Notes under the pieces: model-generated
Seen by the model: the letters and a program-made list of their open reading frames with translations, nothing else
The model's database searches: none
Told to the model about the DNA's origin: nothing
Assembly: GCA_963793005.1 (NCBI GenBank)
Contig: CAWBYP010000006.1
Span: 26,785-90,784, forward strand
Source of the DNA: an uncultured Gammaproteobacteria bacterium
Lineage (GTDB): Bacteria > Pseudomonadota > Gammaproteobacteria > Steroidobacterales > Steroidobacteraceae
DNA: 64,000 bases
Direction of reading: 5' to 3'
Position numbers and translations under genes: made by a program
In this document: positions 1 through 64,000 of the stretch, one piece after another
Position numbering within the stretch: the first letter of the stretch is position 1
Layout of the letters: each line of letters starts with the position of its first letter

Positions 1-278
1 GGATTCCGCGCCGCGTTTTCGACCACGGCGGGCCGTCGAGTGCGGTGCCAGGCCCGACCCACCGGGCGGGACCTGCTTGACGATAACAACTTGTTCTGAA
101 TCAACAGGTTGACTTCGCAATTCTTCGCAGCGGCCCACCCCGAGGCACCAGAGTCCGGCACTATCCTCTGGCACCGTCCTTCTCACGCCGTCATGTATCC
201 GTTAGCCTTGCGCGTTCTACATGGCGCGAACGCCTACCCTGCCCGCGCCACAGGCAATTGGACGCATAGGGTTCGACA

Positions 279-2075
279 GTGGCGCAATCTGCAGACGTTT
301 TCCTCAGCTACTCGCGCGAAGACAAGACCCGGGTGCTCGATCTCGCGGGCAAGCTGCGGGCCGCCGGCGTAAATCTCTGGATCGACCAGGGCGGGATCGA
401 CGGAGCCGCGCTCTGGGGCGAGTCCATCGTCCGTGCGCTTGAAGGCGCGAAGGTGCTGCTGCTGATGGTGACACCATCGGCGGTCAACTCACACAACGTC
501 GCCAAGGAAGTGATGCTGACAAGCGAGCGCAAGGGCAACATCCTTCCCGTTCATCTCGAACCGACGACGATTCCCCTCGGCCTCAAGTACCCGCTCGCCG
601 GTATCCAGCACATCGAGTTCTACCACGGCGACCCGGACGACAACCTGCAGGCGGTACTTCGCTCGCTCGACTCGCTGGGCGTGAAGATCACGCCGCCAAC
701 TGCGGTCGTCGCACCCGGCGTCGACGCGCAGCCCGGCGCAGCATTCGCCGGACACGCGACGCATCCAGCCGAATCCCTGCCGGAAGGCGGGGCGTTGGCC
801 GTCCTGCCGTTCGACAACATCAGCCCGGATCCGGAGACCGACTATTTCAGCGATGGCCTCACCGAGGAACTGATCGCGAGGCTGTCGCTGGTGAGCGAGA
901 TCAACCTGATCTCGCGCTGGGCATCGATGCAGCACAAGGGACGCGGACAGGATATCCACGCGATCGGCAACGCGCTCGGCGCGCGCTACATCGTCGGCGG
1001 CGGCGTGCGCCGGTTCCAGGACTCGGTGCGGATCACCGTGCAGCTGGTAGACATCGCAACCAACCTGCAGCTCTGGGGAAACACCTACAAGGGCAAGCTC
1101 GACGACATCTTCGACATCCAGGAACAGGTCGCCCAGCAGATCGTCGAGGCGCTGAAGCTGAAGCTCAGCTTCACTGAAAAGCTCTCGCTCACCAAGCGCC
1201 AGACGCTGAACGCCGAGGCCTACGACCTCTACCTGCGGGGCCAGGACCAGCTCTACCGTCTGACCAAGCGCAGCGTCGAGTACGCGATCCAGCTGTTCGA
1301 GAAGGCCATCGAGCTCGATTCGCGCTATGCCTCCGCCTATGCGGGATGTTCGAGCGCCTACGGCCAGATGTACCAGTTGATCGCCCGCGAGGAGCGCTAC
1401 CGGGAACTGGCGCAGGAACTCAGCTTCAAGGCGCTGATGTACGACAACAATCTCTCCGAAGCCTACCGGGCGATGGGCTTGTCGTATTTCCTGTGGGGAA
1501 AGATGGATGAGGCCACGGCCTCGTGCACCAAGGCAGTTGAAATCGATCCCGACGACTTCATCGCCCACTGGACGCTGGGACGGATCTATTTCACGGAAGG
1601 CAGACTCGAGCAGGCACTGAAGCTTTTCCGCAGGGTGGCCGAGATCAAGCCGAGCTTCTACGCGGGGCATCTCGACGTCGCGCAGACGTGCACGGGTCTC
1701 GGGCTGGACGAGGAAGCCGCGGTGGTCAATCGCCGCCTGCTCGAAATCATGCCGAACTACCTGCTGCAGAATCCCGACGATGCACGGGCGCGGCTGATCT
1801 ACGCAAGCAAGCTCGGCCTGGCAGGTCGCAAGGACGAGGCGATCAGCGAAGGCACCAAGGCGCTGGTGTTGAGTCCCGGGGACCCCGTGATGCTCTACAA
1901 CGCCGCCTGCATGTACGTGAGCCTCGGCGAGTCCGAGCGCGCCCTCGACGCACTGCGCCAGGCGGTCGAGTCGGGATATACGAACTTCGGCTGGATGCAG
2001 AACGATCCGGACCTGGTTCCACTACGCGAACACCCGGAATTTGTCGATTTGATGCGCCTGATGAAGCCGGAGTAG
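279..2075 (+). CDS. TIR domain - TolB_N-like (COG5616-type) - TPR repeat protein
   Basis: 598-aa ORF with GTG start. The N-terminus 'DVFLSYSREDKTRVLDLAGKLRAAGVNLWID...LLLMVTPSAVNSHNVAKEV' looks like a TIR_2-type domain. The middle 'LAVLPFDNISPDPETDYFSDGLTEELIARLS...RITVQLVD...LWG' is the module seen in cyclase/regulator-TPR proteins. The C-terminal half contains several TPR-like repeats. Confidence 0.85.
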   Translation: MAQSADVFLSYSREDKTRVLDLAGKLRAAGVNLWIDQGGIDGAALWGESIVRALEGAKVLLLMVTPSAVNSHNVAKEVMLTSERKGNILPVHLEPTTIPLGLKYPLAGIQHIEFYHGDPDDNLQAVLRSLDSLGVKITPPTAVVAPGVDAQPGAAFAGHATHPAESLPEGGALAVLPFDNISPDPETDYFSDGLTEELIARLSLVSEINLISRWASMQHKGRGQDIHAIGNALGARYIVGGGVRRFQDSVRITVQLVDIATNLQLWGNTYKGKLDDIFDIQEQVAQQIVEALKLKLSFTEKLSLTKRQTLNAEAYDLYLRGQDQLYRLTKRSVEYAIQLFEKAIELDSRYASAYAGCSSAYGQMYQLIAREERYRELAQELSFKALMYDNNLSEAYRAMGLSYFLWGKMDEATASCTKAVEIDPDDFIAHWTLGRIYFTEGRLEQALKLFRRVAEIKPSFYAGHLDVAQTCTGLGLDEEAAVVNRRLLEIMPNYLLQNPDDARARLIYASKLGLAGRKDEAISEGTKALVLSPGDPVMLYNAACMYVSLGESERALDALRQAVESGYTNFGWMQNDPDLVPLREHPEFVDLMRLMKPE

Positions 2076-2090
2076 CGACGCAGGCGCAAC

Positions 2091-3809
2091 CTAGTGCGGA
2101 TTGCGCGTTCCGTTCGCGGCGGCCACGCGCCGCTGCGGCCGCCTCCACACCCAGCCCGCCGGGCCGTCGTGTCCGGTCAACACATAGTCGCGGATGTTCG
2201 GGTTGAACAGCATCGGCCGCTGTCGCTCGCGCGCGGCACTGCGGCCGGCGAACAGCAGCCGGTCTCCCGGATTGAGCTGCAGCGAGTCGTTCGGCAGCGC
2301 AATCTTCTCCGAGCTGCGCTCCAGGTAGAGAGGCACGCAGGCCAGCTGCGCATCGCGTTCCGCCGGATCGCGGACCAGGTCGCCAAGTGTGGCGTGTCCG
2401 CCGTCCATCAGCAGTCGATAGAACGTCGGCGCCTCGCTGATGTTCAGCGTCACGCTCCACATGGCGGGTGCGCGCTGACCGATCCGTTGCTCGAGCCGCT
2501 CGATGAGCGCGCTCGCCCATTCGGCACTCTCAGCCGATGCGATCACCAGGAACGACCACAGCAGCGGCGCGCGGATCACGGCAAGGCATTCGCTCGCGAT
2601 CAGCTCGCTCGATACCATGGTCATGTCGGCGTCGAATGCGTCGAACAGCGCCCGGGTGGCCTGCAGGTTCTGGCGGACGATCGTGAAAAGCCGGGGATTC
2701 AGTTCTCGCGCGGTCACCACGATCGACAGGTTGTTCACGTCATCGTCGGTGCCCGCCACGATGCCGGACGCCTCGCGAATCCCTGCCTCGACCAGTGGCC
2801 CGGCCTCGGTACCGGTGCCGCGGACCGTGGGAAGGTCGGTCCCGGACGGCGCATTCGGGTCGATGACGGTCACCTCCAGCCCGTGGGCGTGGAATGCCCG
2901 GACAACCTCGCGTCCAAACCGCCCGTAACCGCAAACCACCCACCTGCCCCGCGGCGGCGCAGCCGCGGGTTCCAGTACCGTTCCCGGCAGTCCGGTCAGC
3001 CACGCGACGAGCCTGTAGTTGACCGGCGCCGCAACGGCGAGCGCAAGCTGTTGCCCGAACCGGGCGAACGGATTGATGATCCGGTGCGTGCCGAACGATT
3101 CCATGTTGGCTGCTGTTTCCCGGCTCATGGCGCGGGCCAGCACCGGTACATTGGGTTCGAGCAGGCGCACCGTCATCGCGACCGCGAGGTTGGCCTGGTC
3201 GTCGTTGGTGAGCGCAAGCACGCCCCTGCACTGGTCCTTGCGCAGTCCCGCGGCAATCAGGTTGTCGGGCAGCCGGGCGTCTGCCGCCAGCGCGAGCGGC
3301 ACTTGCCGGAAGTCCATCAGGTCCATTTCCTGGACCCGGGTCTCGTCGACTTCCACGACGACGAAGCGCCGGCCACGCAGGTCCAGCGCCTGCGCGACCA
3401 GCCGGCCCGTCTCGCCGATCCCGCAGATGATGAAAAACGGCTCGACGATCGAACGCACTCTGCGATTGAAGCGCGCATCGACGTAGGCCTTGCGCACTGC
3501 CTTGTCGCGCCCGAGCGCGAGCAGGCTGGCGACCAGGTAGGCCCAGCCGAGCACGGAGGCAAAGATGATCACCACCACCCAGAGGCGCTGGCCGTCGGTG
3601 AAGCCTTGCGGAATCTCGCCGAAGCCGATCGTGCTCGCGGTGTAGGTCATGAAGTAGAAGGCCTGGAACAGCGACATGTGCCAGGGCTGGCCGTCCTGGT
3701 CCACGCCGGGGATCAGCACCAGGCCCACCATGCCGACCGCGAACACCACGATCAGCACGATGATCGGCGCCCGCAGGCGCCGCAACGTGAGCAGCAGCGT
3801 GCTGTTCAC
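2091..3809 (-). CDS. 2-TM potassium-channel-like protein with tandem RCK/TrkA-N domains
   Basis: 572-aa ORF. Two hydrophobic helices flank the pore loop 'TYTASTIGFGEIP'. Two Rossmann-type RCK modules follow ('ICGIGETGR', 'VCGYGRFGR'). Confidence 0.85.
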   Translation of the reverse strand: MNSTLLLTLRRLRAPIIVLIVVFAVGMVGLVLIPGVDQDGQPWHMSLFQAFYFMTYTASTIGFGEIPQGFTDGQRLWVVVIIFASVLGWAYLVASLLALGRDKAVRKAYVDARFNRRVRSIVEPFFIICGIGETGRLVAQALDLRGRRFVVVEVDETRVQEMDLMDFRQVPLALAADARLPDNLIAAGLRKDQCRGVLALTNDDQANLAVAMTVRLLEPNVPVLARAMSRETAANMESFGTHRIINPFARFGQQLALAVAAPVNYRLVAWLTGLPGTVLEPAAAPPRGRWVVCGYGRFGREVVRAFHAHGLEVTVIDPNAPSGTDLPTVRGTGTEAGPLVEAGIREASGIVAGTDDDVNNLSIVVTARELNPRLFTIVRQNLQATRALFDAFDADMTMVSSELIASECLAVIRAPLLWSFLVIASAESAEWASALIERLEQRIGQRAPAMWSVTLNISEAPTFYRLLMDGGHATLGDLVRDPAERDAQLACVPLYLERSSEKIALPNDSLQLNPGDRLLFAGRSAARERQRPMLFNPNIRDYVLTGHDGPAGWVWRRPQRRVAAANGTRNPH

Positions 3810-3815
3810 GTCAAA

Positions 3816-4190
3816 TCATCTCCGCATCATGGTCGTCTCGACGATGAGGATGACCACCGACACCACGTTGGCCAGCAGCGCGCCGGCCGACAGCGACACG
3901 ACGCTGACGATCGTGTCCTCCGAAAGCGGTCCCGGCGGCGCAAAGAACCACACCAGCGCCGCCGCGCCGAGTTGCAGCACGGCCACCAGGCTGGTCGCGA
4001 GGTGCACCGCGCCGATCTGTGTGCGGTCGCCGAACTTGAGCGCCGTCGCAATCACGTTCACGACGAACGCGGCGAAGAATTCCCACAGGTGGTGCTGGCC
4101 GGGATCGGTTGGGTCTCCGTAGACAAAACCGAAATTCATGGTCGCGGCCAGTACGATGACGAAGCCGAAGATGACTTTTTCGAGGTTCAT
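3816..4190 (-). CDS. small integral membrane protein (about 4 TM), function unknown
   Basis: 124-aa ORF on the same strand as the channel gene, ending 7 nt upstream of it. Hydrophobic segments include 'VIFGFVIVLAATMNFGFVY', 'FFAAFVVNVIATAL', 'LATSLVAVLQLGAAALVWFF' and 'VVSLSAGALLANVVSVVILIV'. Confidence 0.6.
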   Translation of the reverse strand: MNLEKVIFGFVIVLAATMNFGFVYGDPTDPGQHHLWEFFAAFVVNVIATALKFGDRTQIGAVHLATSLVAVLQLGAAALVWFFAPPGPLSEDTIVSVVSLSAGALLANVVSVVILIVETTMMRR

Positions 4191-4292
4191 GCAGGGACCC
4201 GGTCGTAGCGTCGGTAGCTGCGTTATGCCACACGAGGGTCCGTCAGGCCACCCCCCGGGAATGCCCGGTGGACGATCAAACGACGGCGTCGA

Positions 4293-5183
4293 TCAACCGC
4301 TGGGCAGTAACGAGGACGACGCGCTGGCCGCGGCCCGGTGAGTCGACTCCACCCAGCGCCTTGCCCGCTGGGCGTCGGCGATCCGGGTGAGCTTGCCCCA
4401 TGAGTTCAGCAGCACGATCACGACCTGGCGGCCGTCGATTACAGTCTGCATCACCAGGCAGCGACCGGCCTCTGATATGTAACCGGTCTTCTGCACGCTC
4501 ACCTGCCAGCCGGGGTTGGCGACCAACCGGTTGGTATTGCGGAACTCGAGTCGCTGGCGGTTGACCTGGACGGTGTGATCCGTATCGGTCGAGTAGTCGC
4601 GGATGGTCGGATTCCCGCCCGCCGCAAGCACCAGCTTGGCGAGATCTTCCGGACTCGCCACGTTGGAACTCGAAAGGCCGGTCGGCTCGACGAAACGCGC
4701 GGTGCTCATGCCAAGCGCCTGCGCCTTGTGATTCATGGCCCGTACACAGGCGGCCGTGCCGCCCGGATACTCGCGGCACAGCGCGTGTGCGGCCCGGTTC
4801 TCCGATGACATCAGCGCGAGGTGCAGCAGGTCCCCGCGGCTCAAGCGCACGCCGGGTGCGAGGCGCGAGCCCGAGCCCGCCGTGCCGCGAACGTCGTCGG
4901 AGGTAATGCTCAGGATCTCGTCGTCCGACTGCCCGGCATCGAGCACGACCAGCGCGGTCATCAGCTTGGTGATCGAGGCGATCGGCACGGGAACGTGCTC
5001 GTGGCGCGCGGCGAGCACCGACGAATCCGCTTCGTCGAGAATGTAGAAAGCATTCGAGCGCAGGTCCGGTCGCGACGGCGGCTGAACGGCGCCCGGCGGG
5101 GCCGCGGCGGCATCGTGCGGGATAAAAATGGATAGCAGGCAGAGCGCCAGCGCAATCGACCCAATCATCCGGCACGAACGCAT
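4293..5183 (-). CDS. D-alanyl-D-alanine endopeptidase/carboxypeptidase (S11 low-MW PBP, PbpG-like)
   Basis: 296-aa ORF with a signal peptide. It carries the SxxK motif 'ASITK', the SxN motif 'SSEN' and the KTG motif 'QKTGYI'. Confidence 0.85.
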   Translation of the reverse strand: MRSCRMIGSIALALCLLSIFIPHDAAAAPPGAVQPPSRPDLRSNAFYILDEADSSVLAARHEHVPVPIASITKLMTALVVLDAGQSDDEILSITSDDVRGTAGSGSRLAPGVRLSRGDLLHLALMSSENRAAHALCREYPGGTAACVRAMNHKAQALGMSTARFVEPTGLSSSNVASPEDLAKLVLAAGGNPTIRDYSTDTDHTVQVNRQRLEFRNTNRLVANPGWQVSVQKTGYISEAGRCLVMQTVIDGRQVVIVLLNSWGKLTRIADAQRARRWVESTHRAAASASSSLLPSG

Positions 5184-5371
5184 CAGGTTCCTCGCATGCT
5201 GCCCGGGTTAACCAATCAGACCGCGCGTACTGTACGCGGACCCGCTCCCATCGAAAAGGTAATCGTTCCTTGCAGGGTCCGATGAGACACGCCTCTCAGA
5301 AGCGGATGGTCCTCTGCGGTACCCGCAATACTGGACCCCGTTCACAGTTGGACTCGCGCCGATCTGGCTAG

Positions 5372-8233
5372 ATGCGGCGGGACAGCCAGGGCCCTGCGGG
5401 TGGGAGACGCGCAAACAACAATATGTCGCCAGGACCGCAGCCAATCGACGGTACAGGCACGCATGAGGGGTTCGGCTCGGGCTGGACTGGTGCTCTTGCC
5501 GTTGCGCTGTTCGCCTACGTCGGAATCGCGATCCTGCTGAACCTGGTCGACGGCAGCACACTGCCGGCCCTCGAGGTATTCAACCTGTATTCAGACTCGC
5601 CTGCCAGCATCGGAGTGACGATCCTGGGGGCCGCCGCGGCGCGAGGATCGACCGACCGGGCTACGCGGCGAACCTGGTGGTTGCTGACGGCTGCGCTCGG
5701 CGTCTACAGCATCGGAAACCTGCTCAATTCGACCTATTGGCTGTTCGATATCGACCCGTTCCCGTCGCTCGGCGACGTCTTTTTCCTGTGCTTCTACCCG
5801 CTGGTCTTCGCGGCCGCACTGACGGTGGTCCGCGCCGCTGCCGTCCGTGTGCAGTGGTTCCGCCTCGGGCTCGACACCACGATCCTGCTGCTGGGGTTCG
5901 GTGCTTTCTTCTGGTTCCTGGTGATCGAGCCCACTGCGGCTGCGCAGCGCGACCCGGACATGCTCAAGTACGTGCTGGCGCAGACCTACATCACCCTCAA
6001 CTGCATGATGCTGCTGGCGTGCGGGGTGCTGCTGATGCACTCCGGGGCAACGCCGATACCCCGCCAGGCCCTGATGCTCCTGACCCTGGGTTTTTCGGCA
6101 ATGTCGATTGCCGACATCGTCTGGGCCATGTCGAAAGTCGACGGAAGCTACCTGCCGGGCGGCTTCTCTGACGCCATCTACCTGTCCTGTTATGTGTGGC
6201 TTGCAGCTGCCGCGCGCAACCAGCTGCGCGGTGTGCCGGCCGCGCGCCATGCGCGGAGCGCCCTGAGCGCGGCCATGGTGCAGGCGCTGCCGTACATCGC
6301 AATGATGGTTTCCTTCATCGTGCTGGTCTACGTAGAGAGCAGCACGATGTCCAGTCCCGTCAACACGATGACCGTCATCATTTTCGTGCTTACCGCCCTG
6401 GTGATGGCGCGCCAGGGAGTACTGATGCGCGATGAAGCGCTGCTGAGGGAACGCCGGGCGGTCGGAATCGTCGAGGCCCGCTACGCTTCCCTGATCAAGA
6501 ATGCCTCTGACGTCATCATGATCACCGACGCGGCCGGCAAACTGCAGTTCGCCTCGCCCGCCGCTGAACGCACCTTCGCGATCCACCCCGACGAACTGGT
6601 CGGCCGCAACCTCCTCGACCTGTGGGCCGAACCTGACCGCGAGCGACTGACGACATTTCTCGCGGAGGTGGTCGCGACACGCGGTCGCGTCGTCGGACCG
6701 GTAGAGTCAGTAGTCGAGAGCGGCGACCGCCGCAGCACACTCGAATGCGTCGGCAGCAACCTGATGGACGACACGGCCATCGGGGGACTGGCACTCAATT
6801 TCCGCGACGTGACAGAGCGAAAGACGCTCGAGGAACAGTTGCGGAAACTCGCGTTTCACGACCCGCTGACCCTGCTCGCCAACCGCAGCCTGTTCTGGAA
6901 CCGCGTCGAACACGCGCTGGAGCTGGCACAGCGCTCCCGGCAGCACGTGGCCGTGATGTTCCTGGACCTCGACAACTTCAAGAACGTGAACGACTCGCTC
7001 GGTCACGATGCGGGCGACCGACTGCTCCAGGCGGCGGCGCAACGACTGGTGAAGACTACCCGCCCGTCGGACACCGTTGCACGCCTGGGCGGCGACGAGT
7101 TCGCCATCCTGCTGGAAGGCATCCGCAGCGAGGACGACGTCGAACGCATAGCCGCGCCGATCACGGCCGCATTCAATCGTCCACTGCTGCTCGACGGCAG
7201 GGAAACCGATGCGTCTGCCAGCATCGGCGTCGCCTGCTCCCGGCCAGGCGACGACGCCGAACAACTGCTGCGCAATGCAGACATAGCCATGTACGGGGCA
7301 AAGGCTGCCGGCAAGGCGCGTTTCGTCATGTTCCAGCCGCACATGCAGGAACAGATTCATGATCGCATGCGACTGGAGCAGGACATCGACCTGGCGCTGG
7401 CGCGGAACGAGTTCTTCCTGGAATTCCAGCCGGTCATCGACCTGACCAGCCGCGAGCTGCTCGGCGTCGAAGCCCTGCTGCGGTGGCACCATCCCCGGCG
7501 GGGCGTCGTCATGCCCACGGACTTCATTTCGATCGCCGAGGAGTCGAGCCGCATCGTCGAGCTTGGTCGCCGTGTCCTGGTCGACGCGTGCACCCAGGTC
7601 CGTTCGTGGAGCGAGTCGGCGCCAGCCGGAAGTGGACTGCGGGTGGCGGTCAACATATCCGGCCGCCACCTGCAGCAGGGAAACCTGGTCGCAGACGTGC
7701 GCCATGCGCTCGAGGTCTCCGGCCTCGACCCGGGCTGCCTGGTGATCGAAATGACGGAAAGCACGATCATGCAGAACACCGAAGTCAACCTCGAGCGATT
7801 CCGCGATCTGAAGTCGCTGGGCGTCCGTCTCGCGATCGACGACTTCGGCATGGGTTACTCGTCCCTGTCGTACCTGCATCGATTCCCGATCGACATCCTG
7901 AAGATCGACCGCGCATTCGTCAGCCGCATGACCGAGCATGATGGCGGCCCGGAACTGGCCCGCGCAGTCGTGATGCTCGGCGCAACGCTCGGACTGGAGA
8001 CGGTGGCCGAAGGCATCGAGAACGAAGACCAGGTGGCGAGCCTGCTCGACCTCGGGTGCGTGGCGGGACAGGGATTCCTGTTTGCCCGCTCGAGTTCGCT
8101 CGACACCGTGGGCGGGACGCCTTTCATGTCGCGCCGGGCTCGCCTGCGGGCGGAGCGCGAGGCCTACGCCGAGCTCACCGCCACAGGCCGCTACCGTGCT
8201 GCCGAACTGTGGCCGCATTCGGCGGCAGGTTGA
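5372..8233 (+). CDS. membrane sensor PAS-GGDEF-EAL protein (c-di-GMP turnover)
   Basis: 953-aa ORF; an alternative ATG at 5423 is possible. The N-terminal region has multiple TM helices. A PAS-like segment follows, then GGDEF ('RLGGDEFAILL') and EAL ('EALLRW', 'DDFGMGYSSL') domains. Confidence 0.9.
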   Translation: MRRDSQGPAGGRRANNNMSPGPQPIDGTGTHEGFGSGWTGALAVALFAYVGIAILLNLVDGSTLPALEVFNLYSDSPASIGVTILGAAAARGSTDRATRRTWWLLTAALGVYSIGNLLNSTYWLFDIDPFPSLGDVFFLCFYPLVFAAALTVVRAAAVRVQWFRLGLDTTILLLGFGAFFWFLVIEPTAAAQRDPDMLKYVLAQTYITLNCMMLLACGVLLMHSGATPIPRQALMLLTLGFSAMSIADIVWAMSKVDGSYLPGGFSDAIYLSCYVWLAAAARNQLRGVPAARHARSALSAAMVQALPYIAMMVSFIVLVYVESSTMSSPVNTMTVIIFVLTALVMARQGVLMRDEALLRERRAVGIVEARYASLIKNASDVIMITDAAGKLQFASPAAERTFAIHPDELVGRNLLDLWAEPDRERLTTFLAEVVATRGRVVGPVESVVESGDRRSTLECVGSNLMDDTAIGGLALNFRDVTERKTLEEQLRKLAFHDPLTLLANRSLFWNRVEHALELAQRSRQHVAVMFLDLDNFKNVNDSLGHDAGDRLLQAAAQRLVKTTRPSDTVARLGGDEFAILLEGIRSEDDVERIAAPITAAFNRPLLLDGRETDASASIGVACSRPGDDAEQLLRNADIAMYGAKAAGKARFVMFQPHMQEQIHDRMRLEQDIDLALARNEFFLEFQPVIDLTSRELLGVEALLRWHHPRRGVVMPTDFISIAEESSRIVELGRRVLVDACTQVRSWSESAPAGSGLRVAVNISGRHLQQGNLVADVRHALEVSGLDPGCLVIEMTESTIMQNTEVNLERFRDLKSLGVRLAIDDFGMGYSSLSYLHRFPIDILKIDRAFVSRMTEHDGGPELARAVVMLGATLGLETVAEGIENEDQVASLLDLGCVAGQGFLFARSSSLDTVGGTPFMSRRARLRAEREAYAELTATGRYRAAELWPHSAAG

Positions 8234-8245
8234 AGCGCACTGCGA

Positions 8246-9616
8246 TCAGCCGAACGGAGCGACTGCGCCGGCGTCTTCTGCCGGACTCAAAGGCAGCGTG
8301 ACGACGAAGCGGGCCCCTCCCGTGTACGCGAGATCGAGTTCCAGTGTCCCGGCGTGCGCCCTTGCCACCAGCCGCGCCAGGTAGAGCCCGAGTCCGCTCC
8401 CACCCGTGTCACGCGTGCGCGACGGGTCGCCGCGATGGAACGGCTCCCCGATCCTGTCTACCTGGTCCGGTGGAATGCCCGGTCCGCGGTCGGAAACGCT
8501 GATCCACCATTTGTCACCCCGGCGGTCGAAGTCGATGACGATTGTGCCGTTGCCGGCCGGGCCGTAGCGCAGCGCGTTGCTTACCAGGTTCTTGAGCATC
8601 AGCGTCACTCGCGCCTCGTCGACCTGCACGCCGAGGCCGTCAGGGCCGTTGACCTGGATTCGATCACGCTCGCCTGAGAAATAGTCGTCAACCAGCTGGT
8701 CGACGAGTTGCCGCACCGATACCCGGGTGATGCGCAGGGCCGCGTGGCGCGTGTTCAACCGCTCGGCCTCGAGCAGCGTGACGATGATTTTCTCCATCTC
8801 CACGACATCGTCGCGCAGCCCGCTGTTCTCCGGCGAGTCGTCGGCAAGCTCCAGCGCGAGCTTCAGGCGCGACAGCGGCGAGCGCAGCTCGTGGCTGATT
8901 CCAAGCAGCAGCTGGCGCTTCGCGTCGAGCATTCGCTGCACGTCCTCGGCCATCCTGTTGATGTCGGCCGCAAGGTCGCCGAGCTGGTCATCCCGCACCG
9001 CGGTGATCCGGTGCTCGAAATGGCCCTGGCCGATCTGCGCGGCACCCCGGCGAATGGCGCCGATCGGCCGGAACAACCAACGCACCGCGAGATAGGTCAG
9101 CAACACCAGCACCAGTCCGAACCCGACGATGACCGGCGTCAGGTTCCTTTCCACCACCTCTTCGGAGATCCTCGGCGAAGCGACGACGACCACGTAGGGG
9201 CCCTGGTCGAACTTGAGGAAGCCGTGTCCGCGGTATTCGGCGAACTGGATGCCTTCGATGCCACGTAGCCACTGCGCGGTTGCGGGCTGGAAGACGTCGC
9301 TGTCACCGAACTTGAGCTTCGAAGGCGCCGGGAATCCCGGATCGGACGACCAGTCCATGTCGGGCCCCACGATGCGGATGTCTATCGGTACCTTGCGGGT
9401 GATCTCGATTGCGTTTGCGATCCGCGGCGGGTTGCCGATGTCCTTTCGAACGTAGTCCACGTGCAGCGACAAGTGGCCGCTGACCAGCTCGCGCAGCTGG
9501 TCGCTGTCATATACCCAGCGGATTCCGAGCAGCGAACCGTAGACGAACAGTGCACCCATCACCAGATAGATGGCCAGCAACCGGACCGACAGCGACCGTA
9601 ACAGCCTGCTAGGCAT
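8246..9616 (-). CDS. two-component sensor histidine kinase
   Basis: 456 aa. Two TM helices plus a HAMP domain, a HisKA H-box 'ISHELRSPLS' and an HATPase G-box 'GGSGLGLYLA'. It overlaps the upstream response regulator gene by 8 nt. Confidence 0.9.
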   Translation of the reverse strand: MPSRLLRSLSVRLLAIYLVMGALFVYGSLLGIRWVYDSDQLRELVSGHLSLHVDYVRKDIGNPPRIANAIEITRKVPIDIRIVGPDMDWSSDPGFPAPSKLKFGDSDVFQPATAQWLRGIEGIQFAEYRGHGFLKFDQGPYVVVVASPRISEEVVERNLTPVIVGFGLVLVLLTYLAVRWLFRPIGAIRRGAAQIGQGHFEHRITAVRDDQLGDLAADINRMAEDVQRMLDAKRQLLLGISHELRSPLSRLKLALELADDSPENSGLRDDVVEMEKIIVTLLEAERLNTRHAALRITRVSVRQLVDQLVDDYFSGERDRIQVNGPDGLGVQVDEARVTLMLKNLVSNALRYGPAGNGTIVIDFDRRGDKWWISVSDRGPGIPPDQVDRIGEPFHRGDPSRTRDTGGSGLGLYLARLVARAHAGTLELDLAYTGGARFVVTLPLSPAEDAGAVAPFG

Positions 9617-10316
9617 CGTCTGCGGCCGGACGGCCTACGAAAGCGTAGCCATGCCCCCACACGGTCTGTATGAACCGGGCGGGCTTGCCTGTGTCGCCTA
9701 TCTTCTGTCGCAGGCGGCTCACGGCGATATCGACCGCGCGGGTAAGCAGCGATGCATCGATTCCACGCAGCTCGGCCTGGATCTCGTCGCGCGACATCTT
9801 GCGACCGGCATTGCGCGCCAGCACGCCCAGCAGGTCGAATTCCATCGAGGTCAATTCGACCGGCACACCGTCCACGCTGACCGTACGCACGTCGAGCTGG
9901 ATCCGCAGTCCGTCGAAATCCAGCTGGCGACGGCCGCCGCCGGCTTCAGCGCGCGCCTCCGCACGGCGCAGCACCGACTGGATGCGCGCGACCAGTTCCC
10001 TTGGCTCGAATGGCTTGCAGACGTAGTCGTCGGCGCCAAGCTCGAGGCCCGAGACGCGATCGATTACATCGTCTCGCGCAGTCAGCATCACGATTGGAAT
10101 CGAGCTCTTCCTGCGCACTTCGCGACAGATCTCGAAACCATCGCGCCGCGGCAGCATCACGTCGAGCAGCAGCAGGTCCGGCTCCGCGCTCTCGAGGCGG
10201 GCGAGCCCGGTGTCGGCGTCAGGCGCGCATACCAGGTCGATGCCAAAGCGGGCGAGATACGTCTTCAGCAGCGCCGAGTGCCGCCTGTCGTCGTCGATGA
10301 GGAGGATTGTTGTCAC
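9609..10316 (-). CDS. OmpR-family response regulator
   Basis: 235 aa. Receiver domain ('LLLLDVMLPRRDG') plus a winged-helix output ('IQTVWGHGYAF'). Confidence 0.92.
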   Translation of the reverse strand: MTTILLIDDDRRHSALLKTYLARFGIDLVCAPDADTGLARLESAEPDLLLLDVMLPRRDGFEICREVRRKSSIPIVMLTARDDVIDRVSGLELGADDYVCKPFEPRELVARIQSVLRRAEARAEAGGGRRQLDFDGLRIQLDVRTVSVDGVPVELTSMEFDLLGVLARNAGRKMSRDEIQAELRGIDASLLTRAVDIAVSRLRQKIGDTGKPARFIQTVWGHGYAFVGRPAADDA

Positions 10317-10476
10317 GGCGGCATGTTAACCGGTCGCCGGCGAACGGTCTCCGGTGCAGGGGCGCCTGTTGCGATTCGTTACAAATCGTTACCGGCCTGA
10401 GACCACTTCGACGCCCTGGTTCGGGAAACTCTCGACCCGCGACGAACATCCCCCACGGCAAACGAAGGTCCAGACA

Positions 10477-11844
10477 ATGATCAATCCAGTCAAACTCATC
10501 ACCGCAGCCACGCTGGCCGTCGTGCTGGCCGGCTGCAGCGATTCCTCCAACAACAAGAAGCCGGATGAGGTGGTCCCTCCCCCGGCGCAGTTCAAGGTCC
10601 AGGCGCTGCACGCTTCGCCGGACGCTCCGGCGGTGAACCTGTCCGTAGGCTCGGCCACGATCTCCGATGTGGACTACAAGGACGGTACCGGTGCGCTGTC
10701 ACTAAACGTCGGCACATATTCGGTCAAGGTTGACGGCATCGTGCCTGGCGGGACCGCCACCGTTATCGGTCCGGTCGACCTGACCTTTGCCGCCGATACG
10801 CTCTACAGCATCGTCGCGGTCGGCAGCGTCGCAAATATTGAGGCGCTGGTCCTCGAGCAGCCCGACACCGCAGTGCCTGCGGGCTCAGTGCGGCTGCGCC
10901 TCGTCCACGCCGCGCCGATGGCCCCGCAGGTCGACGTCTACCTCACTGCGCCGGGCGCGGACCTGACAATGTCGGCACCTGCCGGAACGTTCTCGTTCGG
11001 CGAGGATCTCGGTCCGCTCGAGGTACCCGCCAGCGATTACCAGGCGCGAGTGACGCTGGCCGGCGATGCCTCCACCGTGGTCTACGACACGGGAACCATC
11101 ACCCTTTCGTCCGGAAGCAACCTGCTGCTCGCGGCCGTCGAGAATACCTCGACAGGCACGGCTCCAATCAGCCTGGTCGTCCTGGACGGCAGTGGCTCGT
11201 CGGAGATCCTGGATGCAGAGACTCCGGCCGACCTGCGGGTCGTGCACGCTTCGCCCGACGCACCCCCGGTGGACATCGTCGTCAATGACGACTTTGCCAA
11301 CCCGCTGGTGCCGGACCTCGGCTTCCCGAACTTCACGCCGTTCGTCAGCGTCCCGCCCGCGACCTACAACGTCAAGGTCACCGACTCTGCCACGCAGACG
11401 GTTGTGCCGATCGACGCCGACCTCGATCTGATGGCGGGCGTCCGCTACACGGTGCTGGCGGTCGGCAACCTGGCCGAAATCGAGCCGCTGGTCGCGACCG
11501 ATGACGCGCGCAGGGTTGCCACGAATGCCAAGGTGCGGATCATCCATGCCTCGCCGACCGCCCAGGACGTCGACATCTACGTCACGGCGCCCGGCGTCGA
11601 CATCAACACGGTCGGGCCGACGCTGACGGCAGTGCCGTTCAAGGCAAACACCGGCTTCATCGCGCTCGCCGCAGGATCCTATGACGTGACCGTCACGCCG
11701 ACCGGCACCAAGAATGCCGCGATCGGTCCGGCAACGATCACTGTCGAGAACGGTGGGATCTACACAGCCATCGCACGCGACGCCGAAGGCGGCGCCGGCG
11801 GCGCGCCGCTCGGACTGATCCTGATGGACGATTTCGCGCCGTAA
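10477..11844 (+). CDS. DUF4397-type repeat lipoprotein
   Basis: Start moved to 'MINPVKLITAATLAVVLAGCS', which has a lipobox. Four repeats of about 110 aa each open with 'HA(S/A)P.AP.V(D/N)'. Confidence 0.8.
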   Translation: MINPVKLITAATLAVVLAGCSDSSNNKKPDEVVPPPAQFKVQALHASPDAPAVNLSVGSATISDVDYKDGTGALSLNVGTYSVKVDGIVPGGTATVIGPVDLTFAADTLYSIVAVGSVANIEALVLEQPDTAVPAGSVRLRLVHAAPMAPQVDVYLTAPGADLTMSAPAGTFSFGEDLGPLEVPASDYQARVTLAGDASTVVYDTGTITLSSGSNLLLAAVENTSTGTAPISLVVLDGSGSSEILDAETPADLRVVHASPDAPPVDIVVNDDFANPLVPDLGFPNFTPFVSVPPATYNVKVTDSATQTVVPIDADLDLMAGVRYTVLAVGNLAEIEPLVATDDARRVATNAKVRIIHASPTAQDVDIYVTAPGVDINTVGPTLTAVPFKANTGFIALAAGSYDVTVTPTGTKNAAIGPATITVENGGIYTAIARDAEGGAGGAPLGLILMDDFAP

Positions 11845-11878
11845 TCTTACCGGCAACTGTTCCCCCCCCCCGAGATTT

Positions 11879-11906
11879 GCCCCGCCCATTGGCGGGGCTT
11901 TTTTTT
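11879..11906 (+). terminator. rho-independent terminator
   Basis: The stem GCCCCGCC / GGCGGGGC has the loop CATT and is followed by T8. It lies 35 nt after the DUF4397 stop. Confidence 0.7.
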
Positions 11907-11963
11907 GCTGCGCCGACATCGGCCGCCACTGCGATCAATCCCGCATCGGCTCGACGCGGATAC

Positions 11964-12905
11964 TCATCCCTCGCAGCCTTCACCTCGCGACCAGTGCAGG
12001 ATCGCGCCGGTCGTGATACCCGGATCCCACGGGACGGCCCTGTCGCGCCCTGCGGCCTTCGCCATCAGCAGCGCCTTGTCGGCCCGGTCGATCGACTCCT
12101 CGATGCTGATATCGGGATCGAGCAGCGCGAGTCCGAACGAGGCGGTCGCGCGGATCGAGCGGCCGTCCGCGCTGGCGACGAACGTCTGCTGTCCGAAACC
12201 GGCGCTGATGCGCTCGACCAGGTGCAGTGCGTCCGGCACATCGATGCCAGGAAGCGAGATCAGGAATTCATCGCCACCGTATCGAAAGACCTTGTCGTAA
12301 GGCCGCAGGTGTCCGGTGACGTAGCGGACTGCGCCGGCCAGGACCTGGTCGCCCACTGTATGGCCGTGCGTATCGTTGATGTCCTTGAGGTGGTCCAGGT
12401 CCATGAAGGCGACGCAGCACTGCTGCACTTCCCGTTTTGCCAGTTCGTGCCACTCACGCAACTCAGGCAACAGGTGCCTGCGGCCATAGGCGCCGGTCAG
12501 GGTGTCGCTGCCACGCAGGATGTCCTGGACCTCGTGCCGCAGTGAATCGAGTTCGAGGCACAATCGAGCGCTGGCAGCCATGAACTCGTCATATGACTCG
12601 CGGCCGACCGGCAGGTCGGCCGCCGCATCGCGAAGCAGCGCTGCAGCGATCACGTGCAAACGCTCATGTTCCGACTCCATTGCCGCAAACATCGCCTGCC
12701 GCCGCAATTCAGCCGATGCCTCGGCGTAATACCACTGGCCGAATCGACAATTCTGGTGTGCGTCGTCGGCGAGGTCGTCCGGACTGCACCGCAGCCTGCA
12801 GACAATCGTGCGAATCAGGCGCTCGTGCCACTCGGCATGATCATGCGTCGCCTGCAGCAGTTGCTGCAGCGTGGCCCGCAAACCGGCTGTGTCCGCGCTG
12901 AACAT
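11964..12905 (-). CDS. diguanylate cyclase with N-terminal CZB-like (zinc-sensing) domain
   Basis: 313 aa. The N-terminal pattern 'HDHAEWH...CRFGQWYY...SEHERLH' is CZB-like. The C-terminus is a GGDEF domain ('RYGGDEF'). Confidence 0.85.
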   Translation of the reverse strand: MFSADTAGLRATLQQLLQATHDHAEWHERLIRTIVCRLRCSPDDLADDAHQNCRFGQWYYAEASAELRRQAMFAAMESEHERLHVIAAALLRDAAADLPVGRESYDEFMAASARLCLELDSLRHEVQDILRGSDTLTGAYGRRHLLPELREWHELAKREVQQCCVAFMDLDHLKDINDTHGHTVGDQVLAGAVRYVTGHLRPYDKVFRYGGDEFLISLPGIDVPDALHLVERISAGFGQQTFVASADGRSIRATASFGLALLDPDISIEESIDRADKALLMAKAAGRDRAVPWDPGITTGAILHWSRGEGCEG

Positions 12906-12981
12906 CGGCGTCCACCTGAATATGCCACGCGCTAGTCAGAGGTTGGCACAGCTGGCGTCCATTGACCATTCGCAACCACCA

Positions 12982-15759
12982 CTAGGAATTGCCGGTTACG
13001 CGGCAGGCTGCGTACTTGAATTCCGGGATCTTGCCGAACGGATCCAGTGCCGGATTCGTCAGCCGGTTGGCCGGCGCCTCTGCGTAGCAGAAGGGCACGA
13101 ACACCATCCCTTCGCGCATCAGCGGGTCCACCCTCGCGGCAAGCGTGATTCGACCACGTCGCGTCACGATGCTGACCGGGTCACCAGCTTCGACACCCAG
13201 TCGCACGAGTTCTCCGGGCGCCATCGATGCCACCGCCGCCGGCTCCAGTTCGTCCAGCACGCGGGTACGCCGGGTCATCGAGCCGGTGTGCCAGTGCTCG
13301 AGCTGTCGCCCCGTGATCAGCACGACCGGGAACTCGGCGTCCACCGGCTCGTCCGGCGGCAACGGCCATGCCCGTGTAAAGCGTGCGCGCCCGCTCGCGG
13401 TCGGGAACCGCTCCCCGAACACGACGTCCTGGCCCGGCGCGTCTGTCGCTGCACATGGATAGGTCACCGAGCCTTCACGCTCGACGCGCGCCCAGTCGAT
13501 GTGGTCGAGCGAGGCCATGCCCCGCTGCATCTCGGCAAAGACGTCGCGCGGATGATCGTAGTTCCAGGCCAGGCCGAAACGCCGTGCGACCTGCTGGATG
13601 ATCCACCAGTCCGGACGCGCGTCTCCCGGCAGCGGAACCGCTGCCCGTCCCATCTGCACCTGGCGATTCGTGTTGGTCACCGTGCCGTCCTTTTCGGGCC
13701 AGGCAGATGCCGGCAGGATCACGTCCGCGAACTGGGCAGTCTCGGTCACGAAAAGTTCCTGCACGACCAGGTGTTCGAGCTTCGCGAGTGCCGCCCGCGC
13801 ATTGTCCAGGTCGGGGTCCGACATCGCCGGGTTCTCGCCGAGGATGTACATGCCACGGATCGTGCCTGCGTGGATCGCATGCATGATCTCGACGACCGTC
13901 AGTCCTGGCTTCGGATCCAGCGGCGCCTGCCACAGTTCCTCGAACGCTGCCCGGTACTGGTCATTTCCCACCGGCCGGTAGTCCGGAAAAACCATCGGGA
14001 TCAATCCGGCATCCGAGGCACCCTGCACGTTGTTCTGGCCGCGCAGCGGATGCAGGCCGGTTCCCGCGCGGCCGACGTGGCCGGTGCAGAGTGCCAGCGA
14101 TATCAGGCAACGGGCGTTGTCGGTGCCGTGCACGTGCTGCGAGATCCCCATGCCCCAGAAGATCATCGCCCGGCCGGCCGTGGCATAGGTCCTGGCGATG
14201 TCGCGGATTTCGTCGGGTAGCACGCCGCACTGTGGCGACATCGCCTCAGGCGTCATCGCCTGCAGGTGTTCACGTAGCGCCTCGAATCCTTCGGTGTGCG
14301 CCGCGACGTATTTCTCGTCGTAAAGGTGCTCGGTGACGATGACGTTCAGCATCGCATTCAGCAGCGCCACGTCGGCGCCGGGCGTGAAGCGCAGTACCCG
14401 GTGGGCGTAGTCGCCGAGCGCCTGTCCGCGCGGGTCCAGCACGATCAATTTCGTGCCCCGCTTCGCCGCCTGCTTGAAATACGTTGCGGCCACCGGATGG
14501 TTCACCGCCGGGTTGCAACCAATCAGGATCGCCACGTCCGCCTCGGCGACCTGCATGAACGATGCAGTCACGGCGCCCGAACCGATGCACTCCATCAGCG
14601 CGGCGACCGAACTCGCGTGGCACAGGCGTGTGCAGTGATCCACGTTGTTCGAGCCGAAGCCCGTCCGTACCAGCTTCTGGAACAACCAGGCTTCCTCGTT
14701 GGAGCACTTGGCGCTACCGAACCCGGCCAGTGCAGCCGGGCCATGCGTGTCGCGCAGCGACTTGAGCCCACCGGCTGCGAACTCCAGCGCCTCCTCCCAG
14801 CTCGCCTCGCGGAAATGTGTCAGCGGCCGTGCCGGATCAAACCCGGGATCGATTCCCTTCGGCACGCCCTCGCGACGGATCAATGGCCGCAGCAGCCGCG
14901 CGGGATGCTGTGTGTAGTCGAGACCGAAACGTCCCTTTACGCACAGGCGACCCTGGTTCGACGGCCCGTTGAGTCCCTCGACGTTGACGATCAGGTCGTC
15001 CCTGACGTGATAGGTGAGCTGGCAGCCCACCCCGCAGTACGGGCACACCGAGTCGACCTTGCGATCGGCCAGCGCGGAATCGCCCAGACCCTGCGGATCA
15101 ACCAGGCTCGCGGGCATCAATGCCCCGGTCGGGCAGGCCTGCACACATTCGCCGCAGGCAACGCAGGTGCTCTGCCCCATCGGATCGTCGAAGTCGAACA
15201 CGATCTTCGTACCGGCGCCGCGCCCGGCCAGCCCGATCACGTCGTTCACCTGCACTTCGCGGCAGGCACGCACGCACAAGCCACAGTCGATGCACGCCTC
15301 GAGGTTCACCTGCATTGCCGTATGCGACGCGTCGCGTCGCGCCGGATCGGGGGCGCGCTGCGGCAATGACTGGCGCGCTGCGGCACCATCGAGTCCCAGT
15401 TGCTCGACCGTATGCCAGAAATGGCTGGATCGGTCCGGTGACTTCGCGCGCTCGGGCTGGTCGGCCAGCAGCAGTTCGACCACCCCTTCGCGCGCGACGC
15501 GGGCGCGATCGGAGGTTGCGCTCCTGACCACCATGCCCGGCGCCGCCTTTCGCAGGCAACTCGCGGCCAGCGCACGCTCGCCCTCGACCTCGACCATGCA
15601 GGCGCGGCAGTTGCCGTCGGCGCGATAGCCCGCGGCATCCTTGAAACACAGGTGCGGGATGTCATCGCCGTAGCGCTTCGCGAGTTCCCAGAGCGTCATG
15701 CCGGCACTGGCGACGACCGTTCGCCCGTCAAGTGTCAGCTCGAAGCTGGCCGTGGGCAT
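12982..15759 (-). CDS. fdsA: NAD-linked formate dehydrogenase alpha subunit (molybdopterin, Fdh1A/FdsA type)
   Basis: Start trimmed to 'MPTASFEL', 8 nt after the upstream stop. It has a 2Fe-2S motif 'CFKDAAGYRADGNCRAC' and 4Fe-4S motifs 'CIDCGLCVRAC', 'CVACGECVQACP' and 'CPYCGVGC'. The body is a molybdopterin oxidoreductase with Cys at the active site ('RLCHASSV'). Confidence 0.92.
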   Translation of the reverse strand: MPTASFELTLDGRTVVASAGMTLWELAKRYGDDIPHLCFKDAAGYRADGNCRACMVEVEGERALAASCLRKAAPGMVVRSATSDRARVAREGVVELLLADQPERAKSPDRSSHFWHTVEQLGLDGAAARQSLPQRAPDPARRDASHTAMQVNLEACIDCGLCVRACREVQVNDVIGLAGRGAGTKIVFDFDDPMGQSTCVACGECVQACPTGALMPASLVDPQGLGDSALADRKVDSVCPYCGVGCQLTYHVRDDLIVNVEGLNGPSNQGRLCVKGRFGLDYTQHPARLLRPLIRREGVPKGIDPGFDPARPLTHFREASWEEALEFAAGGLKSLRDTHGPAALAGFGSAKCSNEEAWLFQKLVRTGFGSNNVDHCTRLCHASSVAALMECIGSGAVTASFMQVAEADVAILIGCNPAVNHPVAATYFKQAAKRGTKLIVLDPRGQALGDYAHRVLRFTPGADVALLNAMLNVIVTEHLYDEKYVAAHTEGFEALREHLQAMTPEAMSPQCGVLPDEIRDIARTYATAGRAMIFWGMGISQHVHGTDNARCLISLALCTGHVGRAGTGLHPLRGQNNVQGASDAGLIPMVFPDYRPVGNDQYRAAFEELWQAPLDPKPGLTVVEIMHAIHAGTIRGMYILGENPAMSDPDLDNARAALAKLEHLVVQELFVTETAQFADVILPASAWPEKDGTVTNTNRQVQMGRAAVPLPGDARPDWWIIQQVARRFGLAWNYDHPRDVFAEMQRGMASLDHIDWARVEREGSVTYPCAATDAPGQDVVFGERFPTASGRARFTRAWPLPPDEPVDAEFPVVLITGRQLEHWHTGSMTRRTRVLDELEPAAVASMAPGELVRLGVEAGDPVSIVTRRGRITLAARVDPLMREGMVFVPFCYAEAPANRLTNPALDPFGKIPEFKYAACRVTGNS

Positions 15760-15767
15760 GTCGTCGC

Positions 15768-17490
15768 TCACCGACCCGTCTCCCCGGCAACGATGCGGAT
15801 TCCCTGGCTCGCCAGGCGGTCGCGGAAATGATCGAGCGCTCCCAGCACTGGGTTCGGAGCCGCCTGGCCCAGGCCGCAAATCGATGCATCCATCATCACC
15901 TGCGACAGCCTGCGCAATTGCGCCTCGTCCCACTCGTCGCGACGCAGCAGCGCAAGCATCTTCCCGGTGCCGACCCGGCAGGGCGTGCACTGGCCGCAGG
16001 ACTCGTCGGCGAAGAAGGCCATCAGGTTCGTCAGCACGGCGCGCAGGTCGTCACGGGTCGAAACGACGATGATCGCCGCTGAGCCGATGAAGCAGCCATG
16101 CGGCTGCAGCGTGTCGAAGTCGAGCGGGAGGTCCGACTTCGATGCCGGCAGCATGCCGCCGGACGCGCCACCTGGCAGGTAGCCGAGCAGTTCGTGGCCC
16201 TCGGCCATGCCGCCGCAATATTCGTTGACCAGTTCGCTGAGGGTGATGCCGGCAGGCGCCAGGTGGACGCCGGGTTTCCTCACACGCCCGGAGACGGAAA
16301 AACTGCGCAGGCCCTTTCGGCCGTGGCGTCCCTGCTGCGCAAACCATTCGCCGCCACGGCGATGGATCTCCGGGATCCAGTAGACCGTCTCGACGTTGTT
16401 GACGAGCGTCGGTCGATCAAACAGGCCGCGCTCGGCGACGTACGGCGGGCGGTGCCGCGGCTTGCCCGGCTTGCCTTCCAGCGACTCGATCAACGCCGAT
16501 TCCTCGCCGCAGATGTAGGCGCCGGCGCCGCGTCGAAGCACGATGAAGCCAGGTGCCGCAATACCCGCGTGCTCGACCTCGGCGATTGCCCGCTGCAGCA
16601 CCTCGTGCAGGCCCGGGTACTCGTCGCGCAGGTAGACGTAGAGCGCAGTGGCCCCGATGATCTCGGCGCTCACAAGCGCACCCTCGAGGAACTGGTGCGG
16701 CTCGCGCTCCAGGTAGTGTCGATCCTTGAACGTGCCCGGCTCGCCTTCGTCCGCATTGATCACTGCATATCGCGGAGCCGGACATGCCAGCACTGCCTGC
16801 CACTTTCGTTGCGTCGGGAAACCCGCCCCGCCCAGCCCGCGCAGTCCGGCGGCTTCGAGCATGGCGGCGAGGTCCTCGACGCTGACCCGTCGCTCGCGCA
16901 GGTCGGCGAGCAGCTTGTAGCCGCCCCGCGCACGATAGGAGTCCAGCGCGGGCCAGTCGATCGGCTCAGGCTCGAATCGTCCCGCATCGATTGCAGCGTG
17001 CACCCGTTCGGGCGTGGCGTGGCCGACGCTGCGATGCCCGACCTGCGCTGCGGGTGCCTCGTCGCAATGTCCCATGCACGGTGCGGCGACGATCCTGATA
17101 CGGGCGGGATCCGTGCCTGCGGCCAGCGCGCGCTCGAGCGCTTCGGCGCCGGCAAGCTGGCACGACAGTGACTCGCAGACGCGAACCGTCAGCGGCGCCG
17201 GAGGTGCCTCGCCGTCGTCAACGAAATCGAAATGCGCGTAGAAGGTCGCCGTCTCGAACACCGCGGCCATCGGCAGCCGCATCCAGCGTGCGAGCGCGAC
17301 CAGGTGACGCGCGGAGAGGTGGCCGTAGCGGTCCTGCAGCACGTGCAGGTGCTCGATGAGCTGGTCGCGGGCTCTGCGACCGTCCCGCCAGCAATGCTTC
17401 CACCTCGCGCATGGCCGCCGGATCCAGCTCGCGTCCGCGTGGCCGGCCCCTGGCCGGTCGGCGTAGATCGGACTGCTGGATCCGAGTCAT
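15768..17490 (-). CDS. fdsB: NAD-linked formate dehydrogenase beta subunit (NuoE-like + NuoF-like fusion); N-terminal about 45 codons are in another frame in this assembly
   Basis: The main ORF is 15768-17342. It has a NuoE-like part ('ETATFYAHF', 'CESLSC', 'CMGHCDEAP') and a NuoF-like part ('GLRGLGGAGFPT', 'ESCGQCTPCR'). The conserved 'RDQLIEHLHVLQDRYGHL' continues upstream of the GTG. The logical start 'MTRIQQSD...REVEALLAGRSQS' (ATG 17490) is one frame off. Confidence 0.85.
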
Positions 17491-17535
17491 CGCAGCATCC
17501 CTCCGGGAGCCCCGTGGAAAGGTATCCACCCGATA

Positions 17536-18654
17536 CTAACGCACGCGATCGCTGTTTCCCGTAAGTGCACACGCCGAACAGCCGGGATCCGGCTGGACCT
17601 CGAACTCCGCGAAGCGGCCGTGGAGTGCATCGTAATGCAGCATCCGTCCGACCAGTGGATCACCGGTATTCAGCAGCAACTTCAATGCCTCGGCGGCCTG
17701 CAGCATGCCGATTACGCCAGGCACGACGCCGAGCACCCCCGCCTCCGCGCAGGACGGTGCGAGTTCGGGCGGCGGCGGCTCCGGATAGAGGCATTGGTAG
17801 CAGGGACCAGCCGCCCCGGGTCGCCCGGGCCAGAAGACGCTCACCTGCCCCTCGAAGCGGAACACCGAGCCGTGCACGTCCGGGATGCCGAGCGCGACGC
17901 AGGCGTCGTTGACGGCGTAGCGCGTCGCGAAGTTGTCCGAGCCGTCGATGACCAGGTGATGCCCCGCCAGCACCTCGCGCGCATTCGACCTTTCCAGGCG
18001 AACCGCAATGGCCGAAACCTCGATCTCCGGGTTCAGTGCCCGCAAGGCCTGTTGCGCGGACTGCACCTTGAGCGTTCCGGTGCCGGCATCGTTGTGCAGC
18101 ACCTGGCGCTGCAGGTTGCTGCGCTCGACGCGATCGTCGTCGACCAGCGTCAGGTGGCCGACGCCGGCCGCCGCAAGGTATAGCGCGGCGGGCGAACCCA
18201 GGCCTCCCACTCCCACCATCAGCACACGGCTTTCGCGCAACCGCTTCTGCCCGGACTCTCCAACCTCCGGCAACGACAGCTGGCGAGCGTAGCGCTCCCG
18301 GTCGAGGTCGCCCTCGCGAGGTGGACGGGTCGTCGGCAGGCCTTCACGTCGCCAGCGCGCAAATCCGCCGCTGATAGAACGCACGTCACTGTAGCCGAGA
18401 TTCGTGAGCTGCCGTGCGGCCGCGAGCGAGCGGACGCCACTCGCGCACAGCAGCAGCAGTGTCGCCGCGCGATCGGGCACGAGTTGCGCTATTCGGCTCT
18501 CGATGTCGCAGCGCGGAACGTGGGTCGCACTTTCGGCCGTGCCCGCGAGCAATTCCATCGCATCGCGCACGTCCAGCATCACGGCACCGCGATGCAGCAG
18601 TTCCAACGCCTCGCGGGGATCGACCTCACCGACTCCTGGGGCGCGTGCGTTCAC
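17536..18654 (-). CDS. moeB: sulfur-carrier adenylyltransferase (MoeB/MoeZ/ThiF E1 family) with N-terminal rhodanese domain
   Basis: 372 aa. The N-terminal rhodanese has the active-site loop 'CASGVRS'. The E1 domain shows 'VGVGGLGSPAALYLAAAGVG...DDDRVERSNLQRQ' and CxxC pairs 'CYQC' and 'CSAC'. Confidence 0.88.
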   Translation of the reverse strand: MNARAPGVGEVDPREALELLHRGAVMLDVRDAMELLAGTAESATHVPRCDIESRIAQLVPDRAATLLLLCASGVRSLAAARQLTNLGYSDVRSISGGFARWRREGLPTTRPPREGDLDRERYARQLSLPEVGESGQKRLRESRVLMVGVGGLGSPAALYLAAAGVGHLTLVDDDRVERSNLQRQVLHNDAGTGTLKVQSAQQALRALNPEIEVSAIAVRLERSNAREVLAGHHLVIDGSDNFATRYAVNDACVALGIPDVHGSVFRFEGQVSVFWPGRPGAAGPCYQCLYPEPPPPELAPSCAEAGVLGVVPGVIGMLQAAEALKLLLNTGDPLVGRMLHYDALHGRFAEFEVQPDPGCSACALTGNSDRVR

Positions 18655-18656
18655 GG

Positions 18657-18935
18657 CTAGCCTCCCGCCACGGCGGGCAGGATGGTCACCACTTCGCCGG
18701 TGATCACCTGCGTTGCGAGTCCCCGCAGGTCGCGGACATTGACCCGGCCGACAAAGACGTTCACGAACGGACGCAGGTCGCCCCCCGCGTCAAGCAGGCG
18801 CTGCACGAGCTGGGGATGCGACGATGCGAGTTGCTGCAGCACCTCGGCGACAGTGCCCGGCGCGGCGCGCAGTTCGCGCTGCCCGCCGGCGAAGGCCTGC
18901 AGCGCCGCCGGAATCTTCACGACGATCTCGGTCAT
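18657..18935 (-). CDS. moaD: MoaD/ThiS-family sulfur carrier, CysO/archaeal-MoaD-like, C-terminal GG
   Basis: Start trimmed to 'MTEIVVKIP'. The protein ends '...GEVVTILPAVAGG*'. The E1 gene start lies 2 nt beyond the stop codon. Confidence 0.85.
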   Translation of the reverse strand: MTEIVVKIPAALQAFAGGQRELRAAPGTVAEVLQQLASSHPQLVQRLLDAGGDLRPFVNVFVGRVNVRDLRGLATQVITGEVVTILPAVAGG

Positions 18936-18982
18936 CGGCCTGATTGTAGGCCGCATCGACGTGACTCGCCCGGCTCCGGGAC

Positions 18983-19744
18983 TCAGCGCCGGACGACGGC
19001 GACCAGCGGTCGCTCCGGGCGGGCGAGGCAGGCCAGGATCACCCGGTCGAAGCGGTCGGAGAGACCGAGTGCAACTTCGGCCGCCCTCCTCGCAAGCGCC
19101 TCGCGCGTGTCGTCATCGACCATGTTGATCAGCGGCACCACGCACCGCTGTCCGGTTGCCTTCATCATGCCGTCCGGACTGGCCAGCAGCCGTCCCAGGT
19201 GCTCGGCCGTGATCGTCTCGCCCTCGCGGAGACCCGCTACCCGCTCGACATGTCCGACCCGGTGCGCGATGGCCTGGGTCAACGGCTCCCCGATCGCGCG
19301 TGCCGACAGGATGGGCACGACGGTCGTGCAACCCGGCGGCAGCGCGGGCTCGTCGTCCCTGGGCGCCTTCACCATGCGCATCCTCGCGCCGTCGGCCTTG
19401 ACGTAGGTTGCCGCAAATCCGCACTCGCGATGGATTCGCTCAATCGTCGCGGCGCTCGCGCCCGCACGCCGCCCGGGCTTGTCGCCGGGGCAGGCGTACG
19501 CGACGCTCCGCAGAGGGTCGAGGCTCGCCACGCGTGCGGGAAGCTGCTCGTCCTCTTCTATCGCAACAGCGAACCCGAGGTGTTCCTGCGAATATGTCGT
19601 GAAGGCAGTCGCCGTGATCGCGACGCGGCCAGGATGCGTCGTCGCGAGGTGCTGCAGCAGGCTCTTCTTGCCCCCGGCACCGACCGCGCAGACGATTCCC
19701 GTGCGCGCCTCGAGCAGGTCGAGCAGGGACTCGCCAGGGCTCAT
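18983..19744 (-). CDS. YqeC-like P-loop accessory protein (selenium-dependent Mo-hydroxylase accessory family)
   Basis: 253 aa. The opening 'GIVCAVGAGGKKSLL...RVAITATAFTT' matches the YqeC-family opening as I recall it. The assignment needs HMM confirmation. Confidence 0.6.
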   Translation of the reverse strand: MSPGESLLDLLEARTGIVCAVGAGGKKSLLQHLATTHPGRVAITATAFTTYSQEHLGFAVAIEEDEQLPARVASLDPLRSVAYACPGDKPGRRAGASAATIERIHRECGFAATYVKADGARMRMVKAPRDDEPALPPGCTTVVPILSARAIGEPLTQAIAHRVGHVERVAGLREGETITAEHLGRLLASPDGMMKATGQRCVVPLINMVDDDTREALARRAAEVALGLSDRFDRVILACLARPERPLVAVVRR

Positions 19745-19769
19745 CGCCCCACCGCTGCGTCCGGCGGCC

Positions 19770-20879
19770 TCATGACGGCAATTCCACGAAGCGCACGCTC
19801 AGTATTCTTGGCAGGAACTCGGCGACCAGCTCCCATTGTTCGCCATGACTTCGGCTCAGGAACAGGTGCCCCGACGATGTGCCGAAACAAACGTGGCCCG
19901 GCGTGAACCCGCTCGCGTCCATGGCCTCGCGCAGCACCGTGACATATGCGTGCTGCTGGGGCAGCCCGCTCGATACGGACGCCCATGTATTCCCGGCGTC
20001 GGTGCTGCGAAATACGCGCAGCCGTCCATCGACGGTGGCGCGCAGCTGCGAACTGTCCTCGGGCACCTGGTACACGGTGTCGGGTTCGACCGGATCGCAC
20101 ACGATCGCGTAGCCGAAGTCGCTGGGCAGGCCAGCGGTGATCTCCGTCCAGTGCTGTCCGCCGTCGTCGCTGCGATAGGTTCCGTTGTAGCACTGCCGGT
20201 ACAGCCGACGCCCATCCAGGGGATGCATCACCACGCGGTGCACATTGTGTCCGGCCACCGGGTAGCGTTCCGGCAGGTTCTCGGCGCGCACTCCTGAATT
20301 CGCGGGATGCCAGGACTCGCCACCGTCATCGCTGCGGTACACGCCGCCCGCCGACACAGCAACGACGATTCGTCGCGGATCCTGCCGGTCGATGCAGATC
20401 GAATGCATTGCGAACAGGCCGCGCGACGGTTCCCAGGCGTTGCGCGTCTCGTGCTCATTCAGCGACCGGACGTCGCGCCAGCGCGCGCCACCGTCGTCGC
20501 TGGTGAAAAGCCCCGCAGGATCGATGCCGGCGTACAGCCGCTTGCCGTCCGGCGACCATGCGAGATGCCAGACCGAATTCAGCGAGCTCGAAAAACGCTG
20601 CCGGGGATGCTGCGGCGTGGTGTCGAGGCTCGTCCATTCGCTGCCGCCGTCGCGACTGCGATAGATGTGCGAGCCCCATACGGCATGGTCCGCGGTCGCG
20701 AGCATTTCGCCGGAATTCCCCGGGGCCGACACTGTGTGCAGCACGCGGTAGCCGGCAAGCTGCGGTCCATCGACCCGTGGCCCATCGGTGCCGCGGCCCG
20801 GATAGACGCGAAACAGTCCCTTCTCCGTGCCGACCAGCAGCGCGAAGCTGCCAGCGCGTCGCGCTGGCCCCGCGGTCAC
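19770..20879 (-). CDS. BNR/Asp-box repeat beta-propeller protein (sialidase-fold, no signal peptide seen)
   Basis: Five Asp-box motifs are present: 'SRDGGSEW', 'SDDGGARW', 'SDDGGESW', 'SDDGGQHW' and 'STDAGNTW'. The track ORF starts at 20918. A GTG at 20879 overlaps the moaB stop as GTGA, so it is preferred. Confidence 0.75.
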   Translation of the reverse strand: MTAGPARRAGSFALLVGTEKGLFRVYPGRGTDGPRVDGPQLAGYRVLHTVSAPGNSGEMLATADHAVWGSHIYRSRDGGSEWTSLDTTPQHPRQRFSSSLNSVWHLAWSPDGKRLYAGIDPAGLFTSDDGGARWRDVRSLNEHETRNAWEPSRGLFAMHSICIDRQDPRRIVVAVSAGGVYRSDDGGESWHPANSGVRAENLPERYPVAGHNVHRVVMHPLDGRRLYRQCYNGTYRSDDGGQHWTEITAGLPSDFGYAIVCDPVEPDTVYQVPEDSSQLRATVDGRLRVFRSTDAGNTWASVSSGLPQQHAYVTVLREAMDASGFTPGHVCFGTSSGHLFLSRSHGEQWELVAEFLPRILSVRFVELPS

Positions 20880-21439
20880 TTCTCCCTCAGCCGTGGCATC
20901 AGCTCGACGAGGTTGCACGGTCGCGTGCGGGCATCGAGCTGCGCCGCGATCAGCTCGTCCCAGGCCGTGGCGCAGGCGCCGGACGAGCCGGGCACGCAGA
21001 ACACGTAGGTTGCGTTGGCCACGCCGCCGAGGGCGCGCGACTGCAGCGTCGAGGTCTTGATGTCGGCATATGAAATCGAGCGGAACATCTCGCCGAAGCC
21101 GTCGAGTACCTTGTCGAGCAGCGGACGCACGGCCTCGGGCGTTCCATCCCGCCCGGTCACGCCGGTGCCGCCCGTGGTGATGACCGCGTTGACCTCCGGG
21201 TCTGCGATCCAGCGCGATAGCGCCGCGCGGATCTGGTAGATGTCGTCGGGGACGATCAGCTTCTCCGCCAGCCTGTGCCCTGCGCCGGTCAATCGCTCGA
21301 CCAGCAGCTTGCCCGACTTGTCGGACTGCTCGTCGCGCGAATCCGATACTGTGAGTATCGCGATGCTGACCGGCAGGAATTTCCGTTCCCCGCCTCCATG
21401 TGCATAGGACATGCGTTCGCTCCCGTCGATCAATGGCAC
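20876..21439 (-). CDS. moaB: molybdenum cofactor biosynthesis protein MoaB
   Basis: 187 aa. MogA/MoaB fold, with 'IAILTVSDSRDEQSDKSG' and 'ITTGGTGVTGRD'. Confidence 0.88.
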   Translation of the reverse strand: MPLIDGSERMSYAHGGGERKFLPVSIAILTVSDSRDEQSDKSGKLLVERLTGAGHRLAEKLIVPDDIYQIRAALSRWIADPEVNAVITTGGTGVTGRDGTPEAVRPLLDKVLDGFGEMFRSISYADIKTSTLQSRALGGVANATYVFCVPGSSGACATAWDELIAAQLDARTRPCNLVELMPRLREK

Positions 21440-21443
21440 CGGC

Positions 21444-22754
21444 TCAGGCGAGACCGGCGAATGGTTGCACCTCGACCTCGGTGCCCGGCTCCACGTCGCC
21501 CTGCTCGAGCGGCAGGATGATGAAGCAATTGGCCTCGCTCATCGAGCGCAGCACGCCCGCGCCCTGGTGGCCGCTGCTGCGAACCGTATACGCGCCGGAC
21601 GGCCGGCGCTCGAAGCGGCCGCGCTGGAATTCGAGCCGACCTGGTTTCTTGCGGAGTCGCGTCTCGCATTCGGCGCGCAGCAGGATCGGCGGATCATCGT
21701 TCGTCACCCCCATCAGCGCGCGCAGCGCCGGCTGCACCAGCTGGTAGAAAGTCACCATCACGGACACCGGGTTGCCCGGCAGGCCGAAGAAATGGGCCCT
21801 GCCGAAGCGGCCGAATGCGATCGGCTTGCCCGGCTTCATCGCCACTTTCCAGAACCCCACCTGGCCATGCCGCTCCAGCGTCTCCGTCACATAGTCGGCG
21901 TCGCCGACCGACACGCCGCCGGTCGTCACGATCGCGTCGGCCGACCCGGCAGCGGACTGGAACGCGCGCAGCGTGTCTTCGCGAGTGTCCCTGACGACCC
22001 CGAGGTCGACGACCTCGACGCCGAGCCGCGTAAGCATTCCGTGCAGGCTGTAGCGATTGCTGTCGTAGATCTGGCCAGGGCCCAGTTCGTCGCCGATCGG
22101 CCTCAATTCGTCACCGGTCGAGAAAATCGCGACGCGCGGGCGGCGCAGCACCGTGACCTGCCCGACCCCGATCGATGCCAGCAAGCCGAGTTGCGCGGGG
22201 CGCAGCAGCGTGCCGGGCTCGAGCGCGAGCTCGCCACGACGTATGTCCTCGCCAGCGGGCCGAACGTTCTGGCCCTGGTGGTGGCCGGCTTCGATCACGG
22301 CTCGATCACCGTCCAGTCGAACGTGCTCCTGCATCACGACCGTGTCAGTGCCCTCCGGCACCGTCGCGCCCGTCATGATGCGCACGCACTGGCCTTGCTT
22401 CACCGTGCCGCCGAAGGGTCGTCCCGCCCACGAGGTCCCGACGATCCCGAAGGCTGCTTCGCCGGTGCGCGGCAGGTCCTCACCGGCAAGCGCGTAACCG
22501 TCCATCGCCGAATTTCTGTGCGACGGAACGTCCACGCTGGAATGCACCGCGCCCGCCAGCACCCGTCCGAGCGCGGCCTGCAGGCCGACGGTCTCCTCAT
22601 CGGCGACCGGCACGATGTCGGCAACGATCAGCGCCCTCGCCTCTTCCAGCCGCAGGGGCTTCTTGCCATGACCCGGCAGGTCGCAGGGATCGACGCCGGC
22701 CGGCAGTGGATCGTGAACTTTCGTCATCGGTGCGCCCGTCCGTGCATGGTGCAA
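21444..22754 (-). CDS. moeA: molybdopterin molybdotransferase MoeA
   Basis: 436 aa. MoeA N/linker/MPT-binding/C domains, with 'SAMDGYA', 'STGDEL' and 'TTGGVSVGDAD'. An alternative start at 'MTKVHD' (22727) is possible. Confidence 0.92.
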   Translation of the reverse strand: MHHARTGAPMTKVHDPLPAGVDPCDLPGHGKKPLRLEEARALIVADIVPVADEETVGLQAALGRVLAGAVHSSVDVPSHRNSAMDGYALAGEDLPRTGEAAFGIVGTSWAGRPFGGTVKQGQCVRIMTGATVPEGTDTVVMQEHVRLDGDRAVIEAGHHQGQNVRPAGEDIRRGELALEPGTLLRPAQLGLLASIGVGQVTVLRRPRVAIFSTGDELRPIGDELGPGQIYDSNRYSLHGMLTRLGVEVVDLGVVRDTREDTLRAFQSAAGSADAIVTTGGVSVGDADYVTETLERHGQVGFWKVAMKPGKPIAFGRFGRAHFFGLPGNPVSVMVTFYQLVQPALRALMGVTNDDPPILLRAECETRLRKKPGRLEFQRGRFERRPSGAYTVRSSGHQGAGVLRSMSEANCFIILPLEQGDVEPGTEVEVQPFAGLA

Positions 22755-22766
22755 TGCTACCGAGCG

Positions 22767-23396
22767 CTACCCGCGCGTGGAAAGAAATCGCGCCTCGAGT
22801 CGCTGGCGTTCGTCCGGGTCGTTCACGTTGACGAAGGTATCCGGCGCGTCGCTCAAGTCGGCCTCGGCGAGGTTCAACTGCTGGAACCAGGTGTCGATCT
22901 TGCGGCCGCCGGCAGCAAGATACGACTCGAGGCCCGGCGCCACACGGGCGTGCAGCAGCAGGAACACCGGTTGTTGCCGACGCCCGTCCGTCGCCACTGC
23001 GACGTCGGCCTGCGCATCGATACAGGCCTCGTGCATCCGGCGCGCGAGATCATGAGCGACCAGCGGCGCGTCGCAGGGCACGGTCAGCAGGAATTCGGTC
23101 TCGAGGCTGCGCAGGCCGGCGAGCACGCCGGCCAGCGGGCCGAGGAAGCCGTCAAGCGTGTCGGGGACCACCGGGTGACCGAAGGCAGCATAGCGATCGA
23201 GATTCCGGTTCGCGTTGATCAGTACCTGGCCCACCTGCGGCGTCAGCGCGTCGAGCACATACTCGATCATCGGCCTGCCGAGCAGTTCCACGAGCCCTTT
23301 GTCCTGGCCGCCCATGCGACGCGCGAGTCCGCCTGCCAGGACCAGCCCGGTGACAGCGTCCTTCAAAAAGTGCGGTTCCTGGATTGGGGTCGCCAT
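22767..23396 (-). CDS. mobA: molybdenum cofactor guanylyltransferase MobA
   Basis: Start trimmed to 'MATPIQEP'. The sequence 'GLVLAGGLARRMGGQDKGL' is the MobA nucleotide-binding signature. Confidence 0.88.
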   Translation of the reverse strand: MATPIQEPHFLKDAVTGLVLAGGLARRMGGQDKGLVELLGRPMIEYVLDALTPQVGQVLINANRNLDRYAAFGHPVVPDTLDGFLGPLAGVLAGLRSLETEFLLTVPCDAPLVAHDLARRMHEACIDAQADVAVATDGRRQQPVFLLLHARVAPGLESYLAAGGRKIDTWFQQLNLAEADLSDAPDTFVNVNDPDERQRLEARFLSTRG

Positions 23397-23595
23397 TCGT
23401 TGCCAATTCTGCCGACCCGCAGACCGCTTGTCGCTTAAATGCCATCCACTGGCGCAGCGATGGCCGCTACCGAGGACAAATTGACGCACCCGCCGGGACC
23501 GGTTGCGCCATTCTGTCCCAGCACGTAGCCTATTTCACTGTCAGTACCAGCCGCGGAATCGCTGGACGCGGACACACCGGAGAAGAAAAAGAGAC

Positions 23596-25020
23596 ATGCC
23601 CAGGTTCGAACAGCCGGCAGACGGCAACACGGCGGCGCCCGGCGCGCTGCCCACGCAGGCAGGCCTGTCGCTGCTGTTCATCGGCGAGGCCTGCTGCGGC
23701 GACGAGCGGCAGCGGCGATCGCTGCGCCAGCACGCGGCGGTGGCCGAGTTCGTCGCGAGCGTCGGCGATGCGGAGCGCCTGCTGCCGCGCTGTCACTTCG
23801 ACTGCATCGTGGTCGAGGTTGGATCGGCCGCGGACCCTGCGCTCGCATGGATCGATAACCTGCATCGCTCGGGGACCGCGCCGTGCATCTGCGTTTCGGC
23901 GCCGGACAATGCATCGCTGGCCGAAGCCAGCCTGCTCGCGGGCGCCTCCGCCGTACTGCCGCTGCCGCTGGACGCAAAGTCCCTGCACCGGTTCATCGCC
24001 ACGCAGCGGAAACCGCCCGCGTACCCCCAGGCATCGCCGGCGCTGCGTGGGGACGCGACGGCCCCACGTGCGACGCGTGTGCAACTTGTCGGCGACGGAG
24101 CGCCGATACGCCGCGTGCGCCAGGTCATCGACCGTGTGGCGCCCACGCCGGCGACGGTGCTGATCGAGGGCCACACCGGCACCGGCAAGGAACTCGTCGC
24201 GCAACTGGTGCACGAGCGCAGCGGCCGGCGCGGGCCCTTCGTGCCGGTGAACTGCGGCGCGATTCCGCCCGACCTGATGGAGACGGAACTTTTCGGCCAC
24301 GCCAAGGGCGCATTCACCGGCGCGCACCAGCAGCGCGACGGCCTGTTCGTCGCGGCCAGGGGCGGCACGCTGTTCCTCGACGAAGTGAGCGAAATGCGCA
24401 GCGACCTGCAGGTGAAGCTGCTGCGCGCACTGGAGGAAGGCAGGATCCGGCCGGTCGGCGCGGACCGCGAAATCCCGATCGACGTTCGAATCATCGCATC
24501 CGCACAGCCGGGGCTGCGCGAGCGGGTGCGGGAGCGCGGGTTCCGCGAGGACCTTTTCTACCGGCTTAACGTGGTCCATATACTGCTGCCGTGCCTGCGT
24601 GAACGGCGCGAGGACATCCCGGCGCTCGTGCAGCACTTCATGCGGCGGGTCGCGGATGAATTCAGCATGACGCCCGTGGCACTCGACGAAACCGCGCTCG
24701 GCGCGCTGTGCGCCAGGGACTGGCCGGGCAATGTTCGTGAACTGCGCAACGTCATCGAGCGCACGGTATTGATGGGTGGCCCGCCTGAGGAAGATCCCTC
24801 CGCCGCAGCGCTGTCGCAGGTCGCCGAGGTCGATACCAGCGGCGGCGCTTACCCGCTCGACTGGACACTCGAACAGGTCAAGCAGGCGCACATGATGCGT
24901 GTGCTCGAACAGAACAATGGCAATCGCTCGGCGACCGCGCGACAACTAGGCGTGTCGCGCAAGACGCTGGAGCGGCGGCTGGGCCGCGGCGGCGGTGACG
25001 CCGGCGACGGGGAATCCTGA
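23596..25020 (+). CDS. sigma-54-dependent transcriptional activator (bEBP) with degenerate N-terminal receiver-like domain
   Basis: Start trimmed to 'MPRFEQ' (ATG 23596). The AAA+ core has Walker A 'GHTGTGKE' and the sigma-54 contact loop 'GAFTGA'. The C-terminal HTH is 'SATARQLGVSRKTLERRL'. Confidence 0.9.
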   Translation: MPRFEQPADGNTAAPGALPTQAGLSLLFIGEACCGDERQRRSLRQHAAVAEFVASVGDAERLLPRCHFDCIVVEVGSAADPALAWIDNLHRSGTAPCICVSAPDNASLAEASLLAGASAVLPLPLDAKSLHRFIATQRKPPAYPQASPALRGDATAPRATRVQLVGDGAPIRRVRQVIDRVAPTPATVLIEGHTGTGKELVAQLVHERSGRRGPFVPVNCGAIPPDLMETELFGHAKGAFTGAHQQRDGLFVAARGGTLFLDEVSEMRSDLQVKLLRALEEGRIRPVGADREIPIDVRIIASAQPGLRERVRERGFREDLFYRLNVVHILLPCLRERREDIPALVQHFMRRVADEFSMTPVALDETALGALCARDWPGNVRELRNVIERTVLMGGPPEEDPSAAALSQVAEVDTSGGAYPLDWTLEQVKQAHMMRVLEQNNGNRSATARQLGVSRKTLERRLGRGGGDAGDGES

Positions 25021-25063
25021 TCAACCGGCGGCCCGACGGCCGCGAGACCATGGAGATACACGA

Positions 25064-25285
25064 ATGTCGGAACAGTCCTTCGACGAAGAAAAATTTACTG
25101 GCGAAATCCGCAAGTTCCTGAAGAAGGTGGGCATCACCTCGCAGATCGAAATGGAGAATGCAGCGCGAGCGGCGCTGGCCGCCGGCACGCTCGACACATC
25201 ACGGCCGCTGCAGGCGGTGATGGTGCTCGAGGTGCCCGCGCTCGGCCTGCGCCACACGGTGGAGCACCAGCTCGCCCTGGATTGA
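25064..25285 (+). CDS. small DUF6494-like protein
   Basis: 73 aa, 'MSEQSFDEEKFTGEIRKFLKKVGITSQIEMENAARAAL...'. A GGAGA RBS lies 8 nt upstream. It sits directly downstream of the bEBP. Confidence 0.6.
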   Translation: MSEQSFDEEKFTGEIRKFLKKVGITSQIEMENAARAALAAGTLDTSRPLQAVMVLEVPALGLRHTVEHQLALD

Positions 25286-25291
25286 CCGGCC

Positions 25292-26230
25292 TCAGGCGGT
25301 CCAGACGATCTCGCCGGACCCCGCCAGGTCATAGCCGCCGAATACCTGGGCCAGGCGCTGGCACTCGGGTCCCCGCAGCACATCGACGAGGTCGCGAAAC
25401 AGCGTGCGGAAATAGACCCCGCGCGACATGGCGAGGTCGAAGGCCTCCCATCCGATCGGCAGGAACTCGAGCCCGAACTCGCCCGCCGCCGCCCTGACCC
25501 CCGGCGCAACGTCGGCCTGCCCGGTCGCAATGGCCGAGGCGGCGTCGCGCTCCGAATAAGCGCGTGCGGTGATCCTGCGGTCCGCGGGATCGAGTCGATG
25601 CTCCGCGATCAGTTCGCGCAGGAAGCGTTGCGACCCGGCTCCCTCCTGCCGCGAAGCCCAGCGGATTCCGGTCGTGAATAATTGCTCGATGCGGCTGTCG
25701 GACGTCCACAGCCCGGGCGTCATGATCAGTCCCTGCTCGCGACGGAACAGCCTCACGAGGATCCAGTCCTTGTGCTGCACGTACTGCCTCAACAGCGCGG
25801 GATGACGCTGCAGGCTTTCGCTCTCGGGCCCCCAGTGCAGCGCGCACACGTCGGCCCGCCGCCGCGCGAGGACCTCGAGGCCGGGTTGCGTGCCGATGGC
25901 CGCGTAACTGACCAGCGCGCGTCCCTGCAGTTCGGCAGCCATCAACGTCACCGCGCGATGCAGCAGCGGGTCGTCGCTGCCGGCGATGACGAGGCGGTCG
26001 GTCAGCAGGCCACCGTGGCTCGACTCCAGCAACCACTGGTCCACGAGGTCGCGCGGGAACAACCACTTGCCGGTCAGCCGCGTCGCCGGGATCCGGCCTT
26101 CGTTGACCAGCGCATACACCTTCTTGTCGTTTATCTGAAGGTAGCGCGCCACCTGCCGCACGTTCATGAAGCGCGGCGTCTCGTGCGGCGGAGTCTCGGC
26201 CGCGGTCGTATCTGGCTTGCTGGCTGGCAT
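25292..26230 (-). CDS. excisionase/MerR-type HTH fused to PBP-like (molybdate/tungstate-binding-like, COG1910-type) domain regulator
   Basis: Start trimmed to 'MPASKPD'. The HTH is 'VRQVARYLQINDKKVYALVNEGRIPATRLTGKWLF'. The remaining roughly 230 aa look like a periplasmic-binding-protein-like fold. Confidence 0.75.
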   Translation of the reverse strand: MPASKPDTTAAETPPHETPRFMNVRQVARYLQINDKKVYALVNEGRIPATRLTGKWLFPRDLVDQWLLESSHGGLLTDRLVIAGSDDPLLHRAVTLMAAELQGRALVSYAAIGTQPGLEVLARRRADVCALHWGPESESLQRHPALLRQYVQHKDWILVRLFRREQGLIMTPGLWTSDSRIEQLFTTGIRWASRQEGAGSQRFLRELIAEHRLDPADRRITARAYSERDAASAIATGQADVAPGVRAAAGEFGLEFLPIGWEAFDLAMSRGVYFRTLFRDLVDVLRGPECQRLAQVFGGYDLAGSGEIVWTA

Positions 26231-26442
26231 TCGCGGACTCCTCGCGGGATCGCCGTGTGCGCATCGGCGGCGCCGCACTGCGCCATCGATATACGAGTCA
26301 TCTGCAAGATTCGTACCCTGCGCCCGGCCTGTTGCCTGGCCATACGCCTGGCCGGGCCATCCACCCGCCTGCCCATCGGGATGCCGGCTGGTGCAGAATG
26401 AACGGCGTCGGCTCGTCGGGCCGTCCAGTGGGAGTGAGGCCA

Positions 26443-26931
26443 ATGCCCGTGGAACCAAGAATCAGCCTGCCCGTGGCCGTGATCATGGGCCGCAGGATGG
26501 TTGCGGGCCAGGGCTGGCGGGTGCCGAGCTGGCGCGTCGTGGCGCTCGTGGCCGGGTCCGGGCTTCCGGGCAAGGAAGCGCAGGGCACGCCGGTCCGCGG
26601 TGACGACGACGAAGAACATTTCCTCTGGGGCGGGCTCCGGCTCGACCTGTACCGTGACGCGGCCGAGAGTTACTGGGTCAACCTGACCGGGCGGCAGCCC
26701 TCGCTTTACGTGCTGTGCAGCGAGGATGAGCAGTCCAGGATCATTCCCACGCTCGTGACCGCGGACCAGAACGAGGCCTGCTCGGGCGTAGAAGGCGACG
26801 ACCGCGTGTTTTCAGCGGCGATTCCCCCGGAGATCTACCAGCACCTCGAGGCATTCGTGGTCGAGTACAACGTTCCACAGCAAAAGCGCAAGCGCAAGCG
26901 CACGGACTGGTCTGCGAGCGAGGAATCGTGA
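26443..26931 (+). CDS. DUF3305-like protein (FDH-associated)
   Basis: Start trimmed to 'MPVEPRISLPVAVIM', with a GGAGTGAGG RBS. The sequence includes 'YWVNLTGRQPSLYVL' and a KRKRKR tail. The family call is from memory. Confidence 0.65.
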   Translation: MPVEPRISLPVAVIMGRRMVAGQGWRVPSWRVVALVAGSGLPGKEAQGTPVRGDDDEEHFLWGGLRLDLYRDAAESYWVNLTGRQPSLYVLCSEDEQSRIIPTLVTADQNEACSGVEGDDRVFSAAIPPEIYQHLEAFVVEYNVPQQKRKRKRTDWSASEES

Positions 26932-27563
26932 GCAGACGCGATACCGACGCCGCGGACCACGACACTGCCGACGAACCCTTCCTGCAGCGCTGGTCGAGAC
27001 TCAAGTCGGAGACACGCGATACCGGGCGGTCCGCTGTCGAGCCGGATGACACGACGCCACCTGCGCCCGTGGCCGAAGACCGGCCTGCGCCGTCCCCGTC
27101 TGCCGAAGGGACAGGGCCCAAAGGCATCGCGCTGCCGGATCTTGAATCGCTGGGTCCGGATTCGGACTACAGCGCCTTCCTCGGACCCGACGTCGATTTG
27201 TCGCTGCGTCGAGCCGCGCTGCGCAAGCTGTTCCGCAGCCCGAAGTTCAATGTCCTGGACGGGCTGGACGACTACTGCGACGACTTTACGCAATTCGCGC
27301 CGCTGGCTGGCATCGTGACCGCTGACATGCGGCACCACGTCGAGCGCGCGGCCAGGGAACTCCTGTCGGCCGAAGACGGGAAGCAGCTGGGCCCGCCGAC
27401 CGACGATGAACCGGGGCCACGCTTGCCGGGCGCAGCAGCCGACAACGCCGCAACCCGCGAACCTGCCGACGATACCGCCGCGGCATCCGGCATCGTGAGC
27501 GGTGATACTGCTGACCCTGCCACCGAGGAACCAGAACAAGATGCCGATCGCAGGCCTGCCTGA
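26928..27563 (+). CDS. DUF3306-like protein (FDH-associated)
   Basis: The GTG start overlaps the upstream stop as GTGA. The sequence includes 'EPFLQRWSRLK', a low-complexity acidic/Pro middle, and 'LRKLFRSPKFNVLDGLDDYCDDFT'. Confidence 0.65.
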   Translation: MSRRDTDAADHDTADEPFLQRWSRLKSETRDTGRSAVEPDDTTPPAPVAEDRPAPSPSAEGTGPKGIALPDLESLGPDSDYSAFLGPDVDLSLRRAALRKLFRSPKFNVLDGLDDYCDDFTQFAPLAGIVTADMRHHVERAARELLSAEDGKQLGPPTDDEPGPRLPGAAADNAATREPADDTAAASGIVSGDTADPATEEPEQDADRRPA

Positions 27564-29205
27564 ACTGGAAGCGGACGGTCGTGCGCGCGCGGTCGCGCTG
27601 GCCGCGCTGCGGCTCACAGATGTCGAACCAGTCGCGGTCGTCGAATTCACGTCGCATGGCCGATGCCTGGTCATCGGCCCGAAACCCGCAGCGCTGGACC
27701 TGGCAGGCAAGCTTGCCGGCAAGCTCGAATGTTCCGTCGCCGTACCAGGTGATGCTGCGCTCGACGTGGACCGGGTCGAGGGCATCCAGGTGGTCAGCGG
27801 CGGGCGGCCGATGGTGCGTGGTGCACTGGGCGACTTCGAGGTCGCAATGGTCGCAGGCGGCCAGCAACATTCAATCGGCGCGCTGTTGTCGCCGCCGGTT
27901 GCGCGATTCGACCTGGTGGTCGACCTGGGGACACCCGCGCTGATGCGGCAGGCGATGCCGCCCCTCGGCTACTACGCGCCCGGGACTGACGAGGACGCGC
28001 TCGCCGCATTGCTCGCGACGCTGCCGGAGATGCGCGGCGAGTTCGAGAAGCCCAAGTATTTCAATTACAACCCCGAGATCTGCGCACATGGACGCAACGG
28101 CAAGCGGGCGTGCACGCGTTGCATCGACGCGTGCCCGGCAGAGGCGATCGTGTCGATCGGCAATACGGTGCAGGTCAATCCATACCTGTGCCAGGGCGGC
28201 GGCGCCTGCGCCACGGTCTGCCCCAGCGGGGCCATGACCTATGCCTATCCCAGGCCCGGCGACCTGCTGGGAGCGCTGCGCGCGCTGCTCGGCGATTTCC
28301 ACGCTGCTGGCGGATCCTCCGCGTGCCTGCTGCTGCACGATGCCTCCTCGGTCGCGACGCTCGAGCGCGACCTGGTCGCGCGCATGCCGGAACGCCTGCT
28401 GCCTGTCGAGATCGAGGAGATCGGATCGGTCGGGATGGAAGCGTGGCTCGCCTGCCTCGCCTACGGCGCGGATGCGGTAGTGCTGCTCACCTCGGATCGC
28501 ACGCCGCCGCAGGTGGTCGAAGCGCTGCACGAGCAGCTTGGCACGGCGTGGGCGATTCTCGCCGGAATGGGCTACGGCGCGGATTGCCTGCGCATGGTGA
28601 ATGCGGACCAGCCGGAATCGGCGCTCCAGGCGCTGCTCGGGCTTCCAGCCGGATCGTCGAGGCCGGCCGCGCGCTTTGCGGCGCCCGCTGCCGACAAGCG
28701 CGGCGTGCTGCGGCTTGCCTTGCAGCACTTGCACGCACAGGCACCCGCACCAAAGCGCAGCGTCACACTGCCGCCAGGAGCCCCATTCGGCGAAGTGCGC
28801 GTGAGTGCGGCCGCCTGTACTCTCTGCATGAGCTGCGTATCGGCATGCCCGACCCACGCACTGCAGGATGGCCGCGGCCTTCCGCAGCTGAACTTCCGCG
28901 AATGGGACTGCATCCAGTGCGGCTTGTGCGAGCGCACCTGCCCCGAGGACGCCGTCTCGTTGAGCGCCCGCTTGCTGTATGACCAGGAGGCACGGGAACG
29001 TCCGCGCATACTCCATGAAGAGCAACCGGTGTGCTGCGTCGCGTGCGGCAAGCCATTCGCGACTCGCTCGATGCTGGAGAAACTCGGTCGCAAGCTCGAA
29101 GGCCACTGGATGTTCCAGACGGACGAGGCCCGCAGGCGTCTGCAGATGTGCGAGGACTGCCGGGTGCGCGACCTGTATGCCTCGGAGGCACGAAAGGGCC
29201 GCTAA
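27541..29205 (+). CDS. multi-cluster 4Fe-4S ferredoxin-domain protein
   Basis: Cluster motifs are 'CTRCIDACPAEA', 'CQGGGACATVCPSGA', 'CTLCMSCVSACPTHA' and 'CIQCGLCERTCPED'. A C-terminal Cys pair 'CVACG...CEDCR' is also present. Start taken at ATG 27541. Confidence 0.8.
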   Translation: MPIAGLPELEADGRARAVALAALRLTDVEPVAVVEFTSHGRCLVIGPKPAALDLAGKLAGKLECSVAVPGDAALDVDRVEGIQVVSGGRPMVRGALGDFEVAMVAGGQQHSIGALLSPPVARFDLVVDLGTPALMRQAMPPLGYYAPGTDEDALAALLATLPEMRGEFEKPKYFNYNPEICAHGRNGKRACTRCIDACPAEAIVSIGNTVQVNPYLCQGGGACATVCPSGAMTYAYPRPGDLLGALRALLGDFHAAGGSSACLLLHDASSVATLERDLVARMPERLLPVEIEEIGSVGMEAWLACLAYGADAVVLLTSDRTPPQVVEALHEQLGTAWAILAGMGYGADCLRMVNADQPESALQALLGLPAGSSRPAARFAAPAADKRGVLRLALQHLHAQAPAPKRSVTLPPGAPFGEVRVSAAACTLCMSCVSACPTHALQDGRGLPQLNFREWDCIQCGLCERTCPEDAVSLSARLLYDQEARERPRILHEEQPVCCVACGKPFATRSMLEKLGRKLEGHWMFQTDEARRRLQMCEDCRVRDLYASEARKGR

Positions 29206-29322
29206 GCTCGCGGAACTGGGTCATTCTGGAAGATTATTTGGACACAATGTCTCACTAATGGGAATTTCGTTGGATATATTAGGAATAATCGACGTCACTG
29301 GATGGTCTGAGTCCGCTGGAGA

Positions 29323-29338
29323 TGGCCCACATCTTGCA
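29323..29338 (+). promoter_or_regulatory. candidate sigma-54 (-24/-12) promoter
   Basis: TGGCCCacatcTTGCA has GG-N10-GC spacing identical to the TGGCAC-N5-TTGCA consensus. It lies 35 nt upstream of the TorD-like start, in an unusually AT-rich intergenic region. A sigma-54 activator is encoded about 4.3 kb upstream. Confidence 0.55.
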
Positions 29339-29373
29339 GTCCTGTGCAGGGTTAGCAGTGCAAGGCCCAGTGA

Positions 29374-30040
29374 ATGTTGTCTCAGTCAACCGGCCGGATT
29401 GAATCGCCCGAGGTGGTGCGCTTGAGCGCGCTGCCCGACGAGGACCGCGCCCGGGGCAACGTGTACGCGCTGCTCGGCAACCTGCTGGCCGGTCCTCCTG
29501 ACGCCGGGATGCTGCAGATGCTGCGCGGCATCATCGCCCGAGACCGACGACTACAGCCTGCTGGCCGCCGCCTGGCAGATGCTGGCGGTAGCGGCGTCGC
29601 GCACCGACCATGAGTCGTTGCGGGAAGAATACGACGCGCTTTTCATCGGCGTCGGCCGCGGCGAACTCGTGCCCTACGGCTCCTGGTACCTCACTGGCTT
29701 CCTGATGGAGCAGCCGCTCGCGCAGTTGAGGGGCGACCTGCGCGAGCTCGGCATCGAGCGCCAGGCCGGCGTGCACGAACCCGAGGATCACGCCGCGGCA
29801 CTGTGCGACACCATGGCGCTGCTCATCACCGCGGACGAGCCGGCACCGCTCGACCAGCAGCATGGTTTCTTTGCCCGTCACCTCGAGCCCTGGATGCCAC
29901 GATTCTTCCGCGACCTGCAGCAGGCGGAGTCCGCGCGTTTCTACCGGGCCGTGGGGCAACTGGGCGAACTGTTCATCGGCGTCGAGGCGCAGGCGTTCCG
30001 GGTTTCCGTCCCGGCCGCAGGCGCTGCGAAGCCCTCATGA
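29374..30040 (+). pseudogene. TorD-family redox-enzyme maturation chaperone, frame broken at about 29537
   Basis: The N-terminus (29374-29613 ORF) reads 'RGNVYALLGNLLAGPPDAGMLQML' in frame 1. The rest (29579-30040 ORF) reads 'LLAAAWQMLAVAASRTDHESLREEYDALFIGVGRGEL...' in frame 2. Removing one C from CCC at 29537-29539 joins them. Confidence 0.75.
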
Positions 30041-30052
30041 GGAAGCACGACC

Positions 30053-30259
30053 ATGATTCGAAACCTGATTGACAGAACGACCGATCGACGCAAGTTCCTG
30101 CGTGACATCGCGGCCGCAGGCGGTCTTGTCGCCGTCGCGAGTTCGACCGGTGCAACGGCCGTGGCGCGTAGCGCGGCTCCCGTGGCGCCGGCGAGCAAGC
30201 CCGCTGGTTATCGGGTGACTGCGCACGTTTCGAAGTATTACGACAAGGCACGGATCTGA
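30053..30259 (+). CDS. formate dehydrogenase region TAT-target small protein
   Basis: 68 aa with a twin-arginine motif, 'DRRKFLRDIAAAGGLVAVA'. It sits immediately upstream of the FDH alpha gene. Confidence 0.75.
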   Translation: MIRNLIDRTTDRRKFLRDIAAAGGLVAVASSTGATAVARSAAPVAPASKPAGYRVTAHVSKYYDKARI

Positions 30260-30320
30260 GCGGCGCGCCCGAGCGCACCGACCAGGCACGTCCTCACCAC
30301 TGCAACCGGGAGACTCAGCG

Positions 30321-33206
30321 ATGAAGCTGGTCAAGAAGCAAGACGTCAGAACAGCTGAATCCACACCCGCCACCGGCGGGCTGCTGGGCCGCACCATCGA
30401 CCGGCGCACCTTCCTGCGCCGCACCGGAATGGCGGCCGGCGGCGCAGCCGTCGCCACCACGGTCTCGATGCGCATGATGAGACGGGCAGATGCCGCGTCG
30501 CCCGACGCAGCTGACGGCGACGCCGAGACCCGGCGCTCGATCTGCACGCACTGCTCGGTCGGCTGCGGAATCATCGCAGAGGTGCAGAACGGCGTCTGGA
30601 CCGGACAGGAGCCGGATTTCGACTCGCCCTTCAACCTCGGCGGCCATTGCGCCAAGGGCGCTGCGGTCCGCGAGCACGGCCACGGCGACAAGCGGCTCAA
30701 GTACCCGATGAAACTCGTGGGCGGCAAGTGGCAGCGCCTTTCCTGGGACGATGCGATCAACGAGATTGGTGACAAAGTGCTCTCGATCCGGGAGCAGAAC
30801 AGCCCGGACTCCGTCTACTGGCTTGGCTCGGCGAAGTTCTCCAACGAGCAGGCCTACCTGTACCGCAAGTTCGCCGCGATGTGGGGCACCAACAACGTCG
30901 ACCACCAGGCGCGCATCTGCCATTCGACCACGGTCGCAGGCGTAGCCAATACCTGGGGCTACGGCGCGATGACCAACTCCTACAACGACATGCACCTGTG
31001 CAAGTCGATGTTCTTCATCGGCAGCAACGCCGCCGAGGCGCACCCGGTCGCGATGCAGCACATCCTGCGCGGCAAGGAGAATGGCGCGAAGCTGATCGTC
31101 GTCGACCCGCGCTTCACGCGCACGGCGGCGCACGCCGACCAGTACATCCGGCTGCGCTCCGGCACCGACGTCCCGCTGATCTGGGGCGTGCTGTGGCACA
31201 TCTTCGAGAACGGCTGGGAAGACAAGGAGTACATCAGCCAGCGCGTCTTCGGCATGGACGAGATCCGCGCGGAAGTCGCGAAGTGGACACCCGACGTGGT
31301 CGAGAACGTCACCGGCGTGCCGGCTGATCAGGTCAAGCTTGCGGCCCAGACCATGGCCGAGAACCGGCCCGGTACCATCGTCTGGTGCATGGGCGGCACC
31401 CAGCACACGATCGGTAACAACAACACCCGCGCGTACTGCATCCTGCAGCTCGCGCTGGGTAACATCGGCACCGCTGGCGGCGGTGCAAACATCTTCCGTG
31501 GCCACGACAACGTGCAGGGCGCGACCGACCTGGGCGTTCTGTCCGATACGCTGCCCGGTTACTACAGCCTGGCCGAAGGCGCGTGGAAGCACTGGTGCAA
31601 GGTGTGGGACCTCGACTACGAGTGGGTGAAGGCCCGCTTCGACCAGGCGAGCTACGAAGAGGGCAAGGACATGACGCCCTCGATGTTCCTGCGCGGCATC
31701 ACGGTTTCGCGCTGGATCGACGGCGTGATGGAGCCGGCCGAGAACATGGCGCAGAAGGCCCCGATCAAGGCCATGTTCATGTGGGGCCACGCGCCCAACA
31801 GCCAGACCCGCGGCCCCGAGATGAAAAAGGCCATGGAAGCGCTCGAGATGCTGGTCATCGTGGACCCGTATCCGACGCACTCCTCCGTGCTGCCCGACCG
31901 GCAGGACGGCATCTACCTGCTGCCTGCGGCCACGCAGTTCGAGACCTATGGGTCGGTGACCGCGTCGAACCGCTCGCTGCAGTGGCGCGAGAAGATCATC
32001 GACCCGCTGTTCGAGTCGCTGCCCGACCACGTCATCATGTACAAGTTCGCGAAGAAGTTCGGCTTCGAGGAGCAGTTGACCAAGCACATAAAGGTCAACG
32101 GCGAGGAACCGCTGATCGAGGACATCCTGCGCGAGATCAACCGCGGCATGTGGACCGTCGGCTATACCGGCCAGAGCCCCGAGCGCCTCAAGCTCCACAT
32201 GGAGAACAAGCACACCTTCAACACCACGACGCTGAAGGCCGAGGGCGGCCCCTGCGACGGCGACTACTACGGCCTGCCGTGGCCCTGCTGGGGCACTCCG
32301 GAGATGAAACACCCGGGCTCGCCGAACCTTTACGACACCAGCAAGACCGTGGCGGAAGGCGGCATGCCGTTCCGTGCGCGGTTCGGTGTCGAGTACCAGG
32401 GCAAGAACCTGCTGTCCGAGGGCTCCTGGAGCAAGGGTTCCGAGATCCAGGACGGCTACCCGGAGTTCACGGCCGACATGCTGAAGCAGCTCGGCTGGTG
32501 GGAAGACCTGACAGCGGACGAAAAGACTGCTGCCGAGGGCAAGAACTGGAAGACCGACCTGTCCGGCGGCATCCAGCGCGTCGCCATCAAGCACGGTTGC
32601 GCGCCGTACGGCAATGCCAAGGCACGCTGCATCGTCTGGACGTTCCCGGACCCGGTGCCGATCCACCGCGAGCCTCTCTATACGTCGCGCTATGACCTCG
32701 TGGCGCAATACCCGACCTACGAAGACAGGAAGCGCTTCTGGCGACTGCCCACGCGCTACATGTCGATCCAGGCCAAGGACTATTCCGGCGACTATCCGCT
32801 GATCCACACCAGCGGCCGCCTGGTCGAATACGAGGGCGGTGGCGCCGAGACTCGCTCGAACAAGTGGCTCGCGGAGCTGCAACAGCACATGTTCGCCGAG
32901 ATCAACCCGGCCGACGCGAACGACCGCGGCATCAAGGACGGCCAGTGGATATGGCTCGAAGGGCCCGAGGGCGGCCGAATCAAGATCATGGCGATGGTCA
33001 CACCGCGCGTCGGCAGGGGCGTGGTGTTCACGCCCTACCACTTCGGCGGCTGGTACGAGGGCACGGACCTGTTGCCGAAGTACCCCGAAGGGACGGCCCC
33101 CTATGTGCGGGGCGAAGCCGCCAACACGGCGTTCACCTACGGCTACGACTCGGTGACTGCAATGCAGGAAACCAAGGCGTCGCTCTGCCAGATCACGCCA
33201 GCCTAG
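30321..33206 (+). CDS. periplasmic (Tat-exported) formate dehydrogenase alpha subunit, Cys type
   Basis: 961 aa. Tat signal 'DRRTFLRRTGMAAGGAAV', 4Fe-4S motif 'CTHCSVGCG' and active site 'HQARICHSTTVAG'. The active-site position holds Cys, with no in-frame TGA. Confidence 0.95.
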   Translation: MKLVKKQDVRTAESTPATGGLLGRTIDRRTFLRRTGMAAGGAAVATTVSMRMMRRADAASPDAADGDAETRRSICTHCSVGCGIIAEVQNGVWTGQEPDFDSPFNLGGHCAKGAAVREHGHGDKRLKYPMKLVGGKWQRLSWDDAINEIGDKVLSIREQNSPDSVYWLGSAKFSNEQAYLYRKFAAMWGTNNVDHQARICHSTTVAGVANTWGYGAMTNSYNDMHLCKSMFFIGSNAAEAHPVAMQHILRGKENGAKLIVVDPRFTRTAAHADQYIRLRSGTDVPLIWGVLWHIFENGWEDKEYISQRVFGMDEIRAEVAKWTPDVVENVTGVPADQVKLAAQTMAENRPGTIVWCMGGTQHTIGNNNTRAYCILQLALGNIGTAGGGANIFRGHDNVQGATDLGVLSDTLPGYYSLAEGAWKHWCKVWDLDYEWVKARFDQASYEEGKDMTPSMFLRGITVSRWIDGVMEPAENMAQKAPIKAMFMWGHAPNSQTRGPEMKKAMEALEMLVIVDPYPTHSSVLPDRQDGIYLLPAATQFETYGSVTASNRSLQWREKIIDPLFESLPDHVIMYKFAKKFGFEEQLTKHIKVNGEEPLIEDILREINRGMWTVGYTGQSPERLKLHMENKHTFNTTTLKAEGGPCDGDYYGLPWPCWGTPEMKHPGSPNLYDTSKTVAEGGMPFRARFGVEYQGKNLLSEGSWSKGSEIQDGYPEFTADMLKQLGWWEDLTADEKTAAEGKNWKTDLSGGIQRVAIKHGCAPYGNAKARCIVWTFPDPVPIHREPLYTSRYDLVAQYPTYEDRKRFWRLPTRYMSIQAKDYSGDYPLIHTSGRLVEYEGGGAETRSNKWLAELQQHMFAEINPADANDRGIKDGQWIWLEGPEGGRIKIMAMVTPRVGRGVVFTPYHFGGWYEGTDLLPKYPEGTAPYVRGEAANTAFTYGYDSVTAMQETKASLCQITPA

Positions 33207-33219
33207 GAGAGACTCGATC

Positions 33220-33810
33220 ATGGCTCGTATGAAATTCCTGTGTGATTCCGAGCGCTGCATCGAATGCAACGGCTGCGTGACAGCGTGCAAGAACGAGAAT
33301 GACGTACCCTGGGGCGTGAACCGCCGCCGGGTGGTCACGCTCGACGACGGCGTGCCCGGCGAGCACTCGATCTCGGTCGCCTGCATGCATTGCACGGACG
33401 CGCCGTGCGCGGCGGTATGCCCGGTGGACTGCTTCGTCACGACCGCGGACGGAGTCGTGCTGCACGACAAGGACCTCTGCATCGGCTGCGGCTACTGCTT
33501 CTATGCGTGTCCCTTCGGCGCGCCGCAGTACCCTCAGAAAGAGGCCTTCGGCGTGCGCGGCAAGATGGACAAGTGCACGTTCTGCTCCGGCGGTCCCGGC
33601 GACGGCACCCCCGAGGAGCAGTACGAGAAGTACGGCTCCAATCGAGTCGCCGAGGGCAAGTTGCCGTTGTGCGCGGAGATGTGTGCGACCAAGGCGCTGC
33701 TCGCGGGCGACGCCGACGTCGTGTCCGACATCTACCTGGAGCGCGTCTCGAAGCGCGACGGCCGGCCGCAGAGCTGGGGCTGGTTGACCGCGTACCAGGA
33801 TGAAGTGTGA
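33220..33810 (+). CDS. fdh3B: formate dehydrogenase iron-sulfur (beta) subunit
   Basis: 196 aa. Motifs 'CIECNGCVTACK', 'CMHCTDAPCAAVCP', 'CIGCGYCFYACP' and 'CTFC...CAEMC'. Confidence 0.92.
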   Translation: MARMKFLCDSERCIECNGCVTACKNENDVPWGVNRRRVVTLDDGVPGEHSISVACMHCTDAPCAAVCPVDCFVTTADGVVLHDKDLCIGCGYCFYACPFGAPQYPQKEAFGVRGKMDKCTFCSGGPGDGTPEEQYEKYGSNRVAEGKLPLCAEMCATKALLAGDADVVSDIYLERVSKRDGRPQSWGWLTAYQDEV

Positions 33811-33847
33811 CGCAGGGATTCGACCTGCTCCTCTGGAGAATCGTGTA

Positions 33848-34045
33848 ATGAAAACCTGGCAATTGACTCGGACCTTGGGCTTGCTCGCGGTCGTGGCCGT
33901 GCTGGCAACCGGATGCGGACGCGGCAAGGGCGTGACCGTCTACGAGCCCGGCGTCTACAAGGGCGCGGCCTATGCGATGCAGTTCACGCCACAGCTGCAG
34001 TCAGAGTTGCAGGAGCGTTGCCGGACGGGCCAGTCGGACCGCTGA
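33848..34045 (+). CDS. small putative lipoprotein inside the FDH operon
   Basis: 65 aa, 'MKTWQLTRTLGLLAVVAVLATGCGRG', with a lipobox. It lies between the beta and gamma subunit genes. No homology recognised. Confidence 0.45.
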   Translation: MKTWQLTRTLGLLAVVAVLATGCGRGKGVTVYEPGVYKGAAYAMQFTPQLQSELQERCRTGQSDR

Positions 34046-34076
34046 GACGCCAGGCAGCAGGATCGGGAGACGACGA

Positions 34077-35150
34077 ATGAACCAGTCTCGAAGCGGGATT
34101 AACCACCGGACCGGGCGTATTAAGGCGATGCTCTGGAGCATCGTGCTGATCGCCGCTGGCGCCATGCTTCTGCCGCTGACCGCATACGTGTGGACAGCAG
34201 CAGTGCAGGCACAGGAAACGAGCGCGCAGAACGATGCCGACGGCAAGAACCCTCGCTCGGAGTACTGGCGGGAGGTTCGCGAATCCGACCCCGGCTACAC
34301 GGCCGTCACGGGCCCGGAAGCCAACATCCTGATACAAAGCCGCGGCGAGACCTGGCGCGAACTGCGCAACGGCCCGGTGATGATCATCGGCGCCATCCTG
34401 GTGCTCGGCGTGATCCTCGCCGTGCTCGCCTATCACCTGATGCACGGCGGTTTCAAGCTGGAGCACCGCACGGGGCGCAAGGTGCTGCGCTGGGCCGTGT
34501 CGGACCGCGTGCTGCACTGGTACACCGCGGTCCTGTTCGTCGTGCTCGCGATCACCGGATTGAGCCTGCTGTGGGGCCGTGCCGTGCTGATACCGGTGTT
34601 CGGCAAGGAAGGCTTTGCAGCCTGGGCCGGGATCGCGAAGCCGGTCCATGACTACCTGGCGCTGGCCTTTGCCGCCGGACTCATCGTCATGGTGCTCAAG
34701 TGGTTCCACCACAACATCCCGGCCTCCTACGACCTGGAATGGATCAAGAAGGCGGGCGGCTATCTCGGCGATAGCCATCCTCCGGCGGGCTTCGCAAACG
34801 CCGGCGAAAAGGCTTATTACTGGACGCTCGTTTTCGCGGGCACCGCGCTGGTCGTGTCGGGTTTCTGGCTGCTGTTCCCGAACCTCGGCTTCGACCGGGC
34901 CGCGATGCAGAACGCGAACATCGTGCACAGCGTGAGCGCACTTATCCTGACCGCATTCGTCTGCCTGCACATCTACCTCGGCACGCTCGGCAGCGAGGGC
35001 GCGCTGGAGGGCATGATCACCGGCGAGGTGGATGAAGGCTGGGCGCGCCAGCACCATGGCGTGTGGCTGGACGAAATCCAGCAGGGCCATGGGGAAGCCC
35101 GGCACGAGAGCGCCGCCGGGACGGTCGGCCGAGGCTCCGACCTGACCTGA
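34077..35150 (+). CDS. formate dehydrogenase gamma subunit (cytochrome b) with long N-terminal periplasmic extension
   Basis: Start trimmed to 'MNQSRSG', with a GGGAGA RBS. It has four TM helices and conserved His residues ('RVLHWYTAV', 'KWFHHN', 'NIVHSVSAL', 'CLHIYLG'). Confidence 0.88.
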   Translation: MNQSRSGINHRTGRIKAMLWSIVLIAAGAMLLPLTAYVWTAAVQAQETSAQNDADGKNPRSEYWREVRESDPGYTAVTGPEANILIQSRGETWRELRNGPVMIIGAILVLGVILAVLAYHLMHGGFKLEHRTGRKVLRWAVSDRVLHWYTAVLFVVLAITGLSLLWGRAVLIPVFGKEGFAAWAGIAKPVHDYLALAFAAGLIVMVLKWFHHNIPASYDLEWIKKAGGYLGDSHPPAGFANAGEKAYYWTLVFAGTALVVSGFWLLFPNLGFDRAAMQNANIVHSVSALILTAFVCLHIYLGTLGSEGALEGMITGEVDEGWARQHHGVWLDEIQQGHGEARHESAAGTVGRGSDLT

Positions 35151-35174
35151 AGAATCGAACAATTGGGGGGCTAA

Positions 35175-35202
35175 AGGGGGCGCGCAAGCGCCCCCTGACT
35201 TT
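35175..35202 (+). terminator. rho-independent terminator
   Basis: The stem GGGGGCGC / GCGCCCCC has the loop GCAA and is followed by TGACTTTT. It lies 25 nt after the FDH gamma stop. Confidence 0.65.
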
Positions 35203-35346
35203 TGACGAACATGGTCCTGCAAACGGGCCCCGGTCGGGTCGGGTACGCCACGCTGGTTGGATCCGAATTGCCAGGTTGGACACATGCCCCCCGGCGTGTA
35301 ACCTCCAACGACTCACGCGGCGGTGTTCCGCCGGGGATCGAAGCAC

Positions 35347-36084
35347 ATGCGCTGCCTGATCGGCATCGACGACACCGACAACCTGGAGAGCCGGGGAACC
35401 GGCTTTCGCGCCCGCCAGCTCGGCGCGCGTCTCGCCGAGGCCGGGCTCGGCCGGGCACGCGGCATCACGCGGCACCAGCTGTACGTGCACTCGTCCATTC
35501 CATACACGTCCCACAACAGCTCGGCGTGCCTCGACGTGGATATTGACAAGGCGCGCCTGGACGCCGTGCGTGACTTCTGTCGCGACTACCTGGCACAGGA
35601 AAGCGCGGAAGGCTCGGACGCAGGCCTGTGCCTCGCGGGCTTCGATGCCGTCGCCGATGAGCTGGTCGCATTCGGACGCAGCGCGAAAGACACTATCCGC
35701 ACTCAGGCCGAAGCCCGCGACCTCGCGGCTCGCCACGGTGCCCACCTCGAGGGAGTCACCGGGGACCAGGGGGGCGTGATCGGCGCACTGTCGGCCGTCG
35801 GCCTGCGACGCGGGGGCCACGATGGGCGATTCATCTGGCTCGAAGGCGTGCGCGAGCTGACCGGCACGATGACGGCGGGTGCACTGGTCGCCACGACTGG
35901 CATAGACTCTGTCGAAACGACCGACGGCCACCCGCTTCCAGAGGACGCGGTGGTGCTCGTGGATCCATGGCCGCGTCCCGTGCTGCTGCACGGCAAGGCC
36001 GTGCTGCTTACGGAGAAGAACGGGGATGGGCACGAACATGGCGGCTGGAAAATCCTCTGCAAGGAAGCTATTCGGCGTTATTGA
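35347..36084 (+). CDS. TiaS-kinase-domain-like (DUF1743-like) protein
   Basis: The sequence 'MRCLIGIDDTDNLESRGTGFRARQL...RHQLYVHSSIPYTSHNSSACLDV' mirrors the archaeal TiaS N-terminal pattern 'IGIDDTDS..G.CTT...IPY(K/T)' as I recall it. Start taken at ATG 35347. Confidence 0.55.
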   Translation: MRCLIGIDDTDNLESRGTGFRARQLGARLAEAGLGRARGITRHQLYVHSSIPYTSHNSSACLDVDIDKARLDAVRDFCRDYLAQESAEGSDAGLCLAGFDAVADELVAFGRSAKDTIRTQAEARDLAARHGAHLEGVTGDQGGVIGALSAVGLRRGGHDGRFIWLEGVRELTGTMTAGALVATTGIDSVETTDGHPLPEDAVVLVDPWPRPVLLHGKAVLLTEKNGDGHEHGGWKILCKEAIRRY

Positions 36085-36607
36085 CCTGGTCGGGCCGCTG
36101 ACGGCAGGTCGGGCGCTGTTCCTGGCATCGCTGGGCGTGACCATTGTCGCGCTGGAGCGGGGCTTCAACTGGTCACTGCAGCTGCCAGGCCACCATGGCC
36201 TCGAGGCCATGGCGCTGCTGGTGCTGGCGCGCCTCAGTTGCACCAATCCCTGGTCTGCGACGCTGGTGGGAGCCAGTGCCGCGGTGGCCGCGCCGTTCCT
36301 CGGGGCCAGCCACGGAGTGCTGATGCCACTGTTCTACGTGCTGCCGGGGCTGGTACTGGACCTCGGTTATCGGCTCTCGCCGCGTTTCGGCAGGGCGCTG
36401 TTGTTCCTTCCTGTGCTCGCGGCGCTGGCCTATGCAGCAAAGCCGGCGGTTCGCGTATTTGCGAACCAGGCGCTCGGAATGCAGTTCGGCTCGCTGCGCG
36501 CCGGGCCGGTCTACCCGATCATCACCCACCTGCTGTTCGGATTCCTCGGCGCACTGGCCGCGGTGCTGGTGTGGCGGGCCACAGAAAAACGACTGCCGCA
36601 CCAGTAG
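36026..36607 (+). CDS. polytopic membrane protein, unknown function
   Basis: 193 aa with 5-6 hydrophobic helices. It overlaps the preceding gene by 47-59 nt, depending on whether the start is 36026 or 36038. Confidence 0.55.
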   Translation: MGTNMAAGKSSARKLFGVIDLVGPLTAGRALFLASLGVTIVALERGFNWSLQLPGHHGLEAMALLVLARLSCTNPWSATLVGASAAVAAPFLGASHGVLMPLFYVLPGLVLDLGYRLSPRFGRALLFLPVLAALAYAAKPAVRVFANQALGMQFGSLRAGPVYPIITHLLFGFLGALAAVLVWRATEKRLPHQ

Positions 36608-36673
36608 TCGACTTTGGCTCGGCGCCGACGTGTTCCGACAGCCCGCGCCGGTGCGGCTCGCCGACCGCGTTCC

Positions 36674-38880
36674 CTAGAGCCTGAACTCCGCGCCCAGCAC
36701 GTAGGCGCGCCCTGGCTGCGGGAATCCGTAGGATTCGGCGTAGTCTTCGTCGAGCGCATTGAGGATTCGCGCGAACGCCCGCATGCGCCGCTGCATCAGC
36801 TCGATCGATGCATCCAGGTTGAGCACTCCGAAATCTCCAAGCTCCAGGGCCGTGGTCGGCGACGTGCGCGACAGCGTGTAGCTGTCGGCGAAATACCGGT
36901 AGTCACCGCCGAGCCGGATCGTCGGCGTCAACTCGTAATCGACTCGCAGCGAGAATTTCTGCTCGGGCCTGTTCTGAAGCGTCTTGATGTCGGCGTCGCT
37001 GGACCGGTTCTCGGACTCCATGTAGGTGTAGCTCATGTCCAGGTCCAGCCGCTCGGCGACCCGGTAGCTCGCGGACAATTCGACGCCCTTGAACCGGTAC
37101 TTCTGGAAGTTCTCCGTGATCCCGTTCGGGACGCGCTCGATGAAGTCATTGGCGTCGATCCGGAACAGCACGCCCTCGACCGAAAGCCCGGCCGAGGCGA
37201 AATCGTGCCTCAATGCGAGGTCGTAGCTGTAGGTCGTCTCGGCGGAGAGATCCGGATTGCCGCGGTCAACCGCATAGAGGTCGCGAAGTGTCGGGTAGCG
37301 CTGCTTGCGGGACGCATTGCCGCGAAGGGTCGTCGCCCCGCCGAGCCTGTAGTCGGCGCCAAGCAGGTACGAGATTCCGCCGTCGTCCTGCCCGGAGTCC
37401 CGAGTCTGCTCGCTGTAACCGAGGCCAGCGACCAAGCCCAGCGCTGGTGTTGCCTGGTACTCGCTCTCGACGTCCAGCGAGTAGAGGTTGACGGACTCAT
37501 CCTGGTCGACCGGCGTAACAACCGTGGTCGTGCCGCCACCACCGCCGCCGCCGCCTCCTCCACCGCCACCGCCACCACCGCCGCCGCCTCCTCCACCGCC
37601 AGCCGCGTGGTGGTCGTGACCGAGAATCCGCTGGAGTTCCAGCTCTCGTGCCGGCCGCTCAACGAGGCGGACAGCAGCAATTCATTGGCGAAGCGCCTGG
37701 AGGCCAGCACGCTGGCGCCAAGCACCTCGGTCGTGGCGTTCTCGCGGAACGAGCCGCTCGCGACCTGGCTGTCGTAGCCCGCGTCGTCGTAGCCGTTCGT
37801 GTCCTCCGCATCGCGATTGAAATACACGGTCGGCTTGACGGAGCCGGACTCGCCCGCGCCGAATTCCGCCGCCGCCTGCGCGGAAAACGAGTCGAGTTCG
37901 ACGCGCTCGTACCTCGCTCGATTGGCATATATCGAATCACTGTTGTCTATCACGGTCGGCGGCTTGCCGTACTCGGCATTGCGGTACGACAGGCTCAAGC
38001 CGATATCCGGGCCACCTTCGCTGAACATCATGTTGGCCTGTACCGCGTTCTGCCTGCGATCGCTGTTGACGCGTTCGTCTCCCGGCTGCAGGTCATTGTT
38101 CGGGAAATCGCCGGACAGTTCGAAGTAGTCACGATCGAAGGACGACCCCCACAGCGACAATCCCGCCCCGCCAAGCTGCCCGCTGACAGAACCGCGAACC
38201 TCGTAGGCCTTGGACCACTCGTACTCGCCGGCGACGTTCGCGCGCACCGCATCACCCGCCGACTTGGTGATGATCTCGATCACGCCGGCGTTGCCGCCCG
38301 GGCCATAAAGCACCGAACTACCCCCGCGCGTCACCTTGATCTCGGCGATGTTCTCGGCCGGGATCAGCGCAGGGTCGAACTGCCCGTCGAAGCCGGAGTT
38401 CAGCGGAACGCCGTCCTGCAGCAGGATGATGTTCCGGGTGCGCAGGCCGCGAACGTCGATCCTTGGAACACCGTCCGCGCCGTAGCGCACGTACATGCCC
38501 GGCAGCAGCGCAATGGCCTGGTCGAGCGTACGCACGCCGCGCCGGGCGATGTCCTCGGCGGTCACCGTGTCGACGGTTGCCACCTCGTCGGCGATCCGGG
38601 GACGCTCACCGACGACCGTGATCGTCTCGCCCAGCCAGTAGGCGCCGCTTGCCTCGGACGTGGACGCGCCACCCGCCGCGGGCGCTTCTTTTGATGAACC
38701 ACCCTCCACGGCGGCAGTGTCTTGACCGGGCGACGCCCCGGAGGCAGCCGACACCGGCGCCGGCTGGTCTTCCGTAGCGGCTGCCTGCTGCGCAGACACA
38801 TTGCCTGCACTTGCGAGGCCGGCCAGCGTCAACAGGGCCATCCAGCGCCACGACTGCGTGTTTCTGTCGGTAATGGTCAT
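36674..38880 (-). pseudogene. TonB-dependent receptor, reading frame broken at an internal poly-Gly tract
   Basis: The 37210-38979 ORF holds the signal peptide 'MTITDRNTQSWRWMALLTLAGLASA', the plug ('ETITVVGERP', 'RGGSSVLYGPGGNAGVIEI') and the first part of the barrel. The 36674-37435 ORF holds the barrel C-terminus in another frame ('GTTTVVTPVDQDESVNLYSLDVESEY...' continues upstream of its TTG). Confidence 0.85.
37532..37600 (-). repeat. 23 consecutive GGY/GGA glycine codons; imperfect tandem duplication of a unit of about 33 nt
   Basis: The minus strand reads ggc ggt gga gga ggc ggc ggc ggt ggt ggc ggt | ggc ggt gga gga ggc ggc ggc ggc ggt ggt ggc ggc. This is in the frame of the C-terminal receptor segment. 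Confidence 0.9.
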
Positions 38881-38902
38881 TTGAATCCCGTACGCATCAG
38901 TT

Positions 38903-38917
38903 TTTATTGAAAATAAA
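38903..38917. promoter_or_regulatory. perfect palindrome TTTATT-GAA-AATAAA in the AT-rich leader of the TonB-dependent receptor
   Basis: Read directly from the sequence. It lies 23-37 nt upstream of the receptor ATG (38880). Confidence 0.35.
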
Positions 38918-38982
38918 GCGTACCAAAGATTTCCTGCAGGTAAATAGTACTTTTGAATACCGCCAAGCCATGGCCGCAACGG

Positions 38983-41900
38983 CTAGCCGACCAGCACATC
39001 CTCGCGCAGGCGGGCCGTCGCCTCGGAAAGCAGGTACCGCGCCGCGGCATCGCCCTCGTGCGCCCGCAGGACCTGGCCCAGCAGCGCTATGGCCTCCGAG
39101 TACAGCCGGGCCTCGTAGTGCTGTTGCGGCACGCTCGAATGCGGCACGCGTATCGAGCTTGTGCGCGGCCAGGTCCGGCGCATCGAACTCGAATGCTTCG
39201 TGCAGCACCACGGCCTCGTTGCGGCCCTTGACGACAACCCGGCCCAGCGCACGACGCCTGGGCAGCGCGCTCTCCGCATCGGACAGGTTCTCGAGGAAGG
39301 CCTCGCTCACGATCACGGCGCTGCCGTAGGTCTTCGTCATGCCTTCGATGCGCGAGGCCACATTGACCGCGTCGGCAAAGATGTCGCCCTGGCGGCGCTG
39401 CAGTTCGCCGACGATGCCGAGTCGCAGGCGCCCGAGGTGCATGCCGATGCCGATGCGTATCGACGGCTGCCCCTTGCGTTCGCGCTCCAGGTTGAACTGC
39501 GCGAGGCTCGCCATCGTGTCGCGCGCCGCACGGAGCGCATCGTCGGCACCGCCCGCGAACACCGCCATCACGCTGTCGCCGGTGTATCGATCGATGAAGC
39601 CGCCGTTCCTGCGGATCGGCGGTCCTGCAATGGCAAGATAGCTGTTGATGAACGTGAAGTTCTCATCCGGGGTCATGTGCTCCGACAGTGTCGTGAAGTC
39701 GCGAATGTCGGATATGAGCACCGCCGCTTCCATCTCCACGTTGTCGCCGAGCTGTACGTCTATGATGCTGTCGCGCTTCAGGTAGCGCAGGAACTCGTGC
39801 GGGACGTAGTGCGAATAGGCTGAATTGATGCGCACCAGGTTGAGGTGGGTCTTGATGCGCGCGAGCAGTTCGCCCTTGGCAACCGGCTTGGTGATGTAGT
39901 CATTGGCGCCGACCTGCAGTCCCAGTTTCAGGTCCGCCATCTGGGTCCGGGCCGTGACCATAACGACCGGCAACTGCGTCGGCAGGTGCGTCCTGCGGAT
40001 CTCCCGGCAGACCTCGAAACCGGACAGCTTCGGCATCATGACATCGAGCAGCACCAGGTCGACTTTCTCGCCACCGGCCAGCAGCTCGAGCGCACGCATG
40101 CCGTTCTCGGCCTGCAGCACGTCATAGTGCTGCAGCGACAGGTGATTCAGCATCACCTGCTGGTTCACCGGCTCGTCGTCGACCACCAGGATGCGGATGC
40201 GGTCGTCGCTGCTCGCGGGGCCGCCATCATCGTCGATCTGCGGCACTACCGACGCCTGGACCGACAGCGCACGGCCAAGCCGCGGACCGTGCGCGGGCTC
40301 GGGTGCGACCTGCCTCCCGGGTTCCTGCTCCTCCTTCAGGACCGGGTGCGCTTCCTCCGCTTCGCTCGCCGTGGCGGCCGGCAGCACGAAGCTGAATGTC
40401 GACCCCTGCCCGACCCGTGACTCGAGATCGATGCTGCCGCCATGCAACTGCACGAGGTTGCGCGTCACGGCAAGACCGAGCCCGGTGCCGCCGTGAACGC
40501 GCGTGGCTGATTCCTCGACCTGCTCGAATGACTCGAAGATGCGTTCACGGTCCTCGTCGGCTATGCCGGGACCGGTGTCGATGACCTGCACCCTGACCCG
40601 TCCGCCCTCGTCGATGGCCCGCACGCGCACCGAGCCGGCGTCGGTGAACTTGACCGCGTTGCCGATCAGGTTGTGCAGGATCTGCTGCAGCCTGTCCTCG
40701 TCGGCCAGCACGCTGGGCACGCTGTCGTCGACCTCGTTGATGAGCTCGAGCGACTTGACCTCGGCCAGCGGTGCGCTCAGCCGCATGACTACGTCCGCTG
40801 CCACGCGGAGGTCTACTGCCTTCTTGCGCAGGACCAGCTCATGGGTCCTCATCTTGGAGAAATCCAGGATGTCGTTGACCAGCGACGCCAGGCGCTGCCC
40901 GCTGTTGACGATCATCGACAGGTTGCTGGCGGCCGCTTCGCTGATCCTGCCGGCTGCACCGTCCAGCATCGACTCGGCCAGCCCGATGATGCCCTGCAGC
41001 GGGGTACGCAACTCGTGCGAGGTGTTGGCCAGGAACTCGTCCTTGAGCCTGTCCATGCGCCGCAGGCTCTCGGCCACCTCGTGCTGTGCCCGCTCCTTGG
41101 CCTGCTTCATCTCGTTGTAGCGATCCGACAACGCAAAGGAGATCAACACTGTTTCCAGCACGGCTCCCATTTCCATGCCGTGCACGGCAACGAAACTGTT
41201 GTCCACGAATCCATGCTGGCGCGCCGCGGCAAACACGGTCCCGATGCAGTAACCCGCCCACGCGACCAGGTAATAACGCGCCGAGCGCTGGCCGCGCAGC
41301 AGGCACACGACGGCGGTGACCAGGCCGGCGGTCCCGGCGGCTGCCGACACCGCGCCGGTCAGGTGGATTGAAAACTGGAATCCGGTCAGCGCGGACAGCG
41401 GCACTGTCAGCACTGCCAGTGCCATCAGCACGAGGATCGTCTTGTGCAGGCCGGGCGCGTACTGCCTGGCCTGCAGGAAGCGGGTACAGAACGCGAGCCC
41501 GGCGACCAGCGTCACCGCAACGATGACCTGGAAGATCTCCTCCGACCATGGCCGGTAGTCGGGCCACAACCAGCGCGGCGCGTGGCCGCTGAGGCTGGCC
41601 AGGAACAGGCCCGTGGCGGTGATCGAAATGACATACAGCAGGTAGTTCGTGTCGCGCAGCGAAACGAACAGGAACAGGTTGTACAGGCACATGGCCACCA
41701 TGATCCCGAACATGGCGCCGTAGCCCAGGAAGCTGGCCATGCTCGCCTTGTAGAACTGCTGGGCGGTCAGCAGCCTCAGGTCGACCAGCATGCTGCTCTG
41801 GCTCTGGATGCGCAGGTAGTAGGTCGTCACGCGATCCGGTGCCGGCGCGACCCGCAACACGGGCGTGAGCGCATCCAACACATCCGGCGACAGTGAGTGG

Positions 41901-42325
41901 TGGTCGCCGAGCCGGGTCTCCCGCCACTGGCCGCCGGCAGTTTCCTGGTAGACCTGCACGTCGTCCAGCAACGGATCGGTGACCTGCAGCAACCACGCGT
42001 TGTCCTTGACGCTGCGATTGCGCACGTCGAAACGCAGCCACACCGCACCCTTGATGAACCCGAGCGCGATACCGCGCGGGCCGCTGCGGCGGAATGCGTC
42101 TTCGGGGAGTTGCTGGATCTCCGCAAGCGTAGCCTCGCCACTTTCGTCGACGAGGTATTCGAACGTCGGGCGATAACCAGGCCCCTGCTCGTCGCGCAGT
42201 TCGAGAGGCTCGGCGCTCGCCAACGTGGCGAACAGCAGGCCGAACGACAGCAGCGAACCCAGTCGCATTCGGCGAATCGATAGGGTAGCCTCGCCGGCAA
42301 TCAGTTTTCGGTCAGCGGGGGTCAT
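38983..42325 (-). CDS. 7TMR-DISM sensor histidine kinase - receiver - class III adenylate/guanylate cyclase; C-terminal about 50 codons shifted in this assembly
   Basis: The domain order is as follows. 7TMR-DISMED2-like N-terminus plus 7 TM. HisKA 'TSHELRTPL'. HATPase 'GGTGLGLAV'. Receiver 'LVLLDVMMPKLSG'. Cyclase 'VLISDIRDFT', 'DRYTGDSVMAVF' and 'GDIFADAVNVASRIE'. The natural tail 'QQHYEARLYSEAIALLGQVL...REDVLVG*' is in the 38983-39279 ORF frame. A signal-like start 'MRLGSLLSF' at 42268 is possible. Confidence 0.88.
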
Positions 42326-42330
42326 GAGGA

Positions 42331-42831
42331 ATGCTGCAGATAGACGCTTACAAGCTGCTCTTCACGGGCAAGAGCATCATTCTTGGAATGGTGAAGGATG
42401 TCCACGACGACGACTGGTTCAAGCCCTTGCCGGGCCTCGGACGGTCCTTCGACTGGGTGTTCGGCCACTATGCCGCAGTCGAGGACTGGTTCCTGCATCA
42501 TCTCAACGGCGACCCCTACGAGACCTCGAAAGAATGGCAGGACATGTACTGGGCCGATAACAGCGGGCCCGTGGACCCGACCAAGGGAGTCGGCCGGGCC
42601 GGCGTGACCGCAGCATTCGAGAAAACTCGCCAACGGCTGTTCACTGCCCTCAAGTTCGACCTATTTCACCTCAACCGCTTCATCAAGCCGGGCATCTTCC
42701 CGAGCGACGTCAAGACGCGCGGCGACGCCTGGCTGTTCATTTCCGCGCACGCGTACTGGCACGTCGGCGAACTCGAGTCGCTGCGCGGCATGAACGGCTA
42801 TCCCTACAACGGTGGCGGCATCCATCACTGA
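42331..42831 (+). CDS. DinB-superfamily protein
   Basis: 166 aa. The helical-bundle pattern with His residues ('FGHYAAVEDWFLHHL', 'HAYWHVGE') is typical of DinB/YfiT-like proteins. Confidence 0.7.
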   Translation: MLQIDAYKLLFTGKSIILGMVKDVHDDDWFKPLPGLGRSFDWVFGHYAAVEDWFLHHLNGDPYETSKEWQDMYWADNSGPVDPTKGVGRAGVTAAFEKTRQRLFTALKFDLFHLNRFIKPGIFPSDVKTRGDAWLFISAHAYWHVGELESLRGMNGYPYNGGGIHH

Positions 42832-44171
42832 TCGAGTGGTGGAAAGTAACGGTCCACGAGGCCCCGGGAATAGGCGACCGTGTTGCCCACGGTCTCGAAT
42901 CCCAGCAGCGAGCTGTCGTAGAAAGTCTGCTGGAATCCCTGCAACGACTCCAGCTGGTCATAAAAACCCGCGCTGAAGTCGGCCAGGCTCACGTGCGGGA
43001 AATAGCGCCAGCCGTGCTGGCTGTGTTTCTCGACCAGGCGCGCAGGCTTGCCCTTGTAGTCGGGCAGCTTCGCAACCTGGGCCCTGATCCGTTCCTCGAT
43101 CTCGCCCTTGTCGTAGCCTTCCGACGGCGACAGGTTGAAGAAGATCGTCATGTCGCTGTCGTCGTAGATCTTGATGTAGCCGGTATAGTCCAGCATCGGC
43201 GGCAGTGGAATGGTCCCGACCACACCGGCAGGGACCCCTTCCACGCGGCAGGCCGTCGTGACGAACTCCACGTAGCGAACCTTCTCAAGCAGACGGCTCT
43301 CCTGCGCGCTGAGGTCCAGGCCAAGCCCTGAAAGGGTCGTGACGTCCAGCGGGCAGGCCAGGATCAACTGGTCGAACTTCCGGGACGGCCGGTCGCCGGC
43401 GAACTCTATTTCAACCTCGATGACGTTGCCGTCCGCAGCCTGCTTGCGACGAATGGCGCGGATCCCGGCATCGAGCTGGACGTCGACCTCCCTGGCAACC
43501 GCGTCCCACAGCGACTGGAAGCCGTGCTTGAACACGCGCGGCCAGTACTGGACGATACCGGCCACGTGCAGCACGTTGGACAGCCAGTTGCGCAGCCCCT
43601 GGAACTTGACGAAGTAGGCAGCCGGGATCTCGTCGAGTCGGCCGAAGCCCTGCACCTTCATCACGAACAGGATTGTTTCCTGCAGGGCTTCGAGGCGCCG
43701 CTGCTTGAGCCAGCTCGCGAGCGGCTGCAGCAGCTCGGGCGGCGCATTTGCGAAACCCGACCCGGGCTGGGAGAACTTCCTGAACCGCGTGAGCAGCATC
43801 CACGTGTAGCGCAGCGACGCCCACACGACCTGGAGTTTCCCGTAGCCGCCGGATTGCGTGGCCGTCAGCATGTCCATGTAGCGTCGGCTGCCGCGGTCGT
43901 ACACCAGCACGTCCTGGTAGCCCGTGGTCGGCACCTTGAGCGCCGTGGCGATGTCCATCACGTCGCCGTAGCCGGCCAGCATTTCGTGCGCCGCCATGTC
44001 GAACTGCCGCCCCTCGTAGTCGAAGCTCAGGCACTTGCCGCCGACCCGTTCGATCTTCTCGAACACGTGCACATCACGGTAGCCGTTCTGCTTCAGGAAC
44101 CATGCGGCACTCATGCCGGCCGGGCCGGCGCCGATGATGGCGATTCGGGGCTGTTTTTGTTTTCCGGTCAC
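42825..44171 (-). CDS. FAD-dependent oxidoreductase (amine-oxidase / desaturase-like), copy A
   Basis: The dinucleotide fold is 'RIAIIGAGPAGMSAAWFLKQNGYRDVHVFEKIERVGGKC'. A GTG start at 44171 sits 2 nt after the upstream paralogue's TGA. Confidence 0.8.
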   Translation of the reverse strand: MTGKQKQPRIAIIGAGPAGMSAAWFLKQNGYRDVHVFEKIERVGGKCLSFDYEGRQFDMAAHEMLAGYGDVMDIATALKVPTTGYQDVLVYDRGSRRYMDMLTATQSGGYGKLQVVWASLRYTWMLLTRFRKFSQPGSGFANAPPELLQPLASWLKQRRLEALQETILFVMKVQGFGRLDEIPAAYFVKFQGLRNWLSNVLHVAGIVQYWPRVFKHGFQSLWDAVAREVDVQLDAGIRAIRRKQAADGNVIEVEIEFAGDRPSRKFDQLILACPLDVTTLSGLGLDLSAQESRLLEKVRYVEFVTTACRVEGVPAGVVGTIPLPPMLDYTGYIKIYDDSDMTIFFNLSPSEGYDKGEIEERIRAQVAKLPDYKGKPARLVEKHSQHGWRYFPHVSLADFSAGFYDQLESLQGFQQTFYDSSLLGFETVGNTVAYSRGLVDRYFPPLDQ

Positions 44172-44173
44172 GA

Positions 44174-45530
44174 TCAGGCCCTCGCTGCAAAATGGGTCTG
44201 CACCAGGTGGTGCGAATATTCCGCAATGCATTCGACCAGCTCGAAGGCCAGCAGGCCACCGCAATAGAACGTACGGTTCTCGCCCTGCATAGCCTCCAGC
44301 TCACTGTAGAAACCTGCGTCGACCGCAGCGCATGGCACGTGCGGGAAGTAGGCCCAGTCGTCGCTGTTCAATGGCGCCGCATCGGGATCCTGCGCCGCTA
44401 TTTCACCGAGGAACCTGCGGTTGTTGGCCTCGATTTTCTCCCTGCCGATCGTCTCTTCGCGATCGCCCCGTGAATAGATCGAGATGAAGTTGCTCTCCGG
44501 ATACTGGCGCGTCACGACGTGGGGCTCACCCAGCGCGGGTTCCGGCAGCGAGAAAGTGACCGCGGCCACGCGCTCGGTGCCCGGCGCCATGTAGGTCGTG
44601 ACGAAGAACGGGTTGACGTCGACCTGCTCGAACAGCTTCGTTTCCTTGTCACTCAGATCGAGGAACTCGAGCACCTCCGGCAGTTGCGGGCAGGCGAGTA
44701 CCAGGTAGTCGAAGGTCGCCGTCTCGCGGACAGTGATGTCCTGCTCGAGCTGCTGCTCCAGCAGCCGGTACTGGACGTGTATCTGCTCGCCCCGCGTGAT
44801 GCTCACAATCTCCACCCCGGTGAGCACGTCCACCTCGGCCGCCAGCCGCTCGAACATGCGGCCGTAGCCCTGCGTGAACCGCTTCGGCCAGCGGCGCAAC
44901 GGCATGTTGGCGGCGAACATCCCCAGGTTGAGGAACGTCTTTGGGACTCATGTAGGTCAGGGCGTACGCCGCGGCAATGTCATCGAGGTCGCCATAGCCC
45001 ATCAGCGTCAGCGGAATCTCGAACATCTCGCCGAGGCCATCCAGTCGATGTCGGCGCAGCCAGTCGGCAAAGCTTCCCTGCAGTTCCGGACAGTCGCGCA
45101 CGTGGCCGAAGCCCGGCCTGGCGGGCGACAGCAGGCCGCGCATGCGCCAGCGTATGAACAGGAAACGCAGCGACTGCCAGGCCAGCGTGAAAAACGAGGT
45201 GCGGCTCAACACCTCGGCCAGGATCGAGCGCATTTCGCCGGTCTTCACGTTGATCGTGTGCCCGGCCTTCTCGGTGTACATGCCGGCGCCGACATGCGCC
45301 GCAAGCTCACGCACCCGCGTGTATGCGGAGGTAATGTAGTTGGCGCCCAGGTCGAAGGATTGACCGTCCACGGTAAGCGACCGGCACTTGCCGCCGAGCC
45401 GCGGCGACCGCTCCAGCACCTGCACGTGCCTGAAACCAGCCAGTTTCAGGTACCAGGCGGTGCACAGCCCGGCGGCGCCCGCCCCAACGATCACGATGCG
45501 CGCATCGCGCGGAATGCCTGCTGTCTTCAT
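44174..45530 (-). pseudogene. FAD-dependent oxidoreductase, copy B (paralogue of copy A), frame broken at about 44944
   Basis: The N-terminal part (44649-45530 ORF) reads 'RIVIVGAGAAGLCTAWYLKLAGFRHVQVLERSPRLGGKC...AAAYALTYMS'. The C-terminal part (44174-44920 ORF) reads 'MFAANMPLRRWPKRF...'. Removing one C from the coding-strand CCC (plus-strand GGG 44943-44945) gives '...TYMSPKTFLNLGMFAAN...', which is colinear with copy A. Confidence 0.8.
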
Positions 45531-45704
45531 GCTGGGGGGTCCCCGCCCTTTTTCAATTTTTCCTTCCGCCTGACCACCCTCAGCTGGCCGGACGAGTTGC
45601 GGACACTAGCACACGCTGCCGCACATGGAGCCCGCCATGCCTGGGCAGCCGCGACGTCCCCGATTGGGCGTAGATGACCCTGAAGTCCGGCTGACCAGCG
45701 TCGG

Positions 45705-47423
45705 ATGACCCCTGACGCCAACAGGCAGGATTCACTACACTTGGCTCCCTCCAACCGGACCGAAGGCCGTGATTTGGTAACCGTCGAGTCCAGATCTGCC
45801 AAGCTCTTTGTAAGCTATGCCTCGGATGATCGCCGGCTGATCGCGCCCCTCGTGGATTTCCTACGCGCCCAGGGCTGGGAGGTCTGGTGGGACCGCCAGC
45901 TGGACGCGGGTGAGGCGTTCGACCGGCGCATCGAGAGAGAACTGGCTGCAGCCGACTGCGTGGTCGTGGTCTGGTCGCGGACGTCCGTCGCCTCCAACTG
46001 GGTGCTGAGCGAAGCGATGGCCGGGTTCGAGTCGAGTCGACTCGTCCCGGTGGCATTGGACGCCCGGCTGTCGATTCCACTGCCCTTCAATCGTGTCCAC
46101 GCCGCCTCGCTGGTGGACTGGACCGGCACTCCGGAGCACCCGGGGCTCGAGGAACTTGCGGAGGGCATCCGAGCCACGATCAGCACGCTCGGCATGCGCG
46201 GCATCCAGGCGCGAGGATCGTCGAGTGAGCACAAGGCGGTGGTCGCGGTGCTGCCCTTCGACGACCTCGATGCGGCCGGAGCAGCGCGGCCCGCCTGTTC
46301 GATTGTCCCGAACAAGCTCATCGCGGCGCTGGGCCATTTCCCGGGGCTGGATACCTTGTCGCGCCGGGCGAGTTTCGACGCCGGGCTCCAGTCGCTGGAG
46401 ATACGCGCCATTGCCCGCGCCCTGCGCGCCGACTTCGTCGTCACGGGCAGCGTTTCGGGCACCGGCAGCGAGATGGTGCTGGGCGTCGAACTCATCGAGG
46501 GCGAAACCGGCAGGCAGACCTGGAGCATGACCGTGACGCCGGACGAATCGGGGGTACTGGAACCTGATACGGCCGCGGCCGAGATTGCCCGGGCCTTGAG
46601 TGGCGAATTCCTGCGACTGCGCCGTGCGTCCGCCCAGGACGGTGCCGCTCGCGGTGACAGCTGGAGCGTGGTCGAAGCCGGCCGACAGACACTGCTGCAA
46701 AGCAGCAGCAACGCAATCGTAGACGCGAAGCTGGAGGCGCAACGTGCGCTCGCCCTTGCCCCCGGAAACGGTCACGCCCACGCCCTGCTCGCTTCCGCGA
46801 TCGCCGAGGAAATCGTCAACGGCTATACCTGCGACCTCGATCTCGCACGCAACGAGGCGCTCAAGGAAGTCGAACGAGCCCTGGTGCTCTGCTCGGACGA
46901 CCCGGTAGTGCTGAAATATGCCGGGCATGTGTACGCGATCTGCGGCGAGCACGAGCAGGGCGAGCGCGTGCTGCGACGGGCGCTCGAGCTCAACCTGTAC
47001 GACGAAGGCACCTACGGCTACCTCGGCTGGGTGCTTGCCCCTTCGACTTCCCCCGTGCACCTCGCCGAGATCAGGACAGTGCTGGACAGGCTGCTGGCAG
47101 GCGCACGCAAGCACCCGGGCAGGCCATTCTGGTTCCTGCATCGATCGGTGGCCCTATCCTGCAGCGGCGACTTCGAAGGCGCACTGGCAGCGGCGCGCGA
47201 CGCAATGAACTTCAGCCCCAGCCTCACGCTGGCGTGGCTGCACGCCGTGAACGCGCTGGCCCAGCTCGGGCGAATCGATGAAGCGCGCGCGCTGGTCAAT
47301 CGATGCCCGCTCGACATCGCGCGCACAGGCGTTTCATGGGCGAACCTGGTCCGGCTGATTTCCAGGGACGAGGCCGCCGCGGAACTTCGCACCGCAGGCC
47401 TCAGGCAACTGGAACTGGCGTGA
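45705..47423 (+). CDS. TIR domain - TolB_N-like - TPR repeat protein (second paralogue)
   Basis: 572 aa. The TIR part is 'KLFVSYASDDRRLIAPLVDFLRAQGWEVWWD...VVVWSRTSVASNWVLSEAMA'. The TolB_N-like opening is 'AVVAVLPFDDLD'. The C-terminal half is TPR-like. The order matches the 279-2075 protein. Confidence 0.85.
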   Translation: MTPDANRQDSLHLAPSNRTEGRDLVTVESRSAKLFVSYASDDRRLIAPLVDFLRAQGWEVWWDRQLDAGEAFDRRIERELAAADCVVVVWSRTSVASNWVLSEAMAGFESSRLVPVALDARLSIPLPFNRVHAASLVDWTGTPEHPGLEELAEGIRATISTLGMRGIQARGSSSEHKAVVAVLPFDDLDAAGAARPACSIVPNKLIAALGHFPGLDTLSRRASFDAGLQSLEIRAIARALRADFVVTGSVSGTGSEMVLGVELIEGETGRQTWSMTVTPDESGVLEPDTAAAEIARALSGEFLRLRRASAQDGAARGDSWSVVEAGRQTLLQSSSNAIVDAKLEAQRALALAPGNGHAHALLASAIAEEIVNGYTCDLDLARNEALKEVERALVLCSDDPVVLKYAGHVYAICGEHEQGERVLRRALELNLYDEGTYGYLGWVLAPSTSPVHLAEIRTVLDRLLAGARKHPGRPFWFLHRSVALSCSGDFEGALAAARDAMNFSPSLTLAWLHAVNALAQLGRIDEARALVNRCPLDIARTGVSWANLVRLISRDEAAAELRTAGLRQLELA

Positions 47424-47481
47424 CCGGCCGAATGCTCATGCGCAGCTGCCCGGTTGGCCGTTCGATTCCAGGGACCAGATC

Positions 47482-48126
47482 GTGAATGACCGGTTGAAGA
47501 GCGAGTTCATGGCACTGTGGCTGGGCGTTGCCGACGACGAGCCGGCTCACGCCGAGCATGTCTGCCAGGTCCTGCTCGATCGATACGCCGAGCCAGGCAG
47601 GCACTACCACAACCTCGACCACGTCGAGCACTGCCTGGGACAGGCCCGGCTGGTGACCGGGCTGCTGCCCGACTCGAGCGCGCTCGAGCTGGCGATATGG
47701 TTCCACGATAGCGTGTATAACCCGCTGGCAAGGGACAACGAGGCCAGGAGTGCGGCGCTGTTCCGCGAACTCGCCTCGCCGGTGATGACCCCGGCTATCG
47801 AGGATGACGTAGAGCGCCTGGTGCTGGTGACGCAGGCCGGCCAGCTCCCGCAACGGGACGACGAAAGGTACATGGTCGACATCGATCTCTCGAGCTTTGG
47901 ATTGCCATGGGAACCATTCCTGGCGGACAGTCTTGCAGTGCGCGCCGAGCGGCCGCACCTGACCGACGAGCAATACGCGGTGCAGCAGTCGAGGTTCCTC
48001 AATGGCCTGCTGCAGCGCGATGCGGTGTTCACCACCGAGTTCTTCCGCAAGCGCTACGAAGAGGTTGCGCGCTCTAATATCAGCCGGTACCTCGAGGCCA
48101 TTGCCCCGGCACCCCGTGGGCATTGA
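47482..48126 (+). CDS. HD-superfamily metal-dependent phosphohydrolase (COG4339-like)
   Basis: 214 aa. Motifs 'RYAEPGRHYHNLDHVEHCL' and 'AIWFHDSVYNP'. The GTG start is 58 nt after the TIR gene. The antisense 273-aa ORF is rejected. Confidence 0.75.
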   Translation: MNDRLKSEFMALWLGVADDEPAHAEHVCQVLLDRYAEPGRHYHNLDHVEHCLGQARLVTGLLPDSSALELAIWFHDSVYNPLARDNEARSAALFRELASPVMTPAIEDDVERLVLVTQAGQLPQRDDERYMVDIDLSSFGLPWEPFLADSLAVRAERPHLTDEQYAVQQSRFLNGLLQRDAVFTTEFFRKRYEEVARSNISRYLEAIAPAPRGH

Positions 48127-48147
48127 TCGATCACGCAGGATTGATGC

Positions 48148-49839
48148 ATGACCGTCGAGGCCGAGCGCAGTTCGTCCCGCTTCGAAAGCTGGCGCAGCGC
48201 GACGCTGGCCCCGTTCGAGCATCGCGCATTTGCGCTGTTCTGGTGGGCCTCGCTTGCGTCATCGTTCGGCAGCATGATCCAGACCGTCGGCGCCTCGTGG
48301 CTGATGGCCACGATCGCGCCCTCCGCCGACCAGGTCGCGCTGGTCCAGACGGCGAACGCCCTGCCCTTCTTCTTCCTGTCGCTGGTGGCCGGTGCACTGG
48401 CAGACACGCGCGACCGCCGGTCGATCATGCTGGTTGGGCAGATGCTGTCGCTGCTGGCTTCAGCGGCACTGGCAATCGTGATGCTGGCCGGCGGCATCAC
48501 GCCATCGACCCTGCTCGGGCTGACGTTCCTGATCGGCTGCGGCGGCGCCGTATTTGCCCCTGCCTGGCAGGCGTCCATCGGGGACCAGGTGCCGCGAACG
48601 CAGATCGCACCTGCCGTGATGGCCAATGCGGTCGGCTTCAACCTCGCCCGCAGTATCGGGCCGGCGATTGGCGGCGTGATCGTGGCGGCAGTCGGTGCAG
48701 CGGCAGCGTTCATCCTCAACGCCGTGTCGTACCTCGGGATCATCGCGACACTGGCCTGGTGGCGACCCGCAAGGGTTCGCAGCGAACTGCCGCCGGAGCC
48801 GCTCGCCACTGCAATCGCAGCCGGCGTGCGCTACGTGAGCCTCTCGCCGCACCTGATCGCCATACTGCTGCGCTGCGTGCTCTACACGATACCGATCGCT
48901 GCCGTGATGGCGCTGATGCCCATCGTCGCCCGCGACCTGCTCGGCGGAGGAGCCGCCACCTACGGCATCCTGCTCGGCGGCTTTGGCGTCGGCGCGATGC
49001 TGGGCGCGCTCTCCAGCGCCACGCTGCGCGGCCGCGTGTCCAGCGACGCCCTGCAGCGCATCCTGTCCGCGCTCGCCTGCGTGGCCATGGTCGCGATCGG
49101 CCAGAGTCGCTGGGCGGCGCTCACCTTCTTCGCGCACGTGCTGGCGGGTGCGGTGTGGACCCAGGGGTTCGCGAATTTCAACATCGCCGTGCAACTCTCC
49201 TCGCCGCGCTGGGTGACGGGTCGGATGCTGGCGACCTACCAGACCATCGCGTTCGCCAGTATCGCCCTTGGCAGCTGGTGGTGGGGACAGTTCGCAAACG
49301 TGGCCGGCGTACGCGAATCGCTGACCGCGGCCGGGGTCGCGTCGCTGCTGTCGCTGCTGGTCGCGCGCTGGCTGCCGATCGATATAGAGCGCCTTGGCTC
49401 GCTGGATCCGCGTGTCCGGACCGGCCGCGCGCCGCCCAGCGTACACATTCATCCCGCGTCGGGCCCGATCGTCGTCGTCATCGAGTACCGGGTGCTCCCG
49501 GAGCACGCGGTCGAGTTCGTGGCCGTGATCAATGAAGTCGGCCGGATAAGACGCCGCGATGGCGCACGCGCGTGGTCGATCAGCCAGGACATCGACACGC
49601 CCGAGCACTGGGTCGAACGCTTCGAGAGCCCGACGTGGATCGATCACCTGAGATGGCGGAGCCGGCCAACCGTGTCGGACCAGGTCGTGCGTGAGCGTCT
49701 CGATTCCCTGATCGTGGACCAGCAGGCGAGCGTGCGCCGACTGGTCGTGAGGCCTCCAGGTGCGCAGCCACTGGGTGCACCACCGGAGTCGCAGCACGAG
49801 GTCGGCAGGACCGATCGCGGCGCACATGGCGACTGGTGA
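48148..49839 (+). CDS. MFS transporter with C-terminal soluble extension of about 130 aa
   Basis: 563 aa with about 12 TM helices. The tail 'PIVVVIEYRVLPEHAVEFVAVINEVGRIRRRDGARAWSISQD...HWVERFESPTW' looks like a ferredoxin-like (Dabb/ABM-type) domain. Confidence 0.85.
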   Translation: MTVEAERSSSRFESWRSATLAPFEHRAFALFWWASLASSFGSMIQTVGASWLMATIAPSADQVALVQTANALPFFFLSLVAGALADTRDRRSIMLVGQMLSLLASAALAIVMLAGGITPSTLLGLTFLIGCGGAVFAPAWQASIGDQVPRTQIAPAVMANAVGFNLARSIGPAIGGVIVAAVGAAAAFILNAVSYLGIIATLAWWRPARVRSELPPEPLATAIAAGVRYVSLSPHLIAILLRCVLYTIPIAAVMALMPIVARDLLGGGAATYGILLGGFGVGAMLGALSSATLRGRVSSDALQRILSALACVAMVAIGQSRWAALTFFAHVLAGAVWTQGFANFNIAVQLSSPRWVTGRMLATYQTIAFASIALGSWWWGQFANVAGVRESLTAAGVASLLSLLVARWLPIDIERLGSLDPRVRTGRAPPSVHIHPASGPIVVVIEYRVLPEHAVEFVAVINEVGRIRRRDGARAWSISQDIDTPEHWVERFESPTWIDHLRWRSRPTVSDQVVRERLDSLIVDQQASVRRLVVRPPGAQPLGAPPESQHEVGRTDRGAHGDW

Positions 49840-49978
49840 ATCACGCGCTCGCTGACTGGAACCCCGCAGCCGCGCGTGGCCCGGGTGCAACGACTCGTCG
49901 TCGGGACTATCAAACCCATTGCCAGAACCAATTGGATCGCTCGGCGGTCCAAGTCCAGACTGTCTGTAAGCCAGGTAG

Positions 49979-52198
<2,220 letters not shown>

Positions 52199-52224
52199 TC
52201 GCGGAGAACAGGTCCCGTAGAGCA

Positions 52225-53067
52225 ATGAACAAGAATATGCGTTGGTGGCCGGCGCTTGTCGTGCTCGTTGTCGTCGGAGCGGGACTGTACCTGTACCTGG
52301 CTCGATCACCGGAGCCGGTGCAGCCCCCGCCCGGGTCGTCGACTCTGCCCGAAGTGTCCTCCGCAGGGGTAATCCGGCATCCGATCGAGGACATCGCGCA
52401 GGACGCAGAAGGCGTCGCAGGCGAGGAAGTCCCGCCCCTGGACGCGAGCGATGCCTCTGTCGAGGGTGCGGCTGCCGACTTGCTTGGCGGAGAGGCGGTT
52501 CTCGGGCTGGTCAACCCGGGCGACTACATCCGCAAGATCGTTGCCACGGTGGACAACCTGGCACGCGATCGTACGTCCGCGCGGCTGTGGCCGGTGCAGC
52601 CGACACCGGGGCGCTTTACTGTCCGCCAGGAAGACGATCGCACGTACCTCTCAGCCGAGAATTTCCAGCGCTACACCCCGTTCGTCAGCCTGGCGGCGTC
52701 CGTCGACGCCGGGAAGCTGGTCGCGCTGTATGTCCGGTTCTACCCGCTGTTCCAGCAGGCCCACGAAGACCTTGGTTACCCGCAGCAGTACTTCAACGAC
52801 CGGGTGATCGACGTGATCGACAACCTGCTGGCGACGCCCGACCCGGGTGACACGATCGAACTCGTGCTTCCGCCCCAGGATCCGTCGGTCGAGGTCGCGC
52901 GGCCCTGGGTGCTTTACGAATATGCGGATCCCGCGCTTCGGTCGCTATCGGCCGGGCAGAAAATCCTGGTTCGCATGGGACCCGCGAATGCGGACCGGGT
53001 GAAGACCAGCCTTCGCGAGCTGCGCAAGCGACTGGCGGCCGAACCACCTCCACGACCGGCGGCATAG
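52225..53067 (+). CDS. DUF3014-like membrane-anchored protein
   Basis: Start trimmed to 'MNKNMRWWPALVVLVVVGAGLYLYL', an N-terminal TM anchor. The family call is from memory. It lies immediately downstream of katG. Confidence 0.55.
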   Translation: MNKNMRWWPALVVLVVVGAGLYLYLARSPEPVQPPPGSSTLPEVSSAGVIRHPIEDIAQDAEGVAGEEVPPLDASDASVEGAAADLLGGEAVLGLVNPGDYIRKIVATVDNLARDRTSARLWPVQPTPGRFTVRQEDDRTYLSAENFQRYTPFVSLAASVDAGKLVALYVRFYPLFQQAHEDLGYPQQYFNDRVIDVIDNLLATPDPGDTIELVLPPQDPSVEVARPWVLYEYADPALRSLSAGQKILVRMGPANADRVKTSLRELRKRLAAEPPPRPAA

Positions 53068-53212
53068 CACGCGAAAGGCAATACGTAGTTTTGACCCGGC
53101 CCTTGCGTGTCAGATGCCTGGCCTTACCAACAGCGGTCGAACGAACTTACAATTCACCAGGCAAACTCACGCCCACCTGACCGGGCACGTGCTACCGAAG
53201 AGGGGGAACTCC

Positions 53213-53755
53213 ATGTCCACCAGGCTCGACCTCTCCAGGATTTCCCTGATGGACGCCCTCGACCTCGCGGCGCTGATCGAGCTCGAAGCGGTGAAGCGTT
53301 ACACGGAATTCGCCGAGACACTGGGCAGCCGTGGTGGCGACGATGCCGGTGCCGTATTCCAGTCAATGGTTGTCAACGAGAACAAGCACTGCGAAGAGAT
53401 CGCCGAGCGCCGGCTCGCACTGTTCGGCGACAAGCCGCCCAAGGTCACGCTCGACGACATCTTCGACGTGGAGGCTCCGGCGAGCGGTGACGTGCGTTGG
53501 AACATGTCCACGCTGAAGGCGTATCAGCTCGCCCTGTATTCGGAACAGAAGGCTTTCGCTTTCTACGACGAAGCCCTCGACCATGTCGACCAGCCGGAGG
53601 TCAAGGCGCTGTTCGAGGAACTGCGGGAGGAAGAGTCTGAGCATGTCAGGATGCTCGTGAACATCATCGCGAAGTTGCCTCCGTCGGCTGAGACCGAACT
53701 CGAGGACGAGGACTACGATCCGAATCGTCCGGCTCGCGACAGTTTCGAGGCATAG
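53213..53755 (+). CDS. ferritin-like / rubrerythrin-family di-iron protein
   Basis: Start trimmed to 'MSTRLDL', with a GAGGGGGA RBS. The ExxH-type motifs are 'NENKHCEE' and 'EEESEHVRM'. Confidence 0.7.
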   Translation: MSTRLDLSRISLMDALDLAALIELEAVKRYTEFAETLGSRGGDDAGAVFQSMVVNENKHCEEIAERRLALFGDKPPKVTLDDIFDVEAPASGDVRWNMSTLKAYQLALYSEQKAFAFYDEALDHVDQPEVKALFEELREEESEHVRMLVNIIAKLPPSAETELEDEDYDPNRPARDSFEA

Positions 53756-53775
53756 CTGGTTGAATTGCCCTCGAT

Positions 53776-54811
53776 TCAGCGCGTACGCCGCCGGTACTCG
53801 CTTGGTGACTGCCCCGTGAGGCGCTTGAATGCGCGCCCGAAGTTCGCCGGATCGCCATAGCCGAGCAGGTAACCGATCTCACTGACGGTGTAGCTCGCGT
53901 CGTCGAGCATGCGGCGGGCCATCTCGAGTTGTTGTGCGGAGCGCAGGTCACCGAAGCGGGCGTCCCTCTCGGCCAGTCGCCGGATCACGGTGCGCGGCGT
54001 GACGCCCCAGGCTCCTGCCAGTTGTTCCAGCCGCGGCAGGCTCGTGAACTTGCGGTTCGTCGCGATGTGCTCGAAGTGCGCCGCGAGCCAGTGGGTTGCC
54101 CGCGCCACCACGTCGCCCTCGGCCAGCACGCCCGCGAGGGCTTCCCGGCAGCGGGAAAGGGACGAACGGTAGATCTTCTCGTCGTGCAGCGGGCACGGCA
54201 GCGCCTTCAGTGCTGCGGGCAAGGCGACGCCATTGAAGCCAGCGGAAAACTCGCAACGGTTACCGAGCACCCCACGGTAACGACTGGCGTGGCCACGCGC
54301 GGCGTATGCAAAGCAAAGCGTCGCATCTGAATTTCCCTCACCCAGTACGGCACGGGTGTAGGAGAGCCCGATCTGCTGAAGGATCTCGACGAGTGGAACC
54401 TCGAGGTCGCCCAGCGGATAACTCGTCGTGTCGAAACTCAGGATCAGCTGGCGATCCCGCTCGATGGCGCTGAAGCCCAGGTAAGGCGCGCGAATACGCG
54501 CGAATGCGCCGAGGGTCTCGATGCCCGCGCCGAGTGTCGGTGCGCTTATCGAGGCAAAGCCCAGCGGACCGTGGCTGTTGATGTTGAGCTGCCGCCCGAA
54601 GTCGAGCGCCCAGTCGTCCCGGCCCGCCAGGCACGCGGGCGTTGCGCAGCACCCGCAGTTGCTGGGACACCGTGATCACGCCATGGTGAACCAGCATTTC
54701 AGGTGAAAGCCCTGTCCCTTCAAGCAGTTGCCCCGTCGCCGTAGGCCAGCGCTGCACCAGCAGGCGTGAATAGGTGCTCGGACAGGGCAGCGAGTCGGCC
54801 GGATGGCTCAT
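53776..54811 (-). pseudogene. AraC-family transcriptional regulator, frame broken at about 54637
   Basis: The N-terminus 'MSHPADSLPCPSTYSRLLVQRW...QQLRVLRNA' is in the frame of ORF 54338-54817. The continuation is in the frame of ORF 53776-54270. It reads 'DDWALDFGRQLNINSHGPLGFASI...' through to the HTH 'TVSEIGYLLGYGDPANFGRAFKRLTGQSPSEYR'. Removing one C from the coding-strand CCC joins the two parts. Confidence 0.8.
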
Positions 54812-54823
54812 CTGCACAGTATG

Positions 54824-54856
54824 TCACTAAATGACTTGTTTAGCGTCATGAAGTGA
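54824..54856. promoter_or_regulatory. imperfect inverted repeat TCACTAAATGAC-N9-GTCATGAAGTGA in the araC/alkB divergent region
   Basis: Read directly from the sequence; 10 of 12 arm positions are complementary. It is a low-GC patch between the regulator start (54811) and the alkB-like start (54968). Confidence 0.4.
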
Positions 54857-54967
54857 TATTCACGCCCCGCGACCACCTCCCTAACATGCGCGCCATGGTT
54901 AGCCATGTGCACTGGACTCAGTCGCCTGGCGCTTGCCTGAAACCTCTACCAGATTGCCGGAGAAATC

Positions 54968-56146
54968 ATGCTGATCAAACTTCTGAAGGGCTGGCTGATG
55001 CCGCTCGCCATTGTCCTGTCGATTCTCGCCATCGCCGGCGGCGGCTGGTGGCTCTGGGCGCCGACCGCCGGCCTGTTCATCGTCTTCATGCTGGGCGACT
55101 GGCTGCTGCCCAGGGACGTGAGTCCCGCCATCGACTCCGAAAGCCCTCTCTTCAATCTTCCCGTCTATTCCGTCCTCCCGCTGCTGGTCGTACTGAACGG
55201 CACCCTGCTCTGGATGCTGGGCAGTGGCGATGTCGCGCACATCGGCGAGTGGGTCCGCGCCCATGCCGGAATCGACTTGTTTGCCGGCCGCGAAGCGACG
55301 TCGCACTGGCTGCAATGGCTCGGCGGCCTGCTCTCCCTTGGCCTGCTCAACACACTGGGCGGCACCGTCGCCGGCCACGAGCTGACGCACCGCACGTCGC
55401 GCCCGTTCGACGTGATGCTGGGGCGCTGGGCGCTCACGCTCACGGCCGACACCTCGTTTGCCATCGAGCACGTCTATGGCCACCACGCTCGCGTCGCGAC
55501 TCCCGACGACCCGGCCACGGCACGTCGCGGCGAGGGCTTCTATGCGTTCGCCTGGCGCTCGACGATTCATTCGTATGTGCACGCCTACCAGATGGAGAAG
55601 GCACGCCTCGCCAAGTTCGGCAAGTCGGTGTGGAACCCGCTGGCCAGTCCATTCATGCGCGGCAACCTGCAGAACCTCGTGCCTGCGATCGCGGCATTTG
55701 CGCTGGCAGGCTTCGTCGGGCTTGCGGCCTGGGTGGTGATCGCCTTCATCGGCAAGGAGCTGCTCGAGATCCAGAACTACTTCGCCCACTACGGCCTGGT
55801 GCGCGAGCCCGGCAAGCCGGTGCAGCCCCGCCACTCGTGGAACTCGAACCACTGGATGAGCACCAACGTGCTCTACAGCCTGGCGCGCCACTCGCACCAC
55901 CACGCCGAGGCCGATGCGGCCTACTGGACGCTCGACGCGATGCCTGAGGCGCCCAACCTGCCCGGCGGATACCTGACGATGATGCCGGTGACACTCGTCC
56001 CGCCGCTGTTCAAGCGCGTGATGACGCCGGCGCTCAACGAGTGGGACCAGAAGCATGCGACGCCGGCCGAACGAGAGCTGGCCCGTGCGGCGAGCCTCAA
56101 GTCAGGGATGCCTGGCCTGAACCTTGCCAGGCCGCTCGCGGCCTGA
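54968..56146 (+). CDS. alkB: membrane non-heme di-iron hydroxylase, AlkB / XylM family
   Basis: 392 aa. The His boxes are 'HELTHR', 'EHVYGHH', 'NYFAHYGL' and 'LARHSHHHA'. Confidence 0.88.
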   Translation: MLIKLLKGWLMPLAIVLSILAIAGGGWWLWAPTAGLFIVFMLGDWLLPRDVSPAIDSESPLFNLPVYSVLPLLVVLNGTLLWMLGSGDVAHIGEWVRAHAGIDLFAGREATSHWLQWLGGLLSLGLLNTLGGTVAGHELTHRTSRPFDVMLGRWALTLTADTSFAIEHVYGHHARVATPDDPATARRGEGFYAFAWRSTIHSYVHAYQMEKARLAKFGKSVWNPLASPFMRGNLQNLVPAIAAFALAGFVGLAAWVVIAFIGKELLEIQNYFAHYGLVREPGKPVQPRHSWNSNHWMSTNVLYSLARHSHHHAEADAAYWTLDAMPEAPNLPGGYLTMMPVTLVPPLFKRVMTPALNEWDQKHATPAERELARAASLKSGMPGLNLARPLAA

Positions 56147-56178
56147 GTCCGGCGAAGAAGCCGCCAAGGAGAAACAGC

Positions 56179-57267
56179 ATGTTATCCAGCCTGTTCGGCA
56201 AGAAGCCGAGCTCACACGCTGCACGGATCGCACCCGCGAACGTCGAGCTGCGCGTGGGATCGAAGGAGACGCTGCTGCAGGCGGCGCTGAACCAGGGCAT
56301 CGCCTTCCCGCACGACTGCCGTGCGGGGGGCTGCGGTGCGTGCAAGTGTCGCCTGGTCAAGGGCAAGGTCAAGGAGCTGACCGACAAGAGCTACATCCTG
56401 TCGGCCGAGGAACTGCGCGACAACTACGTGCTGGCCTGCCAGAGCATCCCGCAGAGCGACATCGAAGTTGAGGTCCAGCTTCGGGATGTGAGCACGCTGG
56501 CGGAGACCCGACAGAGCCCGGCGCGCATCACTCACATGGTGCCGCTGACCCACGACATCCTGCACGTGACGCTGGAGCTCGAGCACGCGCTGGCCTTCAC
56601 GCCGGGCCAGTACTGCGAGCTGTCTCCGACGGAAGGCAGTGCTGCTGGCGTGAAGCGCAGCTACTCCTTTGCCAACGTCCCGGATGCCAACGGTACGTCC
56701 CGTCACGCCGAGTTCTTCATCAGGAAGGTGCCGGGCGGCCGTTTCACGGAGTGGCTGTTCAGCGACGCGAAGGTCGGCGACTCATTGAACGTGAATGCGC
56801 CCTTCGGCGAGTTCGTGCTGCGCGAGTCGTCTGCACCAATGCTCTGCATCGCCGGTGGCAGCGGCCTCGCGCCAGTGCTGTCGCTGCTGCAGGGTGCGCT
56901 GCAGTCGCTCAGGCGACCGCGCGAGGTGACCCTCATCTTCGGTGCGCGCTCCGAAACGGACCTGTACATGCTCGATGCGATCGAAGCGCTGCGCCGTGAA
57001 TGGCCCGTCCGCTTCGACTTCGTGCCGGTGCTTGCCAGTGAACCGGCTGACAGCGCGTGGCAGGGGCGGCGCGGGCTGATCGTCGATCACCTGGCCGATA
57101 TGCTGGGCGAGTCGCTCGGCGCCCAGCAGGCCTACCTGTGCGGCCCGCCGGGCATGATCGACAGCTGCATCGGCGGGCTCAAGGCCGCCGGCGTGCAGGA
57201 GTCCGGGATCTTCTTCGACAAGTTCCTCGACCAGTCGCACCTGTCGCCCGCGCAGAAGGTGGCATGA
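56179..57267 (+). CDS. 2Fe-2S ferredoxin :: FAD/NAD(P)H oxidoreductase (XylA-like electron-transfer component)
   Basis: Start trimmed to 'MLSSLFG', with an AAGGAGAA RBS. It has a plant-type 2Fe-2S motif 'CRAGGCGACKC', an FNR-like 'RSYSFAN' motif and the NAD-binding 'LCIAGGSGLAP'. Confidence 0.88.
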   Translation: MLSSLFGKKPSSHAARIAPANVELRVGSKETLLQAALNQGIAFPHDCRAGGCGACKCRLVKGKVKELTDKSYILSAEELRDNYVLACQSIPQSDIEVEVQLRDVSTLAETRQSPARITHMVPLTHDILHVTLELEHALAFTPGQYCELSPTEGSAAGVKRSYSFANVPDANGTSRHAEFFIRKVPGGRFTEWLFSDAKVGDSLNVNAPFGEFVLRESSAPMLCIAGGSGLAPVLSLLQGALQSLRRPREVTLIFGARSETDLYMLDAIEALRREWPVRFDFVPVLASEPADSAWQGRRGLIVDHLADMLGESLGAQQAYLCGPPGMIDSCIGGLKAAGVQESGIFFDKFLDQSHLSPAQKVA

Positions 57268-57495
57268 GAGTCCGCGCCTGAATCCCAGGCTACGAGGAAC
57301 AGCGTCCCGGGCCCGGTCGCATCGATGCGGCACGCGTTTTCGACGGCAGGGAGGTTGGACAGGTCGCGCTTCATTCACGGCGCAGGCGCTTGAGGGTGCG
57401 GGCGCCGCAGCTGTTGCGCTAACCGAACCGCTGGCGCACAGCGGAACTCCAGGACGGCATCGACCGTCCGTGAGATCTTGCGCACGGGGGAGTTC

Positions 57496-58845
57496 ATGAC
57501 GACATTCACCGACTGGATCAACGCCGCCAATTCGTTCGTCTGGGGCCCGGCGATGCTGGTGCTGATCCTCGGCACGGGGCTCTACCTCCAGGTACGTCTC
57601 GGTGGCATGCCGGTGCGCAAGATCGGCGCCGGCTTGCGCCTGGTCTGGGGGGGACGTGGCGGTGACGAGGCCCACGGTGAAGTCAGTCCCTACTCCGCGC
57701 TGATGACCTGCCTGGCCGGGACCATCGGAGTCGGCAACATCGCGGGCGTGGCCACCGCGGTTGCGCTCGGCGGCCCGGGCGCCGTGTTCTGGATGTGGAT
57801 GACGGCCCTGGTCGGCATGGCCACCAAGTACGCCGAAGTGCTGCTCGCAGTGCACTTCCGTGAACGCGACAAGAAGGGTCGCTTCGTCGGCGGCCCGATG
57901 TACGCGATCCGCAACGGCCTCGGCCCGCGCTGGGCCTGGCTCGGCGCGACATTTGCGTTGTTCGGCGGCCTGGCCGGTTTCGGCATCGGCAACATGGTGC
58001 AGTCGAACAGCATCGCAGCCGCCATGCAGGGTTCGTTCGGCATTACCCCGCTGGTGACCGGCGTGGTACTGACCGTCATCACGGGCGCGGTCATCCTGGG
58101 CGGCATCAAGCGCATCGCATCGGTCGCCAACTGGCTCGTCCCGTTCATGGCGACCGGCTACGTGGTCGCGGCAATGATCGTGCTGGTCTATCACTGGCAG
58201 TCGATCCCGCAGGCCTTCGGGCTGATTTTTGCATCGGCCTTCACCGGCACCGCGGCGGTTGGTGGCTTTGCCGGCGCGGCGATGATGGCCGGGATCCGCT
58301 ATGGCGTGGCGCGCGGCATTTTCTCGAACGAAGCCGGGCTCGGCACGGCCGGCATCGCGCAGGCGGCGGGCATGAGCAACGACCCGGTACGCAGCGGCCT
58401 CATCGGCATGATGGGCACGTTCCTCGACACCATCGTGGTCTGCACGATGACGGGGCTCGCGATCGTGGTGTCCGGGGCCTGGCAGACGGGCGAGACCGGT
58501 CCCGCGCTGACGCAGGTCGCGTTCCAGTCCGCGCTGCCCGGTATCGGCGGCGAATTCGTCGCGGTCGCGCTCGGCGTCTTCGCGCTGACGACGATCTTCG
58601 GCTGGGCGTACTACGGCGAGCGCTGCTGGCAGTACCTGGTCGGCGACTGGACGATCATGCCGTACCGCATCGTGTGGACACTGATGGTGTTCGTCGGGGC
58701 GGTCACGCACCTCGACCTCGCGTGGACCATCGCCGACACTCTCAACGCGCTGATGGCGATCCCGAACCTGGTGGCGCTGCTGGCACTGTCACCGGTCGTC
58801 GTGCAGTTGACGCGGGCAGGCCTCGCCAGGGCCTTGCCGGACTGA
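57496..58845 (+). CDS. alanine/glycine:cation symporter (AGCS family)
   Basis: About 450 aa with multiple TM helices. Motifs 'ALGGPGAVFWMW', 'GGPMYAI' and 'FSNEAGLGTA'. Confidence 0.9.
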   Translation: MTTFTDWINAANSFVWGPAMLVLILGTGLYLQVRLGGMPVRKIGAGLRLVWGGRGGDEAHGEVSPYSALMTCLAGTIGVGNIAGVATAVALGGPGAVFWMWMTALVGMATKYAEVLLAVHFRERDKKGRFVGGPMYAIRNGLGPRWAWLGATFALFGGLAGFGIGNMVQSNSIAAAMQGSFGITPLVTGVVLTVITGAVILGGIKRIASVANWLVPFMATGYVVAAMIVLVYHWQSIPQAFGLIFASAFTGTAAVGGFAGAAMMAGIRYGVARGIFSNEAGLGTAGIAQAAGMSNDPVRSGLIGMMGTFLDTIVVCTMTGLAIVVSGAWQTGETGPALTQVAFQSALPGIGGEFVAVALGVFALTTIFGWAYYGERCWQYLVGDWTIMPYRIVWTLMVFVGAVTHLDLAWTIADTLNALMAIPNLVALLALSPVVVQLTRAGLARALPD

Positions 58846-58905
58846 GCCGGCATCGGCGCGATCTGTCCGCTCGGCTTCGCGCAGCCTGTCGCGGAGTCGG
58901 ATCGC

Positions 58906-61086
58906 CTACTGCGCCGCTGCCGGGCTCCGGTCCAAGCCCTTCGCCACCTCCATTTCCTTGCGCGCTTCGTCCGTGCGGCCCAGGCGCTCGAGGACCTGCG
59001 ACAGTGCCTGGTGGGCGGCCGCATTCTTCGGGTCCGCCGCGATCGCGGCCCGCAACTGGCGTTCGGCATCGGCGAAATTCCCGCTGCGCGCCAGCGATGA
59101 GCCCAGGTTGTAGCGCGCGGTGACGGACTTGGGGTCCAGCTCGACCGACTTGCGATACGCCTCGATCGCCTCCTCGTTCAAGCCCTCGCGCTCCAGCACG
59201 AAACCGAGGTCGTTGTAGATCGCAGGCTGCTGCGACTCGATCGCGAGCGACTCCCTGTAGTGCGCTTCGGCGACCTCGAACTCGCCGAGGTCGATCGAGG
59301 CGAGTGCCAGGTTGTTGTGCGCCTTCCAGTGCTTCGGATCGATTGCGAGCGCCTTACCCAGCGCTATCACCGCCTCCTTGCTGTTGCCCTGCTGGAACAA
59401 GGCGAATCCCATGGCGTTCAAGAGCTCCACGTTGTCGGGCGAGACGGCGAGTCCCCGCTCGTAGGCCCGGACCGCGCCGGGGTAGTTTCCGGTTCGCTCG
59501 TTGGCCATGCCGGCGCGAAGGAACGAGTAGGCATCGAGGAACTGCTCCGTAATCTTCACCATCGACTCGGCCGGCAGCGGGACGAACTCCGGGATGTTCG
59601 CAGCACGGTCGCTGCCGGTGAAGCGCTCGAGCACCACGGGTGGCGTGGATTCGCCCTGCTCGTCGATGTGAGTGAGGAAGAGCTGGGTGTAGGCGGTGTT
59701 GGCCTTCGAGGAGAAGACCAGCCAGCGTCCGTTCGACGACCAGCTGTGCCAGGAATTCATGCGCGGCGTGTTGGCGCGCAGCCGCCGCGCCTCGCCACCC
59801 TCGGCCGGGATGATGTACAGCTCGCTGTCCGGCATCAGCAGCATGTAGTTCTCTGCCTTGCAGAAGACGATCCACTTGCCATCGGGCGAGAACTTCGCGA
59901 AGTAGTTGCTCTTGCCGTTGTGCGAGGCGCCCTCGATCGGCTGGGCTTTCCCGCCGCGGCCATCATTGAACGGAACGCGGTAAAGGTCGTACTTGAACGG
60001 CTGCTTGCTCTCGAGAAACTCAGGCACGTCCTTCTCGCTCAGCAGTACGCTGGTGGCGTTCTCGATCGAGGGCTTCCGATAAGCCTTCGACCGGGCGAAC
60101 ACGACCCACTTCCCGTCGGGGCTCCAGGTCGGGTTGCTCTGGACGTACCCAGGGTCATCGGCGCCCGGCAGCGGCGTGAACTTGCCGGTCTCCGTGTCGT
60201 AGACGACGAGGATGCCCTTGATCGGGAAGAATAGCTGCGAGAACCAGATGTCCGGCGTCGCCACGAAAACCGCGCGGTCCTTGACCGTGCTGATCACATA
60301 GCGGCCATCGGGCGAGACCTTGGAGAGCAGGCCGAAAGTGGCTTCGCCATCGCTCTTCTTGTAGTCGCTCCAGGTGATGATCTTCTCGTCGTTCAACAGC
60401 ATCTGCTTCGACACCGGGAGGATCGCGTAGGCTCCCTTGTCGTTGCCGTAATCGACGTCGAGACCGAGCACGCTGCCGTCGCTGGAGAAGGAGTGGCAAT
60501 TGCCGCAGACCGGCAGGTTCTCGAGCACGATCTGTGGCGCGCTTTCGGACTCGACCCCACCGAAGCGCCAGCGGATTCGCGACGGATCCTGCACGGCCGA
60601 GATGAACGGCAGCGGAACCTCGCGATAGAAGATCGAGTCACTCACCGGGTCGGTCGATGTCCGGATCCGGACGCTCGCGGAAGATGCGGCCTGCTCGCCC
60701 GCGCCGACACCGACGATCGCCACTTCTGCATCACGCTGCACGCTGCGCCGCTTGATCTCGGCCCAGTCCGCCTCCGAGGGGCGCCAGCTCGGCTCGGCGG
60801 CGGCGAACCGCAGCACATCACCCTCGCCGTCGAATCGCAGCAGCACCTCCCAACGTGCGACACCCTTGGTGTCATCGCTCCAAACGAAGGTCGGGGCGAC
60901 GATTTCGGGCGGGAAGAGCGTCTCATCGAGCGGGTACTTGATTTCGAGTGAACCAGAGGGCTGGCCCGGGAACGCGAGTGGCGCCTGCGCCGGCGGCGCC
61001 CCCTTGCCACAGCCGGCCAGGGCCAGCATCGCGGCCGCGACCACGCAAGCACCGACGACGGCCGAGGTGCGCGCTCGCAAGCTCAT
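58906..61086 (-). CDS. lipoprotein with single CXXCH motif, PD40/TolB-like propeller repeats and C-terminal TPR array
   Basis: Start trimmed to 'MSLRARTSAVVGACVVAAAMLALAGCG', with a lipobox. The CXXCH motif is 'PVCGNCHSF'. The PD40-like repeats are 'SPDGRYV', 'SPDGKWVVF', 'SPDGKWIVF' and 'SSNGRWLVF'. At least six TPRs close the C-terminus. Confidence 0.8.
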   Translation of the reverse strand: MSLRARTSAVVGACVVAAAMLALAGCGKGAPPAQAPLAFPGQPSGSLEIKYPLDETLFPPEIVAPTFVWSDDTKGVARWEVLLRFDGEGDVLRFAAAEPSWRPSEADWAEIKRRSVQRDAEVAIVGVGAGEQAASSASVRIRTSTDPVSDSIFYREVPLPFISAVQDPSRIRWRFGGVESESAPQIVLENLPVCGNCHSFSSDGSVLGLDVDYGNDKGAYAILPVSKQMLLNDEKIITWSDYKKSDGEATFGLLSKVSPDGRYVISTVKDRAVFVATPDIWFSQLFFPIKGILVVYDTETGKFTPLPGADDPGYVQSNPTWSPDGKWVVFARSKAYRKPSIENATSVLLSEKDVPEFLESKQPFKYDLYRVPFNDGRGGKAQPIEGASHNGKSNYFAKFSPDGKWIVFCKAENYMLLMPDSELYIIPAEGGEARRLRANTPRMNSWHSWSSNGRWLVFSSKANTAYTQLFLTHIDEQGESTPPVVLERFTGSDRAANIPEFVPLPAESMVKITEQFLDAYSFLRAGMANERTGNYPGAVRAYERGLAVSPDNVELLNAMGFALFQQGNSKEAVIALGKALAIDPKHWKAHNNLALASIDLGEFEVAEAHYRESLAIESQQPAIYNDLGFVLEREGLNEEAIEAYRKSVELDPKSVTARYNLGSSLARSGNFADAERQLRAAIAADPKNAAAHQALSQVLERLGRTDEARKEMEVAKGLDRSPAAAQ

Positions 61087-61373
61087 GCTTGCCCGGTAGC
61101 CGCGTGGCGGGTTCATCTCGATGACGACCTGATTCTTCATTCGCGGGCGATTGTGGGTGAGCGCTCGAGGCCGCGTCAAACGAGGTGCAGGGGACCGCCA
61201 GGCTCGCAGCCACCTGTCCTGGCGCCGCCGACATTTACCATAAGCCCGAAAATTGACAGCGTGACTCCGCGCAGACGAGAATCAGTCCACAAAATATGGC
61301 GGCGACGGCGCCGGATGATTTACAAGCCCGGAATGGGCAAAGCGTTGAACTCGCTTTAAAGGGGAGAACAAGA

Positions 61374-62567
61374 ATGGTTGCCAGGTTGAATTCGCGTCCC
61401 GTTATTGCGGCGCTGGGAATCGCGATATTCGCCGTCTCGACGGCTGCCAGTGCGGCCGTGCATCGCGTCCACCCGGGACAGTCGCTGCAGGCTGCGGTCG
61501 ATGCGGCGTCGCCGGGCGACACGATCCTCGTCGAGCCGGGGACTTACAAGGGCACCAACAGCAAGTACGGGCTGCGCATCACCACTGACAACCTGCGCCT
61601 GATCGGCAAGGTGGTCCGGGGTCGGGGCGAAGCGGGCAAGGTCCGGATCCTCCACGATGGCAGCCAGGAGACGGGCGTATATGCGGCCCCCGCGGGCTGC
61701 GAGTACCGCGACGTGGAAGGTTCCTGCAATGCGCCCCGCGTGCAGGGCTTCTACATCCGCGGCTTCACCGTCGAGGGATTCCCGCAGAATGGAATCCAGA
61801 CGCGCTGGGTCGACGACTTCCAGTTCGTCCAGAACGAGTCCGTCAACAACCTGAACAACGGAATCTATCCGACGCTCTCGGCGAACGGACTGGTCCAGAA
61901 CAACGTCTCCTACGGCTCGCTCGACACGGCGATGTGGGTGGCTGGCTCCGAGAACGTGCGGGTCATCGGCAACACGATGTACGGCAGCACGATCGGATTC
62001 GAAATCACCGTCTCCAATGATGTCTGGGTGAAGCAGAACAACATCTACGGCAACACTACCGGCATCGGCCTGTTCCATCCCAATGGCGCCGGCAACCCAC
62101 CGAAGCCCGTGATGAAGAACTGGGTGATCGAGCAGAATCACGTCTACGACAACAACCTGCCGAACCCGGCGGTTCCGGGAACCTTCCAGAGCTTCCTGCC
62201 GCCGGGCATCGGGATCCTGCTCGCGGGCGTATCCGACCACGTGGTCGCGAAGAACACCGTCTCGGGCAACGACTTCGTCGGTATCGCGGTCCTCGGCTGG
62301 TGTACGGCCAACGCCGGCACCCCGAACTCCTGCGAGGACGAGCAACCGATCGCGGATCCTGCTGCGAACAACAACCGGGTGTCGCAGAACAAGGTGAGCG
62401 GCAATGGCATGAACGCGCCGCCGATCCCGATCGCCTTCCTGGCCGCGGACATCACCTACTTCGAGTTCGAGGGTTCGTCCGGCAACTGCTTCGAGAAGAA
62501 CAAGCCCAGTGGCTTCTCGTTTGTATCCTCGCAGCCCAACGGGCTACTGCCCACCGACGGGTGCTGA
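61374..62567 (+). CDS. secreted right-handed parallel beta-helix repeat protein (NosD/pectate-lyase fold)
   Basis: Start trimmed to 'MVARLNS...AVSTAASA', with an AGGGGAGA RBS. The sequence shows 'HPGQSLQAAVDAASPGDTILVEPGTYKG' followed by periodic 'N.I..N' beta-helix rungs. Confidence 0.75.
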   Translation: MVARLNSRPVIAALGIAIFAVSTAASAAVHRVHPGQSLQAAVDAASPGDTILVEPGTYKGTNSKYGLRITTDNLRLIGKVVRGRGEAGKVRILHDGSQETGVYAAPAGCEYRDVEGSCNAPRVQGFYIRGFTVEGFPQNGIQTRWVDDFQFVQNESVNNLNNGIYPTLSANGLVQNNVSYGSLDTAMWVAGSENVRVIGNTMYGSTIGFEITVSNDVWVKQNNIYGNTTGIGLFHPNGAGNPPKPVMKNWVIEQNHVYDNNLPNPAVPGTFQSFLPPGIGILLAGVSDHVVAKNTVSGNDFVGIAVLGWCTANAGTPNSCEDEQPIADPAANNNRVSQNKVSGNGMNAPPIPIAFLAADITYFEFEGSSGNCFEKNKPSGFSFVSSQPNGLLPTDGC

Positions 62568-62602
62568 CAGCCCCGCTCCAGGCCGCTGGCATTTGATGCA
62601 GA

Positions 62603-62632
62603 CCGCCCGACGTCTTGACAGGCGTCGGGCGG
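62603..62632 (+). terminator. GC-rich hairpin (10-bp perfect stem) without U-tract
   Basis: The stem CCGCCCGACG / CGTCGGGCGG has a 10-nt loop. It starts 36 nt after the beta-helix gene stop. No T-run follows, so terminator function is uncertain. Confidence 0.3.
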
Positions 62633-62678
62633 CTACTGGTCCACAGCAGGCGGATTTGACTGCGGGTACTGTGCGAGC

Positions 62679-63914
62679 ATGAATCCAGTACCCGTCGCTG
62701 TCCGGACGATCCCATTGTCTTCCCACCCGGTTACCGAGACGATCGAAACTCACGGCTGCTCGATCGTTCTCCGTCGGGTTGACGGTCCCGGGGCCACGGA
62801 GCTCTTCCTTCACTGCCAGCCAACCACTGGGGTTCCCGACGCGGGCCAGCAGGCCGAAGCGATCTATCGTGCGATCCATGGCGTTCTCGAATCCCAGGGC
62901 GGCAGCTTCGAGTCAGTCGTCACCGAGACGGTCTTCCTGCGGAACCTGCGGACAAACATTGAGCCCGTACGCGAGGCGCGCCAACGCGTCCTCGCCGATG
63001 GCGGGGAGACGGCTCACAGGCCCGCCACGACCGAGATCGAGCAGCCGCCGCTCAACGAACGCGCCTGCCTGGAGGTCTCGGTGCAGGCCGTACTGCCGAA
63101 CGAGTCACCGGCGCGGTTCGAAACGATCGAGGCCAGGCCCGCCTGCGATTGTGCCGAATGCGCCCGTGCGCACGGCCTGCGGATTCATGTCGGCGAGGAG
63201 GTCCGGTTCCATGCGGGTGGTCTCTGCGGGCCGGGCGAAAATGCCTACGAACAGACGCTCGGCATGTTCGGGCATGCCGAACGACTGCTGCAGCAGGCGG
63301 GATTGGAGTTCCGCGACGTCGTGCGCACCTGGATCCACCTGCGCGAGATGGACCGCGACTACGGGGACCTGAACCGTGCGCGGCGCGAGTTCTTCGCGGC
63401 GCGCGGCATCGATCCTGTGCCGGCCAGCACCGGCATCGGCGGCGGGCCGGTCCCCGACGCACACGCTCTCTGCCTGGGGATATATGCGGTGAAAGCGGGA
63501 CGCCCGCCGGTGCGGACCATAATGACCTCCCCCACGCTCAACGAGGCGGCCCAGTACGGTGCGGACTTCGTCCGCGGAATGAAGATGGTGGAGGCGAACA
63601 AGATCGCGCTCCATGTGTCCGGGACCGCGAGCATCGACGAGCACGGCAGGACCGCACACATCGGTGACTTCGAGGCCCAGGCGGACCGGATGCTCGTGAA
63701 CATTGCTGCCCTGCTCAACGGGCAGGGCGCCAGCTTTGGCGACATCGTTTACGCGATCACCTACCTGAAGCAGCCCGCGGACGCGGCACGCCTTCGGCTG
63801 AGGCTCCGCCAGGGCGGCTTCGAGGGCTTCCCGCATGCGTTGGTCGCGGCGCCCATCTGTCGACCCGACCTCCTCTGTGAAACGGAAGCGCTGGCCGTCC
63901 TGCCGCTCTCATAG
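62679..63914 (+). CDS. multi-domain RidA/YjgF-fold protein, chorismatase (FkbO/Hyg5/XanB2)-like
   Basis: 411 aa. The C-terminal RidA-like module is 'LHVSGTASIDEHGRTAHIGDFEAQADRMLVNIAALL...CRPDLLCETEALAV'. Earlier RidA-like segments include 'VVTETVFLRNL' and 'VVRTWIHLREMDRDYGDLNRARREFF...ASTGIGG'. Confidence 0.6.
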   Translation: MNPVPVAVRTIPLSSHPVTETIETHGCSIVLRRVDGPGATELFLHCQPTTGVPDAGQQAEAIYRAIHGVLESQGGSFESVVTETVFLRNLRTNIEPVREARQRVLADGGETAHRPATTEIEQPPLNERACLEVSVQAVLPNESPARFETIEARPACDCAECARAHGLRIHVGEEVRFHAGGLCGPGENAYEQTLGMFGHAERLLQQAGLEFRDVVRTWIHLREMDRDYGDLNRARREFFAARGIDPVPASTGIGGGPVPDAHALCLGIYAVKAGRPPVRTIMTSPTLNEAAQYGADFVRGMKMVEANKIALHVSGTASIDEHGRTAHIGDFEAQADRMLVNIAALLNGQGASFGDIVYAITYLKQPADAARLRLRLRQGGFEGFPHALVAAPICRPDLLCETEALAVLPLS

Positions 63915-64000
63915 ACCCGGATGAATCCTTCCGGGCCAGAAGCAGTTGCAATCCTGAGGCACAGGCATTACAGGTAACCCTCTGGTTCCTGATTCGAGAG

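Follow-up and report, generated by a model that had tools for sequence, protein, structure and literature searches.

A TIR domain joined to a CadC-type sensor scaffold: a candidate one-component signalling protein from an uncultured Steroidobacteraceae bacterium

What might a bacterial TIR domain do when it is carried by the scaffold of an ordinary signalling protein and has no recognisable partner? To our knowledge, bacterial TIRs of known role belong almost all to conflict systems (Thoeris, CBASS, Pycsar, SPARTA, retron-TIR, Avs and TIR-II) or act as host-directed effectors. The question is raised by a gene near the beginning of a 64,000-nucleotide stretch of DNA from an uncultured member of the Steroidobacteraceae (the window). 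Here a TIR sits on a scaffold otherwise used for everyday signalling, and the gene behaves as a stable, conserved chromosomal family. The original prediction knew of no characterised function for the TIR–TolB_N-like–TPR architecture, and we likewise found none in the literature searched: an eLife 2020 survey of conflict systems does not treat this architecture, and a search on 'COG5616' returned nothing relevant.

The gene (copy 1; positions 279..2075, + strand) encodes 598 residues from a GTG start to a TAG stop. The GC3 of the ORF is 0.84, its start residue is common to its orthologues in the alignment, and the gene has an upstream intergenic region of its own. The upstream context was drawn from related loci, and promoter and terminator scans around copy 1 yielded nothing meaningful. 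The predicted order of domains proved real by Pfam, NCBIfam, remote profiles and predicted structure. The TIR domain (residues 1–135; 279..683, + strand) is delimited by Pfam TIR_2, an AF2 model, Foldseek and profile matches. It is followed by a linker (residues 136–168; 684..782, + strand), placed from pLDDT, identity, omega and hydropathy, which is disordered (pLDDT below 50 at residues 144–167 in the AF2 model), has a mean pairwise identity of 23% and an omega of 0.49 in the copy-1 clade, and contains no TM helix; the highest 19-residue hydropathy anywhere in copy 1 is 1.27. Next come an alpha/beta module resembling TolB_N and FlgO (residues 169–296; 783..1166, + strand), assigned from remote profile matches and Foldseek, and an array of about eight TPRs (residues 297–598; 1167..2072, + strand), assigned from TPR models, AF2 and Foldseek. 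Many TPR models score above threshold over residues ~330–565 in the Pfam/NCBIfam scan, and the array includes an NCBIfam TPR_END_plus cap at residues 539–592 (1893..2054, + strand; 84.8 bits against a cut-off of 32). The scaffold had been described as lacking an NTPase; indeed no NTPase model matches copy 1, including those for the STAND NTPase central domain that marks Avs and NLR-like TIR proteins, and residues 136–296 are accounted for by the linker and the TolB_N-like module.

Whether the N-terminal domain is a TIR at all is settled by Pfam TIR_2 (PF13676), which matches residues 7–124 with E=6.5e-19 and 69 bits against a gathering score of 28. AF2 models the domain with a pLDDT of about 88–90 (87.8 for the TIR model), and by Foldseek the model has the flavodoxin-like TIR fold, with a TMq of 0.75–0.81 to SPARTA TIR-APAZ and of about 0.70 to the SARM1 TIR. 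Profile matches take in AbTir, PdTIR, SARM1, Brucella TcpB/BtpA and other bacterial Tcp structures, while PADLOC and NCBIfam models indicate similarity at the domain level to SPARTA-like, SAVED-TIR, retron-TIR and Thoeris TIRs. The acidic residue of 'NVAKEV' that had been put forward as the catalytic Glu is E77 (507..509, + strand). It falls at the helix alpha-C Glu position of AbTir E208 and SARM1 E642 and is kept in 74/74 diverse family members and in 74/74 copy-1 clade genes. S10 and D36 align with AbTir S140 and D167 and show little or no variation in the family. Mutation of AbTir E208, S140 or D167 inhibits its NADase activity, and the invariance of E77, S10 and D36 in so diverse a family would be difficult to account for if the domain were not catalytic. 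Judged from these residues and from the modelled fold, the copy 1 TIR is probably NAD-cleaving. AbTir, SARM1 and SPARTA TIR-APAZ have in common with copy 1 the fold (TM 0.70–0.81), the catalytic Glu, the beta-A Ser and the beta-B Asp, and they differ from it at the alpha-C Trp, where copy 1 has Asn, and in the kind of sensor used for activation. The BB-loop region (residues 39–45) is poorly modelled by AF2, and the key Gly may be shifted.

The alignment also indicates that the active site departs in part from the canonical one. Four residues before the Glu, where AbTir has its cyclisation Trp (W204), copy 1 has N73 (495..497, + strand), and Asn is found there in 73/74 copy-1 clade genes. The same position is W in 57/74 and F in 6/74 members of the wider family, and N in 78, W in 6 and H in 2 of the 90 genes in related loci. 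An aromatic residue here is required for cyclic products (Manik et al.), and copy 1 lacks this feature of the cADPR-isomer-producing TIRs of ThsB and AbTir type. Because the copy-1 clade has Asn in place of the Trp, its TIR is predicted to yield nicotinamide and linear ADP-ribose, consuming NAD+ and making no cADPR-isomer messenger. Since W204A inhibits the NADase activity of AbTir, N73 could also mean low or no NAD+ hydrolysis. The TIR would then serve for assembly or as an adaptor, perhaps by pairing with that of a paralogue such as the second copy in the window, or would act on another substrate such as NAD-capped RNA, from which bacterial TIRs can remove nicotinamide according to PMC10937652. 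Paralogues with different active-site states do coexist in one genome, some of them adjacent. We nevertheless regard this explanation as improbable, given the three invariant residues, the retention of NADase activity by TcpC W240A, which lacks the Trp, and the lack of any sign of interaction between paralogues.

The nature of the rest of the protein bears on what the TIR may answer to. The 'TolB_N-like' label given to the middle module is a fair one, the remote matches being consistent though below threshold: residues 169–296 match FlgO in 12/17 members (best 5e-5) and TolB_N in 9/17 (best 8e-5), with further remote matches to LptE, LpoB and CadC_C1, and among PDB sequences the module matches FlgO (0.002), TolB (0.012) and CadC (0.024). 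The profile of this module does not match the solved TIR-TPR protein PDB 9M0N. In the predicted structure, the non-TIR part of copy 1 has a CadC-type sensor fold, of which the TolB_N/FlgO-like module is the first half; Foldseek aligns it with the CadC periplasmic sensor (3LY7–3LYA) at a TMt of 0.67 and an rmsd of ~4.2 Å over ~305 columns. The NCBIfam CadC model reaches E=4e-13 on copy 1, below its cut-off, the HilA model reaches E=1.5e-9 over residues 167–480, and mod_pep_cyc is also among the sequence-level matches of the sensor.

CadC is a ToxR-like one-component sensor of pH and cadaverine. Copy 1 resembles it in combining an alpha/beta subdomain with a helical TPR-like bundle, with a weak match in sequence, and in placing the output at the N-terminus and the sensor at the C-terminus. 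The output of CadC, however, is a winged-helix DNA-binding domain and that of copy 1 a TIR, and the TPR array of copy 1 is much longer. Copy 1 has neither the N-terminal winged helix nor the single TM helix of CadC/ToxR-like receptors; indeed neither window copy, nor any member of their two clades, has a TM helix, so that the sensor of the window copies is expected to be cytoplasmic. A single TM helix is common among distant TIR-bearing relatives, where 35/74 have one between TIR and sensor in the manner of CadC. Small ORFs and trypsin-protease genes recur next to TM-anchored members. The family appears to have arisen from membrane-bound receptors whose TIR lay in the cytoplasm and whose sensor lay in the periplasm, with one TM helix between them; both window copies belong to clades without this presumed ancestral helix. 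Soluble, TM-less versions of the scaffold also exist among non-TIR relatives.

The expectation that cyclases and winged-helix proteins carry the scaffold elsewhere is borne out by the relatives, to which Ser/Thr kinases can be added. The family of CadC-type scaffolds is very large and its heads are Ser/Thr kinase, cyclase or wHTH domains; Pkinase is present in 16/41 close scaffold relatives, and rhizobial cyclases share 33–36% identity with the copy 1 scaffold over ~450 aa. HilA/EilA virulence regulators, rhizobial adenylate/guanylate cyclases and Ser/Thr kinases all have a homologous C-terminal scaffold and differ in output. As far as we know, the ligands of these scaffolds are mostly not known, and so little of their function can be transferred to copy 1.

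On balance, we favour the reading of copy 1 as a one-component signalling protein, soluble and encoded by a single gene, in which a sensor would gate a TIR NAD+ hydrolase making linear ADPR. The CadC/HilA-type sensor would be tethered through the flexible linker to the N-terminal TIR as its output. A ligand, likeliest a peptide or a protein, which are the usual ligands of TPRs, would bind the sensor and change the self-association of copy 1, so bringing TIR domains together. Their assembly would create a composite active site around E77, at which NAD+ would be cleaved. As to the physiological role, we lean slightly towards stress or growth-state signalling over abortive-infection defence. If the TIR is active, copy 1 would be an instance of NAD+ chemistry gated by a sensor and located outside any recognisable defence island.

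The surroundings of the gene were inspected for a partner. No SIR2, Macro, STING, SAVED or CD-NTase gene is adjacent to copy 1, in agreement with the original prediction, and PADLOC returned nothing for its neighbours. No ThsA (SIR2/SLOG or Macro) effector gene lies near copy 1 in the window or in 80 related loci, and neither the protein nor its neighbours include a STING, SAVED or cNMP-binding sensor or a neighbouring cyclase, the marks of CBASS and Pycsar. The suggested survey of homologue neighbourhoods, made by clustering the flanking genes of the 80 loci, revealed no conserved partner of copy 1, and nor did the Pfam-annotated neighbourhoods of four distant members. Thoeris ThsB, like copy 1, has a TIR with a conserved Glu, but copy 1 has no ThsA partner and lacks the cyclisation residue, and ThsB models stay below threshold on it (PF08937, 14.1 bits against 21.2). 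Membership in Thoeris, CBASS, Pycsar or Avs was ruled out, the defining partner or domain being absent.

A partner is not required for defence in every TIR system. E. coli TIR-II is a single-protein TIR and TPR anti-phage system (Nat Commun 2024, PMC11350192) that can act without a partner and needs the TIR active site; it is the most widespread TIR system, is present in phages too, and carries an ATPase in about 30% of cases. With TIR-II published, a TIR with TPRs and without an NTPase is not unprecedented. Copy 1 could by analogy be a single-gene abortive-infection protein, like TIR-II or the NTPase-less end of an Avs-like spectrum, whose TPR/TolB_N-like sensor would bind a phage protein, whereupon the TIRs would assemble, NAD+ would be depleted and the infected cell would stop growing. 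We consider this possible but unlikely. Both proteins begin with a TIR and end in TPRs within a single chain, a validated anti-phage design, and they differ in that a TolB_N/CadC-like module is not reported for TIR-II, the comparison being with its published description. The invariant catalytic Glu and the likeness of the TIR to SPARTA-like, SAVED-TIR, retron-TIR and Thoeris TIRs would fit defence, and a non-cyclising hydrolase with N73 would suit a stand-alone depleter of NAD+ that has no downstream effector. So would the arrangement of the family, with several copy-1 paralogues per genome, clustered, some adjacent and forming tandem arrays, and so would the TPRs, whose identity falls towards the C-terminus from 84% to 66% to 58% and which are there the most variable folded part, as for a target-binding surface. 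BcTir/BcTpr (bioRxiv 2023) was set aside, since the protein active in that two-gene operon is of another kind, a glycosidase-TPR protein.

Context and conservation argue against a defence role. By neighbour annotation and PADLOC, neither window copy has defence genes, integrases or transposases around it, and the context of copy 1 is one of signalling and housekeeping genes. Its orthologue is syntenic near PBP and GGDEF-EAL genes in about 10 related genomes, and this kept place is consistent with vertical inheritance. A search of 50,697 phage records found no copy of the copy-1 family, and none bearing a TIR turned up among 72,556 plasmid records; TIR-II, by contrast, does occur in phages. In the copy-1 clade every folded domain has an omega of 0.03–0.16, indicating strong purifying selection; the sensor core is better conserved than the TIR, and conservation peaks in the TolB_N/FlgO-like module (85% identity, omega 0.07). 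The scaffold, moreover, is common to ordinary signalling proteins. The clade is a multi-paralogue Steroidobacteraceae-like family, and since it is conserved, multi-paralogue and located among ordinary genes, copy 1 resembles a signalling protein more closely than it does a mobile anti-phage gene. The anti-phage framing implicit in the original prediction is thus not favoured by synteny, paralogues, selection, neighbours or the phage and plasmid records. Domain-wide purifying selection and a chromosomal location are compatible with a defence role as well, and clustered, expanding paralogues are also typical of immune receptor families.

The profile match of the TIR to Brucella TcpB/BtpA and other Tcp structures would be expected of a secreted effector acting against TLR signalling of a eukaryotic host, like TcpB/BtpA or TcpC. 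That copy 1 is such an effector seems to us highly improbable: no signal peptide and no secretion-associated neighbours were found, its large sensor scaffold is common to cytoplasmic and membrane signalling proteins, and its relatives were recovered in MAGs of Steroidobacteraceae-like bacteria from soil and sediment.

The second, strongly diverged copy that had been reported 45 kb away has the same architecture (copy 2; 45705..47423, + strand; 572 aa, TIR_2 at 76.6 bits) and is co-linear with copy 1 at 23% identity over ~540 aa. By alignment it keeps both the Trp (W99; 45999..46001, + strand) and the Glu (E103; 46011..46013, + strand). The claim of 'no recognisable partner', which stands for copy 1, does not extend to copy 2. 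Beginning 58 nt downstream of it is an HD-like phosphohydrolase gene (47482..48126, + strand), recognised by tblastn, motif and JGI name, whose product matches no Pfam or NCBIfam model at threshold. In other genomes, copy-2 orthologues carry a fused HD-like extension at the C-terminus (tblastn, P0139 and P0143), and on this sequence evidence the HD-like gene is the partner of copy 2. Such a gene was looked for near copy-1 loci and was absent.

A broader and more doubtful proposal is that the TIRs of this family are ordinary output modules of one-component receptors, swappable with kinase, cyclase or DNA-binding heads, and that they serve a physiology of NAD+-derived messengers, not anti-phage conflict. 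If this were true, the TM-anchored members would be bacterial receptors whose single TM helix separates a sensor in the periplasm from a TIR in the cytoplasm, a topology analogous to that of Toll-like receptors. Proteins of the copy 2 type, which have the Trp and are paired with an HD phosphohydrolase, would produce a second messenger of the cyclic ADPR type and process it; those of the copy 1 type, with Asn and no partner, would just consume NAD+, the soluble Steroidobacteraceae paralogues having split roles. The family holds natural contrasts, between paralogues differing at the cyclisation residue and in the HD partner and between membrane-anchored and soluble forms, and these make a pre-immunity role of TIR domains directly testable. 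In the 18 fused copy-2 orthologues the HD-like motif RxYHxLxH...WFHD...DxD is invariant.

The open reading frame at 279..2075 (+) (copy 1) is real; with GTG as start and TAG as stop codon it encodes 598 aa, has a third-codon-position GC of 0.84 in a window of 63–67% GC, and shares its start residue with its orthologues. The original prediction read the product as a TIR – TolB_N-like – TPR protein, and this architecture held. Residues 7–124 match TIR_2 in Pfam (E=6.5e-19; a significant 69 bits against a cut-off of 28), many Pfam TPR models exceed threshold from about residue 330 to 565, NCBIfam places the C-terminal cap TPR_END_plus at residues 539–592 (84.8 bits), and the middle module is recognised by remote homology. 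Across residues ~167–480 NCBIfam gives sub-threshold matches to CadC, HilA/EilA and 'peptide modification system cyclase', while PADLOC finds only weak TIR matches in copy 1, at the domain level. The strongly diverged second copy that had been reported lies at 45705..47423 (+); it encodes 572 aa with TIR_2 at a likewise significant 76.6 bits, and aligns co-linearly with copy 1 (23% identity across ~540 residues). Among the fetched orthologues, the one closest to copy 1 (P0087, at L015 10001..11518; 96% identity) is shortened to 505 aa, either by a frameshift or by an assembly error in the MAG.

A profile of residues 169–296 matched FlgO, the TolB N-terminal domain, CadC, LpoB and LptE, weakly but in a mutually consistent manner, so 'TolB_N-like' describes the remote homology fairly. 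The AlphaFold2 model of copy 1, built from an alignment of 74 diverse relatives, has a mean pLDDT of 90.3, with disorder only at the BB-loop region (39–45) and the linker (144–167). Structure searches with the whole model returned TPR proteins and the CadC periplasmic sensor domain (3LY7, 3LY8, 3LY9 and 3LYA), the latter at a TMt of 0.67 and an rmsd of ~4.2 Å over ~305 columns. Taken together, the TolB_N-like module and the first TPRs correspond best to a CadC-type sensor. A model of the TIR only (pLDDT 87.8) aligned with the TIR of SPARTA TIR-APAZ (TMq 0.75–0.81, rmsd 2.6–3.1 Å) and, at about 0.70, with SARM1.

Across 74 family members, in an alignment reaching down to 19% identity with copy 1, W34, D36, V74, E77 and P99 are invariant and F8, S10 and Y11 nearly so. 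Profile-to-PDB alignment sets S10, D36 and E77 on AbTir S140, D167 and E208, and mutating any one of these inhibits AbTir NADase activity. By its alignment on E208, E77 is correctly placed, and the position proposed for the catalytic Glu within 'NVAKEV' is borne out. The surrounding motif in copy 1 is S-H-N-V-A-K-E, against a family consensus of S-x-W-V-x-x-E. Here N73 takes the position of AbTir W204; the position is Asn in 73 of 74 copy-1-clade genes (His in the other), Trp or Phe elsewhere in the family, and Trp in copy 2. Cyclisation of ADPR requires an aromatic residue at this position (Manik et al., bioRxiv 10.1101/2022.05.07.491051), which is found in all cyclic-product TIRs and is less conserved in ADPR-only or inactive ones (same reference); the corresponding TcpC mutant, W240A, retains NADase activity. 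Since the Asn is fixed under selection, the Trp-to-Asn change in the copy-1 clade is not decay. On sequence grounds, the substitution predicts not a generator of cADPR-isomer signals but a linear-ADPR hydrolase or an altered chemistry.

A search with residues 165–598 alone finds 25,369 cluster representatives at E≤1e-30, and many of these contain the module several times in tandem. Proteins of 1,800–2,800 aa with up to nine tandem TolB_N-like plus TPR scaffolds (P0241, P0244, P0247, P0250 and others) may be genuine or may come from merged gene calls. An N-terminal Ser/Thr kinase domain heads 16 of 41 shorter scaffold relatives, and winged-helix (PF00486) or cyclase (PF00211) heads are present among relatives of copy 2. 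As the same scaffold carries kinase, cyclase and winged-helix heads, the TIR occupies the output-domain position on a general sensor scaffold.

Of 74 distant relatives with a TIR, 35 (P0163, P0178, P0180, P0185, P0189, P0195, P0199 and P0202 among them) have a single TM-like segment separating it from the sensor in a hydropathy scan, a topology that they have in common with CadC/ToxR. These relatives are predicted to have a cytoplasmic TIR and a periplasmic sensor, and would by analogy be Toll-like-receptor-like. The same scan found no TM segment in any of 120 copy-1-clade proteins or in any of the 34 TIR-bearing proteins among 38 of the copy-2 clade (top 19-residue hydropathy 1.27 in copy 1, 1.05 in copy 2). 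HilA and many scaffold relatives also lack one, so the cytoplasmic form of the sensor has precedent. Behind two TM-anchored members (L082 7026..8778 and L084 6971..9596) lies in each case a small ORF on the same strand (74 or 85 aa) with no Pfam match, and beyond it come convergent trypsin-family protease genes; ORF and proteases may form a subfamily-specific partner set. A PycTM gene lies ~3 kb upstream of the L084 member.

The best 120 protein matches to copy 1 are 73–95% identical, and the named ones come from Steroidobacteraceae or unclassified Gammaproteobacteria MAGs. Relatives are encoded at 246 places in GTDB species-representative genomes, of which 80 were fetched (65–91% identity). 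Several genomes contribute two loci each, and at nine loci (L011, L016, L021, L034, L046, L057, L062, L064 and L078) 2–3 family genes lie within 10 kb in tandem or divergent arrays, in some of which members with Trp at the cyclisation position adjoin Asn-type members. The same genomes hold a different TIR architecture near family loci, in ~460-aa genes (L042 6641..8023, L067 346..1764 and L069 464..1843, all on the minus strand) with a C-terminal TIR (residues ~315–458) and no TolB_N-like module.

Clustering of the genes flanking the fetched loci revealed none that accompanies the copy-1 family, and PADLOC gave no match in the neighbours of either copy, in agreement with the claim that copy 1 has no recognisable partner. 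Close relatives, and only these, share a PBP (Peptidase_S11) and a PAS-GGDEF-EAL gene nearby; at some loci, that of the window included, a K+ channel gene and a DUF6394 gene lie in between. The intergenic region 5' of the family gene is usually >100 nt, the gene downstream of copy 1 in the window is convergent, and four distant members also sit among ordinary genes. Mean pairwise identity among 74 clade genes is 72% in the TIR, 23% in the linker, 85% in the TolB_N-like module and 84%, 66% and 58% along the TPR array; omega for the same segments, from 72 pairs with ≥85% protein identity, is 0.09, 0.49, 0.07 and, along the array, 0.03, 0.09 and 0.16. The TIR-bearing architecture occurs in none of the phage and plasmid records scanned. 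All 579 plasmid matches start at about residue 120–170 and represent a rhizobial adenylate/guanylate cyclase scaffold (33–36% identity).

Copy 1 is a TIR_2 family member with the predicted catalytic Glu. Assignment to Thoeris, CBASS, Pycsar or Avs was rejected, as each defining partner or domain was sought and none found. Proteins of this architecture are frequent in databases, where they bear generic names, and copy 1 is thus not a new kind of protein; a literature search found no paper treating this layout, consistent with the view that it has no characterised function. The one solved TIR-TPR protein seen, 9M0N, has no recognisable middle module, unlike copy 1.

Copy 1 thus lacks a TM segment, an obligatory partner and the cyclisation residue; its TIR core is intact and is joined by a flexible tether to a CadC-type sensor that is strongly conserved. 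From known TIR enzymology, the active site would form only on TIR–TIR association, which makes control of self-association the most likely task of the sensor; the output would be hydrolysis of NAD+ to ADPR and nicotinamide. A sensor-gated hydrolase has a little better than an even chance of being correct. Within that mechanism, abortive-infection defence is a serious rival to a physiological role. The defence reading draws on TIR-II, which protects E. coli with one TIR+TPR protein (PMC11350192) and which copy 1 resembles in outline by domain layout, and on the paralogue expansion of the family; the other outputs on the scaffold, the pattern of conservation, the genomic context and the absence from mobile elements speak instead for physiological signalling or stress, towards which we lean slightly. 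The broader proposal, that TIR domains serve routinely as outputs of one-component receptors, with membrane forms resembling TLRs and with NAD+-derived signals used outside conflict, seems to us rather unlikely.

The reported lack of a partner does not extend to copy 2. Its 760–800-aa orthologues carry ~210 additional C-terminal residues matching an HD-like gene at 47482..48126 (+), which encodes 214 aa and starts 58 nt after copy 2. R-x-Y-H-x-L-x-H ... W-F-H-D ... D-x-D is invariant in this gene (RHYHNLDH...WFHD...DID) and in 18 domain-carrying orthologues, 15 of which are full-length fusions (at least 15 protein clusters). The JGI annotation of the fusions is 'HD superfamily phosphohydrolase'; the HD-like gene has no significant match in Pfam, NCBIfam or PDB sequences and is absent near every copy-1-clade locus examined. 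Judged from these sequences, gene fusion links copy 2 to a partner. The HD-type partner thus goes with the Trp-keeping paralogue and none with Trp-less copy 1, a correlation only, which a division of labour between the copies would fit.

Upstream of copy 2, a 293-aa ORF at 44649..45530 (−) aligns to no more than the first third of the Amino_oxidase profile (positions 2–147 of 443) and adjoins an intact paralogue (42825..44264, −), which makes a gene fragment or pseudogene the probable reading. The gene at 38897..42325 (−), a few kb from copy 2, encodes a 1142-aa hybrid signalling protein with a 7TMR-DISM sensor, histidine kinase, receiver and class III nucleotide cyclase.

Follow-up and report, generated by a model that had tools for sequence, protein, structure and literature searches.

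We describe a pair of overlapping bacterial genes, here called A and B, that we consider, by a modest margin, to form a module for the acquisition of tungsten or molybdenum (W/Mo). This reading comes from folds and gene neighbourhood, without any experiment. Its basis, namely two protein folds, retained catalytic residues, an obligatory pairing and a W/Mo gene context, is shown. The pair lies in a stretch of 64,000 nucleotides, which we call the window, with the following features:

12985..23489, minus strand: Moco island with a second (NAD-type) formate dehydrogenase (FDH) alpha subunit, a NuoF-like subunit, MoeB, YqeC, MoaB, MoeA and MobA
25295..26458, minus strand: regulator with HTH_17 and PBP_like (PF12727) domains, about 9 kb from A-B
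30321-33206, plus strand: Tat-exported FDH alpha subunit, a Mo/W bis-MGD enzyme
33220-33810, plus strand: FDH beta subunit, part of the context of A-B
ending at 35150, plus strand: FDH cytochrome b gamma subunit (TIGR01583; 188.6 bits, cut-off 115.85)
35176..35203, plus strand: G+C-rich hairpin GGGGGCGC-GCAA-GCGCCCCC followed by TGACTTTT, just 3′ of the FDH gamma stop codon, as read from the sequence
35276..35306, plus strand: upstream element TTGGAC-N17-TAACCT, in which GTGTAACCTCC is nearly invariant, 43 nt before the gene A ATG
35347..36084, plus strand: gene A, ATG start, 245 aa, cytoplasmic, with a TiaS-TCKD-like ATP-using domain (residues 1-155) and a beta-rich domain (residues ~157-245)
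36026..36084, plus strand: dual-coding stretch in which the 3′ end of A and the 5′ end of B overlap out of frame, with translational coupling
36026..36607, plus strand: gene B, 193 aa, six transmembrane helices, ECF S-component-like fold
36674..38979, minus strand: TonB-dependent receptor (plug and beta-barrel), convergent with A-B

Protein A begins MRCLIGIDDTDNLESRGTGF, as quoted in the earlier note, which had likened it to the N-terminal kinase (TCKD/DUF1743) domain of TiaS. In TiaS, the archaeal tRNA(Ile2) 2-agmatinylcytidine synthetase, this is the Thr18-Cyt34 kinase domain. The likeness held for residues 1-155 by Foldseek, VIA and profile comparison. As a single sequence against the PDB, A matches TiaS with an E-value of 0.005, and the profile of its family does so with 3e-9. 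Foldseek gives an E-value of 5e-10 over 156 columns (rmsd 2.2-2.5), and VIA aligns 153 residues of A to the TiaS TCKD with a Z score of 21.7 and an rmsd of 1.9, the next unrelated fold scoring 8.1. The two share this fold over 153-156 residues at 22-26% identity (PDB 3AMT, 3AU7, 4RVZ, 5XOB and 3U02; Pfam PF22641), and have in common the GIDDTD motif, Thr18, the IPY loop and the G-x-IGALA helix. All 40 homologues compared keep residues D8, D9, D11 and T18 of A, which align to the same positions of TiaS; the 2011 TiaS papers are reported to assign roles to Asp8, Asp9, Asp11 and the autophosphorylated Thr18. Residues 1-155 are thus a genuine TCKD fold, with a likeness well above chance.

The family of A is large: it falls into more than 4500 clusters at 90% identity and 405 at 50% identity, with E<=1e-30, and nearly all members are about 245 aa long; Pfam has no family for either A or B. 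Invariant in 40 diverse homologues are I7, D8, D9, T10, D11, N12, T18, G19, R23, R42, H43, Q44, L45, T54, N57, S58, S90, D91, G93, G139, G143, I145, G146, L153, D159, G160, R161 and W208, and C61, C78 and C95 are nearly so. A GTG at 35323 was considered as an alternative start, and is unsupported by the N-termini of homologues.

Beyond the shared domain, A and TiaS differ. Protein A ends at residue 245 and lacks the OB fold and the zinc ribbon that hold tRNA in TiaS, as the earlier note had also supposed, whereas the true TiaS proteins retrieved with the gene A profile are 469-510 aa long and carry PF01336, PF23783 and PF08489. No Pfam match to the last of these, the ferredoxin-like domain (FLD), follows the TCKD of A. 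The last 90 residues of A, which contain one helix and are otherwise rich in beta structure, had no usable match in an Atlas search, and residues ~157-245 form a domain of unidentified fold. Unlike TiaS, A has family-specific invariants (N12, R23, H43-Q44, a TSHNSS loop, S90-D91, the three Cys, a DGR motif and W208), and against the curated TiaS model NF040849 it scores 21.4 bits, below the cut-off of 600 bits.

One could still suppose that A modifies a cytidine in tRNA or another RNA, as TiaS does. In favour of this are the fold in common with TiaS and the retained Asp triad and Thr18. Against it stand the missing OB and zinc-ribbon domains, the obligatory coupling to a membrane protein and the absence of translation genes nearby. 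Moreover, the same genome encodes TilS (TIGR02432; 154.9 bits, cut-off 93.6), which implies a substrate for A other than that of TiaS and so supports the different substrate that had been predicted for it. A also fails the TiaS criterion of AUA decoding in organisms without TilS, both because TilS is present and because A is missing from 18 of the 25 genomes surveyed in the genus, and when 300 further genomes were sampled from the phylum, only one had it. We regard an RNA-modifying role as all but excluded. Finally, A differs from TiaS in its bacterial origin, its coupling to a membrane protein and its W/Mo context.

The best-scoring named family for A is Methanogenesis marker protein 11 (TIGR03280; E 3.9e-11; 42.6 bits, cut-off 255.8), a protein limited to methanogens and of unknown function, on which we found no paper in the literature searched. 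Residues 2-154 of A align to its C-terminal half (profile positions 134-283), so marker protein 11 has another TCKD-like domain; its N-terminal 133 profile positions, on the other hand, have no counterpart in A.

Protein B had been described as having five or six transmembrane helices; its modelled structure has six (pLDDT 89.7). That this is the fold of an ECF S-component had not been noticed in the earlier note, and neither had the TonB-dependent receptor or the W/Mo surroundings. The top 15 VIA matches of B are all ECF S-components, with Z scores from 15.2 (YkoE) to 8.1 (BtuM). In Foldseek the top match is YkoE (5EDL, E 5e-3), and nearly all matches of high probability are S-components. The six-helix fold is common to B, BtuM, YkoE, ThiT, RibU, BioY and NikM/CbiM. 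No family in Pfam or NCBIfam matches B at E<=0.1, so it belongs to no described S-component sequence family, and the sole hint of one is an Atlas lead (0.92) that points to a cluster labelled ‘putative ECF S component’. The loop joining TM1 to TM2 has an invariant P-G-x-x-G motif, here LPGHHG (residues 53-58). There are no ECF genes at the A-B locus, and EcfT (PF02361) has no match in this 99.7%-complete genome; B is therefore solitary, like BtuM, a solitary S-component that works with the receptor BtuB in cobalamin uptake (PMC6072759). Like BtuM with BtuB, B is found with a TonB-dependent receptor, which it usually adjoins. Unlike BtuM and the ECF S-components, however, it has a translationally coupled cytoplasmic partner of TCKD type, no cobalamin riboswitch and no sequence family.

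The earlier suggestion of a two-gene module also held. Gene B lies directly 3′ of gene A in 74 of 80 loci, and two of the six exceptions are contig ends, leaving 74 of 78 assessable loci in at least six phyla. The overlap is 59 nt, or 47 nt if B starts at its second ATG (36038), and both options, which the earlier note had allowed, were confirmed; a GGAG precedes the ATG at 36026. Its register is fixed: in all 37 adjacent pairs examined, from many phyla, the relative frame is identical, and the gene A stop codon ends 38, 41 or 44 nt beyond the codon for the conserved Gly8 of B. Within the genus, A and B occur in exactly the same seven of 25 genomes; in other genera of the order they are absent from all 16 examined. 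Related genomes in such counts are not independent samples. The pairing with its fixed overlap is obligatory.

The hairpin at 35176..35203 likely acts as a terminator that divides the FDH operon from A-B. It is kept in close relatives, and was missed by a simple scanner on account of its short T run. The element at 35276..35306, whose conservation was seen in an alignment of 12 close relatives, could be the promoter or operator of A-B itself, but is only a candidate with an unknown role. It falls under the scan threshold, and no consensus sigma-70 promoter or textbook ModE box was found upstream of gene A.

Receptors of the same family as that at 36674..38979 adjoin A-B in 55 of 80 loci. The reading frame of this one shifts within a poly-glycine (GGC/GGT) tract at ~37582-37606. 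In monoderm-type lineages a small lipoprotein is encoded upstream of A, at the receptor's place; its profile gave only signal-peptide noise against the PDB.

The genes around A-B point to tungsten and molybdenum. In the window, A-B closes a 24-kb block that holds two FDHs, MoeB, MoaB, MoeA, MobA and the PBP_like regulator. Its segment at 12985..23489 is the genome's main Mo/W cofactor island, in which FDH alpha, MoeB, YqeC, MoaB, MoeA and MobA score above their NCBIfam cut-offs and the NuoF-like subunit below its own; the only W/Mo genes elsewhere in the genome are a TupBCA-like operon and a MoaA/MoeB pair. By a strict single-query test, 40 of the 80 loci have at least one W/Mo gene within 6 kb of A-B; when the same queries were run on random 12.7-kb segments of this genome, 1.6% did. 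This is an enrichment of about 30-fold over the genome background, with differing gene sets by phylum; the other half of the loci have no explicit W/Mo gene within that distance by the same test. The neighbours include genes for ModE-like and TupA-like proteins, WtpA (above cut-off), MoeA, MoaA-like radical SAM proteins and MoeB, as well as aldehyde:ferredoxin oxidoreductase (AOR), FDH and NifH/NifE/NifN. Genes for proteins of ~115-125 aa with a ModE repressor domain, and without a Mop domain, stand directly upstream of A in 17 of the 80 loci. The window has no ModE-type regulator at A-B, only the PBP_like regulator 9 kb away; the same domain type recurs in regulators adjoining A-B at 13-14 other loci, and one protein (P0276) is a PadR-PBP_like-A fusion.

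The cargo might nevertheless be cobalamin, an iron chelate or another metal, with the W/Mo neighbours coincidental. The nearest named relatives of the receptor are indeed of BtuB type, the BtuM-BtuB precedent fits, and in one fusion (P0271) A is joined to a Peripla_BP_2 domain, which is typical of iron-complex and B12 binding proteins. Set against this, the receptor reaches 131 bits where the BtuB cut-off is 600, an Rfam search of the window and of 12 loci turned up no cobalamin riboswitch, and the enrichment recurs with different gene sets in different phyla. We consider such a cargo very unlikely.

A second alternative is salvage of a pterin-type precursor (molybdopterin, cPMP or a breakdown product), in which receptor and B would import the compound and A would phosphorylate or activate it, a metabolic trapping like that of PnuC with NadR. 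The characterized S-components nearest to B (YkoE, ThiT, RibU, BioY, PanT, FolT and BtuM) all take organic cofactors or compounds from which these are made, the TCKD of TiaS acts on a pyrimidinone carbonyl to which the pterin ring is similar, and Moco biosynthesis genes often adjoin A-B. Against this, TupA, WtpA and ModE-type regulators, which are oxyanion-specific, are equally frequent neighbours, and no Moco riboswitch (Rfam) was found in the window or the 12 loci, where the search returned just an unrelated SAM riboswitch. Furthermore, the module's neighbours in cyanobacteria are nifH-nifE-nifN, whose requirement is for molybdate rather than a pterin, so that the common factor would be the metal oxyanion. 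Pterin salvage thus seems unlikely to us.

In the reading we prefer, A and B would form the cytoplasmic and inner-membrane core of an uptake system for tungstate or molybdate, with vanadate or a chelate of any of these also possible. The TonB-dependent receptor, or in monoderm-type lineages the lipoprotein instead, would serve to bring in the scarce species, the receptor passing it across the outer membrane. B would bind it beneath the TM1-TM2 lid loop, where the P-G-x-x-G motif is flanked by the anion-friendly donors H, R, W, Q and N, and carry it across the inner membrane. Made in a fixed ratio with B through the conserved overlap, A would dock on the cytoplasmic side, a position relative to ECF-type transporters that a rare EcfT(CbiQ)-A fusion (P0272) also gives it, and use ATP, through the TiaS-type Asp8/Asp9/Asp11 and Thr18, to take over or activate the anion. 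Uptake would thereby become one-way, and the anion would be passed to Moco and FeMoco pathways. The substrate, the contact between A and B, the purpose of the ATP spent and the chemistry of A are all inferred, not shown. Our confidence is correspondingly divided: that receptor, S-component-like permease and ATP-using partner constitute an undescribed W/Mo acquisition module seems to us the better bet, whereas the specific role of A in capturing or activating the anion, itself an inference, falls a little short of an even chance. A would resemble the ATP-dependent Mo storage protein MoSto (MosAB), a kinase-fold protein that spends ATP on an oxyanion. Several points tell against the preferred reading: the S-components described so far take vitamins and Ni/Co cations and are not known to take oxyanions; TCKD chemistry has, to our knowledge, been described on no target but a cytidine carbonyl; no Moco riboswitch turned up in the window or the 12 loci; and half of the loci lack an explicit W/Mo gene within 6 kb by the strict test.

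Two rivals concern A alone. In the first, A would be purely an energiser, a non-ABC ATPase or kinase that powers toppling or gating in the solitary B and leaves the substrate chemically untouched. The lack of EcfT and of any ECF module in the genome speaks for this, as does the EcfT-A fusion P0272; the fixed overlap, moreover, implies a stoichiometric complex. However, A has many invariant or nearly invariant polar and Cys residues outside the ATP site (R23, R42-H43-Q44, T54, N57, S58, S90-D91 and C61/C78/C95), which suggests a second small ligand, and this fold is not known to serve as a transport motor. We hold a pure energiser to be improbable. In the second, A would be a W/Mo sensor or regulatory kinase, for instance the ligand-sensing partner of the regulators that have only a ModE N-terminal domain, or a gate-keeper of B. 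The ModE-repressor-domain proteins directly upstream of A and the PadR-PBP_like-A fusion (P0276) would fit, but 63 of the 80 loci have no ModE-type regulator, whereas B is nearly always there and translationally coupled, and we give this reading very little weight.

Bacterial W/Mo uptake is essentially known from three ABC systems, ModABC, TupABC and WtpABC. Their gene neighbourhoods and regulators (of ModE and PBP_like type) are like those of A-B, yet A and B have no homology to any ABC component or to MosAB, and many A-B loci have no periplasmic binding protein of their own and a TonB-dependent receptor instead. We found no publication on the A-B family in the literature searched (TiaS with molybdate or TonB, tungstate S-components, ModE with TonB). 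It is conceivable, as a bolder reading of the preferred W/Mo module, that a TiaS-type kinase domain takes the place of an ABC ATPase in coupling ATP to an S-component-type carrier. This would be a new class of primary uptake and, with its dedicated receptor, a fourth high-affinity route for tungstate or molybdate (perhaps vanadate), and may itself be the step at which tungsten is selected over molybdenum. How trace W/Mo is scavenged, how it passes the outer membrane and how the two metals are kept apart are poorly understood. The module unites a TonB-dependent receptor with two folds, one of them that of carriers for vitamins and the other an ATP-using fold met until now only in archaeal tRNA modification. 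If the W/Mo reading is true, it would add a new transport architecture, give the TCKD fold a second, non-RNA function and offer a testable handle on how environmental bacteria supply trace metals to formate dehydrogenases, aldehyde oxidoreductases, nitrite oxidoreductase and nitrogenase.

The relation of A-B to the known importers varies. Neither ModA nor WtpA was found in this genome; it has the TupBCA-like ABC importer, so A-B is not required as its sole W/Mo route. Within the genus, replacement of ModABC by A-B was considered and rejected, since the pattern is mixed (ModA in three of seven carriers and 12 of 18 non-carriers). The ModA tally covered 41 relatives, one of them a genome flagged as unpublished, on which none of our claims rests. 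TupA-like genes, by comparison, are present in five of the seven genomes with A and B and in two of the 18 without. Culturable organisms that carry the module include Nitrobacter winogradskyi NBRC 14297, Tolypothrix tenuis PCC 7101 and Lentisalinibacter sediminis C23.

The genes for A, the 245-aa TiaS-kinase-like protein, and B, a 193-aa membrane protein, form the end of the genome's main tungsten/molybdenum (W/Mo) block.

Features of the block, with formate dehydrogenase as FDH
12985-17342, minus strand: NAD-type FDH alpha and NuoF-like subunit
17539-23489, minus strand: MoeB, YqeC, MoaB, MoeA, MobA
25295-26458, minus strand: HTH_17-PBP_like regulator
between this regulator and the Tat-exported FDH: DUF3305, DUF3306, polyferredoxin
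30321-35150: Tat-exported FDH alpha, beta and gamma, followed by A, B and the receptor
35176-35203: G+C-rich hairpin with a short T run, 3' of the FDH gamma stop, conserved in close relatives
downstream of the hairpin, 43 nt 5' of the ATG of A: conserved TTGGAC-N17-TAACCT element
35347-36084, plus strand: ORF A, 245 aa, beginning MRCLIGIDDTDN
36026-36607, plus strand: ORF B, 193 aa
36674-38979, minus strand: TonB-dependent receptor, convergent with A-B

The ATG start of A is favoured over a GTG at 35323 by the N-termini of 40 homologues, and the A/B overlap is 59 nt, or 47 nt if B starts at its second ATG. Because of the hairpin after FDH gamma and the conserved element before A, A-B looks like a transcription unit of its own, which is likely but inferred from sequence alone.

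Pfam gave no match to A, and its NCBIfam matches, to methanogenesis marker 11 (residues 2-154, E 3.9e-11) and TiaS (residues 1-153, E 7.9e-5), cover the whole domain at weak scores far under cut-off. A profile of 40 homologues, however, matches the TiaS chains of P. furiosus (E 3e-9) and A. fulgidus (E 1.4e-8). With the AlphaFold model of A (pLDDT 92, pTM 0.90), Foldseek aligned TiaS structures at E 5e-10 (156 columns, rmsd 2.2-2.5), and the structure comparison VIA gave Z 21.7 (153 residues, rmsd 1.9), the next unrelated fold reaching Z 8.1. The kinship, weak by NCBIfam, is solid by profile and by comparison of the model-predicted structure. The GIDDTD motif (D8, D9, D11) and T18 are invariant in the family and aligned to the same residues of TiaS; in the 2011 TiaS papers the Asp residues are reported to be Mg-ATP ligands and T18 the autophosphorylated threonine. 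Other invariant residues are particular to the family of A (N12, R23, R42-H43-Q44, a T-S-H-N-S-S loop, S90-D91, D159-G160-R161 and W208); together with three nearly invariant cysteines (C61, C78, C95), they argue that the second substrate of A likely differs from that of TiaS. Residues 157-245 form a beta-rich domain in the model, and an Atlas search with the C-terminal 90 residues did not identify its fold.

A stops at 245 aa, as do essentially all of 405 clusters (50% identity, matches at E<=1e-30), whereas genuine TiaS proteins found with the same profile have 469-510 aa, carry OB, zinc-ribbon and ferredoxin-like (FLD) families, and match only at E 2e-9 to 2e-6. A has a patchy distribution: within its genus 7 of 25 genomes carry it, and in the phylum at large 1 of 300 other high-quality genomes sampled. 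For its length, the presence of TilS in the genome and this patchiness, A was rejected as a TiaS; RNA modification by A, for which the TiaS-like fold speaks and against which the same observations stand, is very unlikely. The earlier note had given the ORFs as described here, with the same opening sequence of A, had likened the N-terminal part to the TiaS kinase domain, and had put A at about 245 aa without OB and zinc ribbon; all of this held, and the search it proposed for tilS elsewhere in the genome found TilS above the curated cut-off.

We surveyed the pair at 80 A loci in a collection of species-representative genomes. In 74, A is followed by a B homologue, directly so except in one (L035), where it is non-adjacent, 2.7 kb off; of the six loci that lack one, two are contig ends. 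The loci surveyed span Gamma-, Alpha- and Betaproteobacteria, Bacteroidota, Chloroflexota, Cyanobacteria, Acidobacteriota, Actinomycetota and others. Within the genus, B is confined to the same seven genomes as A and was found in none of the other relatives (41 searched). In all 37 adjacent pairs examined, the relative frame of the overlap is identical and the codon for the conserved Gly8 of B precedes the end of the stop codon of A by 38, 41 or 44 nt. This fixed register implies that the overlap codes for both proteins and couples their translation, and A and B most likely form a stoichiometric complex, their contact being inferred.

Neither Pfam nor NCBIfam assigns B to a family. The model of B (pLDDT 89.7) shows six transmembrane helices, and among 48,161 chains its top 15 VIA matches are without exception ECF S-components, a fold with which Foldseek and Atlas agree.

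VIA matches to B
YkoE: Z 15.2, 162 residues
ThiT: Z 12.5
HmpT: Z 11.4
RibU: Z 11.2
BioY: Z 11.0
PanT, NikM, FolT, CbiM: next in rank
BtuM: Z 8.1

The sole invariant sequence feature of B is P-G-x-x-G (LPGHHG in the window; x is H, R, W, Q or N by lineage) in the TM1-TM2 loop, which from the positive-inside rule is inferred to face outward and corresponds to the substrate lid of S-components. Since EcfT is absent from the genome (99.7% complete), B must act as a solitary S-component if it is one; this is a likely inference, made without transport data, and it would liken B to the solitary BtuM beside BtuB (PMC6072759). Two further claims of the earlier note thus held: that the overlap suggests a two-gene module, the distribution and synteny survey it called for showing the pairing conserved in many phyla, and that B is a 5-6-TM protein of unknown function, to which the S-component fold is now added.

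Rare longer forms of A are fusions to other domains.

Fusions of A, by protein cluster
P0272: EcfT/CbiQ domain
P0276: PadR-PBP_like regulator
P0271: Peripla_BP_2 domain
P0264, P0274, P0275: glycerol-3-phosphate-dehydrogenase-like FAD flavoprotein with BFD [2Fe-2S] domain, in a Cys-tailed paralogous subfamily

In that subfamily (the last three clusters, P0187 and P0205), DGE(L/F/V)KG replaces DGRF(I/L)W, and the C-terminus carries a Cys-rich tail, C-x-N-C-x-x-R-R-W-T ... C. One member genome of the genus (G003:C4:296060-296627) has B broken in two, the parts covering profile positions 1-148 and 138-190, through a frameshift or an assembly error. Nitrobacter winogradskyi NBRC 14297 (L030:4653-5425) has two short ORFs matching parts of A upstream of an intact A-B-receptor set, by appearance likely the remains of a second, broken copy.

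All ORFs of the 80 loci were clustered and the clusters then named. One TonB-dependent receptor family occurs in 55 loci, mostly co-directional and right after B. Short ModE-repressor-domain genes lie immediately 5' of A in 17 loci, ArsR/HTH-PBP_like regulators occur in 13-14, and TupA-like binding proteins with ABC ATPases in 13, chiefly Chloroflexota. FDH adjoins A-B in close relatives. Bacteroidales neighbours include WtpA (over cut-off), MoeA, a MoaA-like radical-SAM gene, MoeB and aldehyde:ferredoxin oxidoreductase, a tungsten enzyme. In Tolypothrix tenuis PCC 7101 (L075:1-4010) and Brasilonema (L023), the regulator-A-B-receptor set adjoins NifH, NifE (above cut-off) and a NifN-like gene, and therefore the module lies beside nitrogenase-cofactor assembly genes (Mo, possibly V) in heterocystous cyanobacteria. 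By strict single-query tblastn, at least one explicit W/Mo gene lies within 6 kb in 40 of the 80 loci; the same queries match 1.6% of random 12.7-kb windows of the source genome. Against this background, a substrate unrelated to W/Mo is unlikely. Salvage of a pterin or cofactor precursor, with which the MoeA and MoaA-like neighbours might fit, is likewise improbable beside the TupA-like and WtpA binding proteins.

In the source genome, the only W/Mo genes outside the block are a TupBCA-like operon and a MoaA/MoeB pair, and neither ModA nor WtpA was found. Across the genus, TupA-like genes occur in 5 of 7 A/B carriers versus 2 of 18 non-carriers, and ModA shows no clean inverse pattern with A/B; these counts are merely suggestive because the genomes are related.

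The best-supported reading, towards which we lean, is that A-B and the receptor acquire W/Mo, possibly also vanadate or a chelated form; the substrate is inferred. The receptor would handle outer-membrane passage and B, as an S-component-like carrier, inner-membrane passage, with A as its ATP-using cytoplasmic partner. A would use ATP, with its TiaS-type Asp triad and Thr18, to capture or activate the anion as it enters, making uptake one-way and supplying cofactor pathways. We commit to this role for A while granting that it may well prove wrong, ATP use being inferred. What the analysis itself establishes is the two folds, the kept TiaS-type residues, the pairing of A with B and the gene neighbourhood. 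The ATP-dependent Mo storage protein is a precedent for ATP spent on an oxyanion. We found no paper on the A family in the literature searched. Two other roles bear on the same evidence: A as a pure energiser of B, which the EcfT/CbiQ fusion might recall, and A as a sensor, as the regulator fusion and adjacent regulators might suggest; both are unlikely beside the capture or activation role.

In receptor-less lineages (Chloroflexota, Actinomycetota, a Bacillaceae MAG), a small lipoprotein is encoded immediately 5' of A in 12 loci (L039:5543-5998, L083:5454-5909, L037:5395-5982 and 9 more). Besides a lipobox Cys, it carries a conserved ~100-aa C-terminal domain that ends ...KD(I/V)xxIxVK. The lipoprotein is without a match in Pfam, NCBIfam or PDB and is possibly the extracellular capture protein of the system. 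In Bacteroidota, a ~300-aa lipoprotein and a T9SS-sorted protein flank the receptor. A Bacteroidales chromosome (L061:5542-12735) and ~17 similar loci carry a full cassette: ModE-domain gene, A, B, the familyless lipoprotein, receptor, ~280-aa T9SS-tailed protein, MoeA and MoaA-like radical-SAM gene, with aldehyde:ferredoxin oxidoreductase, a PpnP-like gene and MoeB on its 5' side.

Some further observations concern the window itself. Between MoeB and MoaB, a YqeC-type 'selenium cofactor biosynthesis' gene (18986-19744, minus strand; 129 bits against a cut-off of 73) lies in the molybdenum cofactor island, hinting at a possible selenium-modified molybdenum cofactor enzyme. The receptor reading frame shifts within a long GGC/GGT/GGA poly-glycine tract (37532-37625); the intact L011 orthologue aligns to frame -3 as far as residue 429 and to frame -2 starting at residue 439. 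Either an indel introduced into the repeat by sequencing or assembly, or a real, possibly phase-variable, frameshift could explain this. The receptor of a relative (L005) has a frame change as well. Adjoining the receptor, 38897-42325 (minus strand) encodes a 1142-aa protein that, judged from its translation only, combines a 7TM sensor region, histidine kinase, receiver and nucleotide cyclase.

Follow-up and report, generated by a model that had tools for sequence, protein, structure and literature searches.

What does a small HD-superfamily phosphohydrolase do beside a multidomain TIR protein, and are the two parts of one system or simply neighbours? The question is raised by a pair of genes within a 64,000-nucleotide stretch of DNA from an uncultured Gammaproteobacteria bacterium, which we refer to throughout as the window (Table 1). 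The initial annotation had placed a TIR gene, an HD gene and an MFS gene on one strand, with gaps of 58 and 21 nt between them, and our open reading frames and Pfam matches agree with it on all of these coordinates. It had also taken the TIR protein for the second paralogue of its kind, and a first copy is indeed encoded at 279..2075 (+), with 23% identity (E 1e-12).

Table 1. Features of the TIR-HD locus and its neighbours in the window
Feature	Position (nt)	Strand	Basis and remarks
7TMR-DISM histidine kinase - receiver - class III cyclase hybrid, 1142 aa	38897..42325	-	Pfam; upstream edge of block
DinB_2-family gene	42331..42831	+	Pfam; block conservation
FAD amine oxidase 1	42825..44264	-	Pfam; block conservation
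FAD amine oxidase 2	44174..45530	-	Pfam; block conservation; divergent from TIR gene
TIR_2 - TolB_N/PelC-like - TPR protein gene	45705..47423	+	ORF, 572 aa; Pfam
TIR domain, residues 35-149	45807..46151	+	Pfam TIR_2; alignment with solved TIR domains
SNWVLSE motif	45993..46013	+	Putative catalytic Glu103 codon at 46011..46013
Middle alpha/beta domain, ~residues 172-322, TolB N-terminal/PelC/CsgG-like fold	46218..46670	+	AF2; Foldseek
C-terminal TPR region, ~residues 330-572	46693..47420	+	Pfam TPR_19, TPR_2, TPR_14; PDB profile
Spacer, TIR-TPR stop to HD start, 58 nt	47424..47481		Replaced in relatives by ATGA overlap, 12-nt gap or in-frame linker
HD-superfamily phosphohydrolase gene (COG4339-type), 214 aa	47482..48126	+	ORF; conserved residues; AF2
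HD metal/PDE-type motif	H43, H47 47608..47622; H75-D76 47704..47709; D133/D135 47878..47886	+	Alignment
MFS gene (MFS_3, PF05977)	48148..49839	+	Pfam, E 1e-158; 21 nt after HD gene

The TIR protein and the HD hydrolase

The TIR gene may start at a TTG (45774) instead of the ATG at 45705, since relatives are called at 549 aa. The TIR_2 match scores 76.6 bits (E 3e-21) where the cut-off is 28, and the motif singled out by the initial annotation, SNWVLSEAMA, is present at residues 97-106 (nt 45993..46022). In alignments with the bacterial TIR structures 7uxr, 7uwg, PdTIR (3h16) and BtpA (4c7m), its Glu103 falls on the W-x-x-x-E glutamate, the counterparts being the Glu of KNWTEYE, KDWTNYE, KEWPQKE and KQWPARE, respectively. 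TIR-protein orthologues share 53-93% identity; W99, V100 and E103 are invariant among 10 of them, and Glu103 with its W-x-x-x-E motif is unchanged in orthologues of as little as 36% identity. In the PDB the domain is best matched by TIR domains of bacteria, of plants and of SARM1; profile matches of the protein include AbTIR (8g83, an NAD+ hydrolase), PdTIR, TcpB, RUN1 and SARM1, and several matches (AbTIR 8g83, SARM1, 7xoz) were deposited as NAD+ hydrolases or ADP-ribosyl cyclases. Judged by its profile and by the position of the putative catalytic Glu, the domain is of the NADase-type family.

The label 'TolB_N-like' given to the middle domain holds at the level of the fold: an AF2 model (pLDDT 87) retrieves GNA1162, PelC, FlgT and the TolB N-domain from the PDB with Foldseek at E 5e-7 (the best value) to 1e-5, together with LpoB and CsgG, and homologues bear the name 'TolB-like protein' in JGI. 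The middle domain is probably an oligomerisation or sensor module. Behind it, TPR_19 and TPR_2 match residues 402-540 (Pfam), and the region matches consensus TPR proteins in a PDB profile search. Inspection by eye revealed neither a signal peptide nor a transmembrane helix, so the protein is probably cytoplasmic, and a Pfam search at E<=0.01 gave no cNMP_binding match. Distant TIR-TolB_N-TPR paralogues are found in housekeeping gene contexts. The 'DAO' gene beside one such paralogue (locus L168) belongs to another Pfam family (DAO/DAO_C) than the amine oxidases of the window and adjoins an FGGY kinase gene, which hints at a possible GlpK/GlpD-type pair.

The HD protein carries the H...HD...D metal-binding signature of its superfamily, including the two motifs first reported for it, HYHNLDH (residues 41-47) and FHD (residues 74-76). 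Across 21 homologues the residues H43, H47, H75, D76, D133 and D135 do not vary, and in 98 sequences they are at least 95% conserved. An AF2 model of ten helices (pLDDT 95) matches HD-fold proteins in Foldseek (PDE4/5/8/9, YpgQ, 2pjq and 3b57; probability ~1.0, E 0.02-0.1), with PDE4D, PDE5A and YpgQ, and also PDE8 and PDE9, among the best. The match to PDE4D and PDE5A is weak (TM(query) 0.5-0.64, rmsd 6-7 Å, E ~0.02), and PDE4/5 are over-represented in the PDB. The spacing H43-(X)3-H47-(X)28-D76 fits the class I phosphodiesterase signature H(X)3H(X)25-35[D/E] (PMC4222275), which is loose and overlaps the generic HD one. The likeness to class I enzymes such as PDE4 and PDE5, as far as the model conveys it, lies in the all-helical HD fold, the H(X)3H(X)28D spacing and the best Foldseek matches, whereas their catalytic domain spans ~330 aa as against 214 aa here, with an identity of 10-15%.

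Family models place the HD protein poorly. There was no match to a Pfam HD-type family (PF01966 and relatives included) or to PDEase_I at E<=1, to an NCBIfam family at E<=0.1, to a PADLOC model, or to any PDB entry by single sequence or by profile. It does match phrog_19425 'phosphohydrolase' (9.5e-27), and its homologues are named 'predicted metal-dependent HD superfamily phosphohydrolase' in JGI. Two 'Acinetobacter phage' records with HD homologues look like bacterial chromosome. The family comprises 15,933 representative clusters (E<=1e-3); none of its members has a known biochemical activity, and a literature search for COG4339, by number or COG name, found no papers.

Coupling of the two genes and the block around them

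In all the close relatives open to examination (L001-L004, L085, L086 and L088, of Steroidobacteraceae type) the TIR gene has the HD gene for a neighbour. What lies between the two is variable: spacers of 239, 58, 55 and 12 nt occur, as does an overlap of stop and start codons (ATGA). Elsewhere the boundary has vanished altogether: 15 non-redundant full-length clusters hold the TIR, middle, TPR and HD domains in a single polypeptide of 760-799 aa; with 4 further fragments, these fusions are drawn from NCBI, JGI, ENA and Logan, and two of the fusion genes (L081 and L166) sit in the same syntenic block as the window pair. In a neighbour-joining tree the HDs linked to TIR form a single clade in which fused and unfused proteins are intermingled, and this clade is nested inside a larger HD family that is mostly associated with cyclases and cNMP proteins. 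The two genes have been kept together and repeatedly fused or split. The initial annotation, which had linked them, named synteny across relatives and separate promoters or terminators in the 58-nt gap as things to look for; the pair is syntenic in the seven relatives listed above, and scanning the spacer for patterns disclosed no terminator and no promoter. Nor does the spacer fold beyond chance (z +0.72), and Rfam (E<=1) detected neither a riboswitch nor any other RNA family in 42.0-50.2 kb. A literature search for TIR+HD+TPR or TolB-like+cyclase+TIR combinations did not find this architecture.

It might be argued that unrelated TIR and HD genes have merely come to be neighbours in one lineage. 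In favour of such chance adjacency, no TIR gene neighbours the HD homologue at 75 loci outside the clade, and no HD gene neighbours the TIR gene at 75 TIR-only loci. The latter came from a metagenome scan with the TIR alignment that gave mostly TIR-only relatives, both search patterns lying in the TIR domain, and they served as a negative control, not as orthologues. Set against this are the 15 independent full-length fusion clusters, the stop/start overlap and the variable short gaps, and the fact that the pair is kept while the flanks change on both sides of the block. Because of the fusions, we regard chance adjacency as effectively refuted and give it only a very slight probability. That the TIR protein and the HD protein are functionally coupled is very likely indeed, in a unit that is confined to the Steroidobacteraceae-type clade.

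The block itself, ~39.0-48.1 kb (9 kb), in which the pair is always found, is conserved in L001-L004, L081 and L166, and its flanks differ on both sides in L081, L166 and L003. Among its genes, FAD amine oxidase 2 is split in the window by a 1-nt insertion, and the kinase-receiver-cyclase hybrid, ~3.4 kb upstream of the TIR gene and co-conserved with the TIR-HD pair, may supply the HD protein with cNMP. The HD orthologues of the block share 54-96% identity and lie among kinase, oxidase, MFS and catalase genes; G+C is ordinary and mobile-element genes are absent. The block is inherited vertically, and its conservation could reflect phylogenetic inertia within one family. The MFS gene, which had been offered as the third member of a transcription unit, does not belong to it: the HD gene is followed by an MFS gene in the closest relatives alone (L001, L002 and L011), its place is taken by other genes in L003, L081 and L166, and L004 has no MFS match there. 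We rejected it as a member since it is not conserved with the pair, and regard it as a lineage-specific neighbour. A possible link between TIR and amine oxidase genes, which adjoin each other in the window and at the TIR orthologue locus L082, was also considered; by tblastn the L082 oxidase has no detectable relation to either oxidase of the block.

Cyclic nucleotides around the HD family

The wider HD family offers a clue to what the hydrolase might act on. At 59 of the 75 other HD loci a class III cyclase domain is encoded within 2.5 kb, in 58 cases directly downstream, and these cyclases are of at least three architectures. A small cNMP_binding protein is encoded directly upstream of the HD gene at 33/75 loci, and one or other of the two accompanies it at 66/75, giving a recurrent cassette of cNMP-binding protein, HD and class III cyclase; candidate fusions of cNMP_binding-HD (P0268) and Na_H_Exchanger-cNMP_binding-HD (P0267) were also found. 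As background, there is one cyclase in the 64-kb window and none in 443 kb of TIR-only control loci. Cyclases also adjoin TIR orthologues that have no HD: in L087 and L089 the neighbour is a cyclase-AAA_16-TPR protein gene (120 nt upstream of the TIR gene in L087), and L082 adjoins an amine oxidase and a Pkinase-AAA_16-GAF-cyclase.

The TIR-linked and cyclase-linked clades are identical at 29 strongly conserved HD core residues, polar ones included. The TIR-linked clade lacks His119 and Glu69, both at least 96% conserved in the cyclase-linked relatives, and has lost the adjacent cNMP-binding and small cyclase genes; the loss of the two residues may mean a changed substrate. The other contexts of the family point to hydrolysis of cyclic nucleotides rather than specifically of a TIR product. 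Prediction of phosphodiesterase substrates from gene context has failed before, since SpdA, although encoded at a cyclase locus, hydrolyses 2',3'-cNMP (PMC4222275).

Models of the TIR-HD unit and known systems

The reading we prefer is that the TIR protein and the HD protein form one unit of a chromosomal nucleotide-second-messenger pathway with the HD as its phosphodiesterase off-switch, a view that we hold tentatively, at a shade below an even chance. The HD would be a metal-dependent phosphodiesterase that ends a nucleotide signal, and its substrate would most likely be a cyclic nucleotide from the co-conserved cyclase. The TIR domain, with its catalytic Glu intact, would be the NAD+-cleaving output, and the TolB_N/PelC-like and TPR domains would provide the oligomerisation and sensing needed by TIR enzymes. 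Tethered or fused to the TIR protein, the HD may then reset or tune the signal, a logic that could be likened to that of self-limiting effectors and bifunctional messenger enzymes. It is reasonably likely that the HD is a phosphodiesterase of some nucleotide messenger; that the messenger is a cNMP made by a cyclase is a possibility we would put somewhat short of even.

Alternatively, the TIR domain might make a messenger from NAD+ (a cADPR isomer or something related) and the HD, descended from a cNMP phosphodiesterase but since re-specialised, might hydrolyse it. The fused form would then be a bifunctional synthase/hydrolase, by analogy with Rel/SpoT (synthetase plus HD hydrolase) and GGDEF-HD-GYP proteins, and the fusion of a producer to an HD-type degrader is a design that recurs. 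The tight adjacency and fusion of the two partners and the conserved TIR glutamate fit this arrangement; the loss of His119 and Glu69 in the TIR-linked HDs is compatible with a new substrate, and these HDs have parted from the neighbouring cNMP-binding and small cyclase genes. Yet all 29 strongly conserved core residues are those of relatives in a cNMP context, the class III cyclase stays in the block and cyclases flank even the HD-less TIR orthologues. In addition, nothing of the SLOG, Macro, SAVED or a similar kind that might serve a TIR product as receptor or effector is seen in the block, and we know of no HD enzyme that cleaves cADPR-type messengers. We consider this producer/degrader arrangement, which the initial annotation had put forward, rather unlikely, and it is one of two live models because the contexts of the HD family and the co-conserved class III cyclase favour cNMP hydrolysis.

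Two further readings seem less probable. Many TIR domains are scaffolds, and here the domain might be a non-enzymatic oligomerisation or adaptor module, with the TIR-TolB_N-TPR protein, as sensor or scaffold, controlling the HD phosphodiesterase, the sole catalytic output. N-terminal output or interaction domains are interchangeable on homologous scaffolds (Guanylate_cyc in P0218 and P0235, Trans_reg_C in P0213 and P0232), and the HD forms the C-terminus of the fusions; the invariance of Glu103 and W-x-x-x-E down to 36% identity, and the deposited NAD+ hydrolases and ADP-ribosyl cyclases among the top PDB matches, make the adaptor reading improbable. The initial annotation had also entertained a defence-like module, and the pair could be imagined in anti-phage abortive infection of the Thoeris or Pycsar/Pucsar kind, with a TIR producer and an HD nuclease/NTPase effector, or with the TIR as NAD+-depleting effector. 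The TIR domain does give local matches to the PADLOC models ThsB, SAVED-TIR, Aga-TIR and PDC-S66, and NCBIfam matches to Thoeris type III and retron-TIR far below cut-offs. Phage homologues of the HD family (phrog_19425) could be counter-defence enzymes, and cGMP made by a cyclase activates a TIR NADase in Pucsar (bioRxiv 10.64898/2026.08.12.744502). Much else speaks against it: the syntenic block is vertical (HD identities of 54-96%, ordinary G+C, no mobile-element genes), neither the HD nor the full TIR protein is matched by any PADLOC model, the HD has no sensor domain with which to receive a TIR signal, the cyclases are large environmental sensors and not of the minimal PycC type, and the distant paralogues lie in housekeeping contexts. 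We judge a role in defence to be more improbable still.

Comparison with described systems helps to define what is distinctive here. As in Pycsar and Pucsar, a class III-type cyclase is genetically associated with a TIR protein whose catalytic Glu is intact, and the NADase activity of PucTIR is gated by a cyclic nucleotide (bioRxiv 10.64898/2026.08.12.744502). In those systems, however, the effector joins cNMP-binding and TIR domains and the cyclases (PycC/PucC) are minimal, whereas the window TIR protein has TolB_N/PelC-like and TPR domains and no recognisable cNMP-binding one, the cyclases are large sensors (HK-REC-cyclase, cyclase-AAA_16-TPR), and the system has a tethered or fused HD hydrolase and sits in a conserved chromosomal block, not a defence island; the Pucsar preprint mentions no HD or phosphodiesterase. 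Thoeris likewise has a bacterial NADase-type TIR, reflected in the weak local ThsB matches, but these cover only part of the models, and the NCBIfam ones are far below cut-offs. Instead of a ThsA-type effector (SIR2/SLOG or Macro), the neighbours in the window are amine oxidases, DinB_2, HD and MFS genes, and the TIR protein is partnered by a small HD hydrolase that lacks a sensor domain. BcTir/Tpr of Bacillus cereus also combines TIR and TPR elements, with the TPR reported to modulate production of a cADPR isomer (bioRxiv 10.1101/2023.05.26.542521), but it has them on separate proteins, lacks the TolB_N-like domain and the HD, and was studied as phage defence. In Rel/SpoT, GGDEF-HD-GYP and plant CAPE cyclase-PDE proteins, a signal-generating domain and an HD-superfamily hydrolase share a polypeptide or operon, with fusion and fission among relatives; there the generator is a synthetase or cyclase and here a TIR domain, and there is no homology beyond the HD superfamily. 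Also akin in architecture are the one-component X-TolB_N-like-TPR proteins (COG5616 'TolB-like'), which share the middle domain and TPR scaffold. Their heads vary (cyclase, wHTH or kinase, in place of the TIR domain of the window protein), some have a transmembrane helix between head and scaffold where the window copy is probably soluble, and only the orthologous group of the window carries the HD.

A broader extension of the preferred reading would place TIR cleavage of NAD+ outside immunity: the sensor kinase-cyclase would make a cNMP, the TIR-TolB_N-TPR protein would be a regulated NADase or messenger synthase, the tethered or fused HD would be both a cNMP-sensing site and a signal-hydrolysing timer, and its family would supply a major class of bacterial class I-like cNMP phosphodiesterases that has so far been missing. 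In this full form we think the idea unlikely, but its elements bear on several wider issues. To our knowledge, nearly all known bacterial TIR enzymes come from phage defence; were a vertically inherited one to be wired to a sensor cyclase and a phosphodiesterase, this would imply a physiological signalling role for TIR chemistry. We are also aware of few cAMP/cGMP phosphodiesterases from those environmental Proteobacteria in which class III cyclases abound. No curated model covers the very large HD family, and its gene neighbourhoods yield a sharp prediction, cheap to test, of cNMP phosphodiesterase activity. Finally, the natural series of fusions and fissions offers ready-made constructs for studying how a messenger hydrolase may be coupled to a TIR domain.

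Coupling of the TIR and HD genes

The initial annotation had suggested that the TIR-TPR and HD genes are a functional pair and that the MFS gene behind them may belong to the same transcription unit. Our re-check returned exactly the same positions for the three same-strand ORFs (see table) and recovered the SNWVLSEAMA motif in the TIR protein (residues 97-106) and the HYHNLDH and FHD motifs in the HD protein (residues 41-47 and 74-76). A separate promoter or terminator in the 58-nt TIR/HD gap had been named as a sign against pairing, and a pattern scan of that gap for sigma-70 promoters and terminators found neither. As RNA, the gap folds no better than shuffled sequences (z +0.72), and no Rfam family matches across 42.0-50.2 kb. 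Two starts are conceivable for the TIR gene, the ATG at 45705 (572 aa) and a TTG at 45774 (549 aa); most relatives are called from the position equivalent to the latter, and in the fusions described below conservation does not extend to the N-terminal 23-33 residues.

Features of the window and TIR/HD junctions in related loci
Feature	Coordinates (strand)	Length	Remarks
First paralogue, TIR-TPR ORF	279..2075 (+)	598 aa	canonical TPR_1/TPR_2 repeats
K+ channel/TrkA-type gene	2091..3809 (-)		convergent with, and adjoining, first paralogue
AO2, second FAD amine oxidase gene	44174..45530 (-)		split into two overlapping ORFs
TIR-TPR ORF	45705..47423 (+)	572 aa	Pfam TIR_2, residues 35-149, E 3e-21; TPR matches within residues 402-540
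HD ORF	47482..48126 (+)	214 aa	begins 58 nt past TIR ORF
MFS_3 ORF	48148..49839 (+)	563 aa	E 1e-158; 21 nt past HD ORF
KatG	50000..52198		variable segment
ORF	52195..53067		variable segment
ORF	53114..53755		variable segment
TIR/HD junction		58 nt	window, L001, L002, L085
TIR/HD junction		55 nt	L004
TIR/HD junction		12 nt	L086
TIR/HD junction		4-nt ATGA overlap	L003
TIR/HD junction		239 nt	L088

The functional link between TIR and HD is real, and the evidence for it is of the Rosetta-stone kind. Scanning genomes with an alignment of HD sequences returned 80 loci, and in L001-L004 (HD identity 61-96%) the full stretch is syntenic, comprising a histidine kinase-receiver-class III cyclase hybrid (HK-REC-cyclase), DinB_2, two amine oxidases, TIR-TPR and HD. 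The pair also occurs in metagenome loci L085, L086 and L088. Searches with the TIR protein gave many matches of 760-799 aa bearing the JGI name 'HD superfamily phosphohydrolase/TolB-like protein', and sequence reading with blastp yielded 15 non-redundant full-length TIR-middle domain-TPR-HD fusions and four N-truncated fragments from NCBI, JGI, ENA and Logan assemblies. This shared synteny and the full-length fusions bear out the proposed pairing. Two fusion genes (L081 and L166) sit within the same syntenic block. An NJ tree groups all TIR-linked HDs in a single clade, with fused and unfused forms interleaved, which implies that fusion or fission occurred more than once.

The three-gene unit does not hold up, since MFS is not conserved behind HD. 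It follows in L001, L002 and L011 only; a peptidase M14 gene takes its place in L081 and a DUF188 gene in L166, the L003 sequence resumes at a homologue of window ~53.8 kb, and no MFS match was found after HD in L004. Co-transcription of TIR-HD with MFS is possible in the window strain but is not a conserved feature. The segment 48148..53755 is an indel-prone region beside the conserved block: all of it is missing from L003, and L001 lacks KatG only.

The HD family and its cyclic-nucleotide context

The HD protein has no match in Pfam (E<=1 included), NCBIfam, PADLOC or PDB sequences. Its homologues are named 'predicted metal-dependent HD superfamily phosphohydrolase' by JGI, phrog_19425 ('phosphohydrolase') matches it at 9.5e-27, and the family spans 15,933 representative clusters at E<=1e-3 and 2,977 at E<=1e-30. 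The very confident AF2 model (pLDDT 95) has ten helices, and its top PDB fold matches are the class I cyclic-nucleotide phosphodiesterases (PDEs) PDE4D, PDE5A, PDE8A and PDE9A, which score weakly (E about 0.02, TM 0.5-0.64, rmsd 6-7 Å), followed by YpgQ-type HD proteins. Residues H43, H47, H75, D76, D133 and D135 are invariant, and the invariant pattern H43-(X)3-H47-(X)28-D76 agrees with the class I PDE signature as quoted in PMC4222275.

The other 75 HD loci (41-53% identity) all lack a neighbouring TIR gene. In 59 of them a class III cyclase domain lies within 2.5 kb (directly downstream in 58), and in 33 a ~155-aa cNMP_binding protein is encoded directly upstream; one or both are present in 66, with domains confirmed by Pfam. 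The linked cyclases have at least three architectures (convergent 6TM-cyclase, co-directional cyclase-FHA and CHASE2-like long cyclases), which argues for a functional link and against a single inherited arrangement. These 66 loci carry at least part of a cassette of cNMP_binding protein, HD hydrolase and class III cyclase (L005-L080, e.g. L012 1443..3976 and L008 4473..6092), of which we found no description; its hosts include Gammaproteobacteria and Nitrospira. Two proteins among the top family representatives may be true HD fusions: P0268 (cNMP_binding-HD, 384 aa) and P0267 (Na_H_Exchanger-cNMP_binding-HD), the latter comparable to L074 4929..8558 (+), with lengths of 1091-1209 aa for this architecture. 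All are single examples and, because there is a Met at the junction, could be read-through of two in-frame genes. From gene contexts, candidate fusions and PDE signature together we infer that the family most probably consists of cyclic-nucleotide phosphodiesterases. The case of SpdA, whose activity was predicted from its position in a cyclase locus but which proved to prefer 2',3'-cNMP (PMC4222275), warns against inferring the HD substrate from locus context.

Family homologues (23-33% identity, phrog_19425) also occur in large and jumbo phages (records H2-H8 and H11-H25), including Rhodococcus phage Trina gp205 (L172 3028..3621) and Rhizobium phage RHph_N46 (L171 2947..3624); they may act in nucleotide metabolism or clear signalling nucleotides of the host. 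In L170 (CAKLQH020000004.1, 'Acinetobacter phage MD-2021a') the homologue is surrounded by rpoH, thiG, thiS, yaaA and rtcR, and the record looks like a bacterial chromosome rather than a phage.

The TIR protein and the conserved block

Judged by sequence, the TIR catalytic motif is intact. Glu103 aligns with the W-x-x-x-E glutamate of solved bacterial TIR domains (7uxr, 7uwg, 3h16, 4c7m) and is invariant among orthologues down to 36% identity, and a PDB profile search with the domain retrieves AbTIR, PdTIR, TcpB, plant TIRs and SARM1. The middle domain (about residues 172-322), modelled from a 16-sequence alignment (pLDDT 87), matches GNA1162, PelC, FlgT, the TolB N-terminal domain, LpoB and CsgG (Foldseek E 5e-7 to 1e-5), so its earlier label 'TolB_N-like' is right at fold level. 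Ring formation is known for several of these structural relatives, and a role for the modelled domain in oligomerisation, a requirement of TIR enzymes, would therefore fit. A TM helix between TIR and middle domain, absent from the window protein, occurs in some distant homologues. The first paralogue, 23% identical across residues 29-527, lacks both HD and cyclase neighbours, and more distant TIR-TolB_N-TPR paralogues lie in varied housekeeping contexts, again without HD or cyclase.

Comparison with L081, L166 and L003 places the start of the conserved block at ~39.0 kb, where the 7TMR-DISM HK-REC-cyclase gene has its 3' end, and its end at 48.1 kb, where HD ends; both flanks carry different genes in those loci. 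TIR orthologues without HD still adjoin cyclases: in L087/L089 (77% identity) a gene for a 1134-aa cyclase-AAA_16-TPR protein lies 120 nt upstream (L087 617..4021), and in L082-L084 (53% identity) an amine oxidase gene is found downstream, with a Pkinase-AAA_16-GAF-cyclase gene behind it (L082 7703..13647). The cyclase background is low: the 64-kb window contains a single cyclase ORF, and control loci with TIR only, 443 kb in total, contain none. The L082 oxidase, between TIR and cyclase genes, echoes those of the window block. There, AO2 is split by a 1-nt insertion around 44,930-44,945 (window GAGTCCCAAAG versus GAGT-CCAAAA in L001, L002 and L003), so that it is a recent pseudogene unless a sequencing error in a run of Cs accounts for the insertion; the gene is intact in L081 and L166 (442-455 aa).

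Possible mechanisms

By analogy, the closest system in its working is the cyclase/TIR signalling pair of Pycsar/Pucsar, and the producer-plus-HD-hydrolase logic of Rel/SpoT and GGDEF-HD-GYP proteins is similar. The window TIR-HD belongs to none of these: its TIR protein has no cNMP-binding domain, there is neither a ThsA-type effector nor a minimal cyclase, and PADLOC models give only local TIR-domain matches. We found no description of a TIR-HD fusion, or of the HD family, in the searchable literature. The defence-like character suggested initially is not borne out; a phage-defence system is improbable. Only marginally better are the prospects of a TIR domain that serves as a non-enzymatic scaffold regulating HD. 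Chance adjacency, the least probable reading by far, is effectively excluded by the fusions.

The main competitor is the scheme of the initial annotation, in which HD would be re-specialised to hydrolyse a TIR product. The TIR-linked HD clade does lack His119 and Glu69, both at least 96% conserved in cyclase-linked relatives, but it keeps all 29 strongly conserved core residues, and we regard this scheme as unlikely, if the most serious of the alternatives. Our tentative preference, held at somewhat less than even odds, is for TIR and HD working as one unit in a chromosomal second-messenger pathway. The comparisons establish the TIR-HD coupling, the descent of the TIR-linked HD clade, the cNMP setting of its family, the conserved block and the intact TIR catalytic motif. 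The enzyme activities, substrate and direction of regulation that we infer are these: HD would be a phosphodiesterase off-switch still directed at a cyclic nucleotide, probably a product of the sensor cyclase conserved with the pair; the TIR domain would provide the output by cleaving NAD+; and the TolB_N/PelC-like and TPR parts would serve oligomerisation and sensing. With HD tethered to it, such a protein could reset or adjust the very signal that activates it.
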